NCBI GenBank assembly: GCA_965644315.1
Contig: CBFFRQ010000197.1
Location: forward strand, 1-52,669
DNA: 52,669 nt
Source: Caecitellus pseudoparvulus
Taxonomy: Eukaryota; Protista; Bigyra: Bicosoecida
Reading direction: 5' to 3'
In this document: positions 1 through 52,669 of the stretch, in pieces
Numbering within the stretch: the stretch's first letter is position 1
Layout of the letters: each line of letters opens with the position of its first letter
Notes under the pieces: model-generated
Databases searched by the model: none
What the model saw: the letters and a program-made list of their open reading frames with translations, nothing else
Told to the model about the DNA's origin: nothing
Program-made: the position numbers and the translations under genes

Positions 1-1352
1 AACCCTAACCCTAACCCTAACCCTAACCCTAACCCTAACCCTAACCCTAACCCTAACCCTAACCCTAACCCTAACCCTAACCCTAACCCTAACCCTAACC
101 CTAACCCTAACCCTAACCCTAACCCTAACCCTAACCCTAACCCTAACCCAAACCCTAACCCTAACCCTAACCCTAACCCTAACCCTAACCCTAACCCTAA
201 CCCTAACCCTAACCCTAACCCTAACCCTAACCCTAACCCTAACCCTAACCCTAACCCTAACCCTAACCCTAACCCTAACCCTAACCCTAACCCTAACCCT
301 AACCCTAACCCTAACCCTAACCCTAACCCTAACCCTAACCCTAACCCTAACCCTAACCCTAACCCTAACCCTAACCCTAACCCTAACCCTAACCCTAACC
401 CTAACCCTAACCCTAACCCTAACCCTAACCCTAACCCTAACCCTAACCCTAACCCTAACCCTAACCCTAACCCTAACCCTAACCCTAACCCTAACCCTAA
501 CCCTAACCCTAACCCTAACCCTAACCCTAACCCTAACCCTAACCCTAACCCTAACCCTAACCCTAACCCTAACCCTAACCCTAACCCTAACCCTAACCCT
601 AACCCTAACCCTAACCCTAACCCTAACCCTAACCCTAACCCTAACCCTAACCCTAACCCTAACCCTAACCCTAACCCTAACCCTAACCCTAACCCTAACC
701 CTAACCCTAACCCTAACCCTAACCCTAACCCTAACCCTAACCCTAACCCTAACCCTAACCCTAACCCTAACCCTAACCCTAACCCTAACCCTAACCCTAA
801 CCCTAACCCTAACCCTAACCCTAACCCTAACCCTAACCCTAACCCTAACCCTAACCCTAACCCTAACCCTAACCCTAACCCTAACCCTAACCCTAACCCT
901 AACCCTAACCCTAACCCTAACCCTAACCCTAACCCTAACCCTAACCCTAACCCTAACCCTAACCCTAACCCTAACCCTAACCCTAACCCTAACCCTAACC
1001 CTAACCCTAACCCTAACCCTAACCCTAACCCTAACCCTAACCCTAACCCTAACCCTAACCCTAACCCTAACCCTAACCCTAACCCTAACCCTAACCCTAA
1101 CCCTAACCCTAACCCTAACCCTAACCCTAACCCTAACCCTAACCCTAACCCTAACCCTAACCCTAACCCTAACCCTAACCCTAACCCTAACCCTAACCCT
1201 AACCCTAACCCTAACCCTAACCCTAACCCTAACCCTAACCCTAACCCTAACCCTAACCCTAACCCTAACCCTAACCCTAACCCTAACCCTAACCCTAACC
1301 CTAACCCTAACCCTAACCCTAACCCTAACCCTAACCCTAACCCCTAACCTAA
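1..1352. repeat. Terminal telomeric array (CCCTAA)n, i.e. TTAGGG on the - strand; ~1.35 kb
   Basis: Near-perfect CCCTAA hexamers from base 1. One CCCAAA variant at 147-152, and CCCCTAA/CCTAA variants at the inner junction (1341-1352). Confidence 0.99.
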
Positions 1353-4300
1353 AGAGATCATGGGACTGCAATGCTTCAGACCAAGTCCACCTGACCGTCC
1401 ACCAGGACGAAGTGAGGTCGCCTTGCTCATCGACAGAAGACTGCGGGCTCAACGGATGGGGGACCTTGGCCTTGATGGCCGCTGTGTTGTTGCTTGCACC
1501 ATTCCCACAACGCCAAAGCCTCTTGCAATCATCGCGGCATATGTGCCAAACTGGCACACAGCGCAGCGAAAGAAGCCGTTAGCAGACCCAGATACAAAGC
1601 TACCTCACAGGCAGCAGATTTGGGAACAGCTCACAAATGCTGTTCAACATCTGAGGACAACCCACATGATCACACTCATGGGTGATCTGAACTGCCACCC
1701 AGGTCAACACGGGGTAGCTTCGTGGGACACGTCATGCTGGCGCAACCAATCCGGTATCCCCGACCCGACGGACGACGTTCAGGAACTGGCGACTGTGTGT
1801 GAACAGGCACAACTTCAGCCTGCTGGGGTTGGGGGACAGCCTACCCAAGCTACCTTTCAGAGAGTCTTGGATCACATCCTCGTATGTCCCTCGCTGCGGT
1901 CCCGGTTGGTAAAGCCCCTTGCTGTTGTCACAACATATTCAAGCGCCAGGAAGAAGAACCACCGAAAGATGATCCTCAGTGACCACCACATGCTCACTGC
2001 CGGCGTTGCAGTCAAGCTGCCCCCCCGACCCAAAGCCTCCAGACAACATCCATCAACCCACTCTGTCCCCCCGTGGTGGGCATCGTCCACACGTGAGGGA
2101 CTCAAGGCGCAGTACATGCACAGACGCCATCTTGATGCATCTCTTGGGCCAACCGACCTGCATGTCCCTGGTACTGGAGATGAGGCAGAAGCACTCCAAA
2201 GCTTGGACGCCCTCATTGCTACCAGTGCTCGAACCACGCATGCCCAGTGCAAGTCCACATCACCTCAAATGATTCAGGCATTTGCTGACATACCACGACT
2301 CAGCTCCCTGAAGAAGCGCATGACAGCCAAAACGAGGTCCATCCAGAAGCGACTTGTAAAGCTCCGTCGGCGCAAGCATCTGCTGCGGCACTCCTCACTG
2401 CCTAGCTCGATCGAGGCTCTGCGCAAGGAGGAGGAGCGGGAACACATGCTGCTTGAAGACCTGCATGCGACGAGGACTGAAAGGAGGCAAGCAATGCGCA
2501 GGTGCACCAGACTCGTGGCAAAGAAGCATAAAGCCGCGAAGTTCCAGGTTCAGCACCGCATCAGGGAGCTTACACTGGCCGACCCATTCACTGCGCACCA
2601 ACACATCCGAAAGTTGGCTGGGAAGAAGCGGAAAGGCACAGTGTCCTGCATCCAGTCAGTACTCGACAGCAACGGAACACTCATCACGGAACCTGCTCTC
2701 GTTCGGTCCACAGTGCGGGACCACATGTCCCAAATCATCAGCTCCCCCCCTCTAGAGCTTGCCCCACTGAAGTTCGGTTTGGCCCGGCTGCTGCCGTCTG
2801 CACAAGATGCCACCGCCTCTCATGATGCTTGGGTCCCAAGTGTGGACCTCATCATGAGAAAGATCCAGTCACTCAACCTACACCGCAACCCTGGCACTGG
2901 AAGCTTCCAAGCTGAACATCTGAAGTACGCCAGTGAAGCCTTCAGGAAGAAGTATGCTGTTACCCTCCGCCAAGCCATCAGCACTGGCTCCTGCCCTGAG
3001 GAGTACCACTGTGGCGTCGGGACTCTCATCCCAAAGGCCGCTAGCCAACCCGGACGAGTACAGACATACCGCCTCATTGTTTGTCGCCCACCTCAAGCCA
3101 AGCTGTTCTTCTCTGTGGTAGCAGCTTGTGTAGAAGACTGGGTCCAAAGGTGGATCTCTCCAGAACAAGCTGGCTTTACTCATGCTCGAAACACGCATGA
3201 ACAGATACTAGCACTACAAGAAACTTCTGCTGCGTATCTTCGAACAAAGCCGGACGCCAGTGTCCTCATACTCTTTGTTGACTTCAGAAGCGCCTTCGAT
3301 ACTGTCAGTCACGGTGCGATCATTGAGATCCTTGAGAGCGCAAATCTCCCGAGCGCCCTACTCGAATGTGTGAAAGACTACATGCGGCGAGCTTCTGTTG
3401 CCATCCACACGGGGCACGGCCTCTGCAACCCCCTACCGGTGACAAACGGTGTCCCACAGGGTGGAGCCCTGTCGCCTCTTCTGTTCAAAATTGCCATAGA
3501 TGTCCTCTCTCACCGGCTCAGAGAACTACCAAAGCAGGGGGTGGCGGGTGCAGGAGTGCCCACACCCCGAGGCCGAGTCACCCACACGCTGTATGCGGAT
3601 GATCTGGCCTGCCTGGCTACCACACCAGCTGCCCTCCACCGAATGTTTCTCGAAGTCAAATCTGTGGGCAGTCGTGTTGGACTGACCATAAACCCCAACA
3701 AGTCAGGTGTCATGATCTTGACTGGAGCGCAACATGTCAGAGGCATATCAGCGACAGAGAGACGAAAGCTGGTCTGGAGATCCCGCTGGCTCAAGTCTGG
3801 GGAGATGTTGAAAGTAAAGGGGGCGCCCATCCAACGTACGAGTGTCTACTCGTACCTTGGTGCCCCACTTTCAGAAAACTTCAGCCGCACCAGGCTGCTT
3901 GCCTTGAAGCATGCAACACAATCTTGCACCCGGGCTGGCTTCGCCTGCGGTGCCCTCCTTAGTGGCGTCTGGCTTAGCCCAAGTCTCAAACAGCGGGTCG
4001 GTGCTGCAGCTGTCAACAGCGCCGCCGACTACATCCTTGCCTCTCAGGTCAGCAACTCCGTGCTACCTCTTCGAGATCTTGACCGAGGACTGGCCATTGC
4101 CTTCTCTAAGGCCCAGCTTGGCATGCAGAGTTCACTAGCTCGGATGCACAACTATGCAAAGTTGGCTGTGTGTGGCATCCTGCCAGCACACATCCGAGCG
4201 ACAAGATTACGCAGCAACATCTTCAAAAAGTTGCTGAAGAACTTGCACAGCCCCACGCCTATAGTCAAAGCCCTGTCATCCAGCCTTCATCAAGCCCTGC

Positions 4301-6549
4301 GCCAGCTTCCGCCCACCATGGACATGGCCTTTGTCTTTCAGGCCAATGTCCGCCTGGATAGGAAAGGACCGGGAGGAGTTCCAGACCCCTGGGCCCTGCA
4401 CGGTCTCCTTGACCTTTGGCTACATGGTTGCCTCCCTGATCGCCGGGCACTTGAGGCAGCCTGCCAAGAGCCAGCCGCAGACTCATCACCCGAAGCACAG
4501 GGGATCGACATCCTTGCTCGGTTGGATCCCCCTCCAACCAAGGCCCAACTCCTTGGACTTGCTGCCCCGGAGCTGTCAGACCTCTCCCAACCCCCAACCT
4601 TCCCAGACAAGACCTCTTGGTCGATCAGACAACATGTAGTCGCCTCGTTCCTCCATGTTGCACAAGCGGTTCAATGCCAAGAAGTTGGCTACACCACCAC
4701 TGGCGAGATGAAGCGCTCAAGGCGGCCTAAGGAGTTCCACGTTGGACTGGGGGCCTGTTTCTTCACATGGCTCCACCCCATCCCCTCTTCTGTAAACCCA
4801 CTCTTTTGGGTCCATGAAGATGACCAACAAAGCCGAGTCAAGATCCACCTCTGGCAAACGCTGCAGGTCTTCAATGGGGGAGACACCCCCACACTCTTCA
4901 GCGAATGTCCCTTGTGTCATGGAGTTTCATGGTGTACACTCCATGAACATGTCCTCTTTGACTGCCCTCATTACAAACTGCAACCATCGCGGACGAACGC
5001 AATGGTTGCAGTGCGGAATTTCCTAGAGCGGTCAAATGACGCGGTGAGGGGGGTGGCCAACGCCCAACACCTTGAAGTGCCCCCCCTCATCCTGGATGCT
5101 GTTGTCCGGGCTGCCGAAGGCCGCTTTGTGGGCCGACCGGGTCGCTTGATCCTTCTTCGCCTTCTACTGTGCGGCCAGTGGCCCCACCGGTGGGGCCAGC
5201 CTCCAACACAGCAGCTTTGGAGACCTGAGGCGGCCGCAGTCCTGAGCAACCCTCATGTTGCTCTCCGCGGCCCCTCAGGTCCTCTCCGCCCTCCCAAGTA
5301 CTGGAAACAAGCTCTGGCTGCCGCCACGAGCTTCTCTGTATCTGCGTGGGACGTGCTGGTAACATGCATGCTGGGACGTACCTCACAGGCTGATCGCCAT
5401 GTCCAGGTACACGCCAGGTACCTGTGGTGGGCTGCCCATGGCCGCACGAGTCCACTTCCAGGCTTCTCCACCCCTGACCCAACCGCTGTGAGAAAGCATA
5501 CGCGACATGTTCGCACGCGGCGCTTTGAACGGACTTACTTTCCTGTCAGGGCTGAGCGCAGGCCTCCTCGCTCCTTCACGAGGCAGGCCACTCTCCTTGA
5601 TTTTGGTCTCGCACGGCCCGAAGCCCGTGATGACCCTCCATCACCCTCTTCCAACTCGGCCATGTCCTCCGAGATGTCCTTGGAAAGTCCATCGTCTTCT
5701 GAATAGGCGGGGATCTGTGAGAGACAAAGCGCGGAAACAGGCAAGCTTACATGTGTATCGTGGTGAGAACCACGGTCGTGGTTGACTGCGAAGGCGAGGC
5801 TGCTACATGCGCTGTCCTTGATGCTTGGTTTTCTCTGTGAAAAGCAAGGTTATTGGAAAGTGAATGTTGTCAGTATACGTACCTGTGTCTTTGAGGTCCA
5901 CAGAAAGACCCACTGGCGGCTCTGCGATGTTGTGGGCGGAATTTGGGAGCGTGAACAGACGGGCGCCGTGTGCAACGCCGCACGCGGAACTTACAGGTCC
6001 GCCACGTCCTGATAGATGATGTGGCTGGAACACCTGTGAACAAGGGAGCAAGCTGGTGTGTTCTTGGTGGGCGGGGGGACGTTGTTCCGGCGGTGCGCGC
6101 TGCTACCACCGGCGTGGTGCAGTGCAGCACCGCCATGAAACGCCACCCCCCAAGGCGGCCACTGCGGCTCAGTTCAACGCGCAGTGGCCCCAGGCACACG
6201 TGCAGTGCCTGGCAGAGGCCAAGAGATCTGGGGGACTGATGAATTATGATGCGAAATGTGGACTGGGACGAAGTAGGAGTGGGCCCGGCCCCCTCTGGCT
6301 CAGCCGACTGAGCCGAGAGGGCGCGGGAGGGACAGTTCAGCATGTATGGGCGGGCGCGGGCGCGCCCTAGCAAGCGGCGGCTCATACAACGGACGTATGT
6401 CCGTGATGGCTGCAGACCCACGAGAGTGGGAGCCGCTGTGGTGCCTACTGCAGTGCATTCGTGTGCTGTGGTACGCAAGGCACCACGAGTGATGCCCAAG
6501 CTGTACCGTGCAAGAGTGTGCGGAGGCAAGTTGCAATGCATTGAGTGAG
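1353..6549 (+). mobile_element. Telomere-associated non-LTR retrotransposon, family A (copy 1), 5'-truncated inside the APE domain
   Basis: APE-RT-CCHC ORF plus ~840-nt 3' UTR ending ...GCATTGAGTGAG|CTAACC. Telomeric repeats on both sides; no poly(A). Confidence 0.95.
1360..5706 (+). CDS. Non-LTR polyprotein: partial APE endonuclease + reverse transcriptase + CCHC zinc knuckle (uninterrupted but N-terminally truncated)
   Basis: APE motifs AYVP, MGDLN, LDHIL, SDHH. RT motifs QAGF, FVDFRSAFD, GVPQGGALSP, YADD (3592-3603), INPNKS, YLG. CPLC...HVLFDC near 4905-4966. The start Met aligns to an internal Met of copy 2 (KEIMGLQC vs TEVMGLEC), so the N-terminal APE motifs WNVHG/TE are missing. Confidence 0.93.
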   Translation: MGLQCFRPSPPDRPPGRSEVALLIDRRLRAQRMGDLGLDGRCVVACTIPTTPKPLAIIAAYVPNWHTAQRKKPLADPDTKLPHRQQIWEQLTNAVQHLRTTHMITLMGDLNCHPGQHGVASWDTSCWRNQSGIPDPTDDVQELATVCEQAQLQPAGVGGQPTQATFQRVLDHILVCPSLRSRLVKPLAVVTTYSSARKKNHRKMILSDHHMLTAGVAVKLPPRPKASRQHPSTHSVPPWWASSTREGLKAQYMHRRHLDASLGPTDLHVPGTGDEAEALQSLDALIATSARTTHAQCKSTSPQMIQAFADIPRLSSLKKRMTAKTRSIQKRLVKLRRRKHLLRHSSLPSSIEALRKEEEREHMLLEDLHATRTERRQAMRRCTRLVAKKHKAAKFQVQHRIRELTLADPFTAHQHIRKLAGKKRKGTVSCIQSVLDSNGTLITEPALVRSTVRDHMSQIISSPPLELAPLKFGLARLLPSAQDATASHDAWVPSVDLIMRKIQSLNLHRNPGTGSFQAEHLKYASEAFRKKYAVTLRQAISTGSCPEEYHCGVGTLIPKAASQPGRVQTYRLIVCRPPQAKLFFSVVAACVEDWVQRWISPEQAGFTHARNTHEQILALQETSAAYLRTKPDASVLILFVDFRSAFDTVSHGAIIEILESANLPSALLECVKDYMRRASVAIHTGHGLCNPLPVTNGVPQGGALSPLLFKIAIDVLSHRLRELPKQGVAGAGVPTPRGRVTHTLYADDLACLATTPAALHRMFLEVKSVGSRVGLTINPNKSGVMILTGAQHVRGISATERRKLVWRSRWLKSGEMLKVKGAPIQRTSVYSYLGAPLSENFSRTRLLALKHATQSCTRAGFACGALLSGVWLSPSLKQRVGAAAVNSAADYILASQVSNSVLPLRDLDRGLAIAFSKAQLGMQSSLARMHNYAKLAVCGILPAHIRATRLRSNIFKKLLKNLHSPTPIVKALSSSLHQALRQLPPTMDMAFVFQANVRLDRKGPGGVPDPWALHGLLDLWLHGCLPDRRALEAACQEPAADSSPEAQGIDILARLDPPPTKAQLLGLAAPELSDLSQPPTFPDKTSWSIRQHVVASFLHVAQAVQCQEVGYTTTGEMKRSRRPKEFHVGLGACFFTWLHPIPSSVNPLFWVHEDDQQSRVKIHLWQTLQVFNGGDTPTLFSECPLCHGVSWCTLHEHVLFDCPHYKLQPSRTNAMVAVRNFLERSNDAVRGVANAQHLEVPPLILDAVVRAAEGRFVGRPGRLILLRLLLCGQWPHRWGQPPTQQLWRPEAAAVLSNPHVALRGPSGPLRPPKYWKQALAAATSFSVSAWDVLVTCMLGRTSQADRHVQVHARYLWWAAHGRTSPLPGFSTPDPTAVRKHTRHVRTRRFERTYFPVRAERRPPRSFTRQATLLDFGLARPEARDDPPSPSSNSAMSSEMSLESPSSSE

Positions 6550-6555
6550 CTAACC
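6352..6555 (+). ncRNA. Conserved structured 3'-terminal RNA element of family A, ending in CUAACC
   Basis: Series of hairpins and a multiway junction with compensatory changes relative to family B (12435-12626); see findings. Confidence 0.7.
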
Positions 6556-6586
6556 CTAACCCTAACCCTAACCCTAACCCCTAACC
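6550..6586. repeat. Interstitial telomeric tract between copies 1 and 2: (CTAACC)5-C-CTAACC
   Basis: 37-bp tract read directly from the sequence. Confidence 0.98.
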
Positions 6587-9500
6587 AGAACCTTCCATGC
6601 CGACCACCGAGCAAGACAAGCTTGACCTCTTTCAATCGTTCCTGTACCGACATGCGCCTGATGATGCAGCACTCACCAGTGCCTGTCCACCTGTGCTCCT
6701 CCCTGGTCTTCATCTCTTGCTCACGCGTATCAACGAGGGCCATCGGGAACTTGAAGGCGGCACAGTGTCTGGACACTGCCTGGTTGATGTCAAGGCAGAG
6801 AAAGAGATGACCTCCGAGGCAAAAGTCTTTGCTGGGGTGTACTTCGCGTTTGCTCTCAGCTTGGTTGACACTGGAGGTGTCTCCCACCTTCAGCTCATTG
6901 TCGTCAACGCTGAGAAGTCCACACTTGTACTGTGGAACCCTGACGAACCCTTCAAGAGCACCAACATTCCAATCGACGGCTGCCTGAACACACTCGACTC
7001 GATGGGCATTGAGTCTGTGTACCGTGTCTCATCCTCCCCGCTGAGTGGCAAGCCGATTCCCTTCAAAGACAGAGTGCGGCTGGCCATGCTGTCCCTCAGG
7101 TCTGACTTTCCCCCACTCCCGTTCGTAGCTGAGGACGAGACTGTCTACCCAAAGACTCTCATCACTGGCAAGACAACACGGGTGTACCTCCCTGTAGGCC
7201 GCACCACGCGCCAACAAGCAGCTGCCGATGAGAGAGCCAAGACGGTTGACCCCATACTGTCACTCATCCCAACATCTGTACAAGTCGCCGACCAGATCAG
7301 TAGCGATGCACCCCATACCCCTGTCGGCCGCGGAAGACACATGACACTCGCACTTGCTGCTTGGAATGTGCACGGCTCCTGCGGCCAGTGTGTCCACGAT
7401 GTCGTCACCTGTGTCCAGTCTGTGTGCAGTGCGTCGTCCATGTTGGCACTCTGTGTCACAGAGCCTGGGGGGCACGGCCTGCTCGACACGGAAGTCATGG
7501 GCCTTGAATGCTTCCGCCCAAGCCCGCCTGATCGGCCTGTCGGGCGGAGTGAGGTTGCCTTGCTGCTTGATCGAAGACTCAATGGCTCAGTGATCCCGGG
7601 CCTCGACGTTGATGGTCGCTGCATAATTGCTTGCTCGATCCCTGCAAGCCCACAACCCATCGCCATCATAGCCACGTACGTACCCAACTGGCACTCTTGG
7701 CAGCGAAAGAAGCCAGTCGCTGATCCGGACACGAAGCTTCCGTACCGGCAAGAGGTTTGGCGGCAGCTTGAGTCTGCTGTTCAACAGCTCCGCCTCACCC
7801 ACATGATTGTCATCATGGGTGACTTGAACACTCATCCAGGTGACGAAGGGGTAGGCACGTGGGGAGCAGATCACTGGGAGAACCGGACCGGCATTCCCGA
7901 GCCCACTGAAGACATCCTGCAGATGCAGCTCCTCTGCGAGCAAGGCCCACTGATCCCAGCCGGACTTGGTGGCCTGCCAACGCACAGGTATGGTCGGGCT
8001 CTGGACCACATCCTGATGACTGAGGACCTCCACAGTATGTTGAGCAGACCACTGCACATCACAACAACGTTCTCCAGCGGGACGAAAAAGAGTGCCGCTC
8101 GACTAGTCCTCAGTGACCATCATCTTGTTGCAGCAGAAGTCCGAGTGAAGCCTGCCAAGCGAGTGTGGACATCATCCAAGAGCCCCCATGTACAGGCGGT
8201 GCCACCCTGGTGGACCTCAGCGACAGAGGCTGGGCTGGCAGCGCAAGCGATGTTTCGAGGATCCCTCAGCTCGCGGGCCACCGCGCTCCAGACAGGCAGC
8301 GCCGCCCCGAGCCTATCCTTTCTCAACGGTGCTATCGAAGCTGCGGCTATGGACACACATCGCAAGGCCAAGACCCCACGTGACCCTCTGCCCCAGCTGA
8401 AGATGGACATCAAGGCGGCCAGCGGGCTCAAGAAGTCCATGACTGCACGCGTGTCCAAGCTGCGGAAGACCATTGCCAAGCTGCACCGGAAGCTCGCACT
8501 TGCCACCGGTCGGCATCCTCAGCCAGACCACGCCCGTGCCATCCGAGAGGGAATCTCCATGGCCACTGAAGAGCTACACGCCACGCTTCAATGCCGCAAG
8601 GATGCAATGCGGAAGTGCACGAGGCTTGTGAAGAAGAAGCGACATGTCACTCTGTCCAGGATCCGAGCACGCTTGAGGGAACTCGCTGTCACGGATCCCT
8701 TCACTGCCCACCAACACATCAAGCGCCTGTCAGGTCGAGGTCGTCGAGCCCGTCGAGCTCCCATCAGGTCCGTGAAGTCCATGCAGGGAGTGCTCATCTC
8801 CTCCCCTGATCTGGTGAAGGAGGAGGTTGCCAAGCAGATGTCTGGCATCCTGAGTCACAACAAGCCCAGGCCAACATCGCTGAAGTACGGGCTGGCAAGG
8901 TTCCTTCCCTCAGCCCAAGAGTCCTTCACCCCGCCAGTGACATGGCTTCCCTCCAAGAAGCAAGTCAAAGTCCTCATGGGATCACTCAGCTTGCATCGAC
9001 ACCCAGGCTCTGGCAAGTTCCAATCAGAGCACATCAAGTATGCTGGGCCAGGCTTCCAAGACATCTACTCCCAAGCCGTCATCCAAGCGTTGCAACACGG
9101 CACCTGCCCGCCAGACTACCATGCAGGCATTGGGTCACTCATCCCCAAGAAGACGAGTGAAGCTGGGCGGCCTCGCACATACCGCTTGATTGTATGCCGC
9201 CCCCTCCTGCGAAGCTCTTCTTCTCAGTGGCCGCTGCATGCCTGGAGTCCTGGATGCAAACATGGGTGTCGAAGGAGCAGGCTGGCTTCACTCGACACCG
9301 CAACACGCATGAGCACATCTTGGCTCTCCAAGAGGTGATCAAGGGCCACCTGCGACAGTCAACAGCGCCAGTGCAAGTCCTGGTACTCTTCGTGGACTTC
9401 CGGGGAGCATTCGACTCTGTGAGCCACGCAGCCATCACAGAGATCCTTGAGGCTGCCTCCCTCCCTGCGCCACTCCTGGCCGTCATCAAGGAGTACATGT

Positions 9501-12500
9501 CCAAGGCGACGGTCTCCATCAACACGCGCCATGGTCTTTGTCGCCCCCTTCCTGTCAGCAATGGTGTCCCCCAAGGAGGAGCTCTGTCCCCCCTCCTCTT
9601 CAAGGTTGCGATAGATGTGCTGTCGCAAAGGCTCCACGAGATGCCCCTCCAAGGCATCCAGGGAGTGGGCATCCCAACACCAGCAGGCCATGTCACCCAC
9701 ACCCTGTATGCAGACGACCTGGCCTGCATCGCAACGTCTGCCACGGCCTTGCACCGAATCTTCGTAGAGGTGAAGGCCATCGCTGCCCGGGTTGGCCTTG
9801 CCATCAACCCGTCGAAGTCCGGGGTCATGATCCTTGCCAACTCCGTGCGAGGCAGCCGGACACCAGTCAGTGAAAGGAAGAAGTTGGTGTGGCGCTCGGC
9901 TGCCCTCAAAGCGGGCAGCATGCTGAAGGTTGGCACCAAGTCCATCCAACGGGTGGCCGAGTACACCTACTTGGGTGTGCCGATGTCCGAACATCCTGCC
10001 AAGACCCGTGCACTTACCCTGCAACAAGCTGGGCTTGCTTGCATCCAAGCCGGGTTCACTGCGGGCGCGCTGCTCAGTGCCACCTGGCTCGATGTGCAGC
10101 AGCGGCACCTGGTTGGGTATGCCACTGTCACGTCAGCCGCCGACTACATGCTGTCCACCCAAGCCAACAGTTCCCTGCTTCCGCTGCGCGATGTTGACCG
10201 CGGCGTCGCCCTCGCCTTGGACAGGACCCAAGTCGGCTCGCAGAGTGCACTCATGCGCCCCCACAGCTACGCCAAGCTGGCTCTATGCGGAGTCCTGCCT
10301 GCCCACATCCGCTCCACGCAACTGCGGACTGGGATGTTTGTCAAGGCTCTCCGGATGCTGCACTCGGACACCCCTCTTGCCCGAGCTCTGTGCCTGACCA
10401 TCCCGCAGGCCCTTGACCTTATGCCTGCTTCGATGTCGACGACCTTCATCGTCGACACCATCGCTGATGGGGGTCGGCTTTGAGCTGCCAGTGTCCCTGC
10501 TCCGTGGGCACTGCATGCCCTCTTGGACCTCTGGCTCATGGGCTGCATGCCAGACCTTGCACAGCTTCGGCTTGCATGTGCACCTGGCTCTGAGCATGCT
10601 GCCACAGCCCTTGCCCAAGTCCTTGCCGGACTTAAGACCACCCCGGGCCTCCACAGGTCTGCGGTGGTTGGGGTGGCTGCCAGCGAGACGTCGTCCATGG
10701 CCGAACCCCCGGCCTTCACGGCAGACACCCCCTGGGCCCTGCGTCGCCAAGTCCTCGCGTCGTATCTTCATGTAGCCCAGGCAGTGCCGAGTGCAGCTGC
10801 CCACTACACCACCGACAGCCGAATCCCCCAAGTGCAGAAGCCCAGGCCGTATCATCTTGGGCCTGGTGCGCAGCACTTCGTGTGGCTACATCCACTGCCA
10901 CACGGGGTGAACCCCCTCTTCTGGGTCTGTCCTGATGACAGGCCCACCAGAGTGATGGTCCATCACTTCCAGACCTTACAGCTTCTTCATGGGGGGGACA
11001 GTGCCACTCTGTACGAGTGCTGTCCGATTTGCGGACTCAACACCGATGTACAGCTGCACGTGCACATCCTGCTGCACTGCACCCACCACGAACTCACCAT
11101 GGCACGCCAACACACGATGACCAAGTTCAGAGAACTGGCCAACAGGTCAGCTGTGCCCGAGTCCGCGGCGGGCCAAGTGCAGTGCCTGCCCATCCCCCCA
11201 AGATCTGCCACGCCCTCCTTCGTGCCCCCGACCCAGAGCCGCGAAGCCTGCGGGACCTCGAGGTCCTCCACAGGCTCCTGCTCTGCGGGCAGTGGCCTCA
11301 CCGGTGGGGGCTGGCCGACGAAGAGCAGCTTGTCTCTATGAAAGAGGCGGCTGTCCTCTCCCACCCCCACCTCGTCCACCGTGCTGGTCCTTGCCGTGTC
11401 CGTGCCCCAGCTGTATGGCAAGACATCCTGCGCAGCGCGGTTGAGTTCACAGCAAAGGCGTGGCGGGTCACAGTCACTTACATGTTGCGTATGACCGATG
11501 CCCACCACCTTGCTGTCCAGAGGCATGCTGAGTACCTGTGGTGGGCAGTACATGGGCGCGGGGCGCCGCTGCCTGGCCGCACGCAGCCAGTGCGGTCAGC
11601 GGCCACGCGGCACACGCGCAGGCCCCGCACTCGCCGCAGGGCACGCACCTTTTTCCCTGCCAAGGCTGGCCAAGTGCCGTCCACGGAGGGCAAGGTCCAG
11701 AGGACGCTGCAGCACTTCATGGGGCCTCAGCCAGCCCATGCAGACACTGATGGTGAGGGGGAAGGGCCCGATGGTTCCTGTGAAGAGAGCGAGGAGTAAG
11801 GCGGAACGCAGGCGTGCGGGCGGGGAGTGGAACAGCCACGCTTGTGGCCGCGTCTACCCTCCACGAGTGTCCTGACGTGATGAACCTGTGTGAAGCGTGG
11901 TGATAACCACGGTAGCCCGAAGCAGATGCCCAAGACCTTACCTTTTACTTACTACATAGCCTGCGAGTAGCAGTGGAGTGAGCGGGAGCGTGCCTCGGGC
12001 CGCGGCGCGTGTGCAGCCGCAGTGCTGCACGGCCGCGGCCCGGATGGCGGCTGACGATGAAGCAAGCTCACTCACCACGAAACCAGGGCGTGACGGGTTG
12101 AAGAAGAAGGTCCTTTTCCTTTCTGTATCCCCCTTGATGCGCGCGATGCGCTCTGTGGCGCGGGCGCGTGTGTGCGCACGGGTGCTGGTGTGCGCGATCG
12201 AATTCCGCACCACGCACCCGGCCGAGTTCCCGCGCAGAGGCGGAGCACACACCTCATGAAGGGCGCAGAGAGGCCTATGAGGGCCACAGAGGAGGTGGGT
12301 GAGGAATTTGGATTATGATCTGTTGTCAAGACTGCGCGGATGCCTGGGTGTGCTCTGGTGTGCCCCAGGTGTCTGGCGCTGGCGGAGCAAGGGATGAAGT
12401 GTAGCGGAGGAGGGCCAAGATGATGAATTGGAGCGGGCAGGGACCTGCCCTAGCAAGTGGCGGCAGATATAACGGGTGCAAGCCTGTGTTTGTTGCGAAT

Positions 12501-12620
12501 CCGCGCCAAGCGGTAGCCGCTGTGGCGTCCTACATGTGCAGAGGTGCATTGTGGGGCGCCCGTGTGACGCTCAAGCTGTACGGTGCCAAGCTGTGCCGAG
12601 GTGAAATGCATTGTGAGTTG
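6587..12620 (+). mobile_element. Telomere-associated non-LTR retrotransposon, family B (copy 2); longest copy, probably still 5'-truncated
   Basis: Homologous to copy 1 along the whole ORF and at the 3' end. The reading frame is open up to the telomeric tract. Ends ...GCATTGTGAGTTG|CTAACCCTAACCC. Confidence 0.95.
6597..11799 (+). pseudogene. Disrupted polyprotein: N-terminal domain + complete APE + RT + CCHC
   Basis: APE motifs WNVHG, VTEP, TYVP, MGDLN, LDHIL, SDHH; YADD at 9707-9718; CPIC...HILLHC. Interrupted by a 1-nt loss in a C run (~9200-9204), an in-frame TGA (10481-10483) and a second C-run loss (~11194-11199). The ORF pieces 6597-9338, 9194-10483, 10523-~11199 and ~11199-11799 join colinearly with copy 1. 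Confidence 0.88.
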
Positions 12621-12626
12621 CTAACC
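12435..12626 (+). ncRNA. Conserved structured 3'-terminal RNA element of family B (repeated at 14694-14885)
   Basis: Same hairpin order as 6352-6555 with compensatory substitutions. Confidence 0.7.
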
Positions 12627-12634
12627 CTAACCCC
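12621..12634. repeat. Minimal telomeric linker CTAACCCTAACCC(C) between copies 2 and 3
   Basis: Two repeats. The final ACCCC overlaps the first bases of copy 3 (microhomology). Confidence 0.93.
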
Positions 12635-14879
12635 TCTTGCCCGAGCTCTGTGCCTGACCATCCCGCAGGCCCTTGACCTTATGCCTGCTTCGATGTCGAC
12701 GACCTTCATCGTCGACACCATCGCTGATGGGGGTCGGCTTTGAGCTGCCAGTGTCCCTGCTCCGTGGGCACTGCATGCCCTCTTGGACCTCTGGCTCATG
12801 GGCTGCATGCCAGACCTTGCACAGCTTCGGCTTGCATGTGCACCTGGCTCTGAGCATGCTGCCACAGCCCTTGCCCAAGTCCTTGCCGGACTTAAGACCA
12901 CCCCGGGCCTCCACAGGTCTGCGGTGGTTGGGGTGGCTGCCAGCGAGACGTCGTCCATGGCCGAACCCCCGGCCTTCACGGCAGACACCCCCTGGGCCCT
13001 GCGTCGCCAAGTCCTCGCGTCGTATCTTCATGTAGCCCAGGCAGTGCCGAGTGCAGCTGCCCACTACACCACCGACAGCCGAATCCCCCAAGTGCAGAAG
13101 CCCAGGCCGTATCATCTTGGGCCTGGTGCGCAGCACTTCGTGTGGCTACATCCACTGCCACACGGGGTGAACCCCCTCTTCTGGGTCTGTCCTGATGACA
13201 GGCCCACCAGAGTGATGGTCCATCACTTCCAGACCTTACAGCTTCTTCATGGGGGGGACAGTGCCACTCTGTACGAGTGCTGTCCGATTTGCGGACTCAG
13301 CACCGATGTACAGCTGCACGTGCACATCCTGCTGCACTGCACCCACCACGAACTCACCATGGCACGCCAACACACGATGACCAAGTTCAGAGAACTGGCC
13401 AACAGGTCAGCTGTGCCCGAGTCCGCGGCGGGCCAAGTGCAGTGCCTGCCCATCCCCCCAAGATCTGCCACGCCCTCCTTCGTGCCCCCGACCCAGAGCC
13501 GCGAAGCCTGCGGGACCTCGAGGTCCTCCACAGGCTCCTGCTCTGCGGGCAGTGGCCTCACCGGTGGGGGCTGGCCGACGAAGAGCAGCTTGTCTCTATG
13601 AAAGAGGCGGCTGTCCTCTCCCACCCCCACCTCGTCCACCGTGCTGGTCCTTGCCGTGTCCGTGCCCCAGCTGTATGGCAAGACATCCTGCGCAGCGCGG
13701 TTGAGTTCACAGCAAAGGCGTGGCGGGTCACAGTCACTTACATGTTGCGTATGACCGATGCCCACCACCTTGCTGTCCAGAGGCATGCTGAGTACCTGTG
13801 GTGGGCAGTACATGGGCGCGGGGCGCCGCTGCCTGGCCGCACGCAGCCAGTGCGGTCAGCGGCCACGCGGCACACGCGCAGGCCCCGCACTCGCCGCAGG
13901 GCACGCACCTTTTCCCTGCCAAGGCTGGCCAAGTGCCGTCCACGGAGGGCAAGGTCCAGAGGACGCTGCAGCACTTCATGGGGCCTCAGCCAGCCCATGC
14001 AGACACTGATGGTGAGGGGGAAGGGCCCGATGGTTCCTGTGAAGAGAGCGAGGAGTAAGGCGGAACGCAGGCGTGCGGGCGGGGAGTGGAACAGCCACGC
14101 TTGTGGCCGCGTCTACCCTCCACGAGTGTCCTGACGTGATGAACCTGTGTGAAGCGTGGTGATAACCACGGTAGCCCGAAGCAGATGCCCAAGACCTTAC
14201 CTTTTACTTACTACATAGCCTGCGAGTAGCAGTGGAGTGAGCGGGAGCGTGCCTCGGGCCGCGGCGCGTGTGCAGCCGCAGTGCTGCACGGCCGCGGCCC
14301 GGATGGCGGCTGACGATGAAGCAAGCTCACTCACCACGAAACCAGGGCGTGACGGGTTGAAGAAGAAGGTCCTTTTCCTTTCTGTATCCCCCTTGATGCG
14401 CGCGATGCGCTCTGTGGCGCGGGCGCGTGTGTGCGCACGGGTGCTGGTGTGCGCGATCGAATTCCGCACCACGCACCCGGCCGAGTTCCCGCGCAGAGGC
14501 GGAGCACACACCTCATGAAGGGCGCAGAGAGGCCTATGAGGGCCACAGAGGAGGTGGGTGAGGAATTTGGATTATGATCTGTTGTCAAGACTGCGCGGAT
14601 GCCTGGGTGTGCTCTGGTGTGCCCCAGGTGTCTGGCGCTGGCGGAGCAAGGGATGAAGTGTAGCGGAGGAGGGCCAAGATGATGAATTGGAGCGGGCAGG
14701 GACCTGCCCTAGCAAGTGGCGGCAGATATAACGGGTGCAAGCCTGTGTTTGTTGCGAATCCGCGCCAAGCGGTAGCCGCTGTGGCGTCCTACATGTGCAG
14801 AGGTGCATTGTGGGGCGCCCGTGTGACGCTCAAGCTGTACGGTGCCAAGCTGTGCCGAGGTGAAATGCATTGTGAGTTG
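12630..14879 (+). mobile_element. Family B copy 3: 5'-truncated 2.25-kb 3' portion, near-identical to 10370-12620
   Basis: Direct repeat at offset 2260. The only differences I found are an A/G at 11040/13300 and a 1-nt T-run indel at ~11651/13910. Ends GTTG|CTAACC joined to unique DNA. Confidence 0.95.
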
Positions 14880-14885
14880 CTAACC

Positions 14886-16020
14886 AAAGGGTCGCCACCA
14901 CCGGCAGCACAAGCCACAGAAGGCAGACTGGCCAGGCTGCTGGAGCCAGTGATGGCAGACAGCACAGACATGTCACCTGTGCCAGCTGAGTCAGTGCCAG
15001 CATCGCGAGTATACAGCGTGCCGTTCAGATCTGCGGTCGGATAGCCTGCCCACGGCCTGGCCAGCTTGCATGCGCCTGCCCACTGATGCAGGGAGTGTGC
15101 TGACGCTTGGAGAGAGTCTGGGCCCGATGGGGCAAGGATTGCGATCTGCGCTGAAATGCCCATGAACCACAGCATGATCCGCAGTCCGCCCAAGAACAGG
15201 CTGGTGGTGAGCTTCTCAGCAGACTTGGCATGCTTGCGGAGAGCAAACACTGCCAACGTCATCGCCATGATGACCTGCAACACAGCAGAGCCAATGGCTG
15301 CACATGCTGACGATACTCTGGTGTCAGGATGCTGCTCACAAACTGAACAAGGTGGCGTGGCAGCCCAGGGCCTCCCTGACGTCCCCCCGGACGTGATCGT
15401 CCCTGCAATTGAGGCTGTCTTGGCTGGCCCTGTCGGTGTTGCTGGGCTTGTTAATGGCGTGCTCTGCGCATTTCATGACCCTAGGACTGCCTGGGACAGC
15501 AATCATGACCACCCGTACAGCGCTGGGACGATCAAGACTACCACCCCAGCATGGAGAAGGGACGGTGACGGTGCTCTCACATAATGCGGCTGAGTTGGGC
15601 GTCGCTCGGTCACTGCTGGATGGAAAAGGTTCAGTGGACGCCGCAATGAAAAGGGAAGCGACTGACAAACGAGGTTAGACATTGTACAGGTACATCGAGC
15701 TCTCTGAGGCCTCGAAGTGCAAGGCAGGAACCCTGGCAGGCACGGCACACACCGTCACAAAGGAAAACTGGACCGTGCAGATTGTCGTGAACACAGCCCT
15801 GGCCTGCTCTGCACACACCTTGCAGGTCCAATGGCAGTCTGTGGGAGTGCCTTTTCTTCTCGGCGATGTATCCAGCCCACCACACTGCCAGGCCATGCCA
15901 GCGAAGCGAACCAGTCCCGCTGCGGCGCTTCCACATCCTGGGCTAGCTGAAGCGATGCCCACAGCAACACGTCCAGCCGCACCACATACAGCTGTAACCA
16001 AGATGGACGTCGAAAACACC
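14886..16020 (-). pseudogene. Degraded host coding sequence with hydrophobic segments, cut at its 3' end by retroelement copy 3
   Basis: A - strand frame is open from ~15473 through the junction (...VLQVIMAMTLAVFAL...AAGGGDPL|VSNSQ) and only stops inside the retroelement. Broken ORFs lie upstream. No family recognised. Confidence 0.4.
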
Positions 16021-16902
16021 CAGCCACGCGCCCCCCGAGCAGGCGTGCACCGAAAGATTCACCAGCTCCACCTCGAGGTTGGCCGCCACCGCTTCAGCTG
16101 CAAACGCCAGTGCCGCATGGCTAAAAGGCCCGGCCGGCCACATGCAACGTGCAGCACAACAGTACATAGGTGCAGAAGGGTGGACTTTCTAATATGCCTC
16201 TCGTCAGCAAGGGGGCAACCAGCTGCAGCGCTGGGCGCTGGAGCAGGGCTGGCCTTGTGCTGGGTGGTGTGAAGGGAGTTTCATCCTGAACGGCGGACAA
16301 TCACAAGCCGCTTGTTGAAAGGCCTGGAGCACGGTGGAGGCAGCACACATGTGACGTGCACCCTTCACATGTCTACGTCCACATCGCCCTCCGACACCGG
16401 GGAACTTCACCCTGCCATGAAGAGGCGGCCAGAATGCTCAGCTGCATGGCAAGGGTTGGTGTTGGCGGTGCGAAACGCGAGGCCACACCGACACAGGGCG
16501 CTTCTGGCTGGACGGGTGGTGTTCCTGCAAAGATTGGGGAACTGTATGTCGAAGTGGCTTCAATGGGTACATGAAGCAGTGAAATGTGGCAAATATCCCT
16601 GAACAGTCGCTGCAAGACGCCAACAACTCTGGGTTGGAAAGTCACGCAGTGAGCAACGGGTCTCCTACTGAAGTGCATTTTGCAATAAGCTTCTTTGTTT
16701 TTCATGCCCTGCTCCCCATAGGCACGCACAGGCTGGACGTAGTGGACGGCAGTTGCCCTGTCCACGCCACAGCCCCCAAGCACCTCCACGGCGCCTGAGA
16801 TGCATGTGCTCTGACCTCCACCTGCACCAGTCGCTCGTCCAAGCGCACTGCGCAGCAGGCCCTGCCTTTGCTCCCACAAGTACCATGACCACGACTGAGG
16901 CT

Positions 16903-17200
16903 GCAGAAAGCTGCTTGAAGTTTGACCTTTCCCACGCCGTGTACCTTGGCCTTGTTGTCTCCGCAGCAGCTGGCCGAGAGTGCCCTGTGTCGAGCGTGGG
17001 TGAGGTGATCAAGGAAGAATGCAGGCTCCCATGCAGGCTGTGGCAAGGCTTCGAAATCGCACCTCAAGCCACTTAACGCCCCAAACCACGCCCTCCTTGC
17101 AGCCTTCGGCCTGACCCCAGCCCCAAGCTTGCGAAGCCTGGCCCGTCCAGGTACAGCGGGTGTCCGCCAACGAAGCCAAGCCTCCAATTCAACCTGCACC
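16903..17200. repeat. Dispersed diverged repeat, copy 1 (paralogue at ~24293-24590)
   Basis: Colinear similarity, e.g. AGCTGCTTGAAG..CCCACGCC..CCTTGGCCTTG..GCAGCAGCT..GTGCCCTG..CGAGCGTGGG.GAGGTG.TCAAGG.AGAATG.AGGCT.CCATGCA. Confidence 0.8.
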
Positions 17201-17241
17201 CAACAGCCAGAGAAGCACCCCCACAAGTGCAGAGTGCACAC

Positions 17242-18040
17242 CTACGCAGTGACAACCCACGTTCTGTACAGCTCCATTGACTTTCGTCCGTGGCGAGTGC
17301 TCGAGGCGCCCCAGACAGCGTCCTTGACTGCCTCCGCCTCGTTGTCCCCTGTCGCAAGCCAAGACTTGGGAGCAACTGCTCGAGCTCCACCCAGACCCAC
17401 GAGCTCCCTACAACCGCAATAACGACCTCCTCGCATGCCAGACGAAGACCAGCTTCATCTCGACGTGCACGTCCACACTTCGACCATTACTCAAGGCAAG
17501 AAGCTCCCGATCCACGCCCAAGTGGCCGATGGAGCTGGCCCAGACAAAACCAAAGTCAAGCCCGCGTGCATCCCCAGCACTTTCAACAGCGTAAAGGCCT
17601 GTCAGAAAGAACATCCCCTGCACAACGGAAACGAGCCATTCTGAAATGCCCATCGAGCGTCGAACCCTTCCCGAACATGTTCAACGCAAGCTGCCCCCCA
17701 GCAAACTCAAGCAGCTCAAGGACGCTTACATGCCTGCCATGGCACATCTTCACAAGCCCGGCCCCAGATTCTTTCCCATCACTTGCATGCGCGTCCACGG
17801 CTTGGCCCCCTCAAAGTGCGAGAAGCTCCCACAACACATCCACATGCCAGCCTGAAAGCAGCTCTTCACCTGGATCTACCCCTCGCGTGTTCGTCAGCTG
17901 CCCGGCCACCACGCAAGCTCAAAAGTGTCACCACCATCCCAGGTGTCCATGCTAGCGTGCGAGTCGAATCCTGGCCTCAGGCCCGTGGAGGTCTGCTGTA
18001 TGCACGTCCACTACGCGCTCGCCTTCCAAAAACGAGAGTC
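17242..18040 (-). pseudogene. Atypical ankyrin-repeat family pseudogene; close paralogue of 26756-27890, 5'-truncated
   Basis: Frameshifted VDVH/RELL units; C-terminal AVKDAVWGASSTRHGRKSM; DNA colinear with 26780-27575. Confidence 0.8.
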
Positions 18041-18041
18041 T

Positions 18042-18830
18042 CTACTCTGCCCGCAGAAGTAACGCAGCTCTGTGCCCCTGCCGAGTGCTTGTGCCGTCTC
18101 AAACGGCATCTTTACCAGCCTGGACAGCAGCCGGCCCGGCATCAAGCCTGTCCTGGAGCGGAGTGGTGCGACTGCCAGTCAGTGCCAGCAGCTCTCGCAT
18201 GACACCTACATTGCCACCTTGGAAGGCAAAGCGGAACACAGCCTCGTTGCCCGTGTGCACATCCACAGCCCGCTGCCCAGTTAGAGCCAGGAGTTCTCGC
18301 ACTATTTCCACATGGCCAAATGCATAGGCTTCGCGGAAGCCAGCCTCAGGCACACCCCTTGGCCCGGCATGCACACCCACTGCCCGGCCACCCTCCAAGG
18401 TCAGGAGCTCGTGGACCACTTCCAAGTGACCGTCCTTGCACGCACCCCGGAACCCTCCTTCGGGCCCAAGCCAGCCCCCTTGCGTGCACATCCACAGCAC
18501 GCGGACCAGTCAGAACTACGAGTTCACGCACGATGTCGACGTGACCACGCCCACATGCCTCCTGAAATCAGACCTCTCGCCCACCCAGACCGCCAGCATG
18601 CACATTCACCGCACCTTCACCTGCCAACGCCTGGACATAGCGAACTTCCTGCACCCTTCCGTCTCAACAAGCAGGCAGGAGTTTGGCTTCGCCTCTGCCA
18701 CTTCCGTGTCCACCGCCCGGCATGAAAGGGCTGGTCAGGTCAATCGGCATCATTGGCTCCAACGGCATGAAAGTGCCTGCACCTCCGAATGGTGCTTGTC
18801 ATCCCTCCTCTGGCGCTGCTTCATGCGGCT
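18042..18830 (-). pseudogene. Atypical ankyrin-repeat family pseudogene
   Basis: GPEGGFRGACKDGHLEVVHELL and GHVEIVRELLALTGQRAVDVH units; C-terminal GKDAV*DGTSTRQGHRAALLLR with an in-frame stop at the conserved Trp. The 5' boundary is approximate. Confidence 0.75.
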
Positions 18831-19392
18831 GTCCATCCACCGTGGTCCAGCAAGCAGATTCCGCAACTCCGCACGCACGGCAGCTGTCCCGTCTGCGCTG
18901 CAAGCTTTACAACAGCAGTCCGCCCACACTTGAGTACATTCAATCTACCTCTGCCATCCACTTGAGCGACTGTCTGCAGTTGTGAATTGCATCGCGCCTC
19001 GTGTTTGCGCTTGCGCTGGCACTGCGTCGCCCAGCTGCTGGCCACGCCAAATACCCACAGCTGGCGCTCCACCCTTCCTGCAAGGCCTGGCGCAGCAGCA
19101 CACCAGGTCACAACATTCAATCAAAGCTACTTCACCACCCCAGCCCGTTTCCATCCTGCACACCTGCTCACGCTCCCCACCAGGCCGTGCAAGCGGCACA
19201 CTCGAGCCACAGCAAGCAGCTCTGGAAACTCAGCAGTCTCAGTACGCCCACCCTGACCCCGTCCGCACACAATGCGCCAAGCAGCCATCTGTGTACAATG
19301 TGCATTGCCTTCACACAGCCCACCAAGTGTACAAGGTCAGCCAACCCGCACACGAGCTTCGCACCGTAGCCACTGAGCAAACTCGACACAAC

Positions 19393-21588
19393 TCAATCTT
19401 TGGGCTGCAAGTTCTTGATGGCGTCAGTGATGCGCTGCTTGAGCGCAGTGGCCTTTTCCCTGAGCTGCTTCGCCACTTGAGAAGGGTCTGTTCCTGCCGC
19501 CAGGCCGAGGCCTCCGGCCAGGGGCATGGCGGAGTTGACCACTGCGCCAAAGGTGCTGCCGCCCGACATGGCCTGCACGCCCAGCAGGATGAAGACGAGC
19601 ATGATGACGAGCAAGACCACGAGCACCATGCGGCTGTACAGCAAGACGTCCCACGAGAGGCCCATGGCTGAGAGGGCTGCTTCGGTGATTTCCCGCAGCA
19701 GGATGTGGATGCCCGCCTTGAACTCCTGGCGGTCCAGCACGTTGTCCGACTCGATGACGTCCAGAGACGCGAAGATGCGCTTGGCCCGCTCGTTGGTCAG
19801 GGGCAGCGACGCATTGGCAGTGAAGTCCACGAACTCGTCGAAGGAGATGCCGCCGCCGTCCGTGTCAAAGGCGTCGTACAGCAGGTTGATGGCTTGGTCG
19901 GACAGGCGCCCGTTGACGAGGGGCAGGGAGGCGAACTTGTTGGCGAGCTTGGTCTTGGCGCCCGCCATGACGCTGTCCATGGCCGCCTTGGCCTTGTCCT
20001 TCGCAGCGTCCAGGGCCACCTTGGCCGCTGCAGTTGCCGCAGCGGTGGCGGCAGAGGCGGCTGCGCCGGGGGATGAGGTGTCTACTCCAGCCCGCTGCAG
20101 CTGCTCCACGAGGCCCGTGATGGTGTTGATGATGGTCTCCAGGCGGTCCTTGTTGAAGCCGCCGAACTGCAGCGCCAGCTTGCGCACGCCGGAGATGTCC
20201 CTGCGCGACAAGGACAGGATGGCGTCCACGATGGCCAGGGCGCCGTGCTGCTCCACCGGCACCACGCTCTCCAGCAGCTGCATGATGTGCTCCTGCCGCT
20301 TCCCCAGCTCCTCTGCCACCGCCTTGCTCACTGCCAGCGCCTGCTTGGCAGAGCTGCCGCTGGTGGAGCCCGCTGCAGACACGGCCGCCGCAGCTGCCGC
20401 GCTGCTCTGCCCTGCCGCCTGAGCTCGGGACGCGACAGAGGCAGCTGAGCCAAGGACGGACTCAGCCTGTGACGCGGCGGCGTTTGACACGTCTTCCAGG
20501 GCACGCAGGCGGGCCTGCATGAGCGCGATGAAGTGCTGGATGACGCCGAGGGCAGCCACAAGCTTGGGCTCGTTCTGCACCAGCGCCTGCACGAAGACGG
20601 GGATGGTGGTGAGGAGCTCACCAGGGTTGCCGCGCAGGAGGGTACCACCCAGCGTGACGGCCAGGAACTTGGGGTCGCGCAGGCGCTTGGCGAAGATCTC
20701 GTCGCCACTGCCCTGTGACAGGAAGTCCGTCACCATGCCTAGGGATGAAAGGGCGCCCTGTGCTTGGGAAATGCCGCCTGAAATGGCCCCTGCCGCGCTG
20801 CCCACAGCTCCCAGAGCAGAGTCCCGCGCACCCATAATGTCTGCACTGAGCAGGGAGGATAAGTTGGCGCCGCCCACCATGCTGCTGGTGGCGTCCTGCG
20901 CCTGGGCTGCCGCTGCACTAGCAGACGCACTCAGCGCAGCCAGGGGCGCTGCGACAGAGGTCGCGATGCCATGTGAGACTTGGGACGCCGCGAACTTGAC
21001 CACCGCCATTGAGGCCTGTGCAGCCTGCGACACCTGCCCCTTGCGGGACCGGGCCGCCTTGCCTGACGTGTCGCGCTGCAGGACCGCCTGCACCTTGTCC
21101 ACTGGCCCAAGCAGGCCCATGGCAGACTCGATGGAGGATGGAGACACGCTCTGCAGCAGCTTCACCTCCTCGAAGCTGGTCAAGCCGGGGGGCAGCTCTT
21201 GGCCTCCGTGGGACAGCTCCCTGACGCACTGCACGATGGCCTCGGCGGCCGGCTTGGGCAGGCGTCGCAGCAGGACGCGGATGAGGGAGTTCCGGATGCT
21301 TTCGTTGTGCAGCAGGGTGAGCTGCACGGTGTTTTGTGTCAGCATGACGCGGGGAATGCCAAGGATGCGGCAGAGGCCCGTCGCGACGTCGCCTTGCATG
21401 AGGGAGAAGAAGCCGATGAGGACACGGTCCACCTCTGGCAGGACAAAGGCCGGGTTGGCGCCCCACACAGCCCTGGACAGCAAGCACACAGAAGCGCCCT
21501 TCACGCCAAAGTACTTCTCCATCGTGCGGTTGGACATGCCCCGCAGGGACTGCAGTGGGTGCAAGTCACTTTGGCCCCCTTCCTTCAA
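19393..21588 (-). CDS. Ala-rich helical protein with an EF-hand pair and C-terminal transmembrane segments; possibly the 3' remnant of a larger gene
   Basis: FDTDGGGISFDEF and LDVIESDNVLDRQEF EF-hand-like loops; hydrophobic VLVVLLVIMLVFILLGV; strong GC3 codon bias; start uncertain. Confidence 0.75.
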   Translation of the reverse strand: MKEGGQSDLHPLQSLRGMSNRTMEKYFGVKGASVCLLSRAVWGANPAFVLPEVDRVLIGFFSLMQGDVATGLCRILGIPRVMLTQNTVQLTLLHNESIRNSLIRVLLRRLPKPAAEAIVQCVRELSHGGQELPPGLTSFEEVKLLQSVSPSSIESAMGLLGPVDKVQAVLQRDTSGKAARSRKGQVSQAAQASMAVVKFAASQVSHGIATSVAAPLAALSASASAAAAQAQDATSSMVGGANLSSLLSADIMGARDSALGAVGSAAGAISGGISQAQGALSSLGMVTDFLSQGSGDEIFAKRLRDPKFLAVTLGGTLLRGNPGELLTTIPVFVQALVQNEPKLVAALGVIQHFIALMQARLRALEDVSNAAASQAESVLGSAASVASRAQAAGQSSAAAAAAVSAAGSTSGSSAKQALAVSKAVAEELGKRQEHIMQLLESVVPVEQHGALAIVDAILSLSRRDISGVRKLALQFGGFNKDRLETIINTITGLVEQLQRAGVDTSSPGAAASAATAAATAAAKVALDAAKDKAKAAMDSVMAGAKTKLANKFASLPLVNGRLSDQAINLLYDAFDTDGGGISFDEFVDFTANASLPLTNERAKRIFASLDVIESDNVLDRQEFKAGIHILLREITEAALSAMGLSWDVLLYSRMVLVVLLVIMLVFILLGVQAMSGGSTFGAVVNSAMPLAGGLGLAAGTDPSQVAKQLREKATALKQRITDAIKNLQPKD

Positions 21589-21636
21589 ATAGCAAGTGTG
21601 AGGTGAGTGTCGTTGGATACAAGATGCTCCCGTGCA

Positions 21637-24021
21637 CTACTCAAACCCTTCAGTAGTGGCCAAAGGCGACCCCACCACCTTCACCTCTCGAAGTGAGTTT
21701 ACATCAATGGTAGATGGCTGTCCCCCGATGTGAATCTTGGCCGATGGTCCCATGGTGTGCACCTTGTCCTTACTTCCCCTTTTAGCCGTAGGAGATGCAG
21801 AGGATGTGGTAGACGGAGAGGCGCCCTGACCAGCGTCAGGCTGGCTTTGCTGCGTGGGGTCAGTCGTTTCCCGTTGAAGCGCCTCACCCAGCACAAAGTA
21901 CGACATGACCAGTGCCCCACTCGTACCCATGCCCCACACACCCAAAGCACACACTGCCGGCCACACCCAGTTGAAGCTGCCTTCCCCCACAGCCACCACG
22001 ATGGTCAGTGCCATCAGAATCAAAACTCCCATGATGCCTCTCACTGATGCAACAATGCGGTGCAGCACACTGGGGTGCTGAGACCATGCTACTTCGGTCT
22101 CCGACACAAATGTCCACGGCACGTCAACGAGCTCGCGCGGATCCTCGCCAAATGGCACCATGAGGGAGGCACTCCAGGTCAGGATGCTCTTCAGCATCGT
22201 TCTGTTGCCCGACAGGATTACCTGCATACAACAGCAACACGGAGACAAAACAAACAGCATCCAAGAGCATTGCCAGCAACACTTGAGACCCACGCCCTCA
22301 CAAACAACATCTCTGCTGCGCGTCCCAGTCGGCCGGCACGACCACGTGTGCCACATCGTAACCATCACCACCACCCACGTCTCCGCCCACAAGTACACAA
22401 ACACCCCTCCCCATGCCCGTGTCGCAAGAGCCAGAGCCGCCAAGAGCACCAATCGACCCACCAACATGCACAACCGACACACGCCCAGCACCGCACGCAC
22501 CCACATTGGCACTGTCATATTTGCCTGTGGTCGGTCGGTCACCCCCGCGTACTGGTACACCATGCTTCCTACCGATCCCGCCAGACTCACCACCAGTAGC
22601 AAACCCAGACTCCCCACACCGCCCTCTTCCACCAATAGACCAAGAATGTACAGCTGCAGCACGAGCTGAGGCACGGCCTCCACCGCCACCTCCACCACAC
22701 GCAAGTCTTCAGTGGCCGCGTCGTAGTCCGGAGCATCGCCTCCCCACGATCCAACCAAACGACACGCCTCCACTGCTGGGATGAGCTGTAGCAGCCCGAT
22801 CAGCGGGCTCAGCCGCTGCATCACTGTTGGCGACTCGTGCCGCAGGCAGTCCCCCACCAGAATGTACAGCATGTACAGACTGCTCATTCCCGCACTCGCC
22901 ACCACCAGCCAGAAGAACACATAATTCTGCTCAGCCCAGAACGCCGCGGCAACCTGGGCATCTGATACAATATCGAAGTAGTGCAGGGCGGCCCCAAGCA
23001 GGGCCCAGAACAATACAGTCGTCGTTACACGAACGGTGGGGACCAGGGCTTTCTTGGTATCCAGAGAGAAACGCTCAGCCACTTGGTCGGGGGTCAGGCC
23101 GTCCGAGTTGCAAAGGCTAGCGTCAGCCCCTGCCTTCTTCAGGGCAGTGATGGTGGCACGGCGCTCAGGCGGGTCAATCCCGTCAGCAGCCATGAGGGTG
23201 TGCAGTGGAGTGTTACTAGCCTTGTCCGCCGCGTTTACAACGGCTCCCGCTCCTAGCAGCACCTCCAGCACCTCAACTTCGCCATACTCACTCGCCTTGT
23301 GCAGCGGAGTGAAGCCAGCCTCGTTCGCCGCGTTCACATCGGCCCCCGCACCAACCAACACCTCCACCACCCCCACCACCTCAACCGCACTCCCCAGACA
23401 TACTTTGTGAAGCGGAGTGTTGCCATACTTGTCCTTAGCGTGCACATCGGCCCCCGCCTGCACCAACGCCTGCACTGCCTCGACTGCACCGTGCACACTG
23501 GCAAAGTGCAGGGGAGCATTACCTTCCTTGTCCGCAGCGTGCACATTGGCCCCCGCCTCTATCAGTGCCTGCACAACTTCCACCTTCCCAGACTTACTGG
23601 CTTCATGCAGAGGAGAACTATCTACCTTGTTCGCGGCGTGCACATTAGCCCCCGCCTCTATCAGTGCCTGTACCACTTTCACCTTACCCGACATACTGGC
23701 TTTGTGTAGTGGAGTTATGCCAAACATATCGACCGCGTTCACATCGGCACCCGCTCCTAACAGCACCTCCACCACCTCCTTACCCCGCATAATAGCGGCG
23801 TTATGCAGCGGAGTGAAGCCAGCCTCGTTCGCCGCGTTCACATCGGCCCCCGCTTCTACCAACACCTCCACCAAATCCACCAAGTCTACAGCACTCCCCA
23901 GACATACTTCGTGCAGTGGTGTGTTGCCATACTTGTCCACTGCGTTTACATCGGCCCCCGCCTCCAGACTTGCCCGCACACCTTCTACTTCACCACTATC
24001 TGCAAGTTCATGCAGCGTCAT
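21637..24021 (-). CDS. Ankyrin-repeat / XK-related (Xkr scramblase-like) multi-pass membrane protein
   Basis: About 9-10 canonical ankyrin repeats (GNTPLH..A...G..EVV..L..AGADVNA). XK-family-like motifs follow (LHYFDIVSD, LRVVEVAVEAVPQLVLQLYIL, SLAGSVGSM) with many TM helices. Likely ATG at 24021 (MTLHELA). Confidence 0.85.
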   Translation of the reverse strand: MTLHELADSGEVEGVRASLEAGADVNAVDKYGNTPLHEVCLGSAVDLVDLVEVLVEAGADVNAANEAGFTPLHNAAIMRGKEVVEVLLGAGADVNAVDMFGITPLHKASMSGKVKVVQALIEAGANVHAANKVDSSPLHEASKSGKVEVVQALIEAGANVHAADKEGNAPLHFASVHGAVEAVQALVQAGADVHAKDKYGNTPLHKVCLGSAVEVVGVVEVLVGAGADVNAANEAGFTPLHKASEYGEVEVLEVLLGAGAVVNAADKASNTPLHTLMAADGIDPPERRATITALKKAGADASLCNSDGLTPDQVAERFSLDTKKALVPTVRVTTTVLFWALLGAALHYFDIVSDAQVAAAFWAEQNYVFFWLVVASAGMSSLYMLYILVGDCLRHESPTVMQRLSPLIGLLQLIPAVEACRLVGSWGGDAPDYDAATEDLRVVEVAVEAVPQLVLQLYILGLLVEEGGVGSLGLLLVVSLAGSVGSMVYQYAGVTDRPQANMTVPMWVRAVLGVCRLCMLVGRLVLLAALALATRAWGGVFVYLWAETWVVVMVTMWHTWSCRPTGTRSRDVVCEGVGLKCCWQCSWMLFVLSPCCCCMQVILSGNRTMLKSILTWSASLMVPFGEDPRELVDVPWTFVSETEVAWSQHPSVLHRIVASVRGIMGVLILMALTIVVAVGEGSFNWVWPAVCALGVWGMGTSGALVMSYFVLGEALQRETTDPTQQSQPDAGQGASPSTTSSASPTAKRGSKDKVHTMGPSAKIHIGGQPSTIDVNSLREVKVVGSPLATTEGFE

Positions 24022-24292
24022 GGCGTCGTCTTCCACGAGTTCTCCGCCGAAAAGAGCAAGTGCGGAACTTGAAATTCCCTCCTCCACCACGCCGCACACA
24101 ACGATCGCGCTGCATACGCTGCTACGACTACAAGCACACCTTGATCAAAGCAGTGGATCGTGTGAATATACTGATTCGATGATCTGTGGCTTCTAATTTC
24201 TTGACGGTGGAAGTTTGGCCCGCAGCGTTCAGTGAGTGCTTCGGCCAAGGCCTGCCATTCCTCCCGGGAGTGCCATGAACAGGGCCGTGACA

Positions 24293-24590
24293 ACAGCAAG
24301 CTGCTTGAAGATTGTCCTTGCCCACGCCATGCGCCTTGGCCTTGGCGTCACTGCAGCAGCTCACCAAGTGTGCCCTGAACCGAGCGTGGGCGAGGTGGTC
24401 AAGGCAGAATGGAGGCTACCATGCAAGCTACAACAGGACCTCGCAGCTGGCGGGCATCAAAGCTCAAGGTCCTTAGGATACCCAGGCACCCCATACTTGC
24501 GGTTTTCGACCCGGCTCTAACCCCACGCTTGGGAAGCTTGGCCGGGGCAGGTGTGGCAGGTGGCAGAAAGCCACCAAGCTGGACACACTG
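24293..24590. repeat. Dispersed diverged repeat, copy 2 (paralogue of 16903-17200)
   Basis: Colinear with the 16.9-kb copy. Confidence 0.8.
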
Positions 24591-24958
24591 TCCGCCTTGG
24601 CACAAATCAATCCAAGTTTTGCTATGGGCGACAGAAATCCAGACTGGTGACCAACAGGCAAGGACGTCCTTCAGCTCGCTGTCGGCGTGAGCCTGCCCAT
24701 CCCTGCACTGTGTCAGGAAGTGGTGCGTGCAGCGTTGGCGTGTCGATTTCCGCACAGCAACCCGACCGCATTCTGCGCACAAACATCGTCACGGCCGCTG
24801 TATCTGCATGTCCACAGGCGTGATATCAATATCTTTCCAAGCTTTATCCTTAGGCATACTTACTGCTCTTCTGCGCAACATCACGGAGACTCTCCTGCCC
24901 GAGCCTGGCTCAACCTGTAGTTTCAACGTTGATCTCTGGCATCCTGGCGTCAGGCACC

Positions 24959-25666
24959 ATGGCAGCCTTTGAAGACCCAGCACAACTAAAGGCCAAGTGG
25001 AAAGCTGCTTGTGAAGAGAGGGATGCAGGTCAGCTGTGGCACATCTTGCAGCAAACCAGTGACCAGACCACCACTTTGGCTGACGTTCTGATAAGGTCAG
25101 ACACAACAGCTGGGTTTCTGATTGCGTGCAACAAGGGACACTTGGAATTGGTGCGTGAGCTGTTGAGCCTGAAAGGGAGCCTGACAGTGGATGTGCACGC
25201 GGCGGATAGGCATGGACCTGAGGCCGCCTTCCGAGAGGCATGTCGTTGGGGCAACACAGACATTGTGCGTGAGCTGTTGTCCCTCACTGGGGCACGGGAA
25301 GTGGATTTGCACGTGGGAGATGAGAATGGACCCGAAGCAGCCTTTCGGTGGGCATGCGCCAAGGGCCACATAGACGTCGTGCGTGACCTGTTGGGTCTCA
25401 CGGGGTCGCGTGAAGTGGATGTACATGTCGTGGGTTGGGGCGGTCCAGAGGCTGCCTTCCGACTGGCATGCGCCAATGGCCACACCGACATCCTGCGAGA
25501 GCTGCTGGGTCTCACTGGTAGCCGAGCCTTCCTACCTCACAACTGGCTGCAAAAGGGGGACATCATTGTGCAGGCTGTTCGTGATGCAGTGTGGGCTGGC
25601 ACCAGCACTCGGCACGGGCGGCGAACAATGCTTTTGCTGAGAGCCTGTCGCTCGAAGCCAGCCTAG
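24959..25666 (+). CDS. Atypical ankyrin-repeat protein (intact, ~235 aa)
   Basis: N-terminal WKAAC; four ~41-aa units (VDVHA...GPEAAFR.AC..GH...VRELL.LTG.R); C-terminal AVRDAVWAGTSTRHGRRTMLLLR. Confidence 0.85.
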   Translation: MAAFEDPAQLKAKWKAACEERDAGQLWHILQQTSDQTTTLADVLIRSDTTAGFLIACNKGHLELVRELLSLKGSLTVDVHAADRHGPEAAFREACRWGNTDIVRELLSLTGAREVDLHVGDENGPEAAFRWACAKGHIDVVRDLLGLTGSREVDVHVVGWGGPEAAFRLACANGHTDILRELLGLTGSRAFLPHNWLQKGDIIVQAVRDAVWAGTSTRHGRRTMLLLRACRSKPA

Positions 25667-25888
25667 AGATATTGCCTCAATGGAGTGACTGCGGCCAGCG
25701 TGGAGCCAGTTGAACATTGCAACAGTAGCACCCCATCACCTCTCAGAGCCTCACTGGCGCCATGGATCTATACGGGGGCTCCTGCATCACAATCCTGGGC
25801 GGCTGTTCCGCAAAGAGTCACCCTCCAATAGACTTCCTCGATAGTTCATGTCTCTGCTTCTCCCCGTCCTTTTTCTGTCACGCCACAG

Positions 25889-26471
25889 CCAGATCCACAC
25901 CAACGAGGAAGCAAGGCTGAGCCCATTCCAATGCAAGATTTCCTTGGCTATCCCTGAACCGTTTCGTCGCTAGGCCTTGCGTTCCTTTGTGCCGAGTGCG
26001 GGGAACAGTTGCCTTCGCAGCCAGATTCAACTGTCCAACTCCCGCTTGTATGTTCAGGTCCAAAGAAGCGCTCCACAGGCACGCAAGGAACCCTTTACGC
26101 AACTTTCTCTGTGACCTCTGCAACGACTTCCTCAGCCTGTGCCTCACGCTCCCGCGATACAGGATTGGCTTCCGTAGGTCAAACATCGGTGTGCGGGACA
26201 GTCCAGGGCAGCCTTGCTCCAGCACTTGGCTGGGGCGGCGGTGGACGATGGCCTGATGTGGGCGCTACCGGAAGAGCTACATCACACCCAGAAGCGCGGG
26301 ACTAGGTGGAAGGAGCTGCGGTGCATCGCCACACACCACCGTGTGACGCCTGAGCTGTACGAGAAGATTCATCAGGCGTTGCGGCTGATGGTGGGGGTAC
26401 ATGTGGACTTCCTCCTGGGCGCAGTGAGCCCGTATCTTCCTCGCACAACCCTCACAGCACTATCACTCTGA
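25889..26471 (+). pseudogene. Degenerate gene fragment with a C2H2 zinc-finger-like motif
   Basis: FNCPTPACMFRSKEALHRHAR...FLCDLCNDF; preceded by a pyrimidine tract and CAG (possible splice acceptor, 25855-25888); stops and frameshifts present. Confidence 0.3.
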
Positions 26472-26755
26472 TAGACGCGTGGCATGGGGCACGCGAGTGT
26501 GCCTGGCCAACCTGGCGTCCATCTTGCAGGCGGGGCGGCGCGCATCGCGGACCATGTCCTGGTTATCATACGGCAGTGCTCCGGCGTGGCATCAAAATAA
26601 ACCCCGTCTAAGTGCGTGGCCTTCCTGCAGCAGATGGGCTTGAAGGCAATGATGCAAGTGTATGCCGGCGTGGATCCCCCGCTTCAGCGCCTGCAGACCT
26701 GCACTACCTTCGCCAAGTTTCCAGAAGCGCACGCGCCCAACCCTAGCCTTCACAC

Positions 26756-27890
26756 TCATACAGTGTCACAGCATGATCTAAGTAACAGCATCCACTTTCG
26801 CCCGTGGCGAGTGCTCGTGCCGCCCCAGACAGCGTCCTTGGCCGCCTGCGCCGCGATGTCTCCAGCACCAAACCAGATCTGAAGGGAAACTGCTCGAGCT
26901 CCACACAGCCCCATGAGCTCCCTAACTACCGCTGCATTCCCTTTCTTGCAAGCCAGCCGAAAGCCAGCCTCGTCTCGGGCATGCACATTCACGCTTCGGC
27001 CGTCACTCAAGGCAAGAAGCTCGCGGACCACGCCTACGTGGCCGTTGGTGCAGGCCCAGACAAAACCGAAGTCAGGTCCATCCACGCCCCCAGCACTCAC
27101 ATCCACAGCGCGTCGACCTGTCAAGTTTAGGAGCTCGCGCACAAGTGCAGCGTGGCCGTTCCGACAAGCCCAACGGAAACCGAACACCCCCCGAGCATGC
27201 ACGTCTGCTTCCCGCTCACCACTCAACGCGAGTAGCTCACGAACAACGCCCACATGGCCGTCGTAGCACGCCCACGCAAAACCTGCCTCAGCTCCCCCAC
27301 TATCACTTGCATGCACGTCGACTGTTCGATCACCTGAAAGTGTGAGCAGTTCCCGCACCACGCGCACTTGCCCAGCAGCACAAGCAAGCCTGAAGGCAGC
27401 TTCACTTCCAGTCATCCTTCGCGTGCACATCAACTTCCCGGCTTCCACTCAAGCTCAACAGCTCCCTCACTACGCCCAAGTGGCCATGGTGGCACGCCAG
27501 TCGAAAGCCAGCCTCCGGCCCGTGGCGATCTGCCGCGTGCACATCCACTGCTCGCTCTCCCTCCAAAGCCAACAACTCTTGCACAGCACTTACATGCCCA
27601 TGGCGGCAAGCAAGGCGGAAGCCTTCCTCTAGACACGTCCCCACCTCACTGTCAGCATGCAGCTGCCACTGGCCCTCCCTGGCAAGCACCTTGGCAAGCA
27701 AGTCACGTGCACCACATCTGCAGGCCACCTTCACTGCAGCGGCGAACTCACCCGGCAGCAGAGGCATCAGATAACCTGCACAGCCTTCACACCTCACGTC
27801 AAACAGCGCCTCCAAGATATCAATGCGCTTTTCTTGGCAAGCTTTTTCCCACCTTGCCGCAGCTTCAGTAGAAACGGCTGCCCCAGCCAT
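26756..27890 (-). pseudogene. Atypical ankyrin-repeat gene split by a single frameshift near 27410 (pseudogene or sequencing indel)
   Basis: ORF 27402-28010 (MAGAAVSTEAAARWEKAC...) and ORF 26756-27448 join at VDVHAKDD/TGSEAAFR; C-terminal AAKDAVWGGTSTRHGRKWMLLLR. Confidence 0.8.
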
Positions 27891-28452
27891 GACAAGCGCG
27901 ACCAATTTCCGCGGCACAGTTGCCCGCACGAGAGACCTCCCTGGCCGCCTGTCGCAAAGAAACGACAGAAACGCAACTCCTTGAATGTAACACCACACAG
28001 GAGTACTCAAAAAGGCTTCTGGGGTTTCCCGCCCCTGCCCCTCTCGCCGCTGAGATGCAGTGCCTCGATGGCTGGCTCAGCTTCCGACTTCGAACCTGAG
28101 CTGTTCACCGAACTGGCAGGCAACTTTCCGAGCAACCATGCGGTAGGTCATTGACCGGCGTTGCGAAAAAGTATGATAACGTTCACCCTGTATGCGGGTT
28201 CCCCAGCGGAAGGGAGTACCACTTCTCGCTTCGCTATGCTTGCCGTTGAGCTTCCCCTCCTCTGGACGAGCAGAGATCCAGACCCTTCGCCAGTATGTCG
28301 TTATTCCCTCGAGCAGAGGGAACAGAAGGACAGCACAAGCGATACTCTTGAAGTACACTTTCAGCGTCAAGGACCAACGAAAACATAGAGGCCAAAGCAA
28401 ATGTAGATGACAGAGACTGCATTCAATGGAGGCCGGTGGCGCACAGGGGAAG

Positions 28453-28850
28453 TCACCCTTGGTGTCTTGGAAGCGCGACGGTCGATCGCGCAAGTGCAAC
28501 CGTTTTGCCTCCCCACACACACAGCGGGTCGGGGAGTGGCATCGCGTGCGGTACTTCCTCGACCTCCACTGCAACGTGCTTTCCCAACTCCACTGTTTCA
28601 GAATCCCACTCTTCATCCATCCAGTCAGCGTCGTGCAGCACCATGATGGAGTCGTCTTCGGGAGCGGGAAGCCCCACCGCCGCGTAGCAGGCCGCCACTT
28701 GCTCCGCAAAAGTCTGAGTTGGATCAAGCTGGACCGCAATGGGGCCGGCCAACACCTCACGGCCACCAACATGTTGAGTTCCCAAGGTTTCCAAAGCCCG
28801 AATGTCCTGCTCCATATCACATACGACGTACAGGGCCACATAGCTAGCCC
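28453..28850 (-). CDS. Acidic ORF abutting the RNF213-like stop; possible frameshifted C-terminal extension or small separate gene
   Basis: Frame reads QGRASYVALYVVCDMEQDIRALETLG...VQLDPTQTFAEQVAACY...; protein-like composition and overlaps the upstream stop codon. Confidence 0.4.
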
Positions 28851-31800
28851 TGCCTTGGACGAACGTGGATGCTTTGCAGCACCACGCCAGACAGGTCACT
28901 GCCAGGCGCCTTGGTTCCAGCAGAGGTGCACAATTCCACGACGAACTTGTCACGGGAAGATGCTGGAACGTGCACCAAGTCGAAAATTGCCCCCACGTCC
29001 ACTGGCACACGGATGTCGAGCTCGAACTCTGTTTGCGCCTCGAGCTCCCGCCCAGCTGGGCCGTCGCCAGGCAGGCCGAGCAGCAGCAGGGGAACTGTTT
29101 GCATGCATGCATCCGTGCTCACCACACCCACACTGAAGCGACTCTCGCTTGGCGAGCGCAGTGCTGTCTGGAATGCAGCAAAGTTGGCTTCGTTCAGGGC
29201 AACCGGAGTCGGAATATCAGCCCATTTGAGCATGAAGCAGTGCTCACTCGGAGCGCTGCGCTGCTTGAGTCCCTTCAGTGCCACAGCTTGGAACTCTGGG
29301 ATGGACTTCAGCATGCTATCTGTCAGCCTGATTATCCTGCTCCTTTGTGAACTGCGCGCGAAGCAGGAGTCCGAGCTTGGGTCACTCGCACCAAGCAAAG
29401 TCAGGGAAAGTTTGATGCTTCTGCTTTCCTGGCCAGCACTGCTTGGCGCGTGCTGCTCAACCAGGTCGTCTACGCCGTTTGTGAACTGGATCACATTGAA
29501 GTCTGACAAAACATCACGCAGGTCGCCATCCAAAGCCTCGCGGACACGCGAAGCGAGGTGCATGCTTTCGTCGTCCAGCGTGCCAGAGGCCAATGCAGAG
29601 GCCTTCAGGTGCGCCAAAGCATTGACCACATCTTGCTCACATTCAAGCGGCATTTCACCGGGAGGCTGACCGATTCGACGCATCGGCTGTTCCTTCTTGG
29701 CCGCTGTCCCAGCCTGTGGGTGTCCACCGAGAAAATGTGAGCTTCCTCGCCCCCCAGTGCGCATTGGTCGAGGCATGGCCTGCCCTCTGCGTGACTGCGC
29801 TTGGGGCATTGCTTGGCCTCCAGTTGGCTCCAAGCGCGCAGCTTCCCTTTCTTGCTCCCGCATTTGCTTGTGTGCGTCCAATTTCAGAGCCTCATCTGCT
29901 GCCAAGGCGTGGCCGATGGGCGCGCTGTCCAAGAAGTCTGGTGTGCTTGCGTCTGACGCAAAGAGGAGTTTCGGAGCATATCTGCAGCGCGGGTTCACCC
30001 CAGAACTGTCACTCCGCTTCAAATCTTCCACGCCCTGCAAGATCGTGCGAAGGCGTTGAGAAAGTTGCTGGATGGCGTTGGTGACAGGAACAAATGCGCC
30101 TACAAGCACTCCGTCGGAGGCTGATCCGTCAGCCTGAGTGATGCCCAGCAAAATGTGTGCCATGGAGATCTTTGGCTTCTTTTCTCCGTACAGTGCTGCG
30201 TGAACAAATTGGTTATCGGCCAGCAGCGACTCTGAGGAGCTTTGGGACAGCCACGAGACGGATGCTTCTGCGAGTGCGTCCCTCAGGTGTTTAAGCATGC
30301 TGAGGTCACTCAGAGCAACCTTCGCATCTCCATCGGCTGACATGTCTTCAATGGAGCGCATGCGCTCGTTTACTACTTCCACGATGGCATCTGGAAGAGC
30401 GCAGTGAGATTTTGCCTTTGCTAGGTGCTTCTGAAAGTGTCGCACCAAGGACTTGTAGCTCCCCACTGCCAGTCGCCTGAGTTTGTGTGATGTTTGTGCT
30501 GGGCCTCCATTGAACAACTTCCTTCTTAGGCTGGCAACAAGAATGCCTTCCTCAAGCAGCTTCCTCACGGAATCTGTGGCAGTGCGCACGAGTTCGCGCC
30601 ACTGCTTGTCTGTGAGCGACAGAGCAGTAAGTTTGCTGTCCTTCCACTCAACACCAGCTTCCTCGCAGAGCAGCAGGGCTTCTTCAAGCAGGGACTGCTC
30701 CTCGGACACTTCGGGAGCTTCGGGAACTTCGTGAACTTCCTCTGCTTGATATTCAAGTTGGTCAAGCAATGGCTCAAATTTTAGTTCCATGTTCAATTGA
30801 CCATCAAATTCTGGCTCAGCGGCGCTTGTCGCTGCCTGTTCAACCTCCCGCTTGAACCTGCATGCCTCCTGCAGGTCAGACACATCCAACCGCACTTTCC
30901 CCCGCATGATCAGCGGGAGTAGGAAGCGGGCTAGATTCTCAATGTCCACCCTCACGTGCCCAGCAGCAAAGGGCTGCGAGTCTGTGGAGGCAGCTGTCCG
31001 TGCTGCGAGCCACTTTGCACGCGCCTCCTCACTGCTCAAGCGAAGCTTGTACTTCTCCGGCAAGAACAGATCCAGCGGCGGCTCATCGGCCTTTGGCTTC
31101 GGCACTCGTTGGGCGATGTAGCTGAAGCGCGTCCCACATCCACGCTTCTTCCCGCTCTGCCTCTCGGCTTCAAGACGTGCCGCAGTCTCGGTGGCACTCT
31201 CATGTGAGTGCTGGCCGCATAATCCTGCGTCAGAGTACATCGTCCTTTCCATGAGGCGTTGGCAGTCTGGGTTCGGGCAGATGCTGTACTTTTGCTCATA
31301 CATGAGTTGCTGCGTGCTTCTTCCTTCGTCGAAAGCAGCTTCTCGCTTCTGCTGATCAAGAATGTCGGCCTCCTCCAATGCCTTTGAGTCGTGCCCGGGC
31401 TCCACATCGTTGTACTCCACATCCGCTTCCCAGCGCAGAAAGAAGGGAATGAGTCGGCGAAGCTTGTCCACAAGTGAGAGAGGGGCGCCTTCGCCTTCTG
31501 CCTGATCAACATAGGGATCGACCTCCCCGGTGTGCATGACAAGTTCACGGAACGAGACTGCAGTGCTGGCGACGTGCTTCAGCGCGCGACTGCCGAGTGT
31601 TGCTTCAAGCAAGCACCCTCCTCGATTGATGCCAGTCAAGGCTGTCATCTCTCTCAGCTGCCTTGTTGCATCCAACTCCATCATCGCGTTCTGAGACTTG
31701 ACCAGGCGCTCTCTGAGCATGCGCAGGGGCAAAGCTCTGTCTATTTCACTCTGGGTAAACGAAAAGCTTAATACATCGCTCACCATGAGCTGCTTACAGC

Positions 31801-34800
31801 CGTCTTCGTTGCCGATGGAAATCCTGGGAATGCTCTGTTCGAGCTCAGCCTGGTGGCCACACACAGCTTCGTACATGCCAAATGCTGCTTGAAGCAAGTT
31901 CCAACTTCTCACAAACTCGTCAAGCTTCTTCCTGCCTACATCGACCGTCACTTGATCAAGCCTCTCTCTAGACAGCGCATCCACCATTGGCAACTCCCAA
32001 GCTTCAGCCTCACTGACCTTGCCTGGGAGCTCCTCATTGCACCACTGGTAGAACGACAGCATGACGGGGATGTGGGTGGCGAAGTGCAAAGAGTTGCCGT
32101 GCTGGCCATCTACAAGCTCGTGGAGCACCGCGCCTGCCAGGAGAGACCCAGGCAGCTCCATTCCCTCTTCCGCTTTCACCTTCGCGTCGCCGGCAGCAGC
32201 TTCTAGTCCGAGAATAAGCTGTGTGGTCGGGCTTGTCAGCCAGTGGGCGCAGCGGTGGCTCTTCAAGCCGGCGGCACAGCGACCAAGGGCGGGACGCAGA
32301 GCCAACACTTTGGAGCTGCAAGCCTTAACAAGAGCGACCAACTTGTCGTGAAAGTCATCAGCAGACAAGGGCGTCGAGACGAACTCCGCGCACACAGCCT
32401 TTGCTTCCTCTGAGCTTTCAGCAAAAGAAGCCAAGTGCCAGGCCTCCAAACCCAAGTCCTTCAGAATGTCTTCATGTGCCAGTACCCTGGTCAGGCGGTC
32501 GTATCCCCTCTCTGAGCCTGCTATGTGTGCCATGACCACCGCACCCCATGCAGGACTGGCCCCCTGGAGCCGCTTCATCGCTTCCTTCACAGGCCGTGCA
32601 CGAACACTTTCGTGATCTGGATTCGATCCAAGCTTAGCAGCGAGCAGTTCGCAGAACACCAAGCTTTGTGCAGCAAACCTGGCCTTGTCCAGGTTTGACC
32701 GCGCATCCGCGTGTCTGGAGGACAGTACTTCAGCGGCCGCTGGCTCCAACGGGCATGTGTTTGTGGGTCCGATGCGAAGGACGTGCTCAGAAGTGTGCTT
32801 CGCAAGCATCCACACGAGCAAGTCGTAGGAAGCATGAGTCTCAAGATGCGCAACCTCCCACCCGTACAGCGCTGAAACCTGGCGTGACAGAGCAATACTG
32901 AGAGCAGTCGGCATGAACGTGGCACTGCTTGTCTCGAACGAAACTTGTTCAAGCTGCTCGCTGAAACCAGGGTGAGTGTGCAACTGGCTCAGCAGCTGCA
33001 CCCTTGCCAAACATGGCAGCGCGCTCGGTGCATCTTTGTTCAGCAGCCGCAATAAGCTTACTGGTGCCTCCCTTCCCGACAAGGTCAAGGGGGTGCCTGA
33101 TTCCATGAACAAGACTGCGCGGATGACTGCCTGCTTCGCTGAAACCGAGCCAAAGCCGCCCTCACAGCCAGGGAGGATCCACTGGAAGCAAGCCAGGAAG
33201 GCGGAAGACATCATGCAGCGGAATTCCTCCAAGTAGCCGTCAGGGACGTCTGCAGTGAGTGATGCATACTGCCCCAGCACGTACAGCATGATATCCAGCG
33301 GCAGCTGGCCCCGCAGGCCAGGATCAGTTGCTACAGCCTTGATGCGGGCAGTGAGCAGGCGCAGAATGCCCTCCGGGGCCCGCATCAGCACTTCAGACAT
33401 GCACACCACCTGGGCACACTTGCAAAACAACTGCTCGTCATGGCAAACCCCCTCTGCTGTCCTGCACGGCCCTTGGCGGGCGGTAGCCACACGCCCCAGC
33501 CACTCGCACACCTGCGACTCAGACTCGGGGCCGTCTAGCAAGCCCTCGACTGCTGCTTGTGCGGCGTCAAGAATTCTGCCAGCCCCACTTGCAGCACCAG
33601 AACCAGGAACAACGGGAGCAGCGCCCAGTAATCTGGAGCTGTACACCGAGGCGATAGCCTCAGAGACAAACCGAGTCAAGGCTCTGTGTCGAAGGAAGAA
33701 CGTCAGTGGAACTGACCCAGGGAAGATGCGCTGGGTGGCCAATGCCCTGACTCTCTTGAGCAGCCCATTGCCCAAGAAGTCGAACTCGCGGGGCATCATC
33801 GGCACCACGGCTTGGGCGAAGCCCTGCAGATGCCGCCCCTCACTCACGAAATCCACATCGTCAACTTCCACAACGTTGCAGTACAGCTTCAAGAAATCGC
33901 GGGACAGAAGAAGCATGAGCTCGTCCCGCTCTTGCAGGAGCTCAAAACAAGACTGCATGTGCTCGAACCCAAGCTGCACATCACCGTCAGCTGCGAGCAA
34001 GGATCTTGCCAGTGCGAACTGTTCCTCCAACCCCTCAACACGCTGCTTGCAGGCGTCAGACACAAGCTTCAAACTGCGGAGGACAGTGAAGCCGAAAGGA
34101 AGCTCAGCAGCAGCTGGAACAACTGGTGAGGGCACTTTCTCAAGGCCTTGCTTGCGGGACACGCTGGTCAAGGACACGTGCCTCCCGACTTCGATGTTCA
34201 GGACGCTCTTCACCGCTTCAGCTGCGAACTCGAGCAGCAAGGGCGATGATCCTTCAGTGCGCAGCTTGCACAAAGCCTCGAAGCCGAAGTCTCTCGCCGA
34301 CCGAGCCAGGAACGCCTGCACCATGCCAAAGCTCAAGTCCTGCAACCGTCTTCGAAGGTGCACGACCATGCTCTCCGTCACTGCCGAGCTCGACACACCC
34401 TCAGCGGCGTCGCTTGTGAGTGTTCCCACAAGTCCCTTCCACACCAGCGCAAACATGTCCATGAGGGCATCCAGCAGCACCCCGTGAGCCACAGACCTCT
34501 TCATGACTTGCTGGCTTTTTGCTCGCTTTGGAGGATGGCCTTGATAAATCGCAACAGACAGCACCACTCCTCGCTTGGCCAGGGTCTCTGCCTTCATCCC
34601 CATCACAGATGCATCCAGGTTGGAGCACGCTTCTTCCACCCCACTCTCCACAGAGGGGCGCAGTCTAGACTTGAACCACGAAATGTCCTTCGACAGCTCT
34701 CGCTGGGCTGCTGCAAGCAGCCACTGCTTGGCTTCTGCATCCGCGCTTGCCTGGGCTGCCGCGTCACTCTCGCTTACCTCATCCACAGCATCCGCCACAA

Positions 34801-37800
34801 TGTGCTGCCAATCCAATCCAGTTGGGACGTACGGGAACCGCTCCACCAAGTTGCGGTCATCCGAGCCAGTGTGCAGCACGAGCACAGCACGGGGCTGCAA
34901 GACCCTGAGGCGTTCGTGAAGCGAGCCCCACTTCCTCGACAGAATGCGTTTCATGAGCGCCACTTGCGGGTGGCTGCCCTTGTGCACGTGCTCATTGATG
35001 GTGAAAATCAGCGTCGGAAGCACTGCATCTGGCGAGCGGTCCGCAGTGGCAACTCGCGAGCACACCTCCAGGAACTCGTCCACCAGGTGCTCAGCCGTTG
35101 CGGCCGAGGGGCAGTCGGAAAGAGCAGCCACAAACGCACATGGCTGCCCAGATCCAAGATCCGAAATCTCCTTCCACTTCACTTCGCGGTGTCCCTTGGT
35201 CACGTGTACAACTGGGCAGCCAAGCATGATGCTGGCTCTCTCCTCATCTTGCTGCAGCTGCAACACACCAGTGGACGACCTGCAGGTCAACAGACTCAAA
35301 GGCCGAGCATTGCTTCCCCGCCCAGAAGCGGCGATGGCGTTTCGCAGGAACTGCGCCCCGCTGAAGTGCTCCTGCTCCTTCATGTACACATCGATGTACG
35401 CGCTTGGAAGTCGCTTCAACACACCACTTTGCATCACAAAGTCGGGTCGCAGGATGCTCAGCAGCTCCATGTTGCACCGCTCAACGAGCTCAAGCGCCAA
35501 AGCATCATCCGTCATGCCTGGCGATGTGCCACCCGACTTGGCCGCCTTGCTCAAAACTTGCAGGATCAACGCGGGGATCGTCTCACTGGAGTCAAAGCCA
35601 GTCAATGCAGCTTCTGGTTGGCTGCTACAAACAAACGCTACAAAGTCTCGGACACCGTGCAAGACGTTCTGGAGCAGGCGGCTTTGCGCTGCGACCTCGC
35701 CCTGAAGGAACTCAAAGCTCTCCAGGTACCTGTGCGCAGAAGCCTTGAGAATCTGAGCAGCACTCAGGGAGAACTTAGAGAAACGATTCAAGAGTGGGGA
35801 AGGTAGCTCTGGCAGCTTCCAGAAGGGCACATGCACGACGAGTCTGAAGTCCTGATGCACTGCAACCGCCAGCGACAAGGCTCCGATCGTGATGTTGGCG
35901 TAGTACGCATGCCCGCTGCCAGTGCTGATAATGTGGTAGCGGTAATTCAACAAGTCGTACATGGCTGTGAAGATGACTTGGTTGCAGTTCACCAGCAGCA
36001 GTGTCTTGCCGCCTTCAGCTGCAGCCTTGACTTGACGCAACACTTCAGCGGTGCGCAGCTGCTCTGCATCCACCCCAAGGTCAGCCACGTTGACCTCAAT
36101 GGTGAGGTCTTGCTGTAAAATTCCGCGCTGGAAGAGCCAGTGCACGCCTGCCTCAGTGTCAGATCGGTCGACGATCATGGTGTGGCGGTGCGGCGACTCG
36201 GACGGGTCGTCAGCAAAGACTGCTCGGATGTTGCTCTCCATGGCGCGCAAAATGTCCGGCTTCAGCTCTGGGGCACTGATCTGGCGTTTCATGTCCACCA
36301 CCTCTTCGCGCGACATGACCACTTCGAAGCCGCACCCAGGTGTAGCTGCCACCCCCCCAACATCTGAAGAAGATGCCACTCTGCCGTCCATGAAGGTCCG
36401 CGCGATGGCCTCAAACTCACTCATAGCGTCGGGGCTGCTCTCAACAACTTGCATGCAGCGCTGCAACGCGAGGAGCAGAACCTTGGGCGTCAGCGTGTCC
36501 AGCGGCTTCTGGCCCAGCTCGTACCTCAGGAAGCGGCAGAAGTACACGAAGTCGCGAAGGTGCAGCCAATTGAAGCACCAGTCCGCATCTTGCACGAGTT
36601 GGAACGCATCCGCTATCCCACAGACAAGGTCGATCCTTCGCTTGAGACGCTCTTCCAGCGGCTCATCGGCCTTGACGATGACTCGGCTCACAGATGGGCG
36701 ATTCCTCGGCAGCAACAGCAACGCAGAACACAGCAGCCGTATGTCGTGGGAAGAAGCCGCAGTTTGTTGCACGTGCATGCACCGGTTGGTCTTGGCAGCG
36801 TCGAGAATGCTGTTCGACATCAAGATGGTCGGAACCCCGCTGGGATCGTCCCACGTGTCATGAGCAGCCTTCAGCGCATGCTGCTTCTCATTGGGAAGCC
36901 CAGCCTCGTCCATGACAACAACAAGTCGAGTGTGCGCACTTCCGGAACGAGTATGTCCTGCATGCTGCTCGTATGCCGTGGAGTACAGAGCCTCGATCTC
37001 CTCCGCTGACGTTGCCTGCGAGCACTGGTAGTTCAAAACCTTCATCCGTTTCAGCTGGCGAAAGAGAGGCGAGCCAGACTCCCGACCTTGGGAGTTTTCA
37101 CTACACATGCCCACAGCAAGGGTCTTCCCACAACCTGGCGGGCCGGTGATCAACAAAGACATGGCTGGCTCGACATTCACGCACAATACTGCGCTGAAGA
37201 AGTTCTCAAGCAATGGGACGGTCTCCGCCAAGCCGAGGGGCCGGAAGGAGATCTTGCTGAACAAGTGCCTCGTTGCAGCACTCACGGTGGAAGCAACGTC
37301 TTCACAGACAATTCCGACTCCCTGGCAGTGCTCATGCAGGGCTTCACTGAAGTCTGAGCGGAGGTCTAGGAGATCAGAGCCGTCGTAGCCCTTGTGGCCT
37401 TCACCTGGCAGGCGCATCCAGTACACACAGCCGATGGCGACAAGTGCGACCTGCACCACGTGTGCAAACAGCAACTCGGTGCTTGTGACGTGAATGCCAG
37501 GTGGAAGAAAGGGGTTTGCGACACGGGTCTTGTCCAGCAACGAAGATCCTCGCAAAGTTGGGTGCACTTTCAGCTGCAAAAGCCACTTGAACAGGTTGGT
37601 CGCCCGGACAAGGTCTCGGAAGGAAAGGTGCATGCGGTTCAAGTCATACGAGCGCACTTTCTCCTGTGCGAAGGAAAGCATGCTTCCAAACGCATCCAGC
37701 CCTTGCTGGAATGCGGCCATGACGCCAGCTTCCTCCTGCATGAGAGCTGCTCCAGTCCCGACTCGAAGCTGGGCGACAACGTTGGGGAGCCTGCCAGAAG

Positions 37801-40800
37801 ATGCCTGCTGCATGATGCGTTCTTTGATGCCGGCGATGAAAGCCTCTTCAACACCAGTGGTCAGCTTTGGAGAATTCACAAGGAGTCGCTCAAGAGGACT
37901 GGGTAAGTGCTTCACCACAAAACTTGTTGTGGCAAGGTGCTCATGCTCTGACGCACCTGCGCCAGCATGAGCTGCCCCTGTCGGCAGGCGCGACGGAACG
38001 TGAGTTTGATCCACTGAGCTCTTCGACTCCCCAGCCCGGAACCCGTGAGGATTGATGGCGCCGGCCAAGAAAAGGGCATCTGGCAAAGGCTCCCCATCCA
38101 TGGTGTGGTTTGAGAAAGCCTCAGCGATCATGTGCAGCGCGCCGGCGGTGTTCAGCTCGTCGATGAACAGCACGTATACGAAGTCATCGCCATCACTGGC
38201 TAGCTCAGTGAGAGCTTGCACGTTGGCCTTGGCGTTGTTGACAATCGCCCTCCAAACGTCAGGAGTCACACCGTCGTGCATCAGGTGGCGCTCGAATTGT
38301 GGTGGTGGCCGAGCTGTCAGGGCTGCCTGGACGAGTCGCACAGCATCTGAAAGCATCGTGGCCGTGACCGACAGTTTCGGGGCTGCAACCCTTGACCCAC
38401 GACGTGGTGCTTCCTGGCCAGAACGCGCATTCTCGAGCTCCTGCGTCTTCTCATGCAGTTTTTTCAGCAGTCCATCCCTGAAGTTCATTCCAGGGAGCAG
38501 GCCTGCCCTCTTGATATCTTTCACAGACGCCATGGCAATGGGTGCTGGGGCTTTGCTCTTCATGTAATGCTCCACAGCACCTGTCGCAAGTGTAGCCACT
38601 TCCGGCGGGATGAGCTTGGACAGGGCAGGGGAGTGCTCCAGCACGACAGCAAGCACAAAGAGAAGCATGTACACGAATGAGCTCTGCTCTTCGCCCTCAG
38701 ACGCCTCCACCACAGCTTGGATTGCGCCAGAAAGATCCCCTGCAGAAGACGACGTTTGCAAGTTGAAGGTGAACGCAGATTCTGCAAGAACGGGGACTGC
38801 CCAGTGTGGTACTCTTTGAGCGGCCGCGGCACCAGAGTCTTCGCTTCCTGCAACAAACGCCCGAGCCTCCTCAACATTGCGGAGTCGACCAATGGCTGCC
38901 AACCGCTGGGTCACATGCTCCACTGTAGCGTCCAGTTCATCTTCTGGAGCTGCCTTCACAGCTGCAGACGTCGCGTGCACCAAGTACCTGCGCATTGCAA
39001 GAGCAATGATGGGCAGAACGTTCAGCTTCTGCATGAATGTCGCATTGCGAACTGTGCTGTACGCCTGCATCAAGAAGTCTTTGCCCACCCCGGTGTCACC
39101 TGACATCAGGACAGGCTGCCGCGAAAGACAGCGCTGGTGCACGTTAAGCATGTTCATGAGCACAAACGGCGTGAGGATGAAACCACGAGATTCCAGAGCA
39201 GGCTGCAGGAGACTCGTGTTCAGCATGCCCAAAGTGGGCGCAATGGCCATTCGCATGTGGGCCAGCTTGACTTCATCCATGGCGCGATCTTCGCACACTG
39301 ACAGCACGAATGGATGCGACGAGTCAATGCCGAACACTGTCGCAGGGGGTTCTTGTCGGTCTCGGCTGGATACCATGATGCTCCAATCAAGCACCTTGTT
39401 CTCACGATCGGTTAAGGCTTTCACACCTGTGTCCATCACGGAACTGAACAAGCTGCTGTACCTCACATTCTCACTGGAATCTGTGGCGACTCGGCAGCTC
39501 TCGGACAGGATGACGTTCAGCACTGGTCGCCAGAAATCGTCGATGCACAAGGCAAAAATCTTCCCTTGCATCGCTTCTGTGCCTTTGGATTCATCGCCGT
39601 ACGCAAGTGAGTTGAATGCTTTCAAGTGCTTCTTCTGGAGAGAGAACAGTTCCGGAGTGGGGGTTATGTTTACAATGCTTGGAGCAGTGCCTGCGGGTAC
39701 GAACCCCCGACCTCGTCGCTTCATCTGCTGATCTTCAGGGGGTGGAATCCGAGCCGCGTTGTGCTCGCCCGCCTCCAGGAGTTTTCGCCACAGTCGAGAC
39801 AGAACCTTGACAAAGGCTGCAAGGTGGCCAACGGTGGGTGTGCCGGTGCGCCAGCCGCCGCCCGCTGATGGCTGAGACTGCAGCGCTCGTAGCACGTCCA
39901 GGCTTGTCAGCCCTTGGTGCAGGATGTGCCGACATGCATCGTCCGTTAATTCTGGAAGCTTGGAACGGACCAGTCGGCCCATCTCGCGGATGTCTTTCAC
40001 GGACTCTTGAAACGCTTGGTGGACAGGGTCTGTTGCCCCGCCAAGAGCAGACGCGAGCCCGATCGCCAAGCATGCATCTCTCCATGTCTCGTCGATGACG
40101 ATGTGCTGCAGCCCTGAGTGAGTAGCAGTCCACGTGGCTGGCAGTAGGGACAGACTGGGGAGCTTTGGTAAGAAGGGGTGGTCTCGGGGCTCGGTAGTAC
40201 CGGCTACGGGTGGCCACGCTGGCTGTTTTCCGTGCTTCACGATGGCAGGCAGCTCCACCACCACATGGAGCTTGAAACCGGGGCGGAATCCAGAGACCGT
40301 GCCATGCGCTGAATCCCCCAGACAGTTGCACAAGGCGAGGTGTGCAAGAATATTGTCGAGCAGAGCCAAGTCAGCCCCTTCTGTGAGCGACAAGTGCAGC
40401 CCCCAAACTTTCAGGGAGCTGTCTCCGCACAGCGCAGTCGTGTACGCTTCAATCAGCGTATCTGCAGTGAAGCCCTCATGAACGTGAAAGCTGCTCACGT
40501 TTGAGCCTGCTACTTTGCTCAGCTTCTGAAGAGCTTCGGAGGTTTTGCCACACCCCGGGCCGCCTGTGATGACCTCAAGTCCGGCAAGGTGTCGCATGCT
40601 CTTGCCAATGTCTGCAGTCAAGGACTGGATCTCAGCCTCAGAAGGCTCCGGGCACAGAGGTAGCTCTGGAAGTTCAGTGAACATACCCACACCTGCAGGA
40701 GAAGTAAAGATGAGGTGCACATGCACACGCAGAGGTTGCCCGGCCACAGCAGCAGCGAGTTGCTCCAGCACAGTGGTCGGCAAGGTGTTGGGGGCAAGCA

Positions 40801-42163
40801 CGTATGCGTAGTCAAAAGAGGCATCGGCGCACGCCAAGCAGGACAAGAAGTCACTCATTTCAGCAGGTGTTTTCGAGGAAGAGCATGAGAGCACTTGGTA
40901 AGGGGCGGGAAACGAATCCTCTTCTGCCCGGGAATGCAACAGGCACCCAGCAAGGCAGCTCCGCAGCGACGCGCCGGCACACAGCTGCCAGGTGGCTTGG
41001 ATGGGATCAGGCTCCTCCGGGTACCGTTGTGCGCTTTGCAGGGCTTTAGCAAAAGCCTCAGCCGCCCAAATGAGTGCCTCACGTGCTGTGGTCACTTGCG
41101 CCAACGACTCACAGCTATCCGCCATAGAAGCTGCAACAGCGCTGCGGTTTTCACTAGCGAGGTCAATCCTTGCAGCCAACTCAAAAACCGCAACCAAAGA
41201 GTCCAAGTGCAAGTCCTTCTGAACTGCGGCTTTCACTGCATCGGGCTCAGACTCGCTCGTGCCCACTCCTGGGGCAGCACCGCCAGGAGCAGCCCTGTCC
41301 TTCGCCATGGTCAAAACCAGTTCGAGAAGGCCCAGCATCTGCAGTCGAGGCAAGTGGCACAGGCGTGGGGACAGAAGGCGAGCTTTCTCCAGCGCTTCTT
41401 TCCACGCTGTCAACTCCTCCTCCAAAGAGCCACAGAAAGCCTCCGTGGCCAGAAGCAAGTTGCCTTCGTCAGATTCCACTCTGAGTGGGATGTCTCCCAC
41501 CTTGGCCTGGTAGGCAGGATGCCCGAGCTGCTGTAAGTTGGACAACAGCTTCGCACAGAGCTGCGATGCTTCGTGGCTTGCAATGAAGTCATCAATCGCC
41601 GGATTCTTGACGGATGTCCGCGACAGTCGCGCAATGAACGCGTTCTCATTCAACTGCTGTGGGGAGAGCACAACGCTGGCTGATTCGCCTTGCGAGTACT
41701 TGAGCTGCACGCTTGCAGGACCACCCAGCGATGACGTTCGAGCGATGAAAGTTCCGCTTTCGACGAAAACGGGGGCTTGTAGCAGGATCACTGCAGAGCA
41801 ACTCGAGCCCAGTTGCTTCGACTCTGAGGCAACTGTCCCAGTGGGCCTCAGCTCTACATCAATTTCAGTGGAGAAAGTGTCTGCCGCCGCTTGGGCCAGG
41901 ACTTGTCGCGAGCCCTTGCTCGAGGCAGTTGCGCTGGAGCCTCGCACAGCCTCTGCATACTCGAAGACAGTGCCACCTGAGGTGACATACTTGTTGATGG
42001 GTTCCATCCAGCGCAGGATCCCGAGGGTAGGATGGCGAACTGAGTCCGAGTGGTGGCCGTGCTGACGAAAACGCCCAGACTCTTCGTCCCATTCAATTTC
42101 CGCAATCCGCGGGACAGCGCTCTCTTCCACGCCATGAACTAAAAAACCACCATCAGCTGCCAT
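28844..42163 (-). CDS. Giant RNF213 (mysterin)-like multi-AAA+ ATPase / putative E3 ligase, ~4,440 aa, single ORF
   Basis: Walker A motifs GGPGCGKT (40541-40564), GDTGVGKD (39077-39100), GPPGCGKT (37121-37144); Walker B LFIDELN and VVMDEAGL. RNF213-like segments MSNSILDAAKTNR, LRDF, MYDLLNYRY, VHQDFRLVV, PSPLLNRFSK. Likely start MAADGG at 42163. Confidence 0.88.
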   Translation of the reverse strand: MAADGGFLVHGVEESAVPRIAEIEWDEESGRFRQHGHHSDSVRHPTLGILRWMEPINKYVTSGGTVFEYAEAVRGSSATASSKGSRQVLAQAAADTFSTEIDVELRPTGTVASESKQLGSSCSAVILLQAPVFVESGTFIARTSSLGGPASVQLKYSQGESASVVLSPQQLNENAFIARLSRTSVKNPAIDDFIASHEASQLCAKLLSNLQQLGHPAYQAKVGDIPLRVESDEGNLLLATEAFCGSLEEELTAWKEALEKARLLSPRLCHLPRLQMLGLLELVLTMAKDRAAPGGAAPGVGTSESEPDAVKAAVQKDLHLDSLVAVFELAARIDLASENRSAVAASMADSCESLAQVTTAREALIWAAEAFAKALQSAQRYPEEPDPIQATWQLCAGASLRSCLAGCLLHSRAEEDSFPAPYQVLSCSSSKTPAEMSDFLSCLACADASFDYAYVLAPNTLPTTVLEQLAAAVAGQPLRVHVHLIFTSPAGVGMFTELPELPLCPEPSEAEIQSLTADIGKSMRHLAGLEVITGGPGCGKTSEALQKLSKVAGSNVSSFHVHEGFTADTLIEAYTTALCGDSSLKVWGLHLSLTEGADLALLDNILAHLALCNCLGDSAHGTVSGFRPGFKLHVVVELPAIVKHGKQPAWPPVAGTTEPRDHPFLPKLPSLSLLPATWTATHSGLQHIVIDETWRDACLAIGLASALGGATDPVHQAFQESVKDIREMGRLVRSKLPELTDDACRHILHQGLTSLDVLRALQSQPSAGGGWRTGTPTVGHLAAFVKVLSRLWRKLLEAGEHNAARIPPPEDQQMKRRGRGFVPAGTAPSIVNITPTPELFSLQKKHLKAFNSLAYGDESKGTEAMQGKIFALCIDDFWRPVLNVILSESCRVATDSSENVRYSSLFSSVMDTGVKALTDRENKVLDWSIMVSSRDRQEPPATVFGIDSSHPFVLSVCEDRAMDEVKLAHMRMAIAPTLGMLNTSLLQPALESRGFILTPFVLMNMLNVHQRCLSRQPVLMSGDTGVGKDFLMQAYSTVRNATFMQKLNVLPIIALAMRRYLVHATSAAVKAAPEDELDATVEHVTQRLAAIGRLRNVEEARAFVAGSEDSGAAAAQRVPHWAVPVLAESAFTFNLQTSSSAGDLSGAIQAVVEASEGEEQSSFVYMLLFVLAVVLEHSPALSKLIPPEVATLATGAVEHYMKSKAPAPIAMASVKDIKRAGLLPGMNFRDGLLKKLHEKTQELENARSGQEAPRRGSRVAAPKLSVTATMLSDAVRLVQAALTARPPPQFERHLMHDGVTPDVWRAIVNNAKANVQALTELASDGDDFVYVLFIDELNTAGALHMIAEAFSNHTMDGEPLPDALFLAGAINPHGFRAGESKSSVDQTHVPSRLPTGAAHAGAGASEHEHLATTSFVVKHLPSPLERLLVNSPKLTTGVEEAFIAGIKERIMQQASSGRLPNVVAQLRVGTGAALMQEEAGVMAAFQQGLDAFGSMLSFAQEKVRSYDLNRMHLSFRDLVRATNLFKWLLQLKVHPTLRGSSLLDKTRVANPFLPPGIHVTSTELLFAHVVQVALVAIGCVYWMRLPGEGHKGYDGSDLLDLRSDFSEALHEHCQGVGIVCEDVASTVSAATRHLFSKISFRPLGLAETVPLLENFFSAVLCVNVEPAMSLLITGPPGCGKTLAVGMCSENSQGRESGSPLFRQLKRMKVLNYQCSQATSAEEIEALYSTAYEQHAGHTRSGSAHTRLVVVMDEAGLPNEKQHALKAAHDTWDDPSGVPTILMSNSILDAAKTNRCMHVQQTAASSHDIRLLCSALLLLPRNRPSVSRVIVKADEPLEERLKRRIDLVCGIADAFQLVQDADWCFNWLHLRDFVYFCRFLRYELGQKPLDTLTPKVLLLALQRCMQVVESSPDAMSEFEAIARTFMDGRVASSSDVGGVAATPGCGFEVVMSREEVVDMKRQISAPELKPDILRAMESNIRAVFADDPSESPHRHTMIVDRSDTEAGVHWLFQRGILQQDLTIEVNVADLGVDAEQLRTAEVLRQVKAAAEGGKTLLLVNCNQVIFTAMYDLLNYRYHIISTGSGHAYYANITIGALSLAVAVHQDFRLVVHVPFWKLPELPSPLLNRFSKFSLSAAQILKASAHRYLESFEFLQGEVAAQSRLLQNVLHGVRDFVAFVCSSQPEAALTGFDSSETIPALILQVLSKAAKSGGTSPGMTDDALALELVERCNMELLSILRPDFVMQSGVLKRLPSAYIDVYMKEQEHFSGAQFLRNAIAASGRGSNARPLSLLTCRSSTGVLQLQQDEERASIMLGCPVVHVTKGHREVKWKEISDLGSGQPCAFVAALSDCPSAATAEHLVDEFLEVCSRVATADRSPDAVLPTLIFTINEHVHKGSHPQVALMKRILSRKWGSLHERLRVLQPRAVLVLHTGSDDRNLVERFPYVPTGLDWQHIVADAVDEVSESDAAAQASADAEAKQWLLAAAQRELSKDISWFKSRLRPSVESGVEEACSNLDASVMGMKAETLAKRGVVLSVAIYQGHPPKRAKSQQVMKRSVAHGVLLDALMDMFALVWKGLVGTLTSDAAEGVSSSAVTESMVVHLRRRLQDLSFGMVQAFLARSARDFGFEALCKLRTEGSSPLLLEFAAEAVKSVLNIEVGRHVSLTSVSRKQGLEKVPSPVVPAAAELPFGFTVLRSLKLVSDACKQRVEGLEEQFALARSLLAADGDVQLGFEHMQSCFELLQERDELMLLLSRDFLKLYCNVVEVDDVDFVSEGRHLQGFAQAVVPMMPREFDFLGNGLLKRVRALATQRIFPGSVPLTFFLRHRALTRFVSEAIASVYSSRLLGAAPVVPGSGAASGAGRILDAAQAAVEGLLDGPESESQVCEWLGRVATARQGPCRTAEGVCHDEQLFCKCAQVVCMSEVLMRAPEGILRLLTARIKAVATDPGLRGQLPLDIMLYVLGQYASLTADVPDGYLEEFRCMMSSAFLACFQWILPGCEGGFGSVSAKQAVIRAVLFMESGTPLTLSGREAPVSLLRLLNKDAPSALPCLARVQLLSQLHTHPGFSEQLEQVSFETSSATFMPTALSIALSRQVSALYGWEVAHLETHASYDLLVWMLAKHTSEHVLRIGPTNTCPLEPAAAEVLSSRHADARSNLDKARFAAQSLVFCELLAAKLGSNPDHESVRARPVKEAMKRLQGASPAWGAVVMAHIAGSERGYDRLTRVLAHEDILKDLGLEAWHLASFAESSEEAKAVCAEFVSTPLSADDFHDKLVALVKACSSKVLALRPALGRCAAGLKSHRCAHWLTSPTTQLILGLEAAAGDAKVKAEEGMELPGSLLAGAVLHELVDGQHGNSLHFATHIPVMLSFYQWCNEELPGKVSEAEAWELPMVDALSRERLDQVTVDVGRKKLDEFVRSWNLLQAAFGMYEAVCGHQAELEQSIPRISIGNEDGCKQLMVSDVLSFSFTQSEIDRALPLRMLRERLVKSQNAMMELDATRQLREMTALTGINRGGCLLEATLGSRALKHVASTAVSFRELVMHTGEVDPYVDQAEGEGAPLSLVDKLRRLIPFFLRWEADVEYNDVEPGHDSKALEEADILDQQKREAAFDEGRSTQQLMYEQKYSICPNPDCQRLMERTMYSDAGLCGQHSHESATETAARLEAERQSGKKRGCGTRFSYIAQRVPKPKADEPPLDLFLPEKYKLRLSSEEARAKWLAARTAASTDSQPFAAGHVRVDIENLARFLLPLIMRGKVRLDVSDLQEACRFKREVEQAATSAAEPEFDGQLNMELKFEPLLDQLEYQAEEVHEVPEAPEVSEEQSLLEEALLLCEEAGVEWKDSKLTALSLTDKQWRELVRTATDSVRKLLEEGILVASLRRKLFNGGPAQTSHKLRRLAVGSYKSLVRHFQKHLAKAKSHCALPDAIVEVVNERMRSIEDMSADGDAKVALSDLSMLKHLRDALAEASVSWLSQSSSESLLADNQFVHAALYGEKKPKISMAHILLGITQADGSASDGVLVGAFVPVTNAIQQLSQRLRTILQGVEDLKRSDSSGVNPRCRYAPKLLFASDASTPDFLDSAPIGHALAADEALKLDAHKQMREQEREAARLEPTGGQAMPQAQSRRGQAMPRPMRTGGRGSSHFLGGHPQAGTAAKKEQPMRRIGQPPGEMPLECEQDVVNALAHLKASALASGTLDDESMHLASRVREALDGDLRDVLSDFNVIQFTNGVDDLVEQHAPSSAGQESRSIKLSLTLLGASDPSSDSCFARSSQRSRIIRLTDSMLKSIPEFQAVALKGLKQRSAPSEHCFMLKWADIPTPVALNEANFAAFQTALRSPSESRFSVGVVSTDACMQTVPLLLLGLPGDGPAGRELEAQTEFELDIRVPVDVGAIFDLVHVPASSRDKFVVELCTSAGTKAPGSDLSGVVLQSIHVRPRQG

Positions 42164-42836
42164 AATCTGCACAGGGATGCAGCACGCGTCAGTTTTCCAG
42201 TTTATTGGCCGGATTCCCCCGAGGCAGCGCACAAAAGAAACCCGCAAGCGCCTACGACAAGCACTTGAGATACAAGCACGTGGGGAATCTAAACAACTCC
42301 GATGGCCGATGCCAGACACAGCAACGAGAAGCACTCAAAACATACGAACTGGATGATGCTTTCGGTCGGCTGCGCGCAGCAATCCGCAGGAAAGGGAGCT
42401 TGAAGTCTGCTGCACAGGGTAATCTTCAACTTCAACTACGCACCGGACGATGTGGAGGACACCGACGCACCTCACGGAGCTAGCAAGCTTCGATGAGGTG
42501 GGTGGAGGGAGTGCAATGCTTCATGATCAAATGGTCTGAAGCTTGTTGGTTTTTGAGTGGAAGGGAAGACTGCCCGCAGAGTTGGCCAACCTGAGGTGGT
42601 CAACACAGCTGCGGCAGCTTCACTCGAAGGGAAGATCCATGGGCAGCACGGACCGTGAGCGATTTGTTCATGGTATGATGTCTGCGGTGGTAATGCCTGG
42701 CAGTGTACATAGCTTGCTGCAGCGTCAAGGTCGGACCGTCAGCACGCTGCGACTTCAAGGTACCCACACAAGCCCTGGCCACTGCCTGGTTCGACGGGAA
42801 GCCACAGCACCAGTGCGGCAGAGGCGTTGGGAGTTC

Positions 42837-44108
42837 TCAAGACGCCCCGCACATCCTAATCAGCACTATGTCACGACGGGCGAGTCGCGTGCTGGTTCCG
42901 TACCATGCAGCGTCCCTCCCAGGCTGCACAGCCGCCTTGCCCACCGCTTGCCTCACCCCCAACGGTACTGCACGCTCACCGGTCAGGCCCAGCAGCTCGC
43001 GCGTGATGTCCCCTCGCTGACTTGCACACGCCAGTCGGAAGGCGGCGTGGCGTGTGCCCCATGCTGGCGCATGCACATCCACCTCTCGCTCTCCAGTCAG
43101 AGCCAACAGCTCGCGCACCACCTCAATTTGGCCATGTAGACAAGCAGCCCGAAAGCTAGCCTCAGGCCCGCTCCTGTCCGCAGCGTGTACATCTACTTCT
43201 CGCCCGCCAGTCAACCCAAGCAGCTCGCGCACCACTTGCAAGTGTCCAAGTTTGCACGCGGCTCGGAAACCTGCCTCAGCCCCAGCTACATCCATCGCAT
43301 GCACATCCACTGAACGGGCACCCCTCAGCGCCAATAGCATGCGAACGACCTCTACGTCACCGCTTGCACATGCTGCGCGAAACCCAGCTTCTGGTCCACT
43401 GCCGTCCCCTGCGTGGACATACACTGCCCTGCTTCCTTTGAGCGCCAGTAGCTCACGCACAACCTCCACACGCCCCCACGCGCACGCCAGCCGGAAGGCA
43501 TCTTCAGGACCATCAGTGTCTGCTGCGTGCACGTCCACCTTTCGAGCACCATTCAGAGACAGCAGCTCGCGCACCACACCTATGTGCCCATTCATGCATG
43601 CTCTTCGGAAGGCAGCTTCAGGCCCGGTTTCATCAGGAGCATGCACGTCCACTGCCCGGCTCCCACTCTGGGCAAGCAGCGCACGCACGGTGTCCAAGTG
43701 ACCGCGCGCACAAGCTTCTCGAAAGCCGGCCTCGGGCCCAGTTCGATCGGGCGCATGCACATCAACGGCACAGTCGCCAGCCAACTCCAACAACTGGCGC
43801 ACAACCTCCGCCTGGCCGTTGCCGCAGGCAAGGCGGAAACCATGCTCAGGGCCAGACCAGTTTCCAGTGTGCACATCCACTGCCCTGCTGCCGCTCAAGG
43901 CCAGCAATCTTTGCAGAAGGCGAACGTGGCCCACCCTGCAAGCCAGTAGGAAGGCCGCATTCGACTCCTCCCCGGTCAACCAGGCAAGCCCAGGTGTATC
44001 CTGTTGACTTGAACCCTCCATGGTCAAGAACAACGCCTCCGCTCTATGCCCTTTGCAGGCAGCCTTCCACTCTTCGGGGCTGCTGATGAGCTGAACCATG
44101 TGCGCCAT
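42837..44108 (-). CDS. Atypical ankyrin-repeat protein (intact, ~9 units)
   Basis: N-terminal EEWKAAC; repeats VDVHA.D..GPEA.FR.AC..GH..VVRELL.L.G.R; C-terminal GRDAAWYGTSTRLARRDIVLIR. Likely start MAHMVQ. Confidence 0.88.
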   Translation of the reverse strand: MAHMVQLISSPEEWKAACKGHRAEALFLTMEGSSQQDTPGLAWLTGEESNAAFLLACRVGHVRLLQRLLALSGSRAVDVHTGNWSGPEHGFRLACGNGQAEVVRQLLELAGDCAVDVHAPDRTGPEAGFREACARGHLDTVRALLAQSGSRAVDVHAPDETGPEAAFRRACMNGHIGVVRELLSLNGARKVDVHAADTDGPEDAFRLACAWGRVEVVRELLALKGSRAVYVHAGDGSGPEAGFRAACASGDVEVVRMLLALRGARSVDVHAMDVAGAEAGFRAACKLGHLQVVRELLGLTGGREVDVHAADRSGPEASFRAACLHGQIEVVRELLALTGEREVDVHAPAWGTRHAAFRLACASQRGDITRELLGLTGERAVPLGVRQAVGKAAVQPGRDAAWYGTSTRLARRDIVLIRMCGAS

Positions 44109-44778
44109 GGCGTGGTGAGCTACACCTTCGTTCGTGGCCGTCGTGTGAGCGTAGGATTCGCTAGAAGACACCGATTGGGACGCCGAATCAGCCCAACTAC
44201 AACTGGAAGGAAATCTGTGGTCTTGTTTTGTGCTCTTGGCCAGCAAAACTAGCCGAAGGCGGGTACTGCCACACTCCCCAAGCGTTGTCAAATTCCGCAA
44301 ATGTACCGGGCTTCTTGACGTGTGCAGGGTCTGTACTTTATGTTGTATCCGCCGACACTGCACGGCTGTGTATGAATTTTGGTGCATGGGGCGAAAGGCG
44401 TGCCATAGGCCTCATATTTTTACACCAGCGAACATCTTCAGAGAAATGTGTGGCTATTTCAATGGAGGTTTTAGAATCGCTGCAAAGCCGGGGTAAGGCT
44501 CATCATATTTCATCATGATGCATTGCATTCATGGTCATCACGCACGGTTGGGCAGAGTCCGGCCACCTTGCTCCTGCACACGTCAGTATGCTGGCCAACT
44601 CTCTCGCCTCCCTGGTGGATGGTGCTCCGACATGGTCACTCAGTGCTGTTCGCCGAGCTACTTTGGCGCGCACGACCTTTGCATAAACACAGTCCACCCT
44701 CTCCTCCCCTTCAATGAGCGAATGGTTTCGCGAGACACCTGCTGCCGAGCCAAGTGCCTCACCCTGACGACTAGGGGC

Positions 44779-47700
44779 TCACTCCCAGTCGTCGTCTCCC
44801 TCTCCATCCCGATGCACTTCCGTGTGCGCATCCTCTACGAGCGCGCCGACCAAGTCGAACCCGCCCTCAACATCAGCCGTTGAGCTGTCGCTATCCGAGT
44901 CTCCAGTTGACTCGTGGAAACCAAAAGCATGGATGACCGCGCGGTCTCCGGTGGCCTCAGTCTTGCGCCACACGGTTCCCTGCATCAAGCCGGAAGCAGC
45001 GCCAGCTGCCGCGTCGGCTGCAACAGCGGTTCGCAGGATCCAGGTTCCACGACGAAGTGTCGGGTCCACAATCGGCTCGCTCGTCTCCACACGTGACACC
45101 TCCTGACCGCGGTCCCCACTCACCACGTACTCAGTGCTCAGCTTCCAGGCACCGCTGGCCGGCACTGCCGTGCCAGGCGTCCACGCCAGCGCAACATCCT
45201 CGCCATCCTCCCCTGCCCCTTGGACGTACAGCGTGTCGTCCGCGAAGCGCCAGGCACCTGAGGCCGCATGCAGGGGCTGGTGGGAGGGCACGCGGTGGTG
45301 CTTGCCGGCTGCATCCTGCACCACCACAAAGTACGCCAAGCGCCACCTGCCGCGTGGCACGCTTCCCAGTGGATCGCTTTCCGGCACCACTTGGCGGTGC
45401 ACAACGTCACCTGAACCTGCTAGAAGCACCCTCACTGCGTCCGTTTCAGACAGTGCCTCTGATGCATCCGTCTCCTGGCTCACGGCACTCTGCAAGTTCC
45501 ACCTTGAAGACACTGTGGTCAAGGTCAGTTCGTCCGCCATGGCCTTGATCATTGCCTGTGTCACAGCGTCTGACTCGGAGTCTTCAGATGCATCTGAACT
45601 CTCGTCTGCGTCGACGACAGCCCACCTTGGGTTCCGGGCTGTAGACACAGCCCACCCGCCACTCGCAGGTGCTGGTTCAGGCTCGGCACCCAATGCGACA
45701 TACCTCCACTTACCGCTGGGAGCAGCCCCCACCATCGGCTCGCTCGTCTCCACACGTGACACCTCCTGACCGCGGTCCCCACTCACCACGTACTCAGTGC
45801 TCAGCTTCCAGGCACCGCTGGCCGGCACTGCCGTGCCAGGCGTCCACGCCAGCGCAACATCCTCGCCATCCCCGCCTGCCCCCTGGACGTACAGCGTGTC
45901 GTCCGCGAAGCGCCAGGCACCTGAGGCCGCATGCAGGGGCTGGTGGGAGGGCACGCGGTGGTGCTTGCCGGCTGCATCCTGCACCACCACAAAGTGCTCC
46001 ACATTCCAACGCCCACGCGTCCATCGAGTATCAGCACCAGTGTACACTGGTAGCTTGGCAGCTTGGTGGCCCTCATCATCCTCAAGCAATCGCCAGCCAA
46101 CGAGGGCGGTATCTGGCTTTGGCGGCTTGGCCATGGCCAGATCTGCTGGGCCTGCTGCCGCCTTTGGCTTCCCAAGCGGAGCCAGTGCCACCTTATTAGG
46201 AGTTGAGCGCCAAACCCCGCCTTGGCTCATGCGAGGGGTATAGGCCGCGACAGCTTCGTCCTCCGAGGATGATGACTCAGCGGCAAAAGCAAAGGCGTCA
46301 ATGACAGCGCCCCGTCCGGGGCCAGAGGACTCAGAGTCTGATGTGTCTTCGTCGACTGCCAGGAAGGCCCACCTACCGCTGGGAGCAGCCCCCACCATCG
46401 GCTCGCTCGTCTCCACACGTGACACCTCCTGACCGCGGTCCCCACTCACCACGTACTCAGTGCTCAGCTTCCAGGCACCGCTGGCCGGCACTGCCGTGCC
46501 AGGCGTCCACGCCAGCGCAACATCCTCGCCATCCTCCCCTGCCCCCTGGACGTACAGCGTGTCGTCCGCGAAGCGCCAGGCACCTGAGGCCGCATGCAGG
46601 GGCTGGTGGGAGGGCACGCGGTGGTGCATGCTGGCTGCATCCTGCACCACCACAAAATGTTCAGACTGCCATTCGCCGTATCGACCAGCTGCTTCAACGG
46701 AAGCAGGGTCCACGACCTCCAGACGAGCCACTTCCACCTGCTGGTCATCCTGCAGCACGCGCCAGCCAACAAGCACAGGCTCGCGTTGGTCCGGAACGTG
46801 CACGGTGCGAACTGGCTCCTCTTCCTCTTCACTGCTGAGGGTGCCCAGCACGTCATGCACCGCCAGCATGTCATCGCCTGGGATGGGAGCGACCCTGGAA
46901 GAAGACTCTTCGCCATCGCTGTCCTCAGAGTCACTCATGGGCTCAGGGGCAACCTTTGCGCCCTTTGGCGTGGGGTCAAAGTCCTTGAAGTGGCGGAACA
47001 AGTTAAGGCCAGGGTGCTCCTTGGCCTCTTCCACCAGCCAAATTGCTGTGCACACAGCAATGGCAACGAGAAGCAGCACCAGAGCAGTGATGGTCATGGG
47101 CTTTCCAGCTGCCAGCTGGTCAAAGTTGTCCACCACGGCTTCTGGTGCCTGGTCGTCTTCATACTCTGAGCCGTCAATGAGGTACACCAGGAAGAGCAAC
47201 CACACCGTCAGCGCCGACAGGAAGAACATGAACTGTGGCAGGCGCCGCAAGCGATGCAGTGTAAGCGGCGGGTTGCGTACAACCCAGACAAGGACACCGG
47301 ACAATGTGAGTCCAGCAACGACGAAGGCGGCGATCGGCACACTGCGAGCCAAGATAATGCCACAGTAGGCGACTGTGATCTTGGCTGCGACGAGAACCAG
47401 TGCGAAAGAAGGCGCCATCTGCACCTCCAACTTGTCCATCCAGCGCTTTGCCGCCTCTCTAAGCCAGGCACGTCGGGGCACACGAGGCAGCTGCCTTCCG
47501 TCAATGTCCAAGACGCTCAATGGTGCAATGTCCAAGTTCACTTCATCCCAGCGGAACTGGATGCTCAAGCTGGCAGCAGCGAGCGGGAGCACGATTGCAA
47601 GCAGAATGCCACTGACAACCATTGTGGCAATGTGCCTCCAGTGCCAGCAGGCAACCGGGAAGCACTGCAAGGCATCGGCACCGAACCTGTAGCCACCCCA

Positions 47701-50700
47701 AGGGAAGCCACACTGCCACACCATGAGCAGGATGTCCAGCACCGGCACCAGCAATATGCCGCAGAACACGTAGAAGAAGAAGACACCCCACTCGTAACCA
47801 GCCATGCTGGCGCGCACGGCATCGTCTTGCTCTGGCTGCAGGCCTTCGTTTGGTGTAGGGCGCAAGTACCCCTTGAGCTTCAAAGGCTTCTTGGGGTCAC
47901 GCACTTCATCCTCAGAGTCTGAAAGTCCGCCTGTGTGGTCCACTGGCTGGGCCCGAAGCTGGCCGTCTTGCTTAGCAGGAGAGCCACCAGGGGGGCCGCC
48001 TGAGCTGCTGTGCGAGCTGCCAGTTTCCCCATCGCTTTCAGAGTCAGAGGATGGGGCGTGGGCCATAACCCGCTTTCGCGCCTCCCGGCCTCGCAGCCGC
48101 TGTACCTTGTCTCCCCTCACACGGGCGTACCACAACCGCAAAATGAGCAGCAGGACGATGATCACACCAAACAGCCCGAAGAAAGTCCAGAAAACTCCAA
48201 CGTTGCGGACCGCTGTCAAGACAACAAGGCGCAGGATTGCTTTCAGGGGAACGTAGGGGTGCCACGGGACAGCCGCAATGAACAATGGGCCAGCAAGCAT
48301 CGCTGCTTCGGCATTCAGGGCAAAGAGGAAGAGGTGGTTTCTCCAATTGTGCCACAGCTGGGGAGTTCCTGCCAGCCATCCTGTTGGCTTCCACACTGTC
48401 CCATAGTCTGCTCGCTTCATGTAGAGGGCCAGCACAATCATCACAAGCAACAACCACACTGTCAGAACTGCCGTTGCAATCCACTGCTCTGGGGAAGTGT
48501 CCAAGGGAAGCTTGACTGAGACAGCAAACTGGGTATTTGCAGCCTCGCACAAAGCCAAGGCGGCGGCGTTGGTGCATGCCTGCTCATTACAGCGGCGAGT
48601 TTCCTCGAGCGCTGGGCAGGCGGCACCCCCGTAGGTCGCGGGCACCGTGACATTTCGGGATCGAGTCTGAGTTCCATTGCCGCATGTTCGCGTGCAAGTG
48701 CTCCAGTTGCCCCAGGCAGACACTTGGCACTCACCAGCACACGTACCAGTCAAAGCTGGAGGAAGGGCTGAGTACTGGGAGCCGTTGACTCGGTCGCACA
48801 GCTCGGGGGCATCCTCGCACAGAAGTCCACGACAGAATGGATCTGTCGCATTGGCGCCATTCGGGCTGACATCGCATGAGCACTGCCCGCCGGAATCCGA
48901 AAGACACTGGCCTTGGCCATGACACTGGTCAGCAGGTGCGGCTGTGCTATCACAAGAGCAGCAGCTATCGCCTAGCCACCCAGGGGAACACTCACAGCGA
49001 GCCTCTCCCCCTGTGAGAGACAGTGGGACGCAGCGGCCGTTCCCAGCACACGAAATCTGCGCGTCGCAAACCACACTCAGTCCGGCCACTGCAGCTGACA
49101 CAGATGTCCTGCGGTGCTCCACAGACCCAGCGCTTGCTGCAGAAGAATGGTACTGTGCAAGCGCGGCGTGAGGCAGCAGCAAACCTGGAGCGAGGGCAGG
49201 AAGTGCTGCCGGGGAAAGGACGAGACGAGCTTCCTGGCCAGGGTACAGCTCAGGAATCGTGACTGCCATGACATCAAACTGAACTTCATCGACAGCCTGC
49301 AGCCTTCGTCCGCGGGAAGCAAGCTCTGCGCCATAAGTTCCCAGACGGCGCCCTTGGCTTCGGAGTGTCAAGTTGAAATCGACACCAGGATCCCCGACAA
49401 CAGGAGCTCGCTTCGGCAGCTCCGTGACGTTGAAAACGGACGTCAAGTTAGACCGAGGAACGGCAACTTGGGTGTACAAGTGAGCCTCAGTGGACCCGAT
49501 GGGGCCGAACACAGGCGTTGAAGTGTTCCACACAGTGCTGTTGTACGTGACATTCTGCACGGTGGTGATGGACTCTGCAGGGTCGCCGAGGCGCAAGAAG
49601 CCCGTTGGAACTGCAAACACGATCAGGACATCCAAAGCTCTGGCTTTCGTGGTGTCATTCCGAGCTGTCAACACGATCGTTGCATCGTATGGTTGCTCTG
49701 TGTTCACGGAGTCAGGGTGCACGACAATGTCAATGTCAAGTGCAATGGTATCCACCAAGCTGATTCCGCCAACGCCTGAAATGCCGTCAGGTCCAGGGAG
49801 AGACCCCAATGAAATCCCCTGGATGAGCCCCTGAGAAGTGGTCACATTGGCGGAGAGCCCACCACTGCAGCATGTGGCAGAGGGTTCACCCACTACAACA
49901 GCGCCAAACCGGACCACAGCAGTCGCAGGCTGGGGCCCTGAACCTGTGTTCTTCAGCGGGCAAAGGTGCAACTGAACAGACTGCCCATCACTTGAAACCA
50001 GTGCTGGCCCAGGAGACACGCCTGGCGGGCACTCTTGCACCACTCCAGGAGACAAGATAATGTCAAACTCCGAGCCGATGTCCAGGAATGGCTCCGAACC
50101 CGTGACCTCCAAGTCAACCACTAGGCCCTTTGATGTACCCACAGGAAGCGTCAGGACAGCTTCCAGATCAACAGAGTCACCCTGGCTCACTGAGTCTGGG
50201 GATGGGTCAGCATCAGCAGGCCGCATTCGCACACCCACATCAGGGGTCGTGGTCGGGATCGTTGCCTGTGGAACGATCTCATGAGGCGCCACACTGTACT
50301 GCCTGCCGCTACCGTTCGGACCTGAGTTGTAAGTCATGGACATGTTCGTAGTGATTGGCGCACCCACTTCAATGTTGGGGGTCAGCTTTAGGCCCCACCG
50401 AACTGACACCTCTTCCCCTGCTGCAAGAACAGGCTGAGAATAGATCAAGCCTGAGCTTGGGTCAACGCCAGACGACCCAGACACCAGTGAACCATTCCTA
50501 AATACAACCACACCGTCAACTTCCACAAAGTCCAGTGTGTACAAATCATCCTCCAACAAGCCCAAGTCATACAGGCTGACGTCGTAGCCAGAGCTGTTGA
50601 AAGGCTTGGACTGCTGCTTGAGAGTTGTGTTGAACTCCAGCACCTCCAGCCCTGCTGCAGGCGGCTGGGCTGCTGGTCCAATGACAGCTGGCTCAACGCT

Positions 50701-52669
50701 TGGCTCCACAATCCGGATTGGGACAGAGGAGCTTGGCATCGTCACAATCTGAGCAACACTGCGGTTCGCACCTGCCATGAAGGAGAAAGAAAAGTCAGTC
50801 CTGACAGTCAAGCCTGCTTGTGCGCTTGGTGTGTCCTGCACAACACCAAGGATGCTGCCGAACCAGTACTCATCAGACACGTCGTCCTGAGCAGTGTTGC
50901 GAACATCTCCGAACGTCAGGTTCAAGACCCGTCCATCCACTGAAACAGCCTCTGACCCGACCAAGGTCGCGAGCGAAGCGGTGGTCGGAGCAGACCAAAC
51001 TCGAACTGATTCGTTCGCGGAACTCTGCAGGCGGGTGACATTCAATAGCTTTACGATTCCCGCCGAGTCCAAAGCAGCAGCAAGTGCGACTGAGGGCAAG
51101 GTACCCTGAGGGACGGAAATGTTGAACCACACCTCGACTTGCTGACCAATAGCCAAACGGATGTCGCTTCCGATCGGCTGGATGGCTGGAGCAATCTCAG
51201 AAACGATGTACTCTGGTGAAACAGAAATGCTTGGAAGAGCTGGAGAAGTCAGAATGGGCGGTTCGCCGTCAGCGGGCACCTCATACGCCCGTGGGGTCGT
51301 CTCGAATGACGGGGCTGTTGAAGATGACAACACCCAAACGTCAGGCAGGGACTCTTGACCAGGGATTACATCAGCCCCTAGCTGAAGAAGCAGCGTCACG
51401 TTCAAGGAGGAAGAAGTGTTCAGCCTGGTTGAAATGTTTGCGATGACACCTGACGGGCCAGGAGCGGCAGAGAACGGAACCGGCATCCCGTCCACAAGCA
51501 CGCCGCTCACGGAATACAGCTCGTTGCCGGCAGCAAAGTTGCCGTTCACATCCACAAGGACGAGCGCGTGTGCAGAGGATGAAGAGACGTTTGCATGGCT
51601 CACGATGCCACTCAGCGCAACAACATCCCCTGCATCCCCTGCAAACGTGAGGGGCGTCAGCTCGCTCAGAGACACCGAAGGCTCGACAACATTCAGCGCA
51701 GCAGCAGTTGCCCCGAGAACAAGAGGGTCATTCACAGCGTCTGTTGTCAAAGAGGTAGAACTCAGGACGGAAGCACCGGCTTGCAGATTAAGGTCGCTAG
51801 CTTGCGATTCGGCGCGGAGTGTAACACGCAACGACATGTTCCCAGCGGAAGCCCCCAACTCGGCATTCGTCAAAGCCCCGATGCCGACAGGCACCAGTAA
51901 GCTGCCAGACAATGGATCGAAGACTGATGCTCCAAGCTCCAGTGCAGGCAAGACAGAGGCTGACCCATTCAGCTGGAAGTGAGCCGAGGAAGCACCCGCG
52001 ATGCTCCCTTCTGAAGAGCTGGCTACCGCCTCCACGATCTGCAGTGATGCAACTTGCTGACTGGCGGCAGGAGCTAACGCCTCGGACAGGACAGTCAAGT
52101 TCAACGTAACAGAAGCATTGTACACAGATCCAGGAGGCAACAGAAGTTCAAACGTGAAAAACCCAAAGTCACCGACGGCCAAATCATGCATAGCCTCTGA
52201 GCTGCTCCCTCCCGCGCTAACCAGGGATGTTGTCGGAAGCACCGTAGAGACAGTCACATTCTCAGAGGCATCACTCGAGTAATACCGTGCAGGGAACGAA
52301 GACGCACTTGAAGCCCAGTGACCAGACATCAGGGATTGTACGACAGTACCAAGCTCAACTTGGGCTTCCAGAGCAAACCAGTACTGAAGCAAGAGAACAC
52401 CGCCAACTTGAAGTGAAGGATACTGCGCGATGCTTCCGTTGCCATGCAATAGCGACCCGTTAGCGACAACGTCAAAAACTTCTGTACCATTCCACGCCAG
52501 ACGTACTGGGCGAAGTGCGCCAGGTCCCCCTTGTTGAGAATCAAGCACTTGGATCTGCCAAGCAGGACTGGTTGACAGTGCAGTGTGCCGGATTACAACC
52601 TCAGTCATTAGCAGCTGTGCCGCATGCACTGGACCAAACTCGGTCTCCCCAACAACAAAAAACTCCAAG
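44779..52669 (-). CDS. Giant cell-surface multi-pass membrane protein (5' end outside the window): Ig/DUF11-like beta repeats, RRL motifs, EGF-like, TSP1, TM bundle, acidic repetitive cytoplasmic tail
   Basis: Open for >2,600 codons. EGF-like CAGNGRC...CECSPGWLGDSC; TSP1 CQVSAWGNWSTCTRTCGNGTQTRSRNV...CP; many hydrophobic helices; GRRLG/GRRLQ motifs; many N-x-S/T sites. Confidence 0.88.
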   Translation of the reverse strand, partial: LEFFVVGETEFGPVHAAQLLMTEVVIRHTALSTSPAWQIQVLDSQQGGPGALRPVRLAWNGTEVFDVVANGSLLHGNGSIAQYPSLQVGGVLLLQYWFALEAQVELGTVVQSLMSGHWASSASSFPARYYSSDASENVTVSTVLPTTSLVSAGGSSSEAMHDLAVGDFGFFTFELLLPPGSVYNASVTLNLTVLSEALAPAASQQVASLQIVEAVASSSEGSIAGASSAHFQLNGSASVLPALELGASVFDPLSGSLLVPVGIGALTNAELGASAGNMSLRVTLRAESQASDLNLQAGASVLSSTSLTTDAVNDPLVLGATAAALNVVEPSVSLSELTPLTFAGDAGDVVALSGIVSHANVSSSSAHALVLVDVNGNFAAGNELYSVSGVLVDGMPVPFSAAPGPSGVIANISTRLNTSSSLNVTLLLQLGADVIPGQESLPDVWVLSSSTAPSFETTPRAYEVPADGEPPILTSPALPSISVSPEYIVSEIAPAIQPIGSDIRLAIGQQVEVWFNISVPQGTLPSVALAAALDSAGIVKLLNVTRLQSSANESVRVWSAPTTASLATLVGSEAVSVDGRVLNLTFGDVRNTAQDDVSDEYWFGSILGVVQDTPSAQAGLTVRTDFSFSFMAGANRSVAQIVTMPSSSVPIRIVEPSVEPAVIGPAAQPPAAGLEVLEFNTTLKQQSKPFNSSGYDVSLYDLGLLEDDLYTLDFVEVDGVVVFRNGSLVSGSSGVDPSSGLIYSQPVLAAGEEVSVRWGLKLTPNIEVGAPITTNMSMTYNSGPNGSGRQYSVAPHEIVPQATIPTTTPDVGVRMRPADADPSPDSVSQGDSVDLEAVLTLPVGTSKGLVVDLEVTGSEPFLDIGSEFDIILSPGVVQECPPGVSPGPALVSSDGQSVQLHLCPLKNTGSGPQPATAVVRFGAVVVGEPSATCCSGGLSANVTTSQGLIQGISLGSLPGPDGISGVGGISLVDTIALDIDIVVHPDSVNTEQPYDATIVLTARNDTTKARALDVLIVFAVPTGFLRLGDPAESITTVQNVTYNSTVWNTSTPVFGPIGSTEAHLYTQVAVPRSNLTSVFNVTELPKRAPVVGDPGVDFNLTLRSQGRRLGTYGAELASRGRRLQAVDEVQFDVMAVTIPELYPGQEARLVLSPAALPALAPGLLLPHAALAQYHSSAASAGSVEHRRTSVSAAVAGLSVVCDAQISCAGNGRCVPLSLTGGEARCECSPGWLGDSCCSCDSTAAPADQCHGQGQCLSDSGGQCSCDVSPNGANATDPFCRGLLCEDAPELCDRVNGSQYSALPPALTGTCAGECQVSAWGNWSTCTRTCGNGTQTRSRNVTVPATYGGAACPALEETRRCNEQACTNAAALALCEAANTQFAVSVKLPLDTSPEQWIATAVLTVWLLLVMIVLALYMKRADYGTVWKPTGWLAGTPQLWHNWRNHLFLFALNAEAAMLAGPLFIAAVPWHPYVPLKAILRLVVLTAVRNVGVFWTFFGLFGVIIVLLLILRLWYARVRGDKVQRLRGREARKRVMAHAPSSDSESDGETGSSHSSSGGPPGGSPAKQDGQLRAQPVDHTGGLSDSEDEVRDPKKPLKLKGYLRPTPNEGLQPEQDDAVRASMAGYEWGVFFFYVFCGILLVPVLDILLMVWQCGFPWGGYRFGADALQCFPVACWHWRHIATMVVSGILLAIVLPLAAASLSIQFRWDEVNLDIAPLSVLDIDGRQLPRVPRRAWLREAAKRWMDKLEVQMAPSFALVLVAAKITVAYCGIILARSVPIAAFVVAGLTLSGVLVWVVRNPPLTLHRLRRLPQFMFFLSALTVWLLFLVYLIDGSEYEDDQAPEAVVDNFDQLAAGKPMTITALVLLLVAIAVCTAIWLVEEAKEHPGLNLFRHFKDFDPTPKGAKVAPEPMSDSEDSDGEESSSRVAPIPGDDMLAVHDVLGTLSSEEEEEPVRTVHVPDQREPVLVGWRVLQDDQQVEVARLEVVDPASVEAAGRYGEWQSEHFVVVQDAASMHHRVPSHQPLHAASGAWRFADDTLYVQGAGEDGEDVALAWTPGTAVPASGAWKLSTEYVVSGDRGQEVSRVETSEPMVGAAPSGRWAFLAVDEDTSDSESSGPGRGAVIDAFAFAAESSSSEDEAVAAYTPRMSQGGVWRSTPNKVALAPLGKPKAAAGPADLAMAKPPKPDTALVGWRLLEDDEGHQAAKLPVYTGADTRWTRGRWNVEHFVVVQDAAGKHHRVPSHQPLHAASGAWRFADDTLYVQGAGGDGEDVALAWTPGTAVPASGAWKLSTEYVVSGDRGQEVSRVETSEPMVGAAPSGKWRYVALGAEPEPAPASGGWAVSTARNPRWAVVDADESSDASEDSESDAVTQAMIKAMADELTLTTVSSRWNLQSAVSQETDASEALSETDAVRVLLAGSGDVVHRQVVPESDPLGSVPRGRWRLAYFVVVQDAAGKHHRVPSHQPLHAASGAWRFADDTLYVQGAGEDGEDVALAWTPGTAVPASGAWKLSTEYVVSGDRGQEVSRVETSEPIVDPTLRRGTWILRTAVAADAAAGAASGLMQGTVWRKTEATGDRAVIHAFGFHESTGDSDSDSSTADVEGGFDLVGALVEDAHTEVHRDGEGDDDWE
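45071..46657 (-). repeat. Three near-identical ~261-bp coding repeats (45071-45332, 45734-45995, 46397-46657) with 663-bp period
   Basis: Each encodes FVVVQDAAGKHHRVPSHQPLHAASGAWRFADDTLYVQGAG...RVETSEP with only a few substitutions. Confidence 0.95.

Follow-up and report, generated by a model that had tools for sequence, protein, structure and literature searches.

A stack of three elements at the chromosome end

The window, a 52,669-nt stretch of contig CBFFRQ010000197.1 from the Caecitellus pseudoparvulus assembly GCA_965644315.1, opens in positions 1-14885 with a telomere cap followed by a 13.5-kb stack of three co-oriented non-LTR elements from two families (A, B, B). The + strand is the C-strand, and all three copies lie on + with their 5' ends toward the chromosome end; the tract, spacers and joint described below are given on the same strand. 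The terminal telomere tract (1-1349) consists of (CCCTAA)n, equal to (AACCCT)n, with 224.7 repeat copies and 99% matches. The last repeats before copy 1 (1341-1353) are irregular and read CCCCTAA CCTAA AG.

Copy 1 (family A, 1350-6549) retains about 5.2 kb of an element of about 7.6 kb or more and is 5'-truncated within the APE domain. Its open frame (1360-5706) encodes 1,448 aa from an internal Met, with the APE remainder beginning at aa 12 and the RT located at about 3028-3741 (Pfam RVT_1, 4.6e-30). The Pfam Exo_endo_phos match begins only at profile position 65, and other family A copies show an upstream in-frame continuation beyond the start of copy 1. The WNV and LTEP motifs (endonuclease N and E catalytic motifs) are absent from copy 1 and present in the copies of contigs C134 and C163. 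A conserved, structured 3' UTR module is found at 6335-6549, then the tail GCAATGCATTG and 6 nt.

An interstitial telomere repeat of 37 bp (6550-6586), beginning CTAACC, separates copy 1 from copy 2 (family B, 6587-12620), which is missing about 1.57 kb of its 5' end. Copy 2 encodes an APE domain at about 7542-8120 and an RT at about 9248-9979 (Pfam Exo_endo_phos and RVT_1). Its frame is broken by 1-nt deletions in C runs at 9199 and 11193 and by a stop among six clustered substitutions (10462-10483); eight differences separate it from an intact copy, L016, whose open frame is at least 1,837 aa. A 14-nt telomeric spacer (12621-12634, CTAACCCTAACCCC) follows, the last 5 nt of which can be read as copy 3 too (microhomology). 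Copy 3 (family B, about 12635-14879) comprises only the 3'-terminal 2.25 kb, that is, the C-terminal coding part and the 3' UTR, and was compared with 10375-12620 of copy 2 (2 differences in 2,245 nt).

At the joint between copy 3 and the subtelomere (14880-14888), CTAACC plus AAA adjoins a subtelomeric repeat that is broken at this point, its other copies extending further upstream than the point corresponding to 14889. This repeat family (14889-19885, no strand assigned) lies outside the elements and forms the proximal limit of the stack. About 12 copies (89-92%) were found at other contig ends, and the first 480 bp also occur at internal sites.

Protein identity between families A and B was 58-60% across the RT region. 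The family A copy ends in ..ATGCATTGAGTGAG and both family B copies end in ..ATGCATTGTGAGTTG, in each case followed by CTAACC. Poly(A) or any A-run was looked for at the 3' junctions and not found, CTAAC(C) following each 3' end directly. Beyond the terminal tract, telomere units of at least two repeats occur in the window at element junctions only. The earlier note on this DNA had described head-to-tail polarity, two families, CTAACC at every 3' end without poly(A), and very short telomeric spacers of 37 and about 13 bp; these features were borne out for the three window copies, the spacers measuring 37 and 14 bp. The 5' truncation of all three had been overlooked. The stack very probably consists of three copies, all dead and 5'-truncated, from a non-LTR group that is APE-type, poly(A)-less and specific to telomere repeats.

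Anatomy, selection and relatives

Intact relatives are about 7.6 kb long, start with TTTCCAAATGTCAA and encode a polyprotein in the order N-terminal region (about 830 aa), APE endonuclease, RT and Cys/His C-terminal region. The 3' end is formed by a conserved structured 3' UTR and then ..ATGCATTG-N5-7. The single-ORF APE element of the earlier note had been read from truncated copies; one ORF is indeed present in the intact element, where it spans about 2,160-2,190 aa. Examples include a 7,608-bp element on contig C154 (2,187-aa ORF) and a 7.6-kb element on L045, a contig from an independent metagenome, with a 2,159-aa ORF and telomere repeats on both flanks. At least six subfamilies were recognized, each with some intact copies (open frames of 2,000-2,386 aa). 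The longest family A copy found, on C134, is likewise 5'-truncated.

LTRs or other terminal repeats were looked for and not found, nor was a separate ORF1, intact copies having a single frame from the 5' region through the RT. Exo_endo_phos and RVT_1 were detected by Pfam in copy 1, copy 2 and the intact L016, and comparison of the RT with structures matched R2 and L1 ORF2p (1e-16 to 1e-11). With an APE-like domain and then an RT in one protein, and without LTRs, the family is an APE-type non-LTR (LINE) family. Varied 5' truncation points with a common 3' end, a LINE-like trait, were observed in the window copies and in many others. The N-terminal region gave no Pfam hit at E up to 0.1, and an AlphaFold2 model of window positions 6597-7340, based on a four-row alignment, had a pLDDT of 48, too low in quality to support a fold search. 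A His...Asp...Cys spacing noted in this region does not, in our reading, match that of Ulp1-type proteases. Pfam detected no zf-RVT domain in copy 1, copy 2 or L016 and no domain downstream of the RT, and a sequence search of the PDB returned no APE match better than E 0.15.

The 3' UTR fold contains 53 pairs (97% paired), 17 of them with compensatory changes; none of 500 shuffles scored as high and slid controls reached at most 7. This conserved fold may be counted as support for RNA recognition in the LINE model. An HDV-like or other self-cleaving ribozyme setting the CUAAC/UUUCC ends was unsupported by an Rfam search at E up to 1 (L034, L045 and window positions 1300-15500), which returned nothing except one chance lncRNA match.

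The APE motifs WN, (T/S)EPGG, AAY.P, GDLN, RA.D and SDH are kept in families A and B and in the related proteins P0001 and P0002 (32-34% relative). Between B subfamilies, dN/dS was 0.115 overall, 0.075 for the APE and 0.065 for the RT; purifying selection thus extends along the whole ORF, APE and RT included. About 11 family B copies are near 100% identical.

Only two full-length relatives were recovered among 5.8 billion proteins (66% and 34% identity), the next matches appearing only at E 1e-26. In a FastTree phylogeny of 99 RT domains, which contained no named reference clades, the family grouped with zf-RVT-bearing (L1-like) rows. In the same tree, with no named R1 reference, it stood apart from all Exo_endo_phos_2-type rows (support 99), whose architecture we take to be that expected of the Jockey/CR1/R1 group. 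The L1-like grouping is indirect, running through plant L1-like proteins in a tree free of Repbase and Dfam references.

Genomic distribution and junction register

Ninety-four RT-region matches were present in the 30.6-Mb assembly, in subfamilies ranging from 100% down to 33% identity. All but one (93/94) are located no more than about 25 kb from a contig end and have their 5' end facing outward, in agreement with the expectation in the earlier note of end-confined copies with one polarity, and most chromosome ends of this small telomerase-positive genome carry the elements. The genome search for TERT that had been proposed alongside also succeeded: the gene lies on contig C77 (Telomerase_RBD and RT, open frame of at least 1,135 aa) and coexists with the elements. 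End-only location, single orientation and single register place the family in the class of telomere-repeat-specific LINEs.

The register was invariant. At other contig ends, 29 of 29 distinct 3' junctions, representing five end-types, read ..ATGCATTG N5-7 and then CTAA(C)(C), and a sixth 3' end-type appeared as a loose read end; the constant CTAACC register proposed from the window therefore holds across families. Since telomere units stand only at junctions in the window and the same register recurs in all of these distinct junctions, the window junctions are not due to chance. CTAAC(C) is retained even when the next base is non-telomeric, which fits an RNA that would itself end in CUAAC(C).

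Full-length 5' ends are immediately preceded by ..CTAAC, and the spacers ahead of full-length copies follow 5+6n (5, 11, 23, 29, 71) with the exception of two tracts containing irregular repeats. On L020, L028 and L006, full-length elements are linked 3'-to-5' by CTAAC alone. A TSD is indistinguishable inside a 6-bp repeat, and the full-length registers (..CTAAC, element, CTAACC..) correspond either to the duplication of 5 bp or to the loss of 1 bp. In 12 of 29 junctions the spacer from the element to the first non-telomeric base measures 5-6 nt, a sharp mode, and long proximal telomere tracts were also found (at least 300 bp in at least four junctions, about 650 bp in C134). An irregular CCTAAA(G) joint is common to four independent truncated 5' ends.

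Some junctions are common to different contigs (L014 is identical to L029, and L020 and L028 are similar), so subtelomere duplication or contig redundancy accounts for some of the copies. A broader proposition is unlikely, namely that the stacks mostly arose as a few old insertions were multiplied by recombination among subtelomeres, by break-induced replication or by redundancy in the assembly, with little owed to ongoing telomere-directed retrotransposition. It would account for two family A copies lying 7,602 bp apart on C44, for the same upstream 300 bp in the family A copies of C134, C67, C44 and C163, and for an assembly rich in short telomere-bearing contigs; however, it is opposed by a diversity of junctions (29 or more distinct contexts and numerous truncation points), by intact copies in each of the subfamilies, by purifying selection on the whole ORF, and by the same element type in an independent metagenome. 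The window contig itself is not a duplicate, because its subtelomere is only about 91% like the nearest copy.

A long-read misassembly chaining repeats and telomere reads is highly improbable as the origin of the array. The two C-run deletions in copy 2 are typical of long-read consensus error, and no single public read or contig was shown to span the entire stack, but the same architecture occurs at dozens of contig ends with differing partners and spacers and again in a short-read metagenome contig from a separate study. In addition, among assembled short contigs of public runs, compared over 12560-16500, a 106-nt contig of run X1 spans 14862-14967, across the joint of copy 3 and the subtelomere, with zero mismatches.

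Related telomeric elements and the source of the priming end

The kind of element described here is already known from TRAS/SART, MoTeR, Tx1-1_ACar, Zepp and HeT-A/TART. The arrangement has precedents in silkworm, rice-blast fungus and fruit fly, and the lineage appears to be new and undescribed in the literature searched. The proposal of a distinct hybrid system was accordingly not sustained; precedents exist, for example MoTeR, which resides in TTAGGG telomeres and abuts telomere repeats at its 3' end (PMC7367193, PMC10088271, PMC5537684).

MoTeR1 and MoTeR2 of Magnaporthe/Pyricularia oryzae are non-LTR elements that form co-oriented arrays within (TTAGGG)n; their relics all keep telomere repeats 3', 5'-truncated copies are capped with telomere repeats via short in-frame seeds, interstitial tracts at stable ends are very short, and a non-autonomous partner exists (PMC7367193). 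Variant repeats, TTCGGG(TTTGGG)n, stand at the 5' ends of intact MoTeR1 copies (PMC7367193). The window family is like MoTeR in its co-oriented non-LTR arrays in TTAGGG telomeres, telomere repeats at 3' ends, 5'-truncated copies and short interstitial tracts. The differences are that its APE lies upstream of the RT, its 5' end (TTTCCAAATG..) is free of repeats, it has one ORF (about 2,170 aa) and its RT fell on the L1-like side of a tree without named reference clades, whereas MoTeR1 has a CRE/SLACS-type RT and a restriction-enzyme-like endonuclease. The window contains no RT-less partner element.

With TRAS/SART (R1 clade; Bombyx and other insects) the family shares an APE-type endonuclease, insertion confined to telomere repeats, always at one nucleotide and in one orientation, and stacking proximal to the telomerase repeats. 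TRAS/SART have two ORFs, a poly(A) tail and a TTAGG target. The window family instead targets TTAGGG and has a single ORF and a terminal CTAAC(C) without poly(A). For SART1, at least three repeats are required and the 3' UTR affects the start site of reverse transcription (PMC7265360). Tx1-1_ACar (anole lizard) and Zepp (Chlorella) are L1-like LINEs in telomeric repeats or regions of telomerase-bearing hosts (PMC10088271, PMC5537684); the window family resembles them in telomeric location, presence of telomerase and grouping with L1-like zf-RVT-bearing proteins, a likeness drawn from descriptions of these elements.

Head-to-tail arrays with 5' ends outward and terminal 5' truncation are also shared with HeT-A/TART/TAHRE of Drosophila and with EN-minus Penelope-like elements (Athena). 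The Drosophila elements end in oligo(A) in a host without telomerase or telomere repeats, whereas the window genome has TERT and a 1.35-kb (CCCTAA)n cap. EN-minus Penelope-like elements such as Athena and Coprina lack an endonuclease and carry a PLE/telomerase-like RT, in contrast to the LINE-type RT and conserved APE under purifying selection of the window family.

In the proposed mechanism, target-primed reverse transcription of the element RNA would start at a G-strand DNA end, ...GTTAG-3', to which the terminal RNA bases CUAAC(C) would anneal. Such annealing would give every copy the same 3' register, turn its 5' end outward and place new copies distal to old ones. Telomerase would then restore TTAGGG repeats on the outer end, and 5' truncations could result from incomplete copying or terminal erosion. 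Three parts of this scheme are inferred: where the RNA ends, that it anneals, and where the priming 3'-OH comes from. The human telomerase RNA template is CUAACCCUAAC, the CUAAC part of which aligns with GTTAG-3' DNA ends; by analogy, the terminal CUAAC(C) of the elements would match exactly the end made by a TTAGGG telomerase.

As the source of the priming 3'-OH, an endonuclease nick within the repeats is modestly favored; a natural or eroded chromosome end is plausible with lower probability, and both together or some other source would be rather improbable. The earlier note had placed priming on the natural G-strand 3'-OH, which was not supported: retention of all APE catalytic motifs in four diverged lineages, together with the low dN/dS of this domain, argues that nicking is used. 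The sharp spacer mode counts against the LINE nick model, being unexpected from random insertion into tracts of 0.3-1.3 kb, so this model needs an extra assumption, either a boundary preference or the loss of long interstitial tracts. Such loss has been reported for MoTeR (PMC7367193).

We regard as doubtful the alternative in which the endonuclease goes unused, the CUAAC(C) tail pairs with a natural G-overhang or an eroded or broken end, and the RT extends that end directly in the manner of HeT-A/TART or terminal Penelope-like elements. Several junctions are in keeping with it: the 5-6 nt between element 3' end and non-telomeric neighbor; copy 3, which sits on a terminal-deletion breakpoint of the subtelomeric repeat with only CTAACCAAA intervening; the CTAAC-only joins, which are expected of consecutive additions or template jumping; and the same irregular first repeat at the four truncated 5' ends, which suggests de novo telomere synthesis on a once-terminal element. 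A dispensable endonuclease would decay, however, as in the EN-minus Penelope-like elements, whereas the catalytic motifs persist down to 32-34% identity, and the long proximal tracts are expected of insertion inside a tract. Short spacers do not require end-priming, because MoTeR, which carries an endonuclease, has been observed to insert anew at a distance of one repeat from the telomere boundary, and its long interstitial tracts are unstable (PMC7367193).

Nicking within the repeats is modestly preferred as the source, and any role of the elements in end maintenance is conjectural. If direct end extension were true, it would constitute a second end-maintenance system beside telomerase. A more speculative version, to which we assign a low probability, is that the elements mimic telomerase RNA: CUAAC(C)-ending transcripts would be copied nick-free onto natural, critically short or broken G-strand ends, healing and lengthening them beside telomerase, and the endonuclease would serve only entry into long tracts. 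If true, chromosome ends outside Drosophila would have a functioning back-up system in these elements.

Mobile elements and chromosome-end maintenance are linked in nature chiefly through telomere-specialized retrotransposons. A 2023 survey of telomeric elements covered insects, Giardia, Chlorella, rice-blast fungus, anole lizard and rotifers, with no stramenopile (PMC10088271). The family described here represents an independent origin and combines features in an informative way (a selected APE, no poly(A), a 3' terminus in the register of the telomerase template and one giant ORF), and its stacks, in which as few as 5 nt join neighboring elements, are found in a telomerase-positive genome. 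Given the 5-6 nt spacer mode and the joint with the broken subtelomere, whether an endonuclease-bearing LINE may also use free chromosome ends becomes a testable question.

Layout of the telomeric stack

The window is one entire contig of 52,669 bp, in an assembly of 30.6 Mb and 215 contigs. A terminal telomere tract of (AACCCT)n opens the contig at positions 1-1349 of the + strand (1,349 bp, 99% regularity), which makes the + strand C-rich and places the chromosome end at position 1. Inward of it, the + strand carries three non-LTR elements: copy 1 (family A, 1350-6549), whose open frame at 1360-5706 carries the Pfam domains Exo_endo_phos and RVT_1; copy 2 (family B, 6587-12620); and copy 3 (family B, about 12635-14879), which matches the terminal 2.25 kb of copy 2 with 2 differing positions. 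Copies 1 and 2 are separated by 37 bp of telomere repeat (6550-6586), and copies 2 and 3 by the spacer CTAACCCTAACCCC (12621-12634). In the window, family A ends in ..ATGCATTGAGTGAG joined to CTAACC and family B in ..ATGCATTGTGAGTTG joined to CTAACC; copy 3 is followed by CTAACC, then AAA, then non-telomeric DNA. No A-run was found at the 3′ ends of the three window copies, and telomere units beyond the terminal cap occur in the window only at element joints. The earlier note's observation of a co-oriented non-LTR stack with CTAACC at every 3′ end and without poly(A) was therefore correct.

None of the three window copies is complete. Twenty other B copies carry on, with conserved sequence, upstream of the point that corresponds to 6587. 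Other A copies extend in frame upstream of 1354 across the endonuclease motifs WNV and LCLTEP, reaching at least 1.7 kb farther upstream past them, so that copy 1 starts inside the APE domain and is without these two catalytic motifs. An element on another contig, C154, has its 5′ end (TTTCCAAATGTCAA) immediately after the ..CTAAC of a telomere tract, and is 7,608 bp long with a single 2,187-aa open frame whose ATG lies 220 nt in. Copy 2 differs from an intact copy at only 8 positions. Two of them are 1-nt deletions in C runs, at 9199 and 11193, for which long-read consensus error is a possible cause. The other six, all substitutions, sit close together at 10462-10483 and introduce a stop; gene conversion or local misassembly may have produced this patch.

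The stack is flanked by a subtelomeric repeat family (14889-19885) with about 12 copies at other contig ends (89-92%), the initial 480 bp of which were also found at internal sites (C66, C40 and C68). This repeat is broken in the window at 14889, where the stack starts. Since other copies extend farther upstream than the position equivalent to 14889, copy 3 lies at the breakpoint of a terminal deletion, separated from it by CTAACCAAA alone. The nearest other copy of the flank from 14889 onward is ~91% alike, and the contig is thus not a duplicate of another. The remainder holds ankyrin and XK-related genes (21637-24099 and 42837-44387) and, on the - strand, two giant open frames. One (28844-42334) encodes 4,496 aa and matches an AAA ATPase weakly; the other (44779-52668), which includes a thrombospondin type 1 domain, spans at least 2,629 aa and is cut off by the contig end.

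Genomic distribution, selection and telomerase

DNA searches of the assembly returned ~85 pieces matching copies 1 and 2, all near contig ends. A protein search with the RT region returned 94 matches. These fall into subfamilies with identities of about 100, 82, 67, 58, 36 and 33%, and many contain open frames of 2,000-2,386 aa. All + strand matches lie within 22 kb of a contig start, and - strand matches lie 1.5-16 kb from the right end of their contig. The sole exception is a 208-aa relic (G000:C23:10663-11160, - strand) on a 58.8-kb contig with telomere repeat at neither end. Judged by strand and position, 93 of the 94 matches point their 5′ ends outward, which supports the proposal that copies are confined to chromosome ends with one polarity.

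Some 11 B copies share nearly 100% identity. Between two B subfamilies (dS 0.26), dN/dS was 0.115 overall, with 0.075 in the APE, 0.065 in the RT and 0.12-0.17 elsewhere; for copy 1 against the C134 copy it was 0.10. The APE catalytic motifs are retained in A, in B, in the metagenomic relative P0001 and in P0002, the last of which is only 32-34% identical. The terminal ~200 nt of the 3′ UTR share a predicted fold across five end-types (53 pairs, 97% of cells paired), in which 17 pairs show compensatory changes, a score matched by 0 of 500 shuffles and against at most 7 in slid controls. Judged from sequence, a selected APE and RT together with a conserved 3′ UTR fold are what would be expected if the RT of a LINE recognised the element's own 3′ UTR. 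Outside this folded module, every end-type has a palindrome, CAATGCATTG (in B, AATGCATT), 5-7 nt upstream of the CTAAC tail (window 6535-6544 and 12606-12613).

The search for TERT that the earlier note had called for located one on contig C77, with Telomerase_RBD (74-79 bits) and RT within a single open frame of at least 1,135 aa; the elements thus coexist with telomerase. Separately, a 221-nt contig from a public marine metatranscriptome run (X20) joins telomere-like repeats to a 5′-truncated 3′ UTR of this element type, with 8 mismatches to window 14698-14865. Its source may be a transcript of such a stack, or carried-over DNA.

Junctions and the source of the primer

We tabulated 29 distinct 3′ junctions in five end-types, a sixth end-type being a loose read end. 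Every tabulated junction reads ..ATGCATTG, 5-7 variable nt, then CTAA(C)(C), and full-length 5′ ends have ..CTAAC directly upstream. Spacers before a full-length copy that follows another element measure 5+6n (5, 11, 23, 29 and 71), except for two tracts with irregular repeats. Jointly, the 5′ and 3′ registers are equivalent to the target having either 5 bp duplicated or 1 bp deleted. The distribution of spacer lengths is strongly skewed, with 12 of 4-7 nt, 6 of 9-14 nt, 7 of 22-71 nt and 4 of at least 300 nt.

The common register, the polarity and the 3′ UTR structure are consistent with target-primed reverse transcription in which a putative RNA tail, CUAAC(C), pairs with a G-strand end, ...GTTAG-3′, that acts as the primer. 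In the human telomerase template (CUAACCCUAAC), CUAAC is likewise the part that aligns with the DNA end, so the element tail would pair with the end made by a TTAGGG telomerase. The 3′-OH could come from an endonuclease nick inside the repeats, as favoured by an APE that is intact and under selection and by junctions with long proximal tracts. A spacer mode of 5-6 nt, full-length copies joined by CTAAC alone and the copy 3 joint at a subtelomeric breakpoint favour instead free or nearly bare chromosome ends, or template jumping.

At the distal telomere, an irregular repeat, ..CCTAAA(G), joins the tract to four independent 5′-truncated copies, as ..CCCTAA CCTAA A(G): copy 1 (window 1341-1353) and loci L044 (C134), L011 (C201) and L024 (C53). 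Full-length 5′ ends are joined instead as ..CCCTAAC followed by TTTCC. By its sequence, the irregular first repeat resembles the product of repeat synthesis started de novo where an element end had once been the chromosome terminus, and it may bear the mark of the way this telomerase initiates on non-telomeric ends. In Magnaporthe, a newly observed insertion of MoTeR, although that element has an endonuclease, lay one repeat from the telomere boundary; long interstitial telomere tracts there are fragile, and in-frame telomere seeds are present on most truncated copies (PMC7367193). Short spacers and seeded caps thus do not by themselves demonstrate end-priming. SART1 requires at least three repeats (PMC7265360).

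At another locus (L018, C154, about 18,060), CTAACCTAACCCTA comes after the 3′ end of a B copy and leads into very AT-rich DNA that contrasts with the GC-rich genome; this DNA may have an organellar or foreign source and have been captured where the chromosome once ended.

Relatives and known telomere-inserting elements

A search of 5.8 billion clustered proteins returned only two full-length relatives (66% and 34% identity), beyond which matches fall to E 1e-26, the best being a plant L1-like protein. An exhaustive scan of 1.84 billion representatives gave only 10 proteins at E ≤ 1e-30, most of them partial sequences from this family. The 7.7-kb contig that encodes P0001, from a different metagenome, carries telomere repeats; the 5′ end there is again TTTCCAAATG, and the 3′ end is ..ATGCATTGAACAG joined to CTAACC. 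About half the words in the window stretch also occur in marine metagenomes. The family was monophyletic among 99 RT domains (FastTree), and its RT grouped with all zf-RVT (L1-like) rows, apart from all Exo_endo_phos_2-type rows, a placement that is only indicative, given a tree without named references. Two distant metagenomic relatives, P0124 (3,724 aa) and P0127 (2,485 aa), share 26-32% identity over the RT and are far longer as proteins. Giant single-ORF LINEs may form a broader clade.

[quoted passage not shown] The present family differs from TRAS/SART in having one ORF and no poly(A), from MoTeR in carrying an APE rather than a restriction-like endonuclease, from Drosophila-type telomeres in the presence of telomerase, and from EN-minus Penelope-like elements in its LINE-type RT and APE. 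The literature searches turned up no description of it. A telomere-inserting LINE is a kind of element already known, and the C. pseudoparvulus family is a variant not described in the literature searched.
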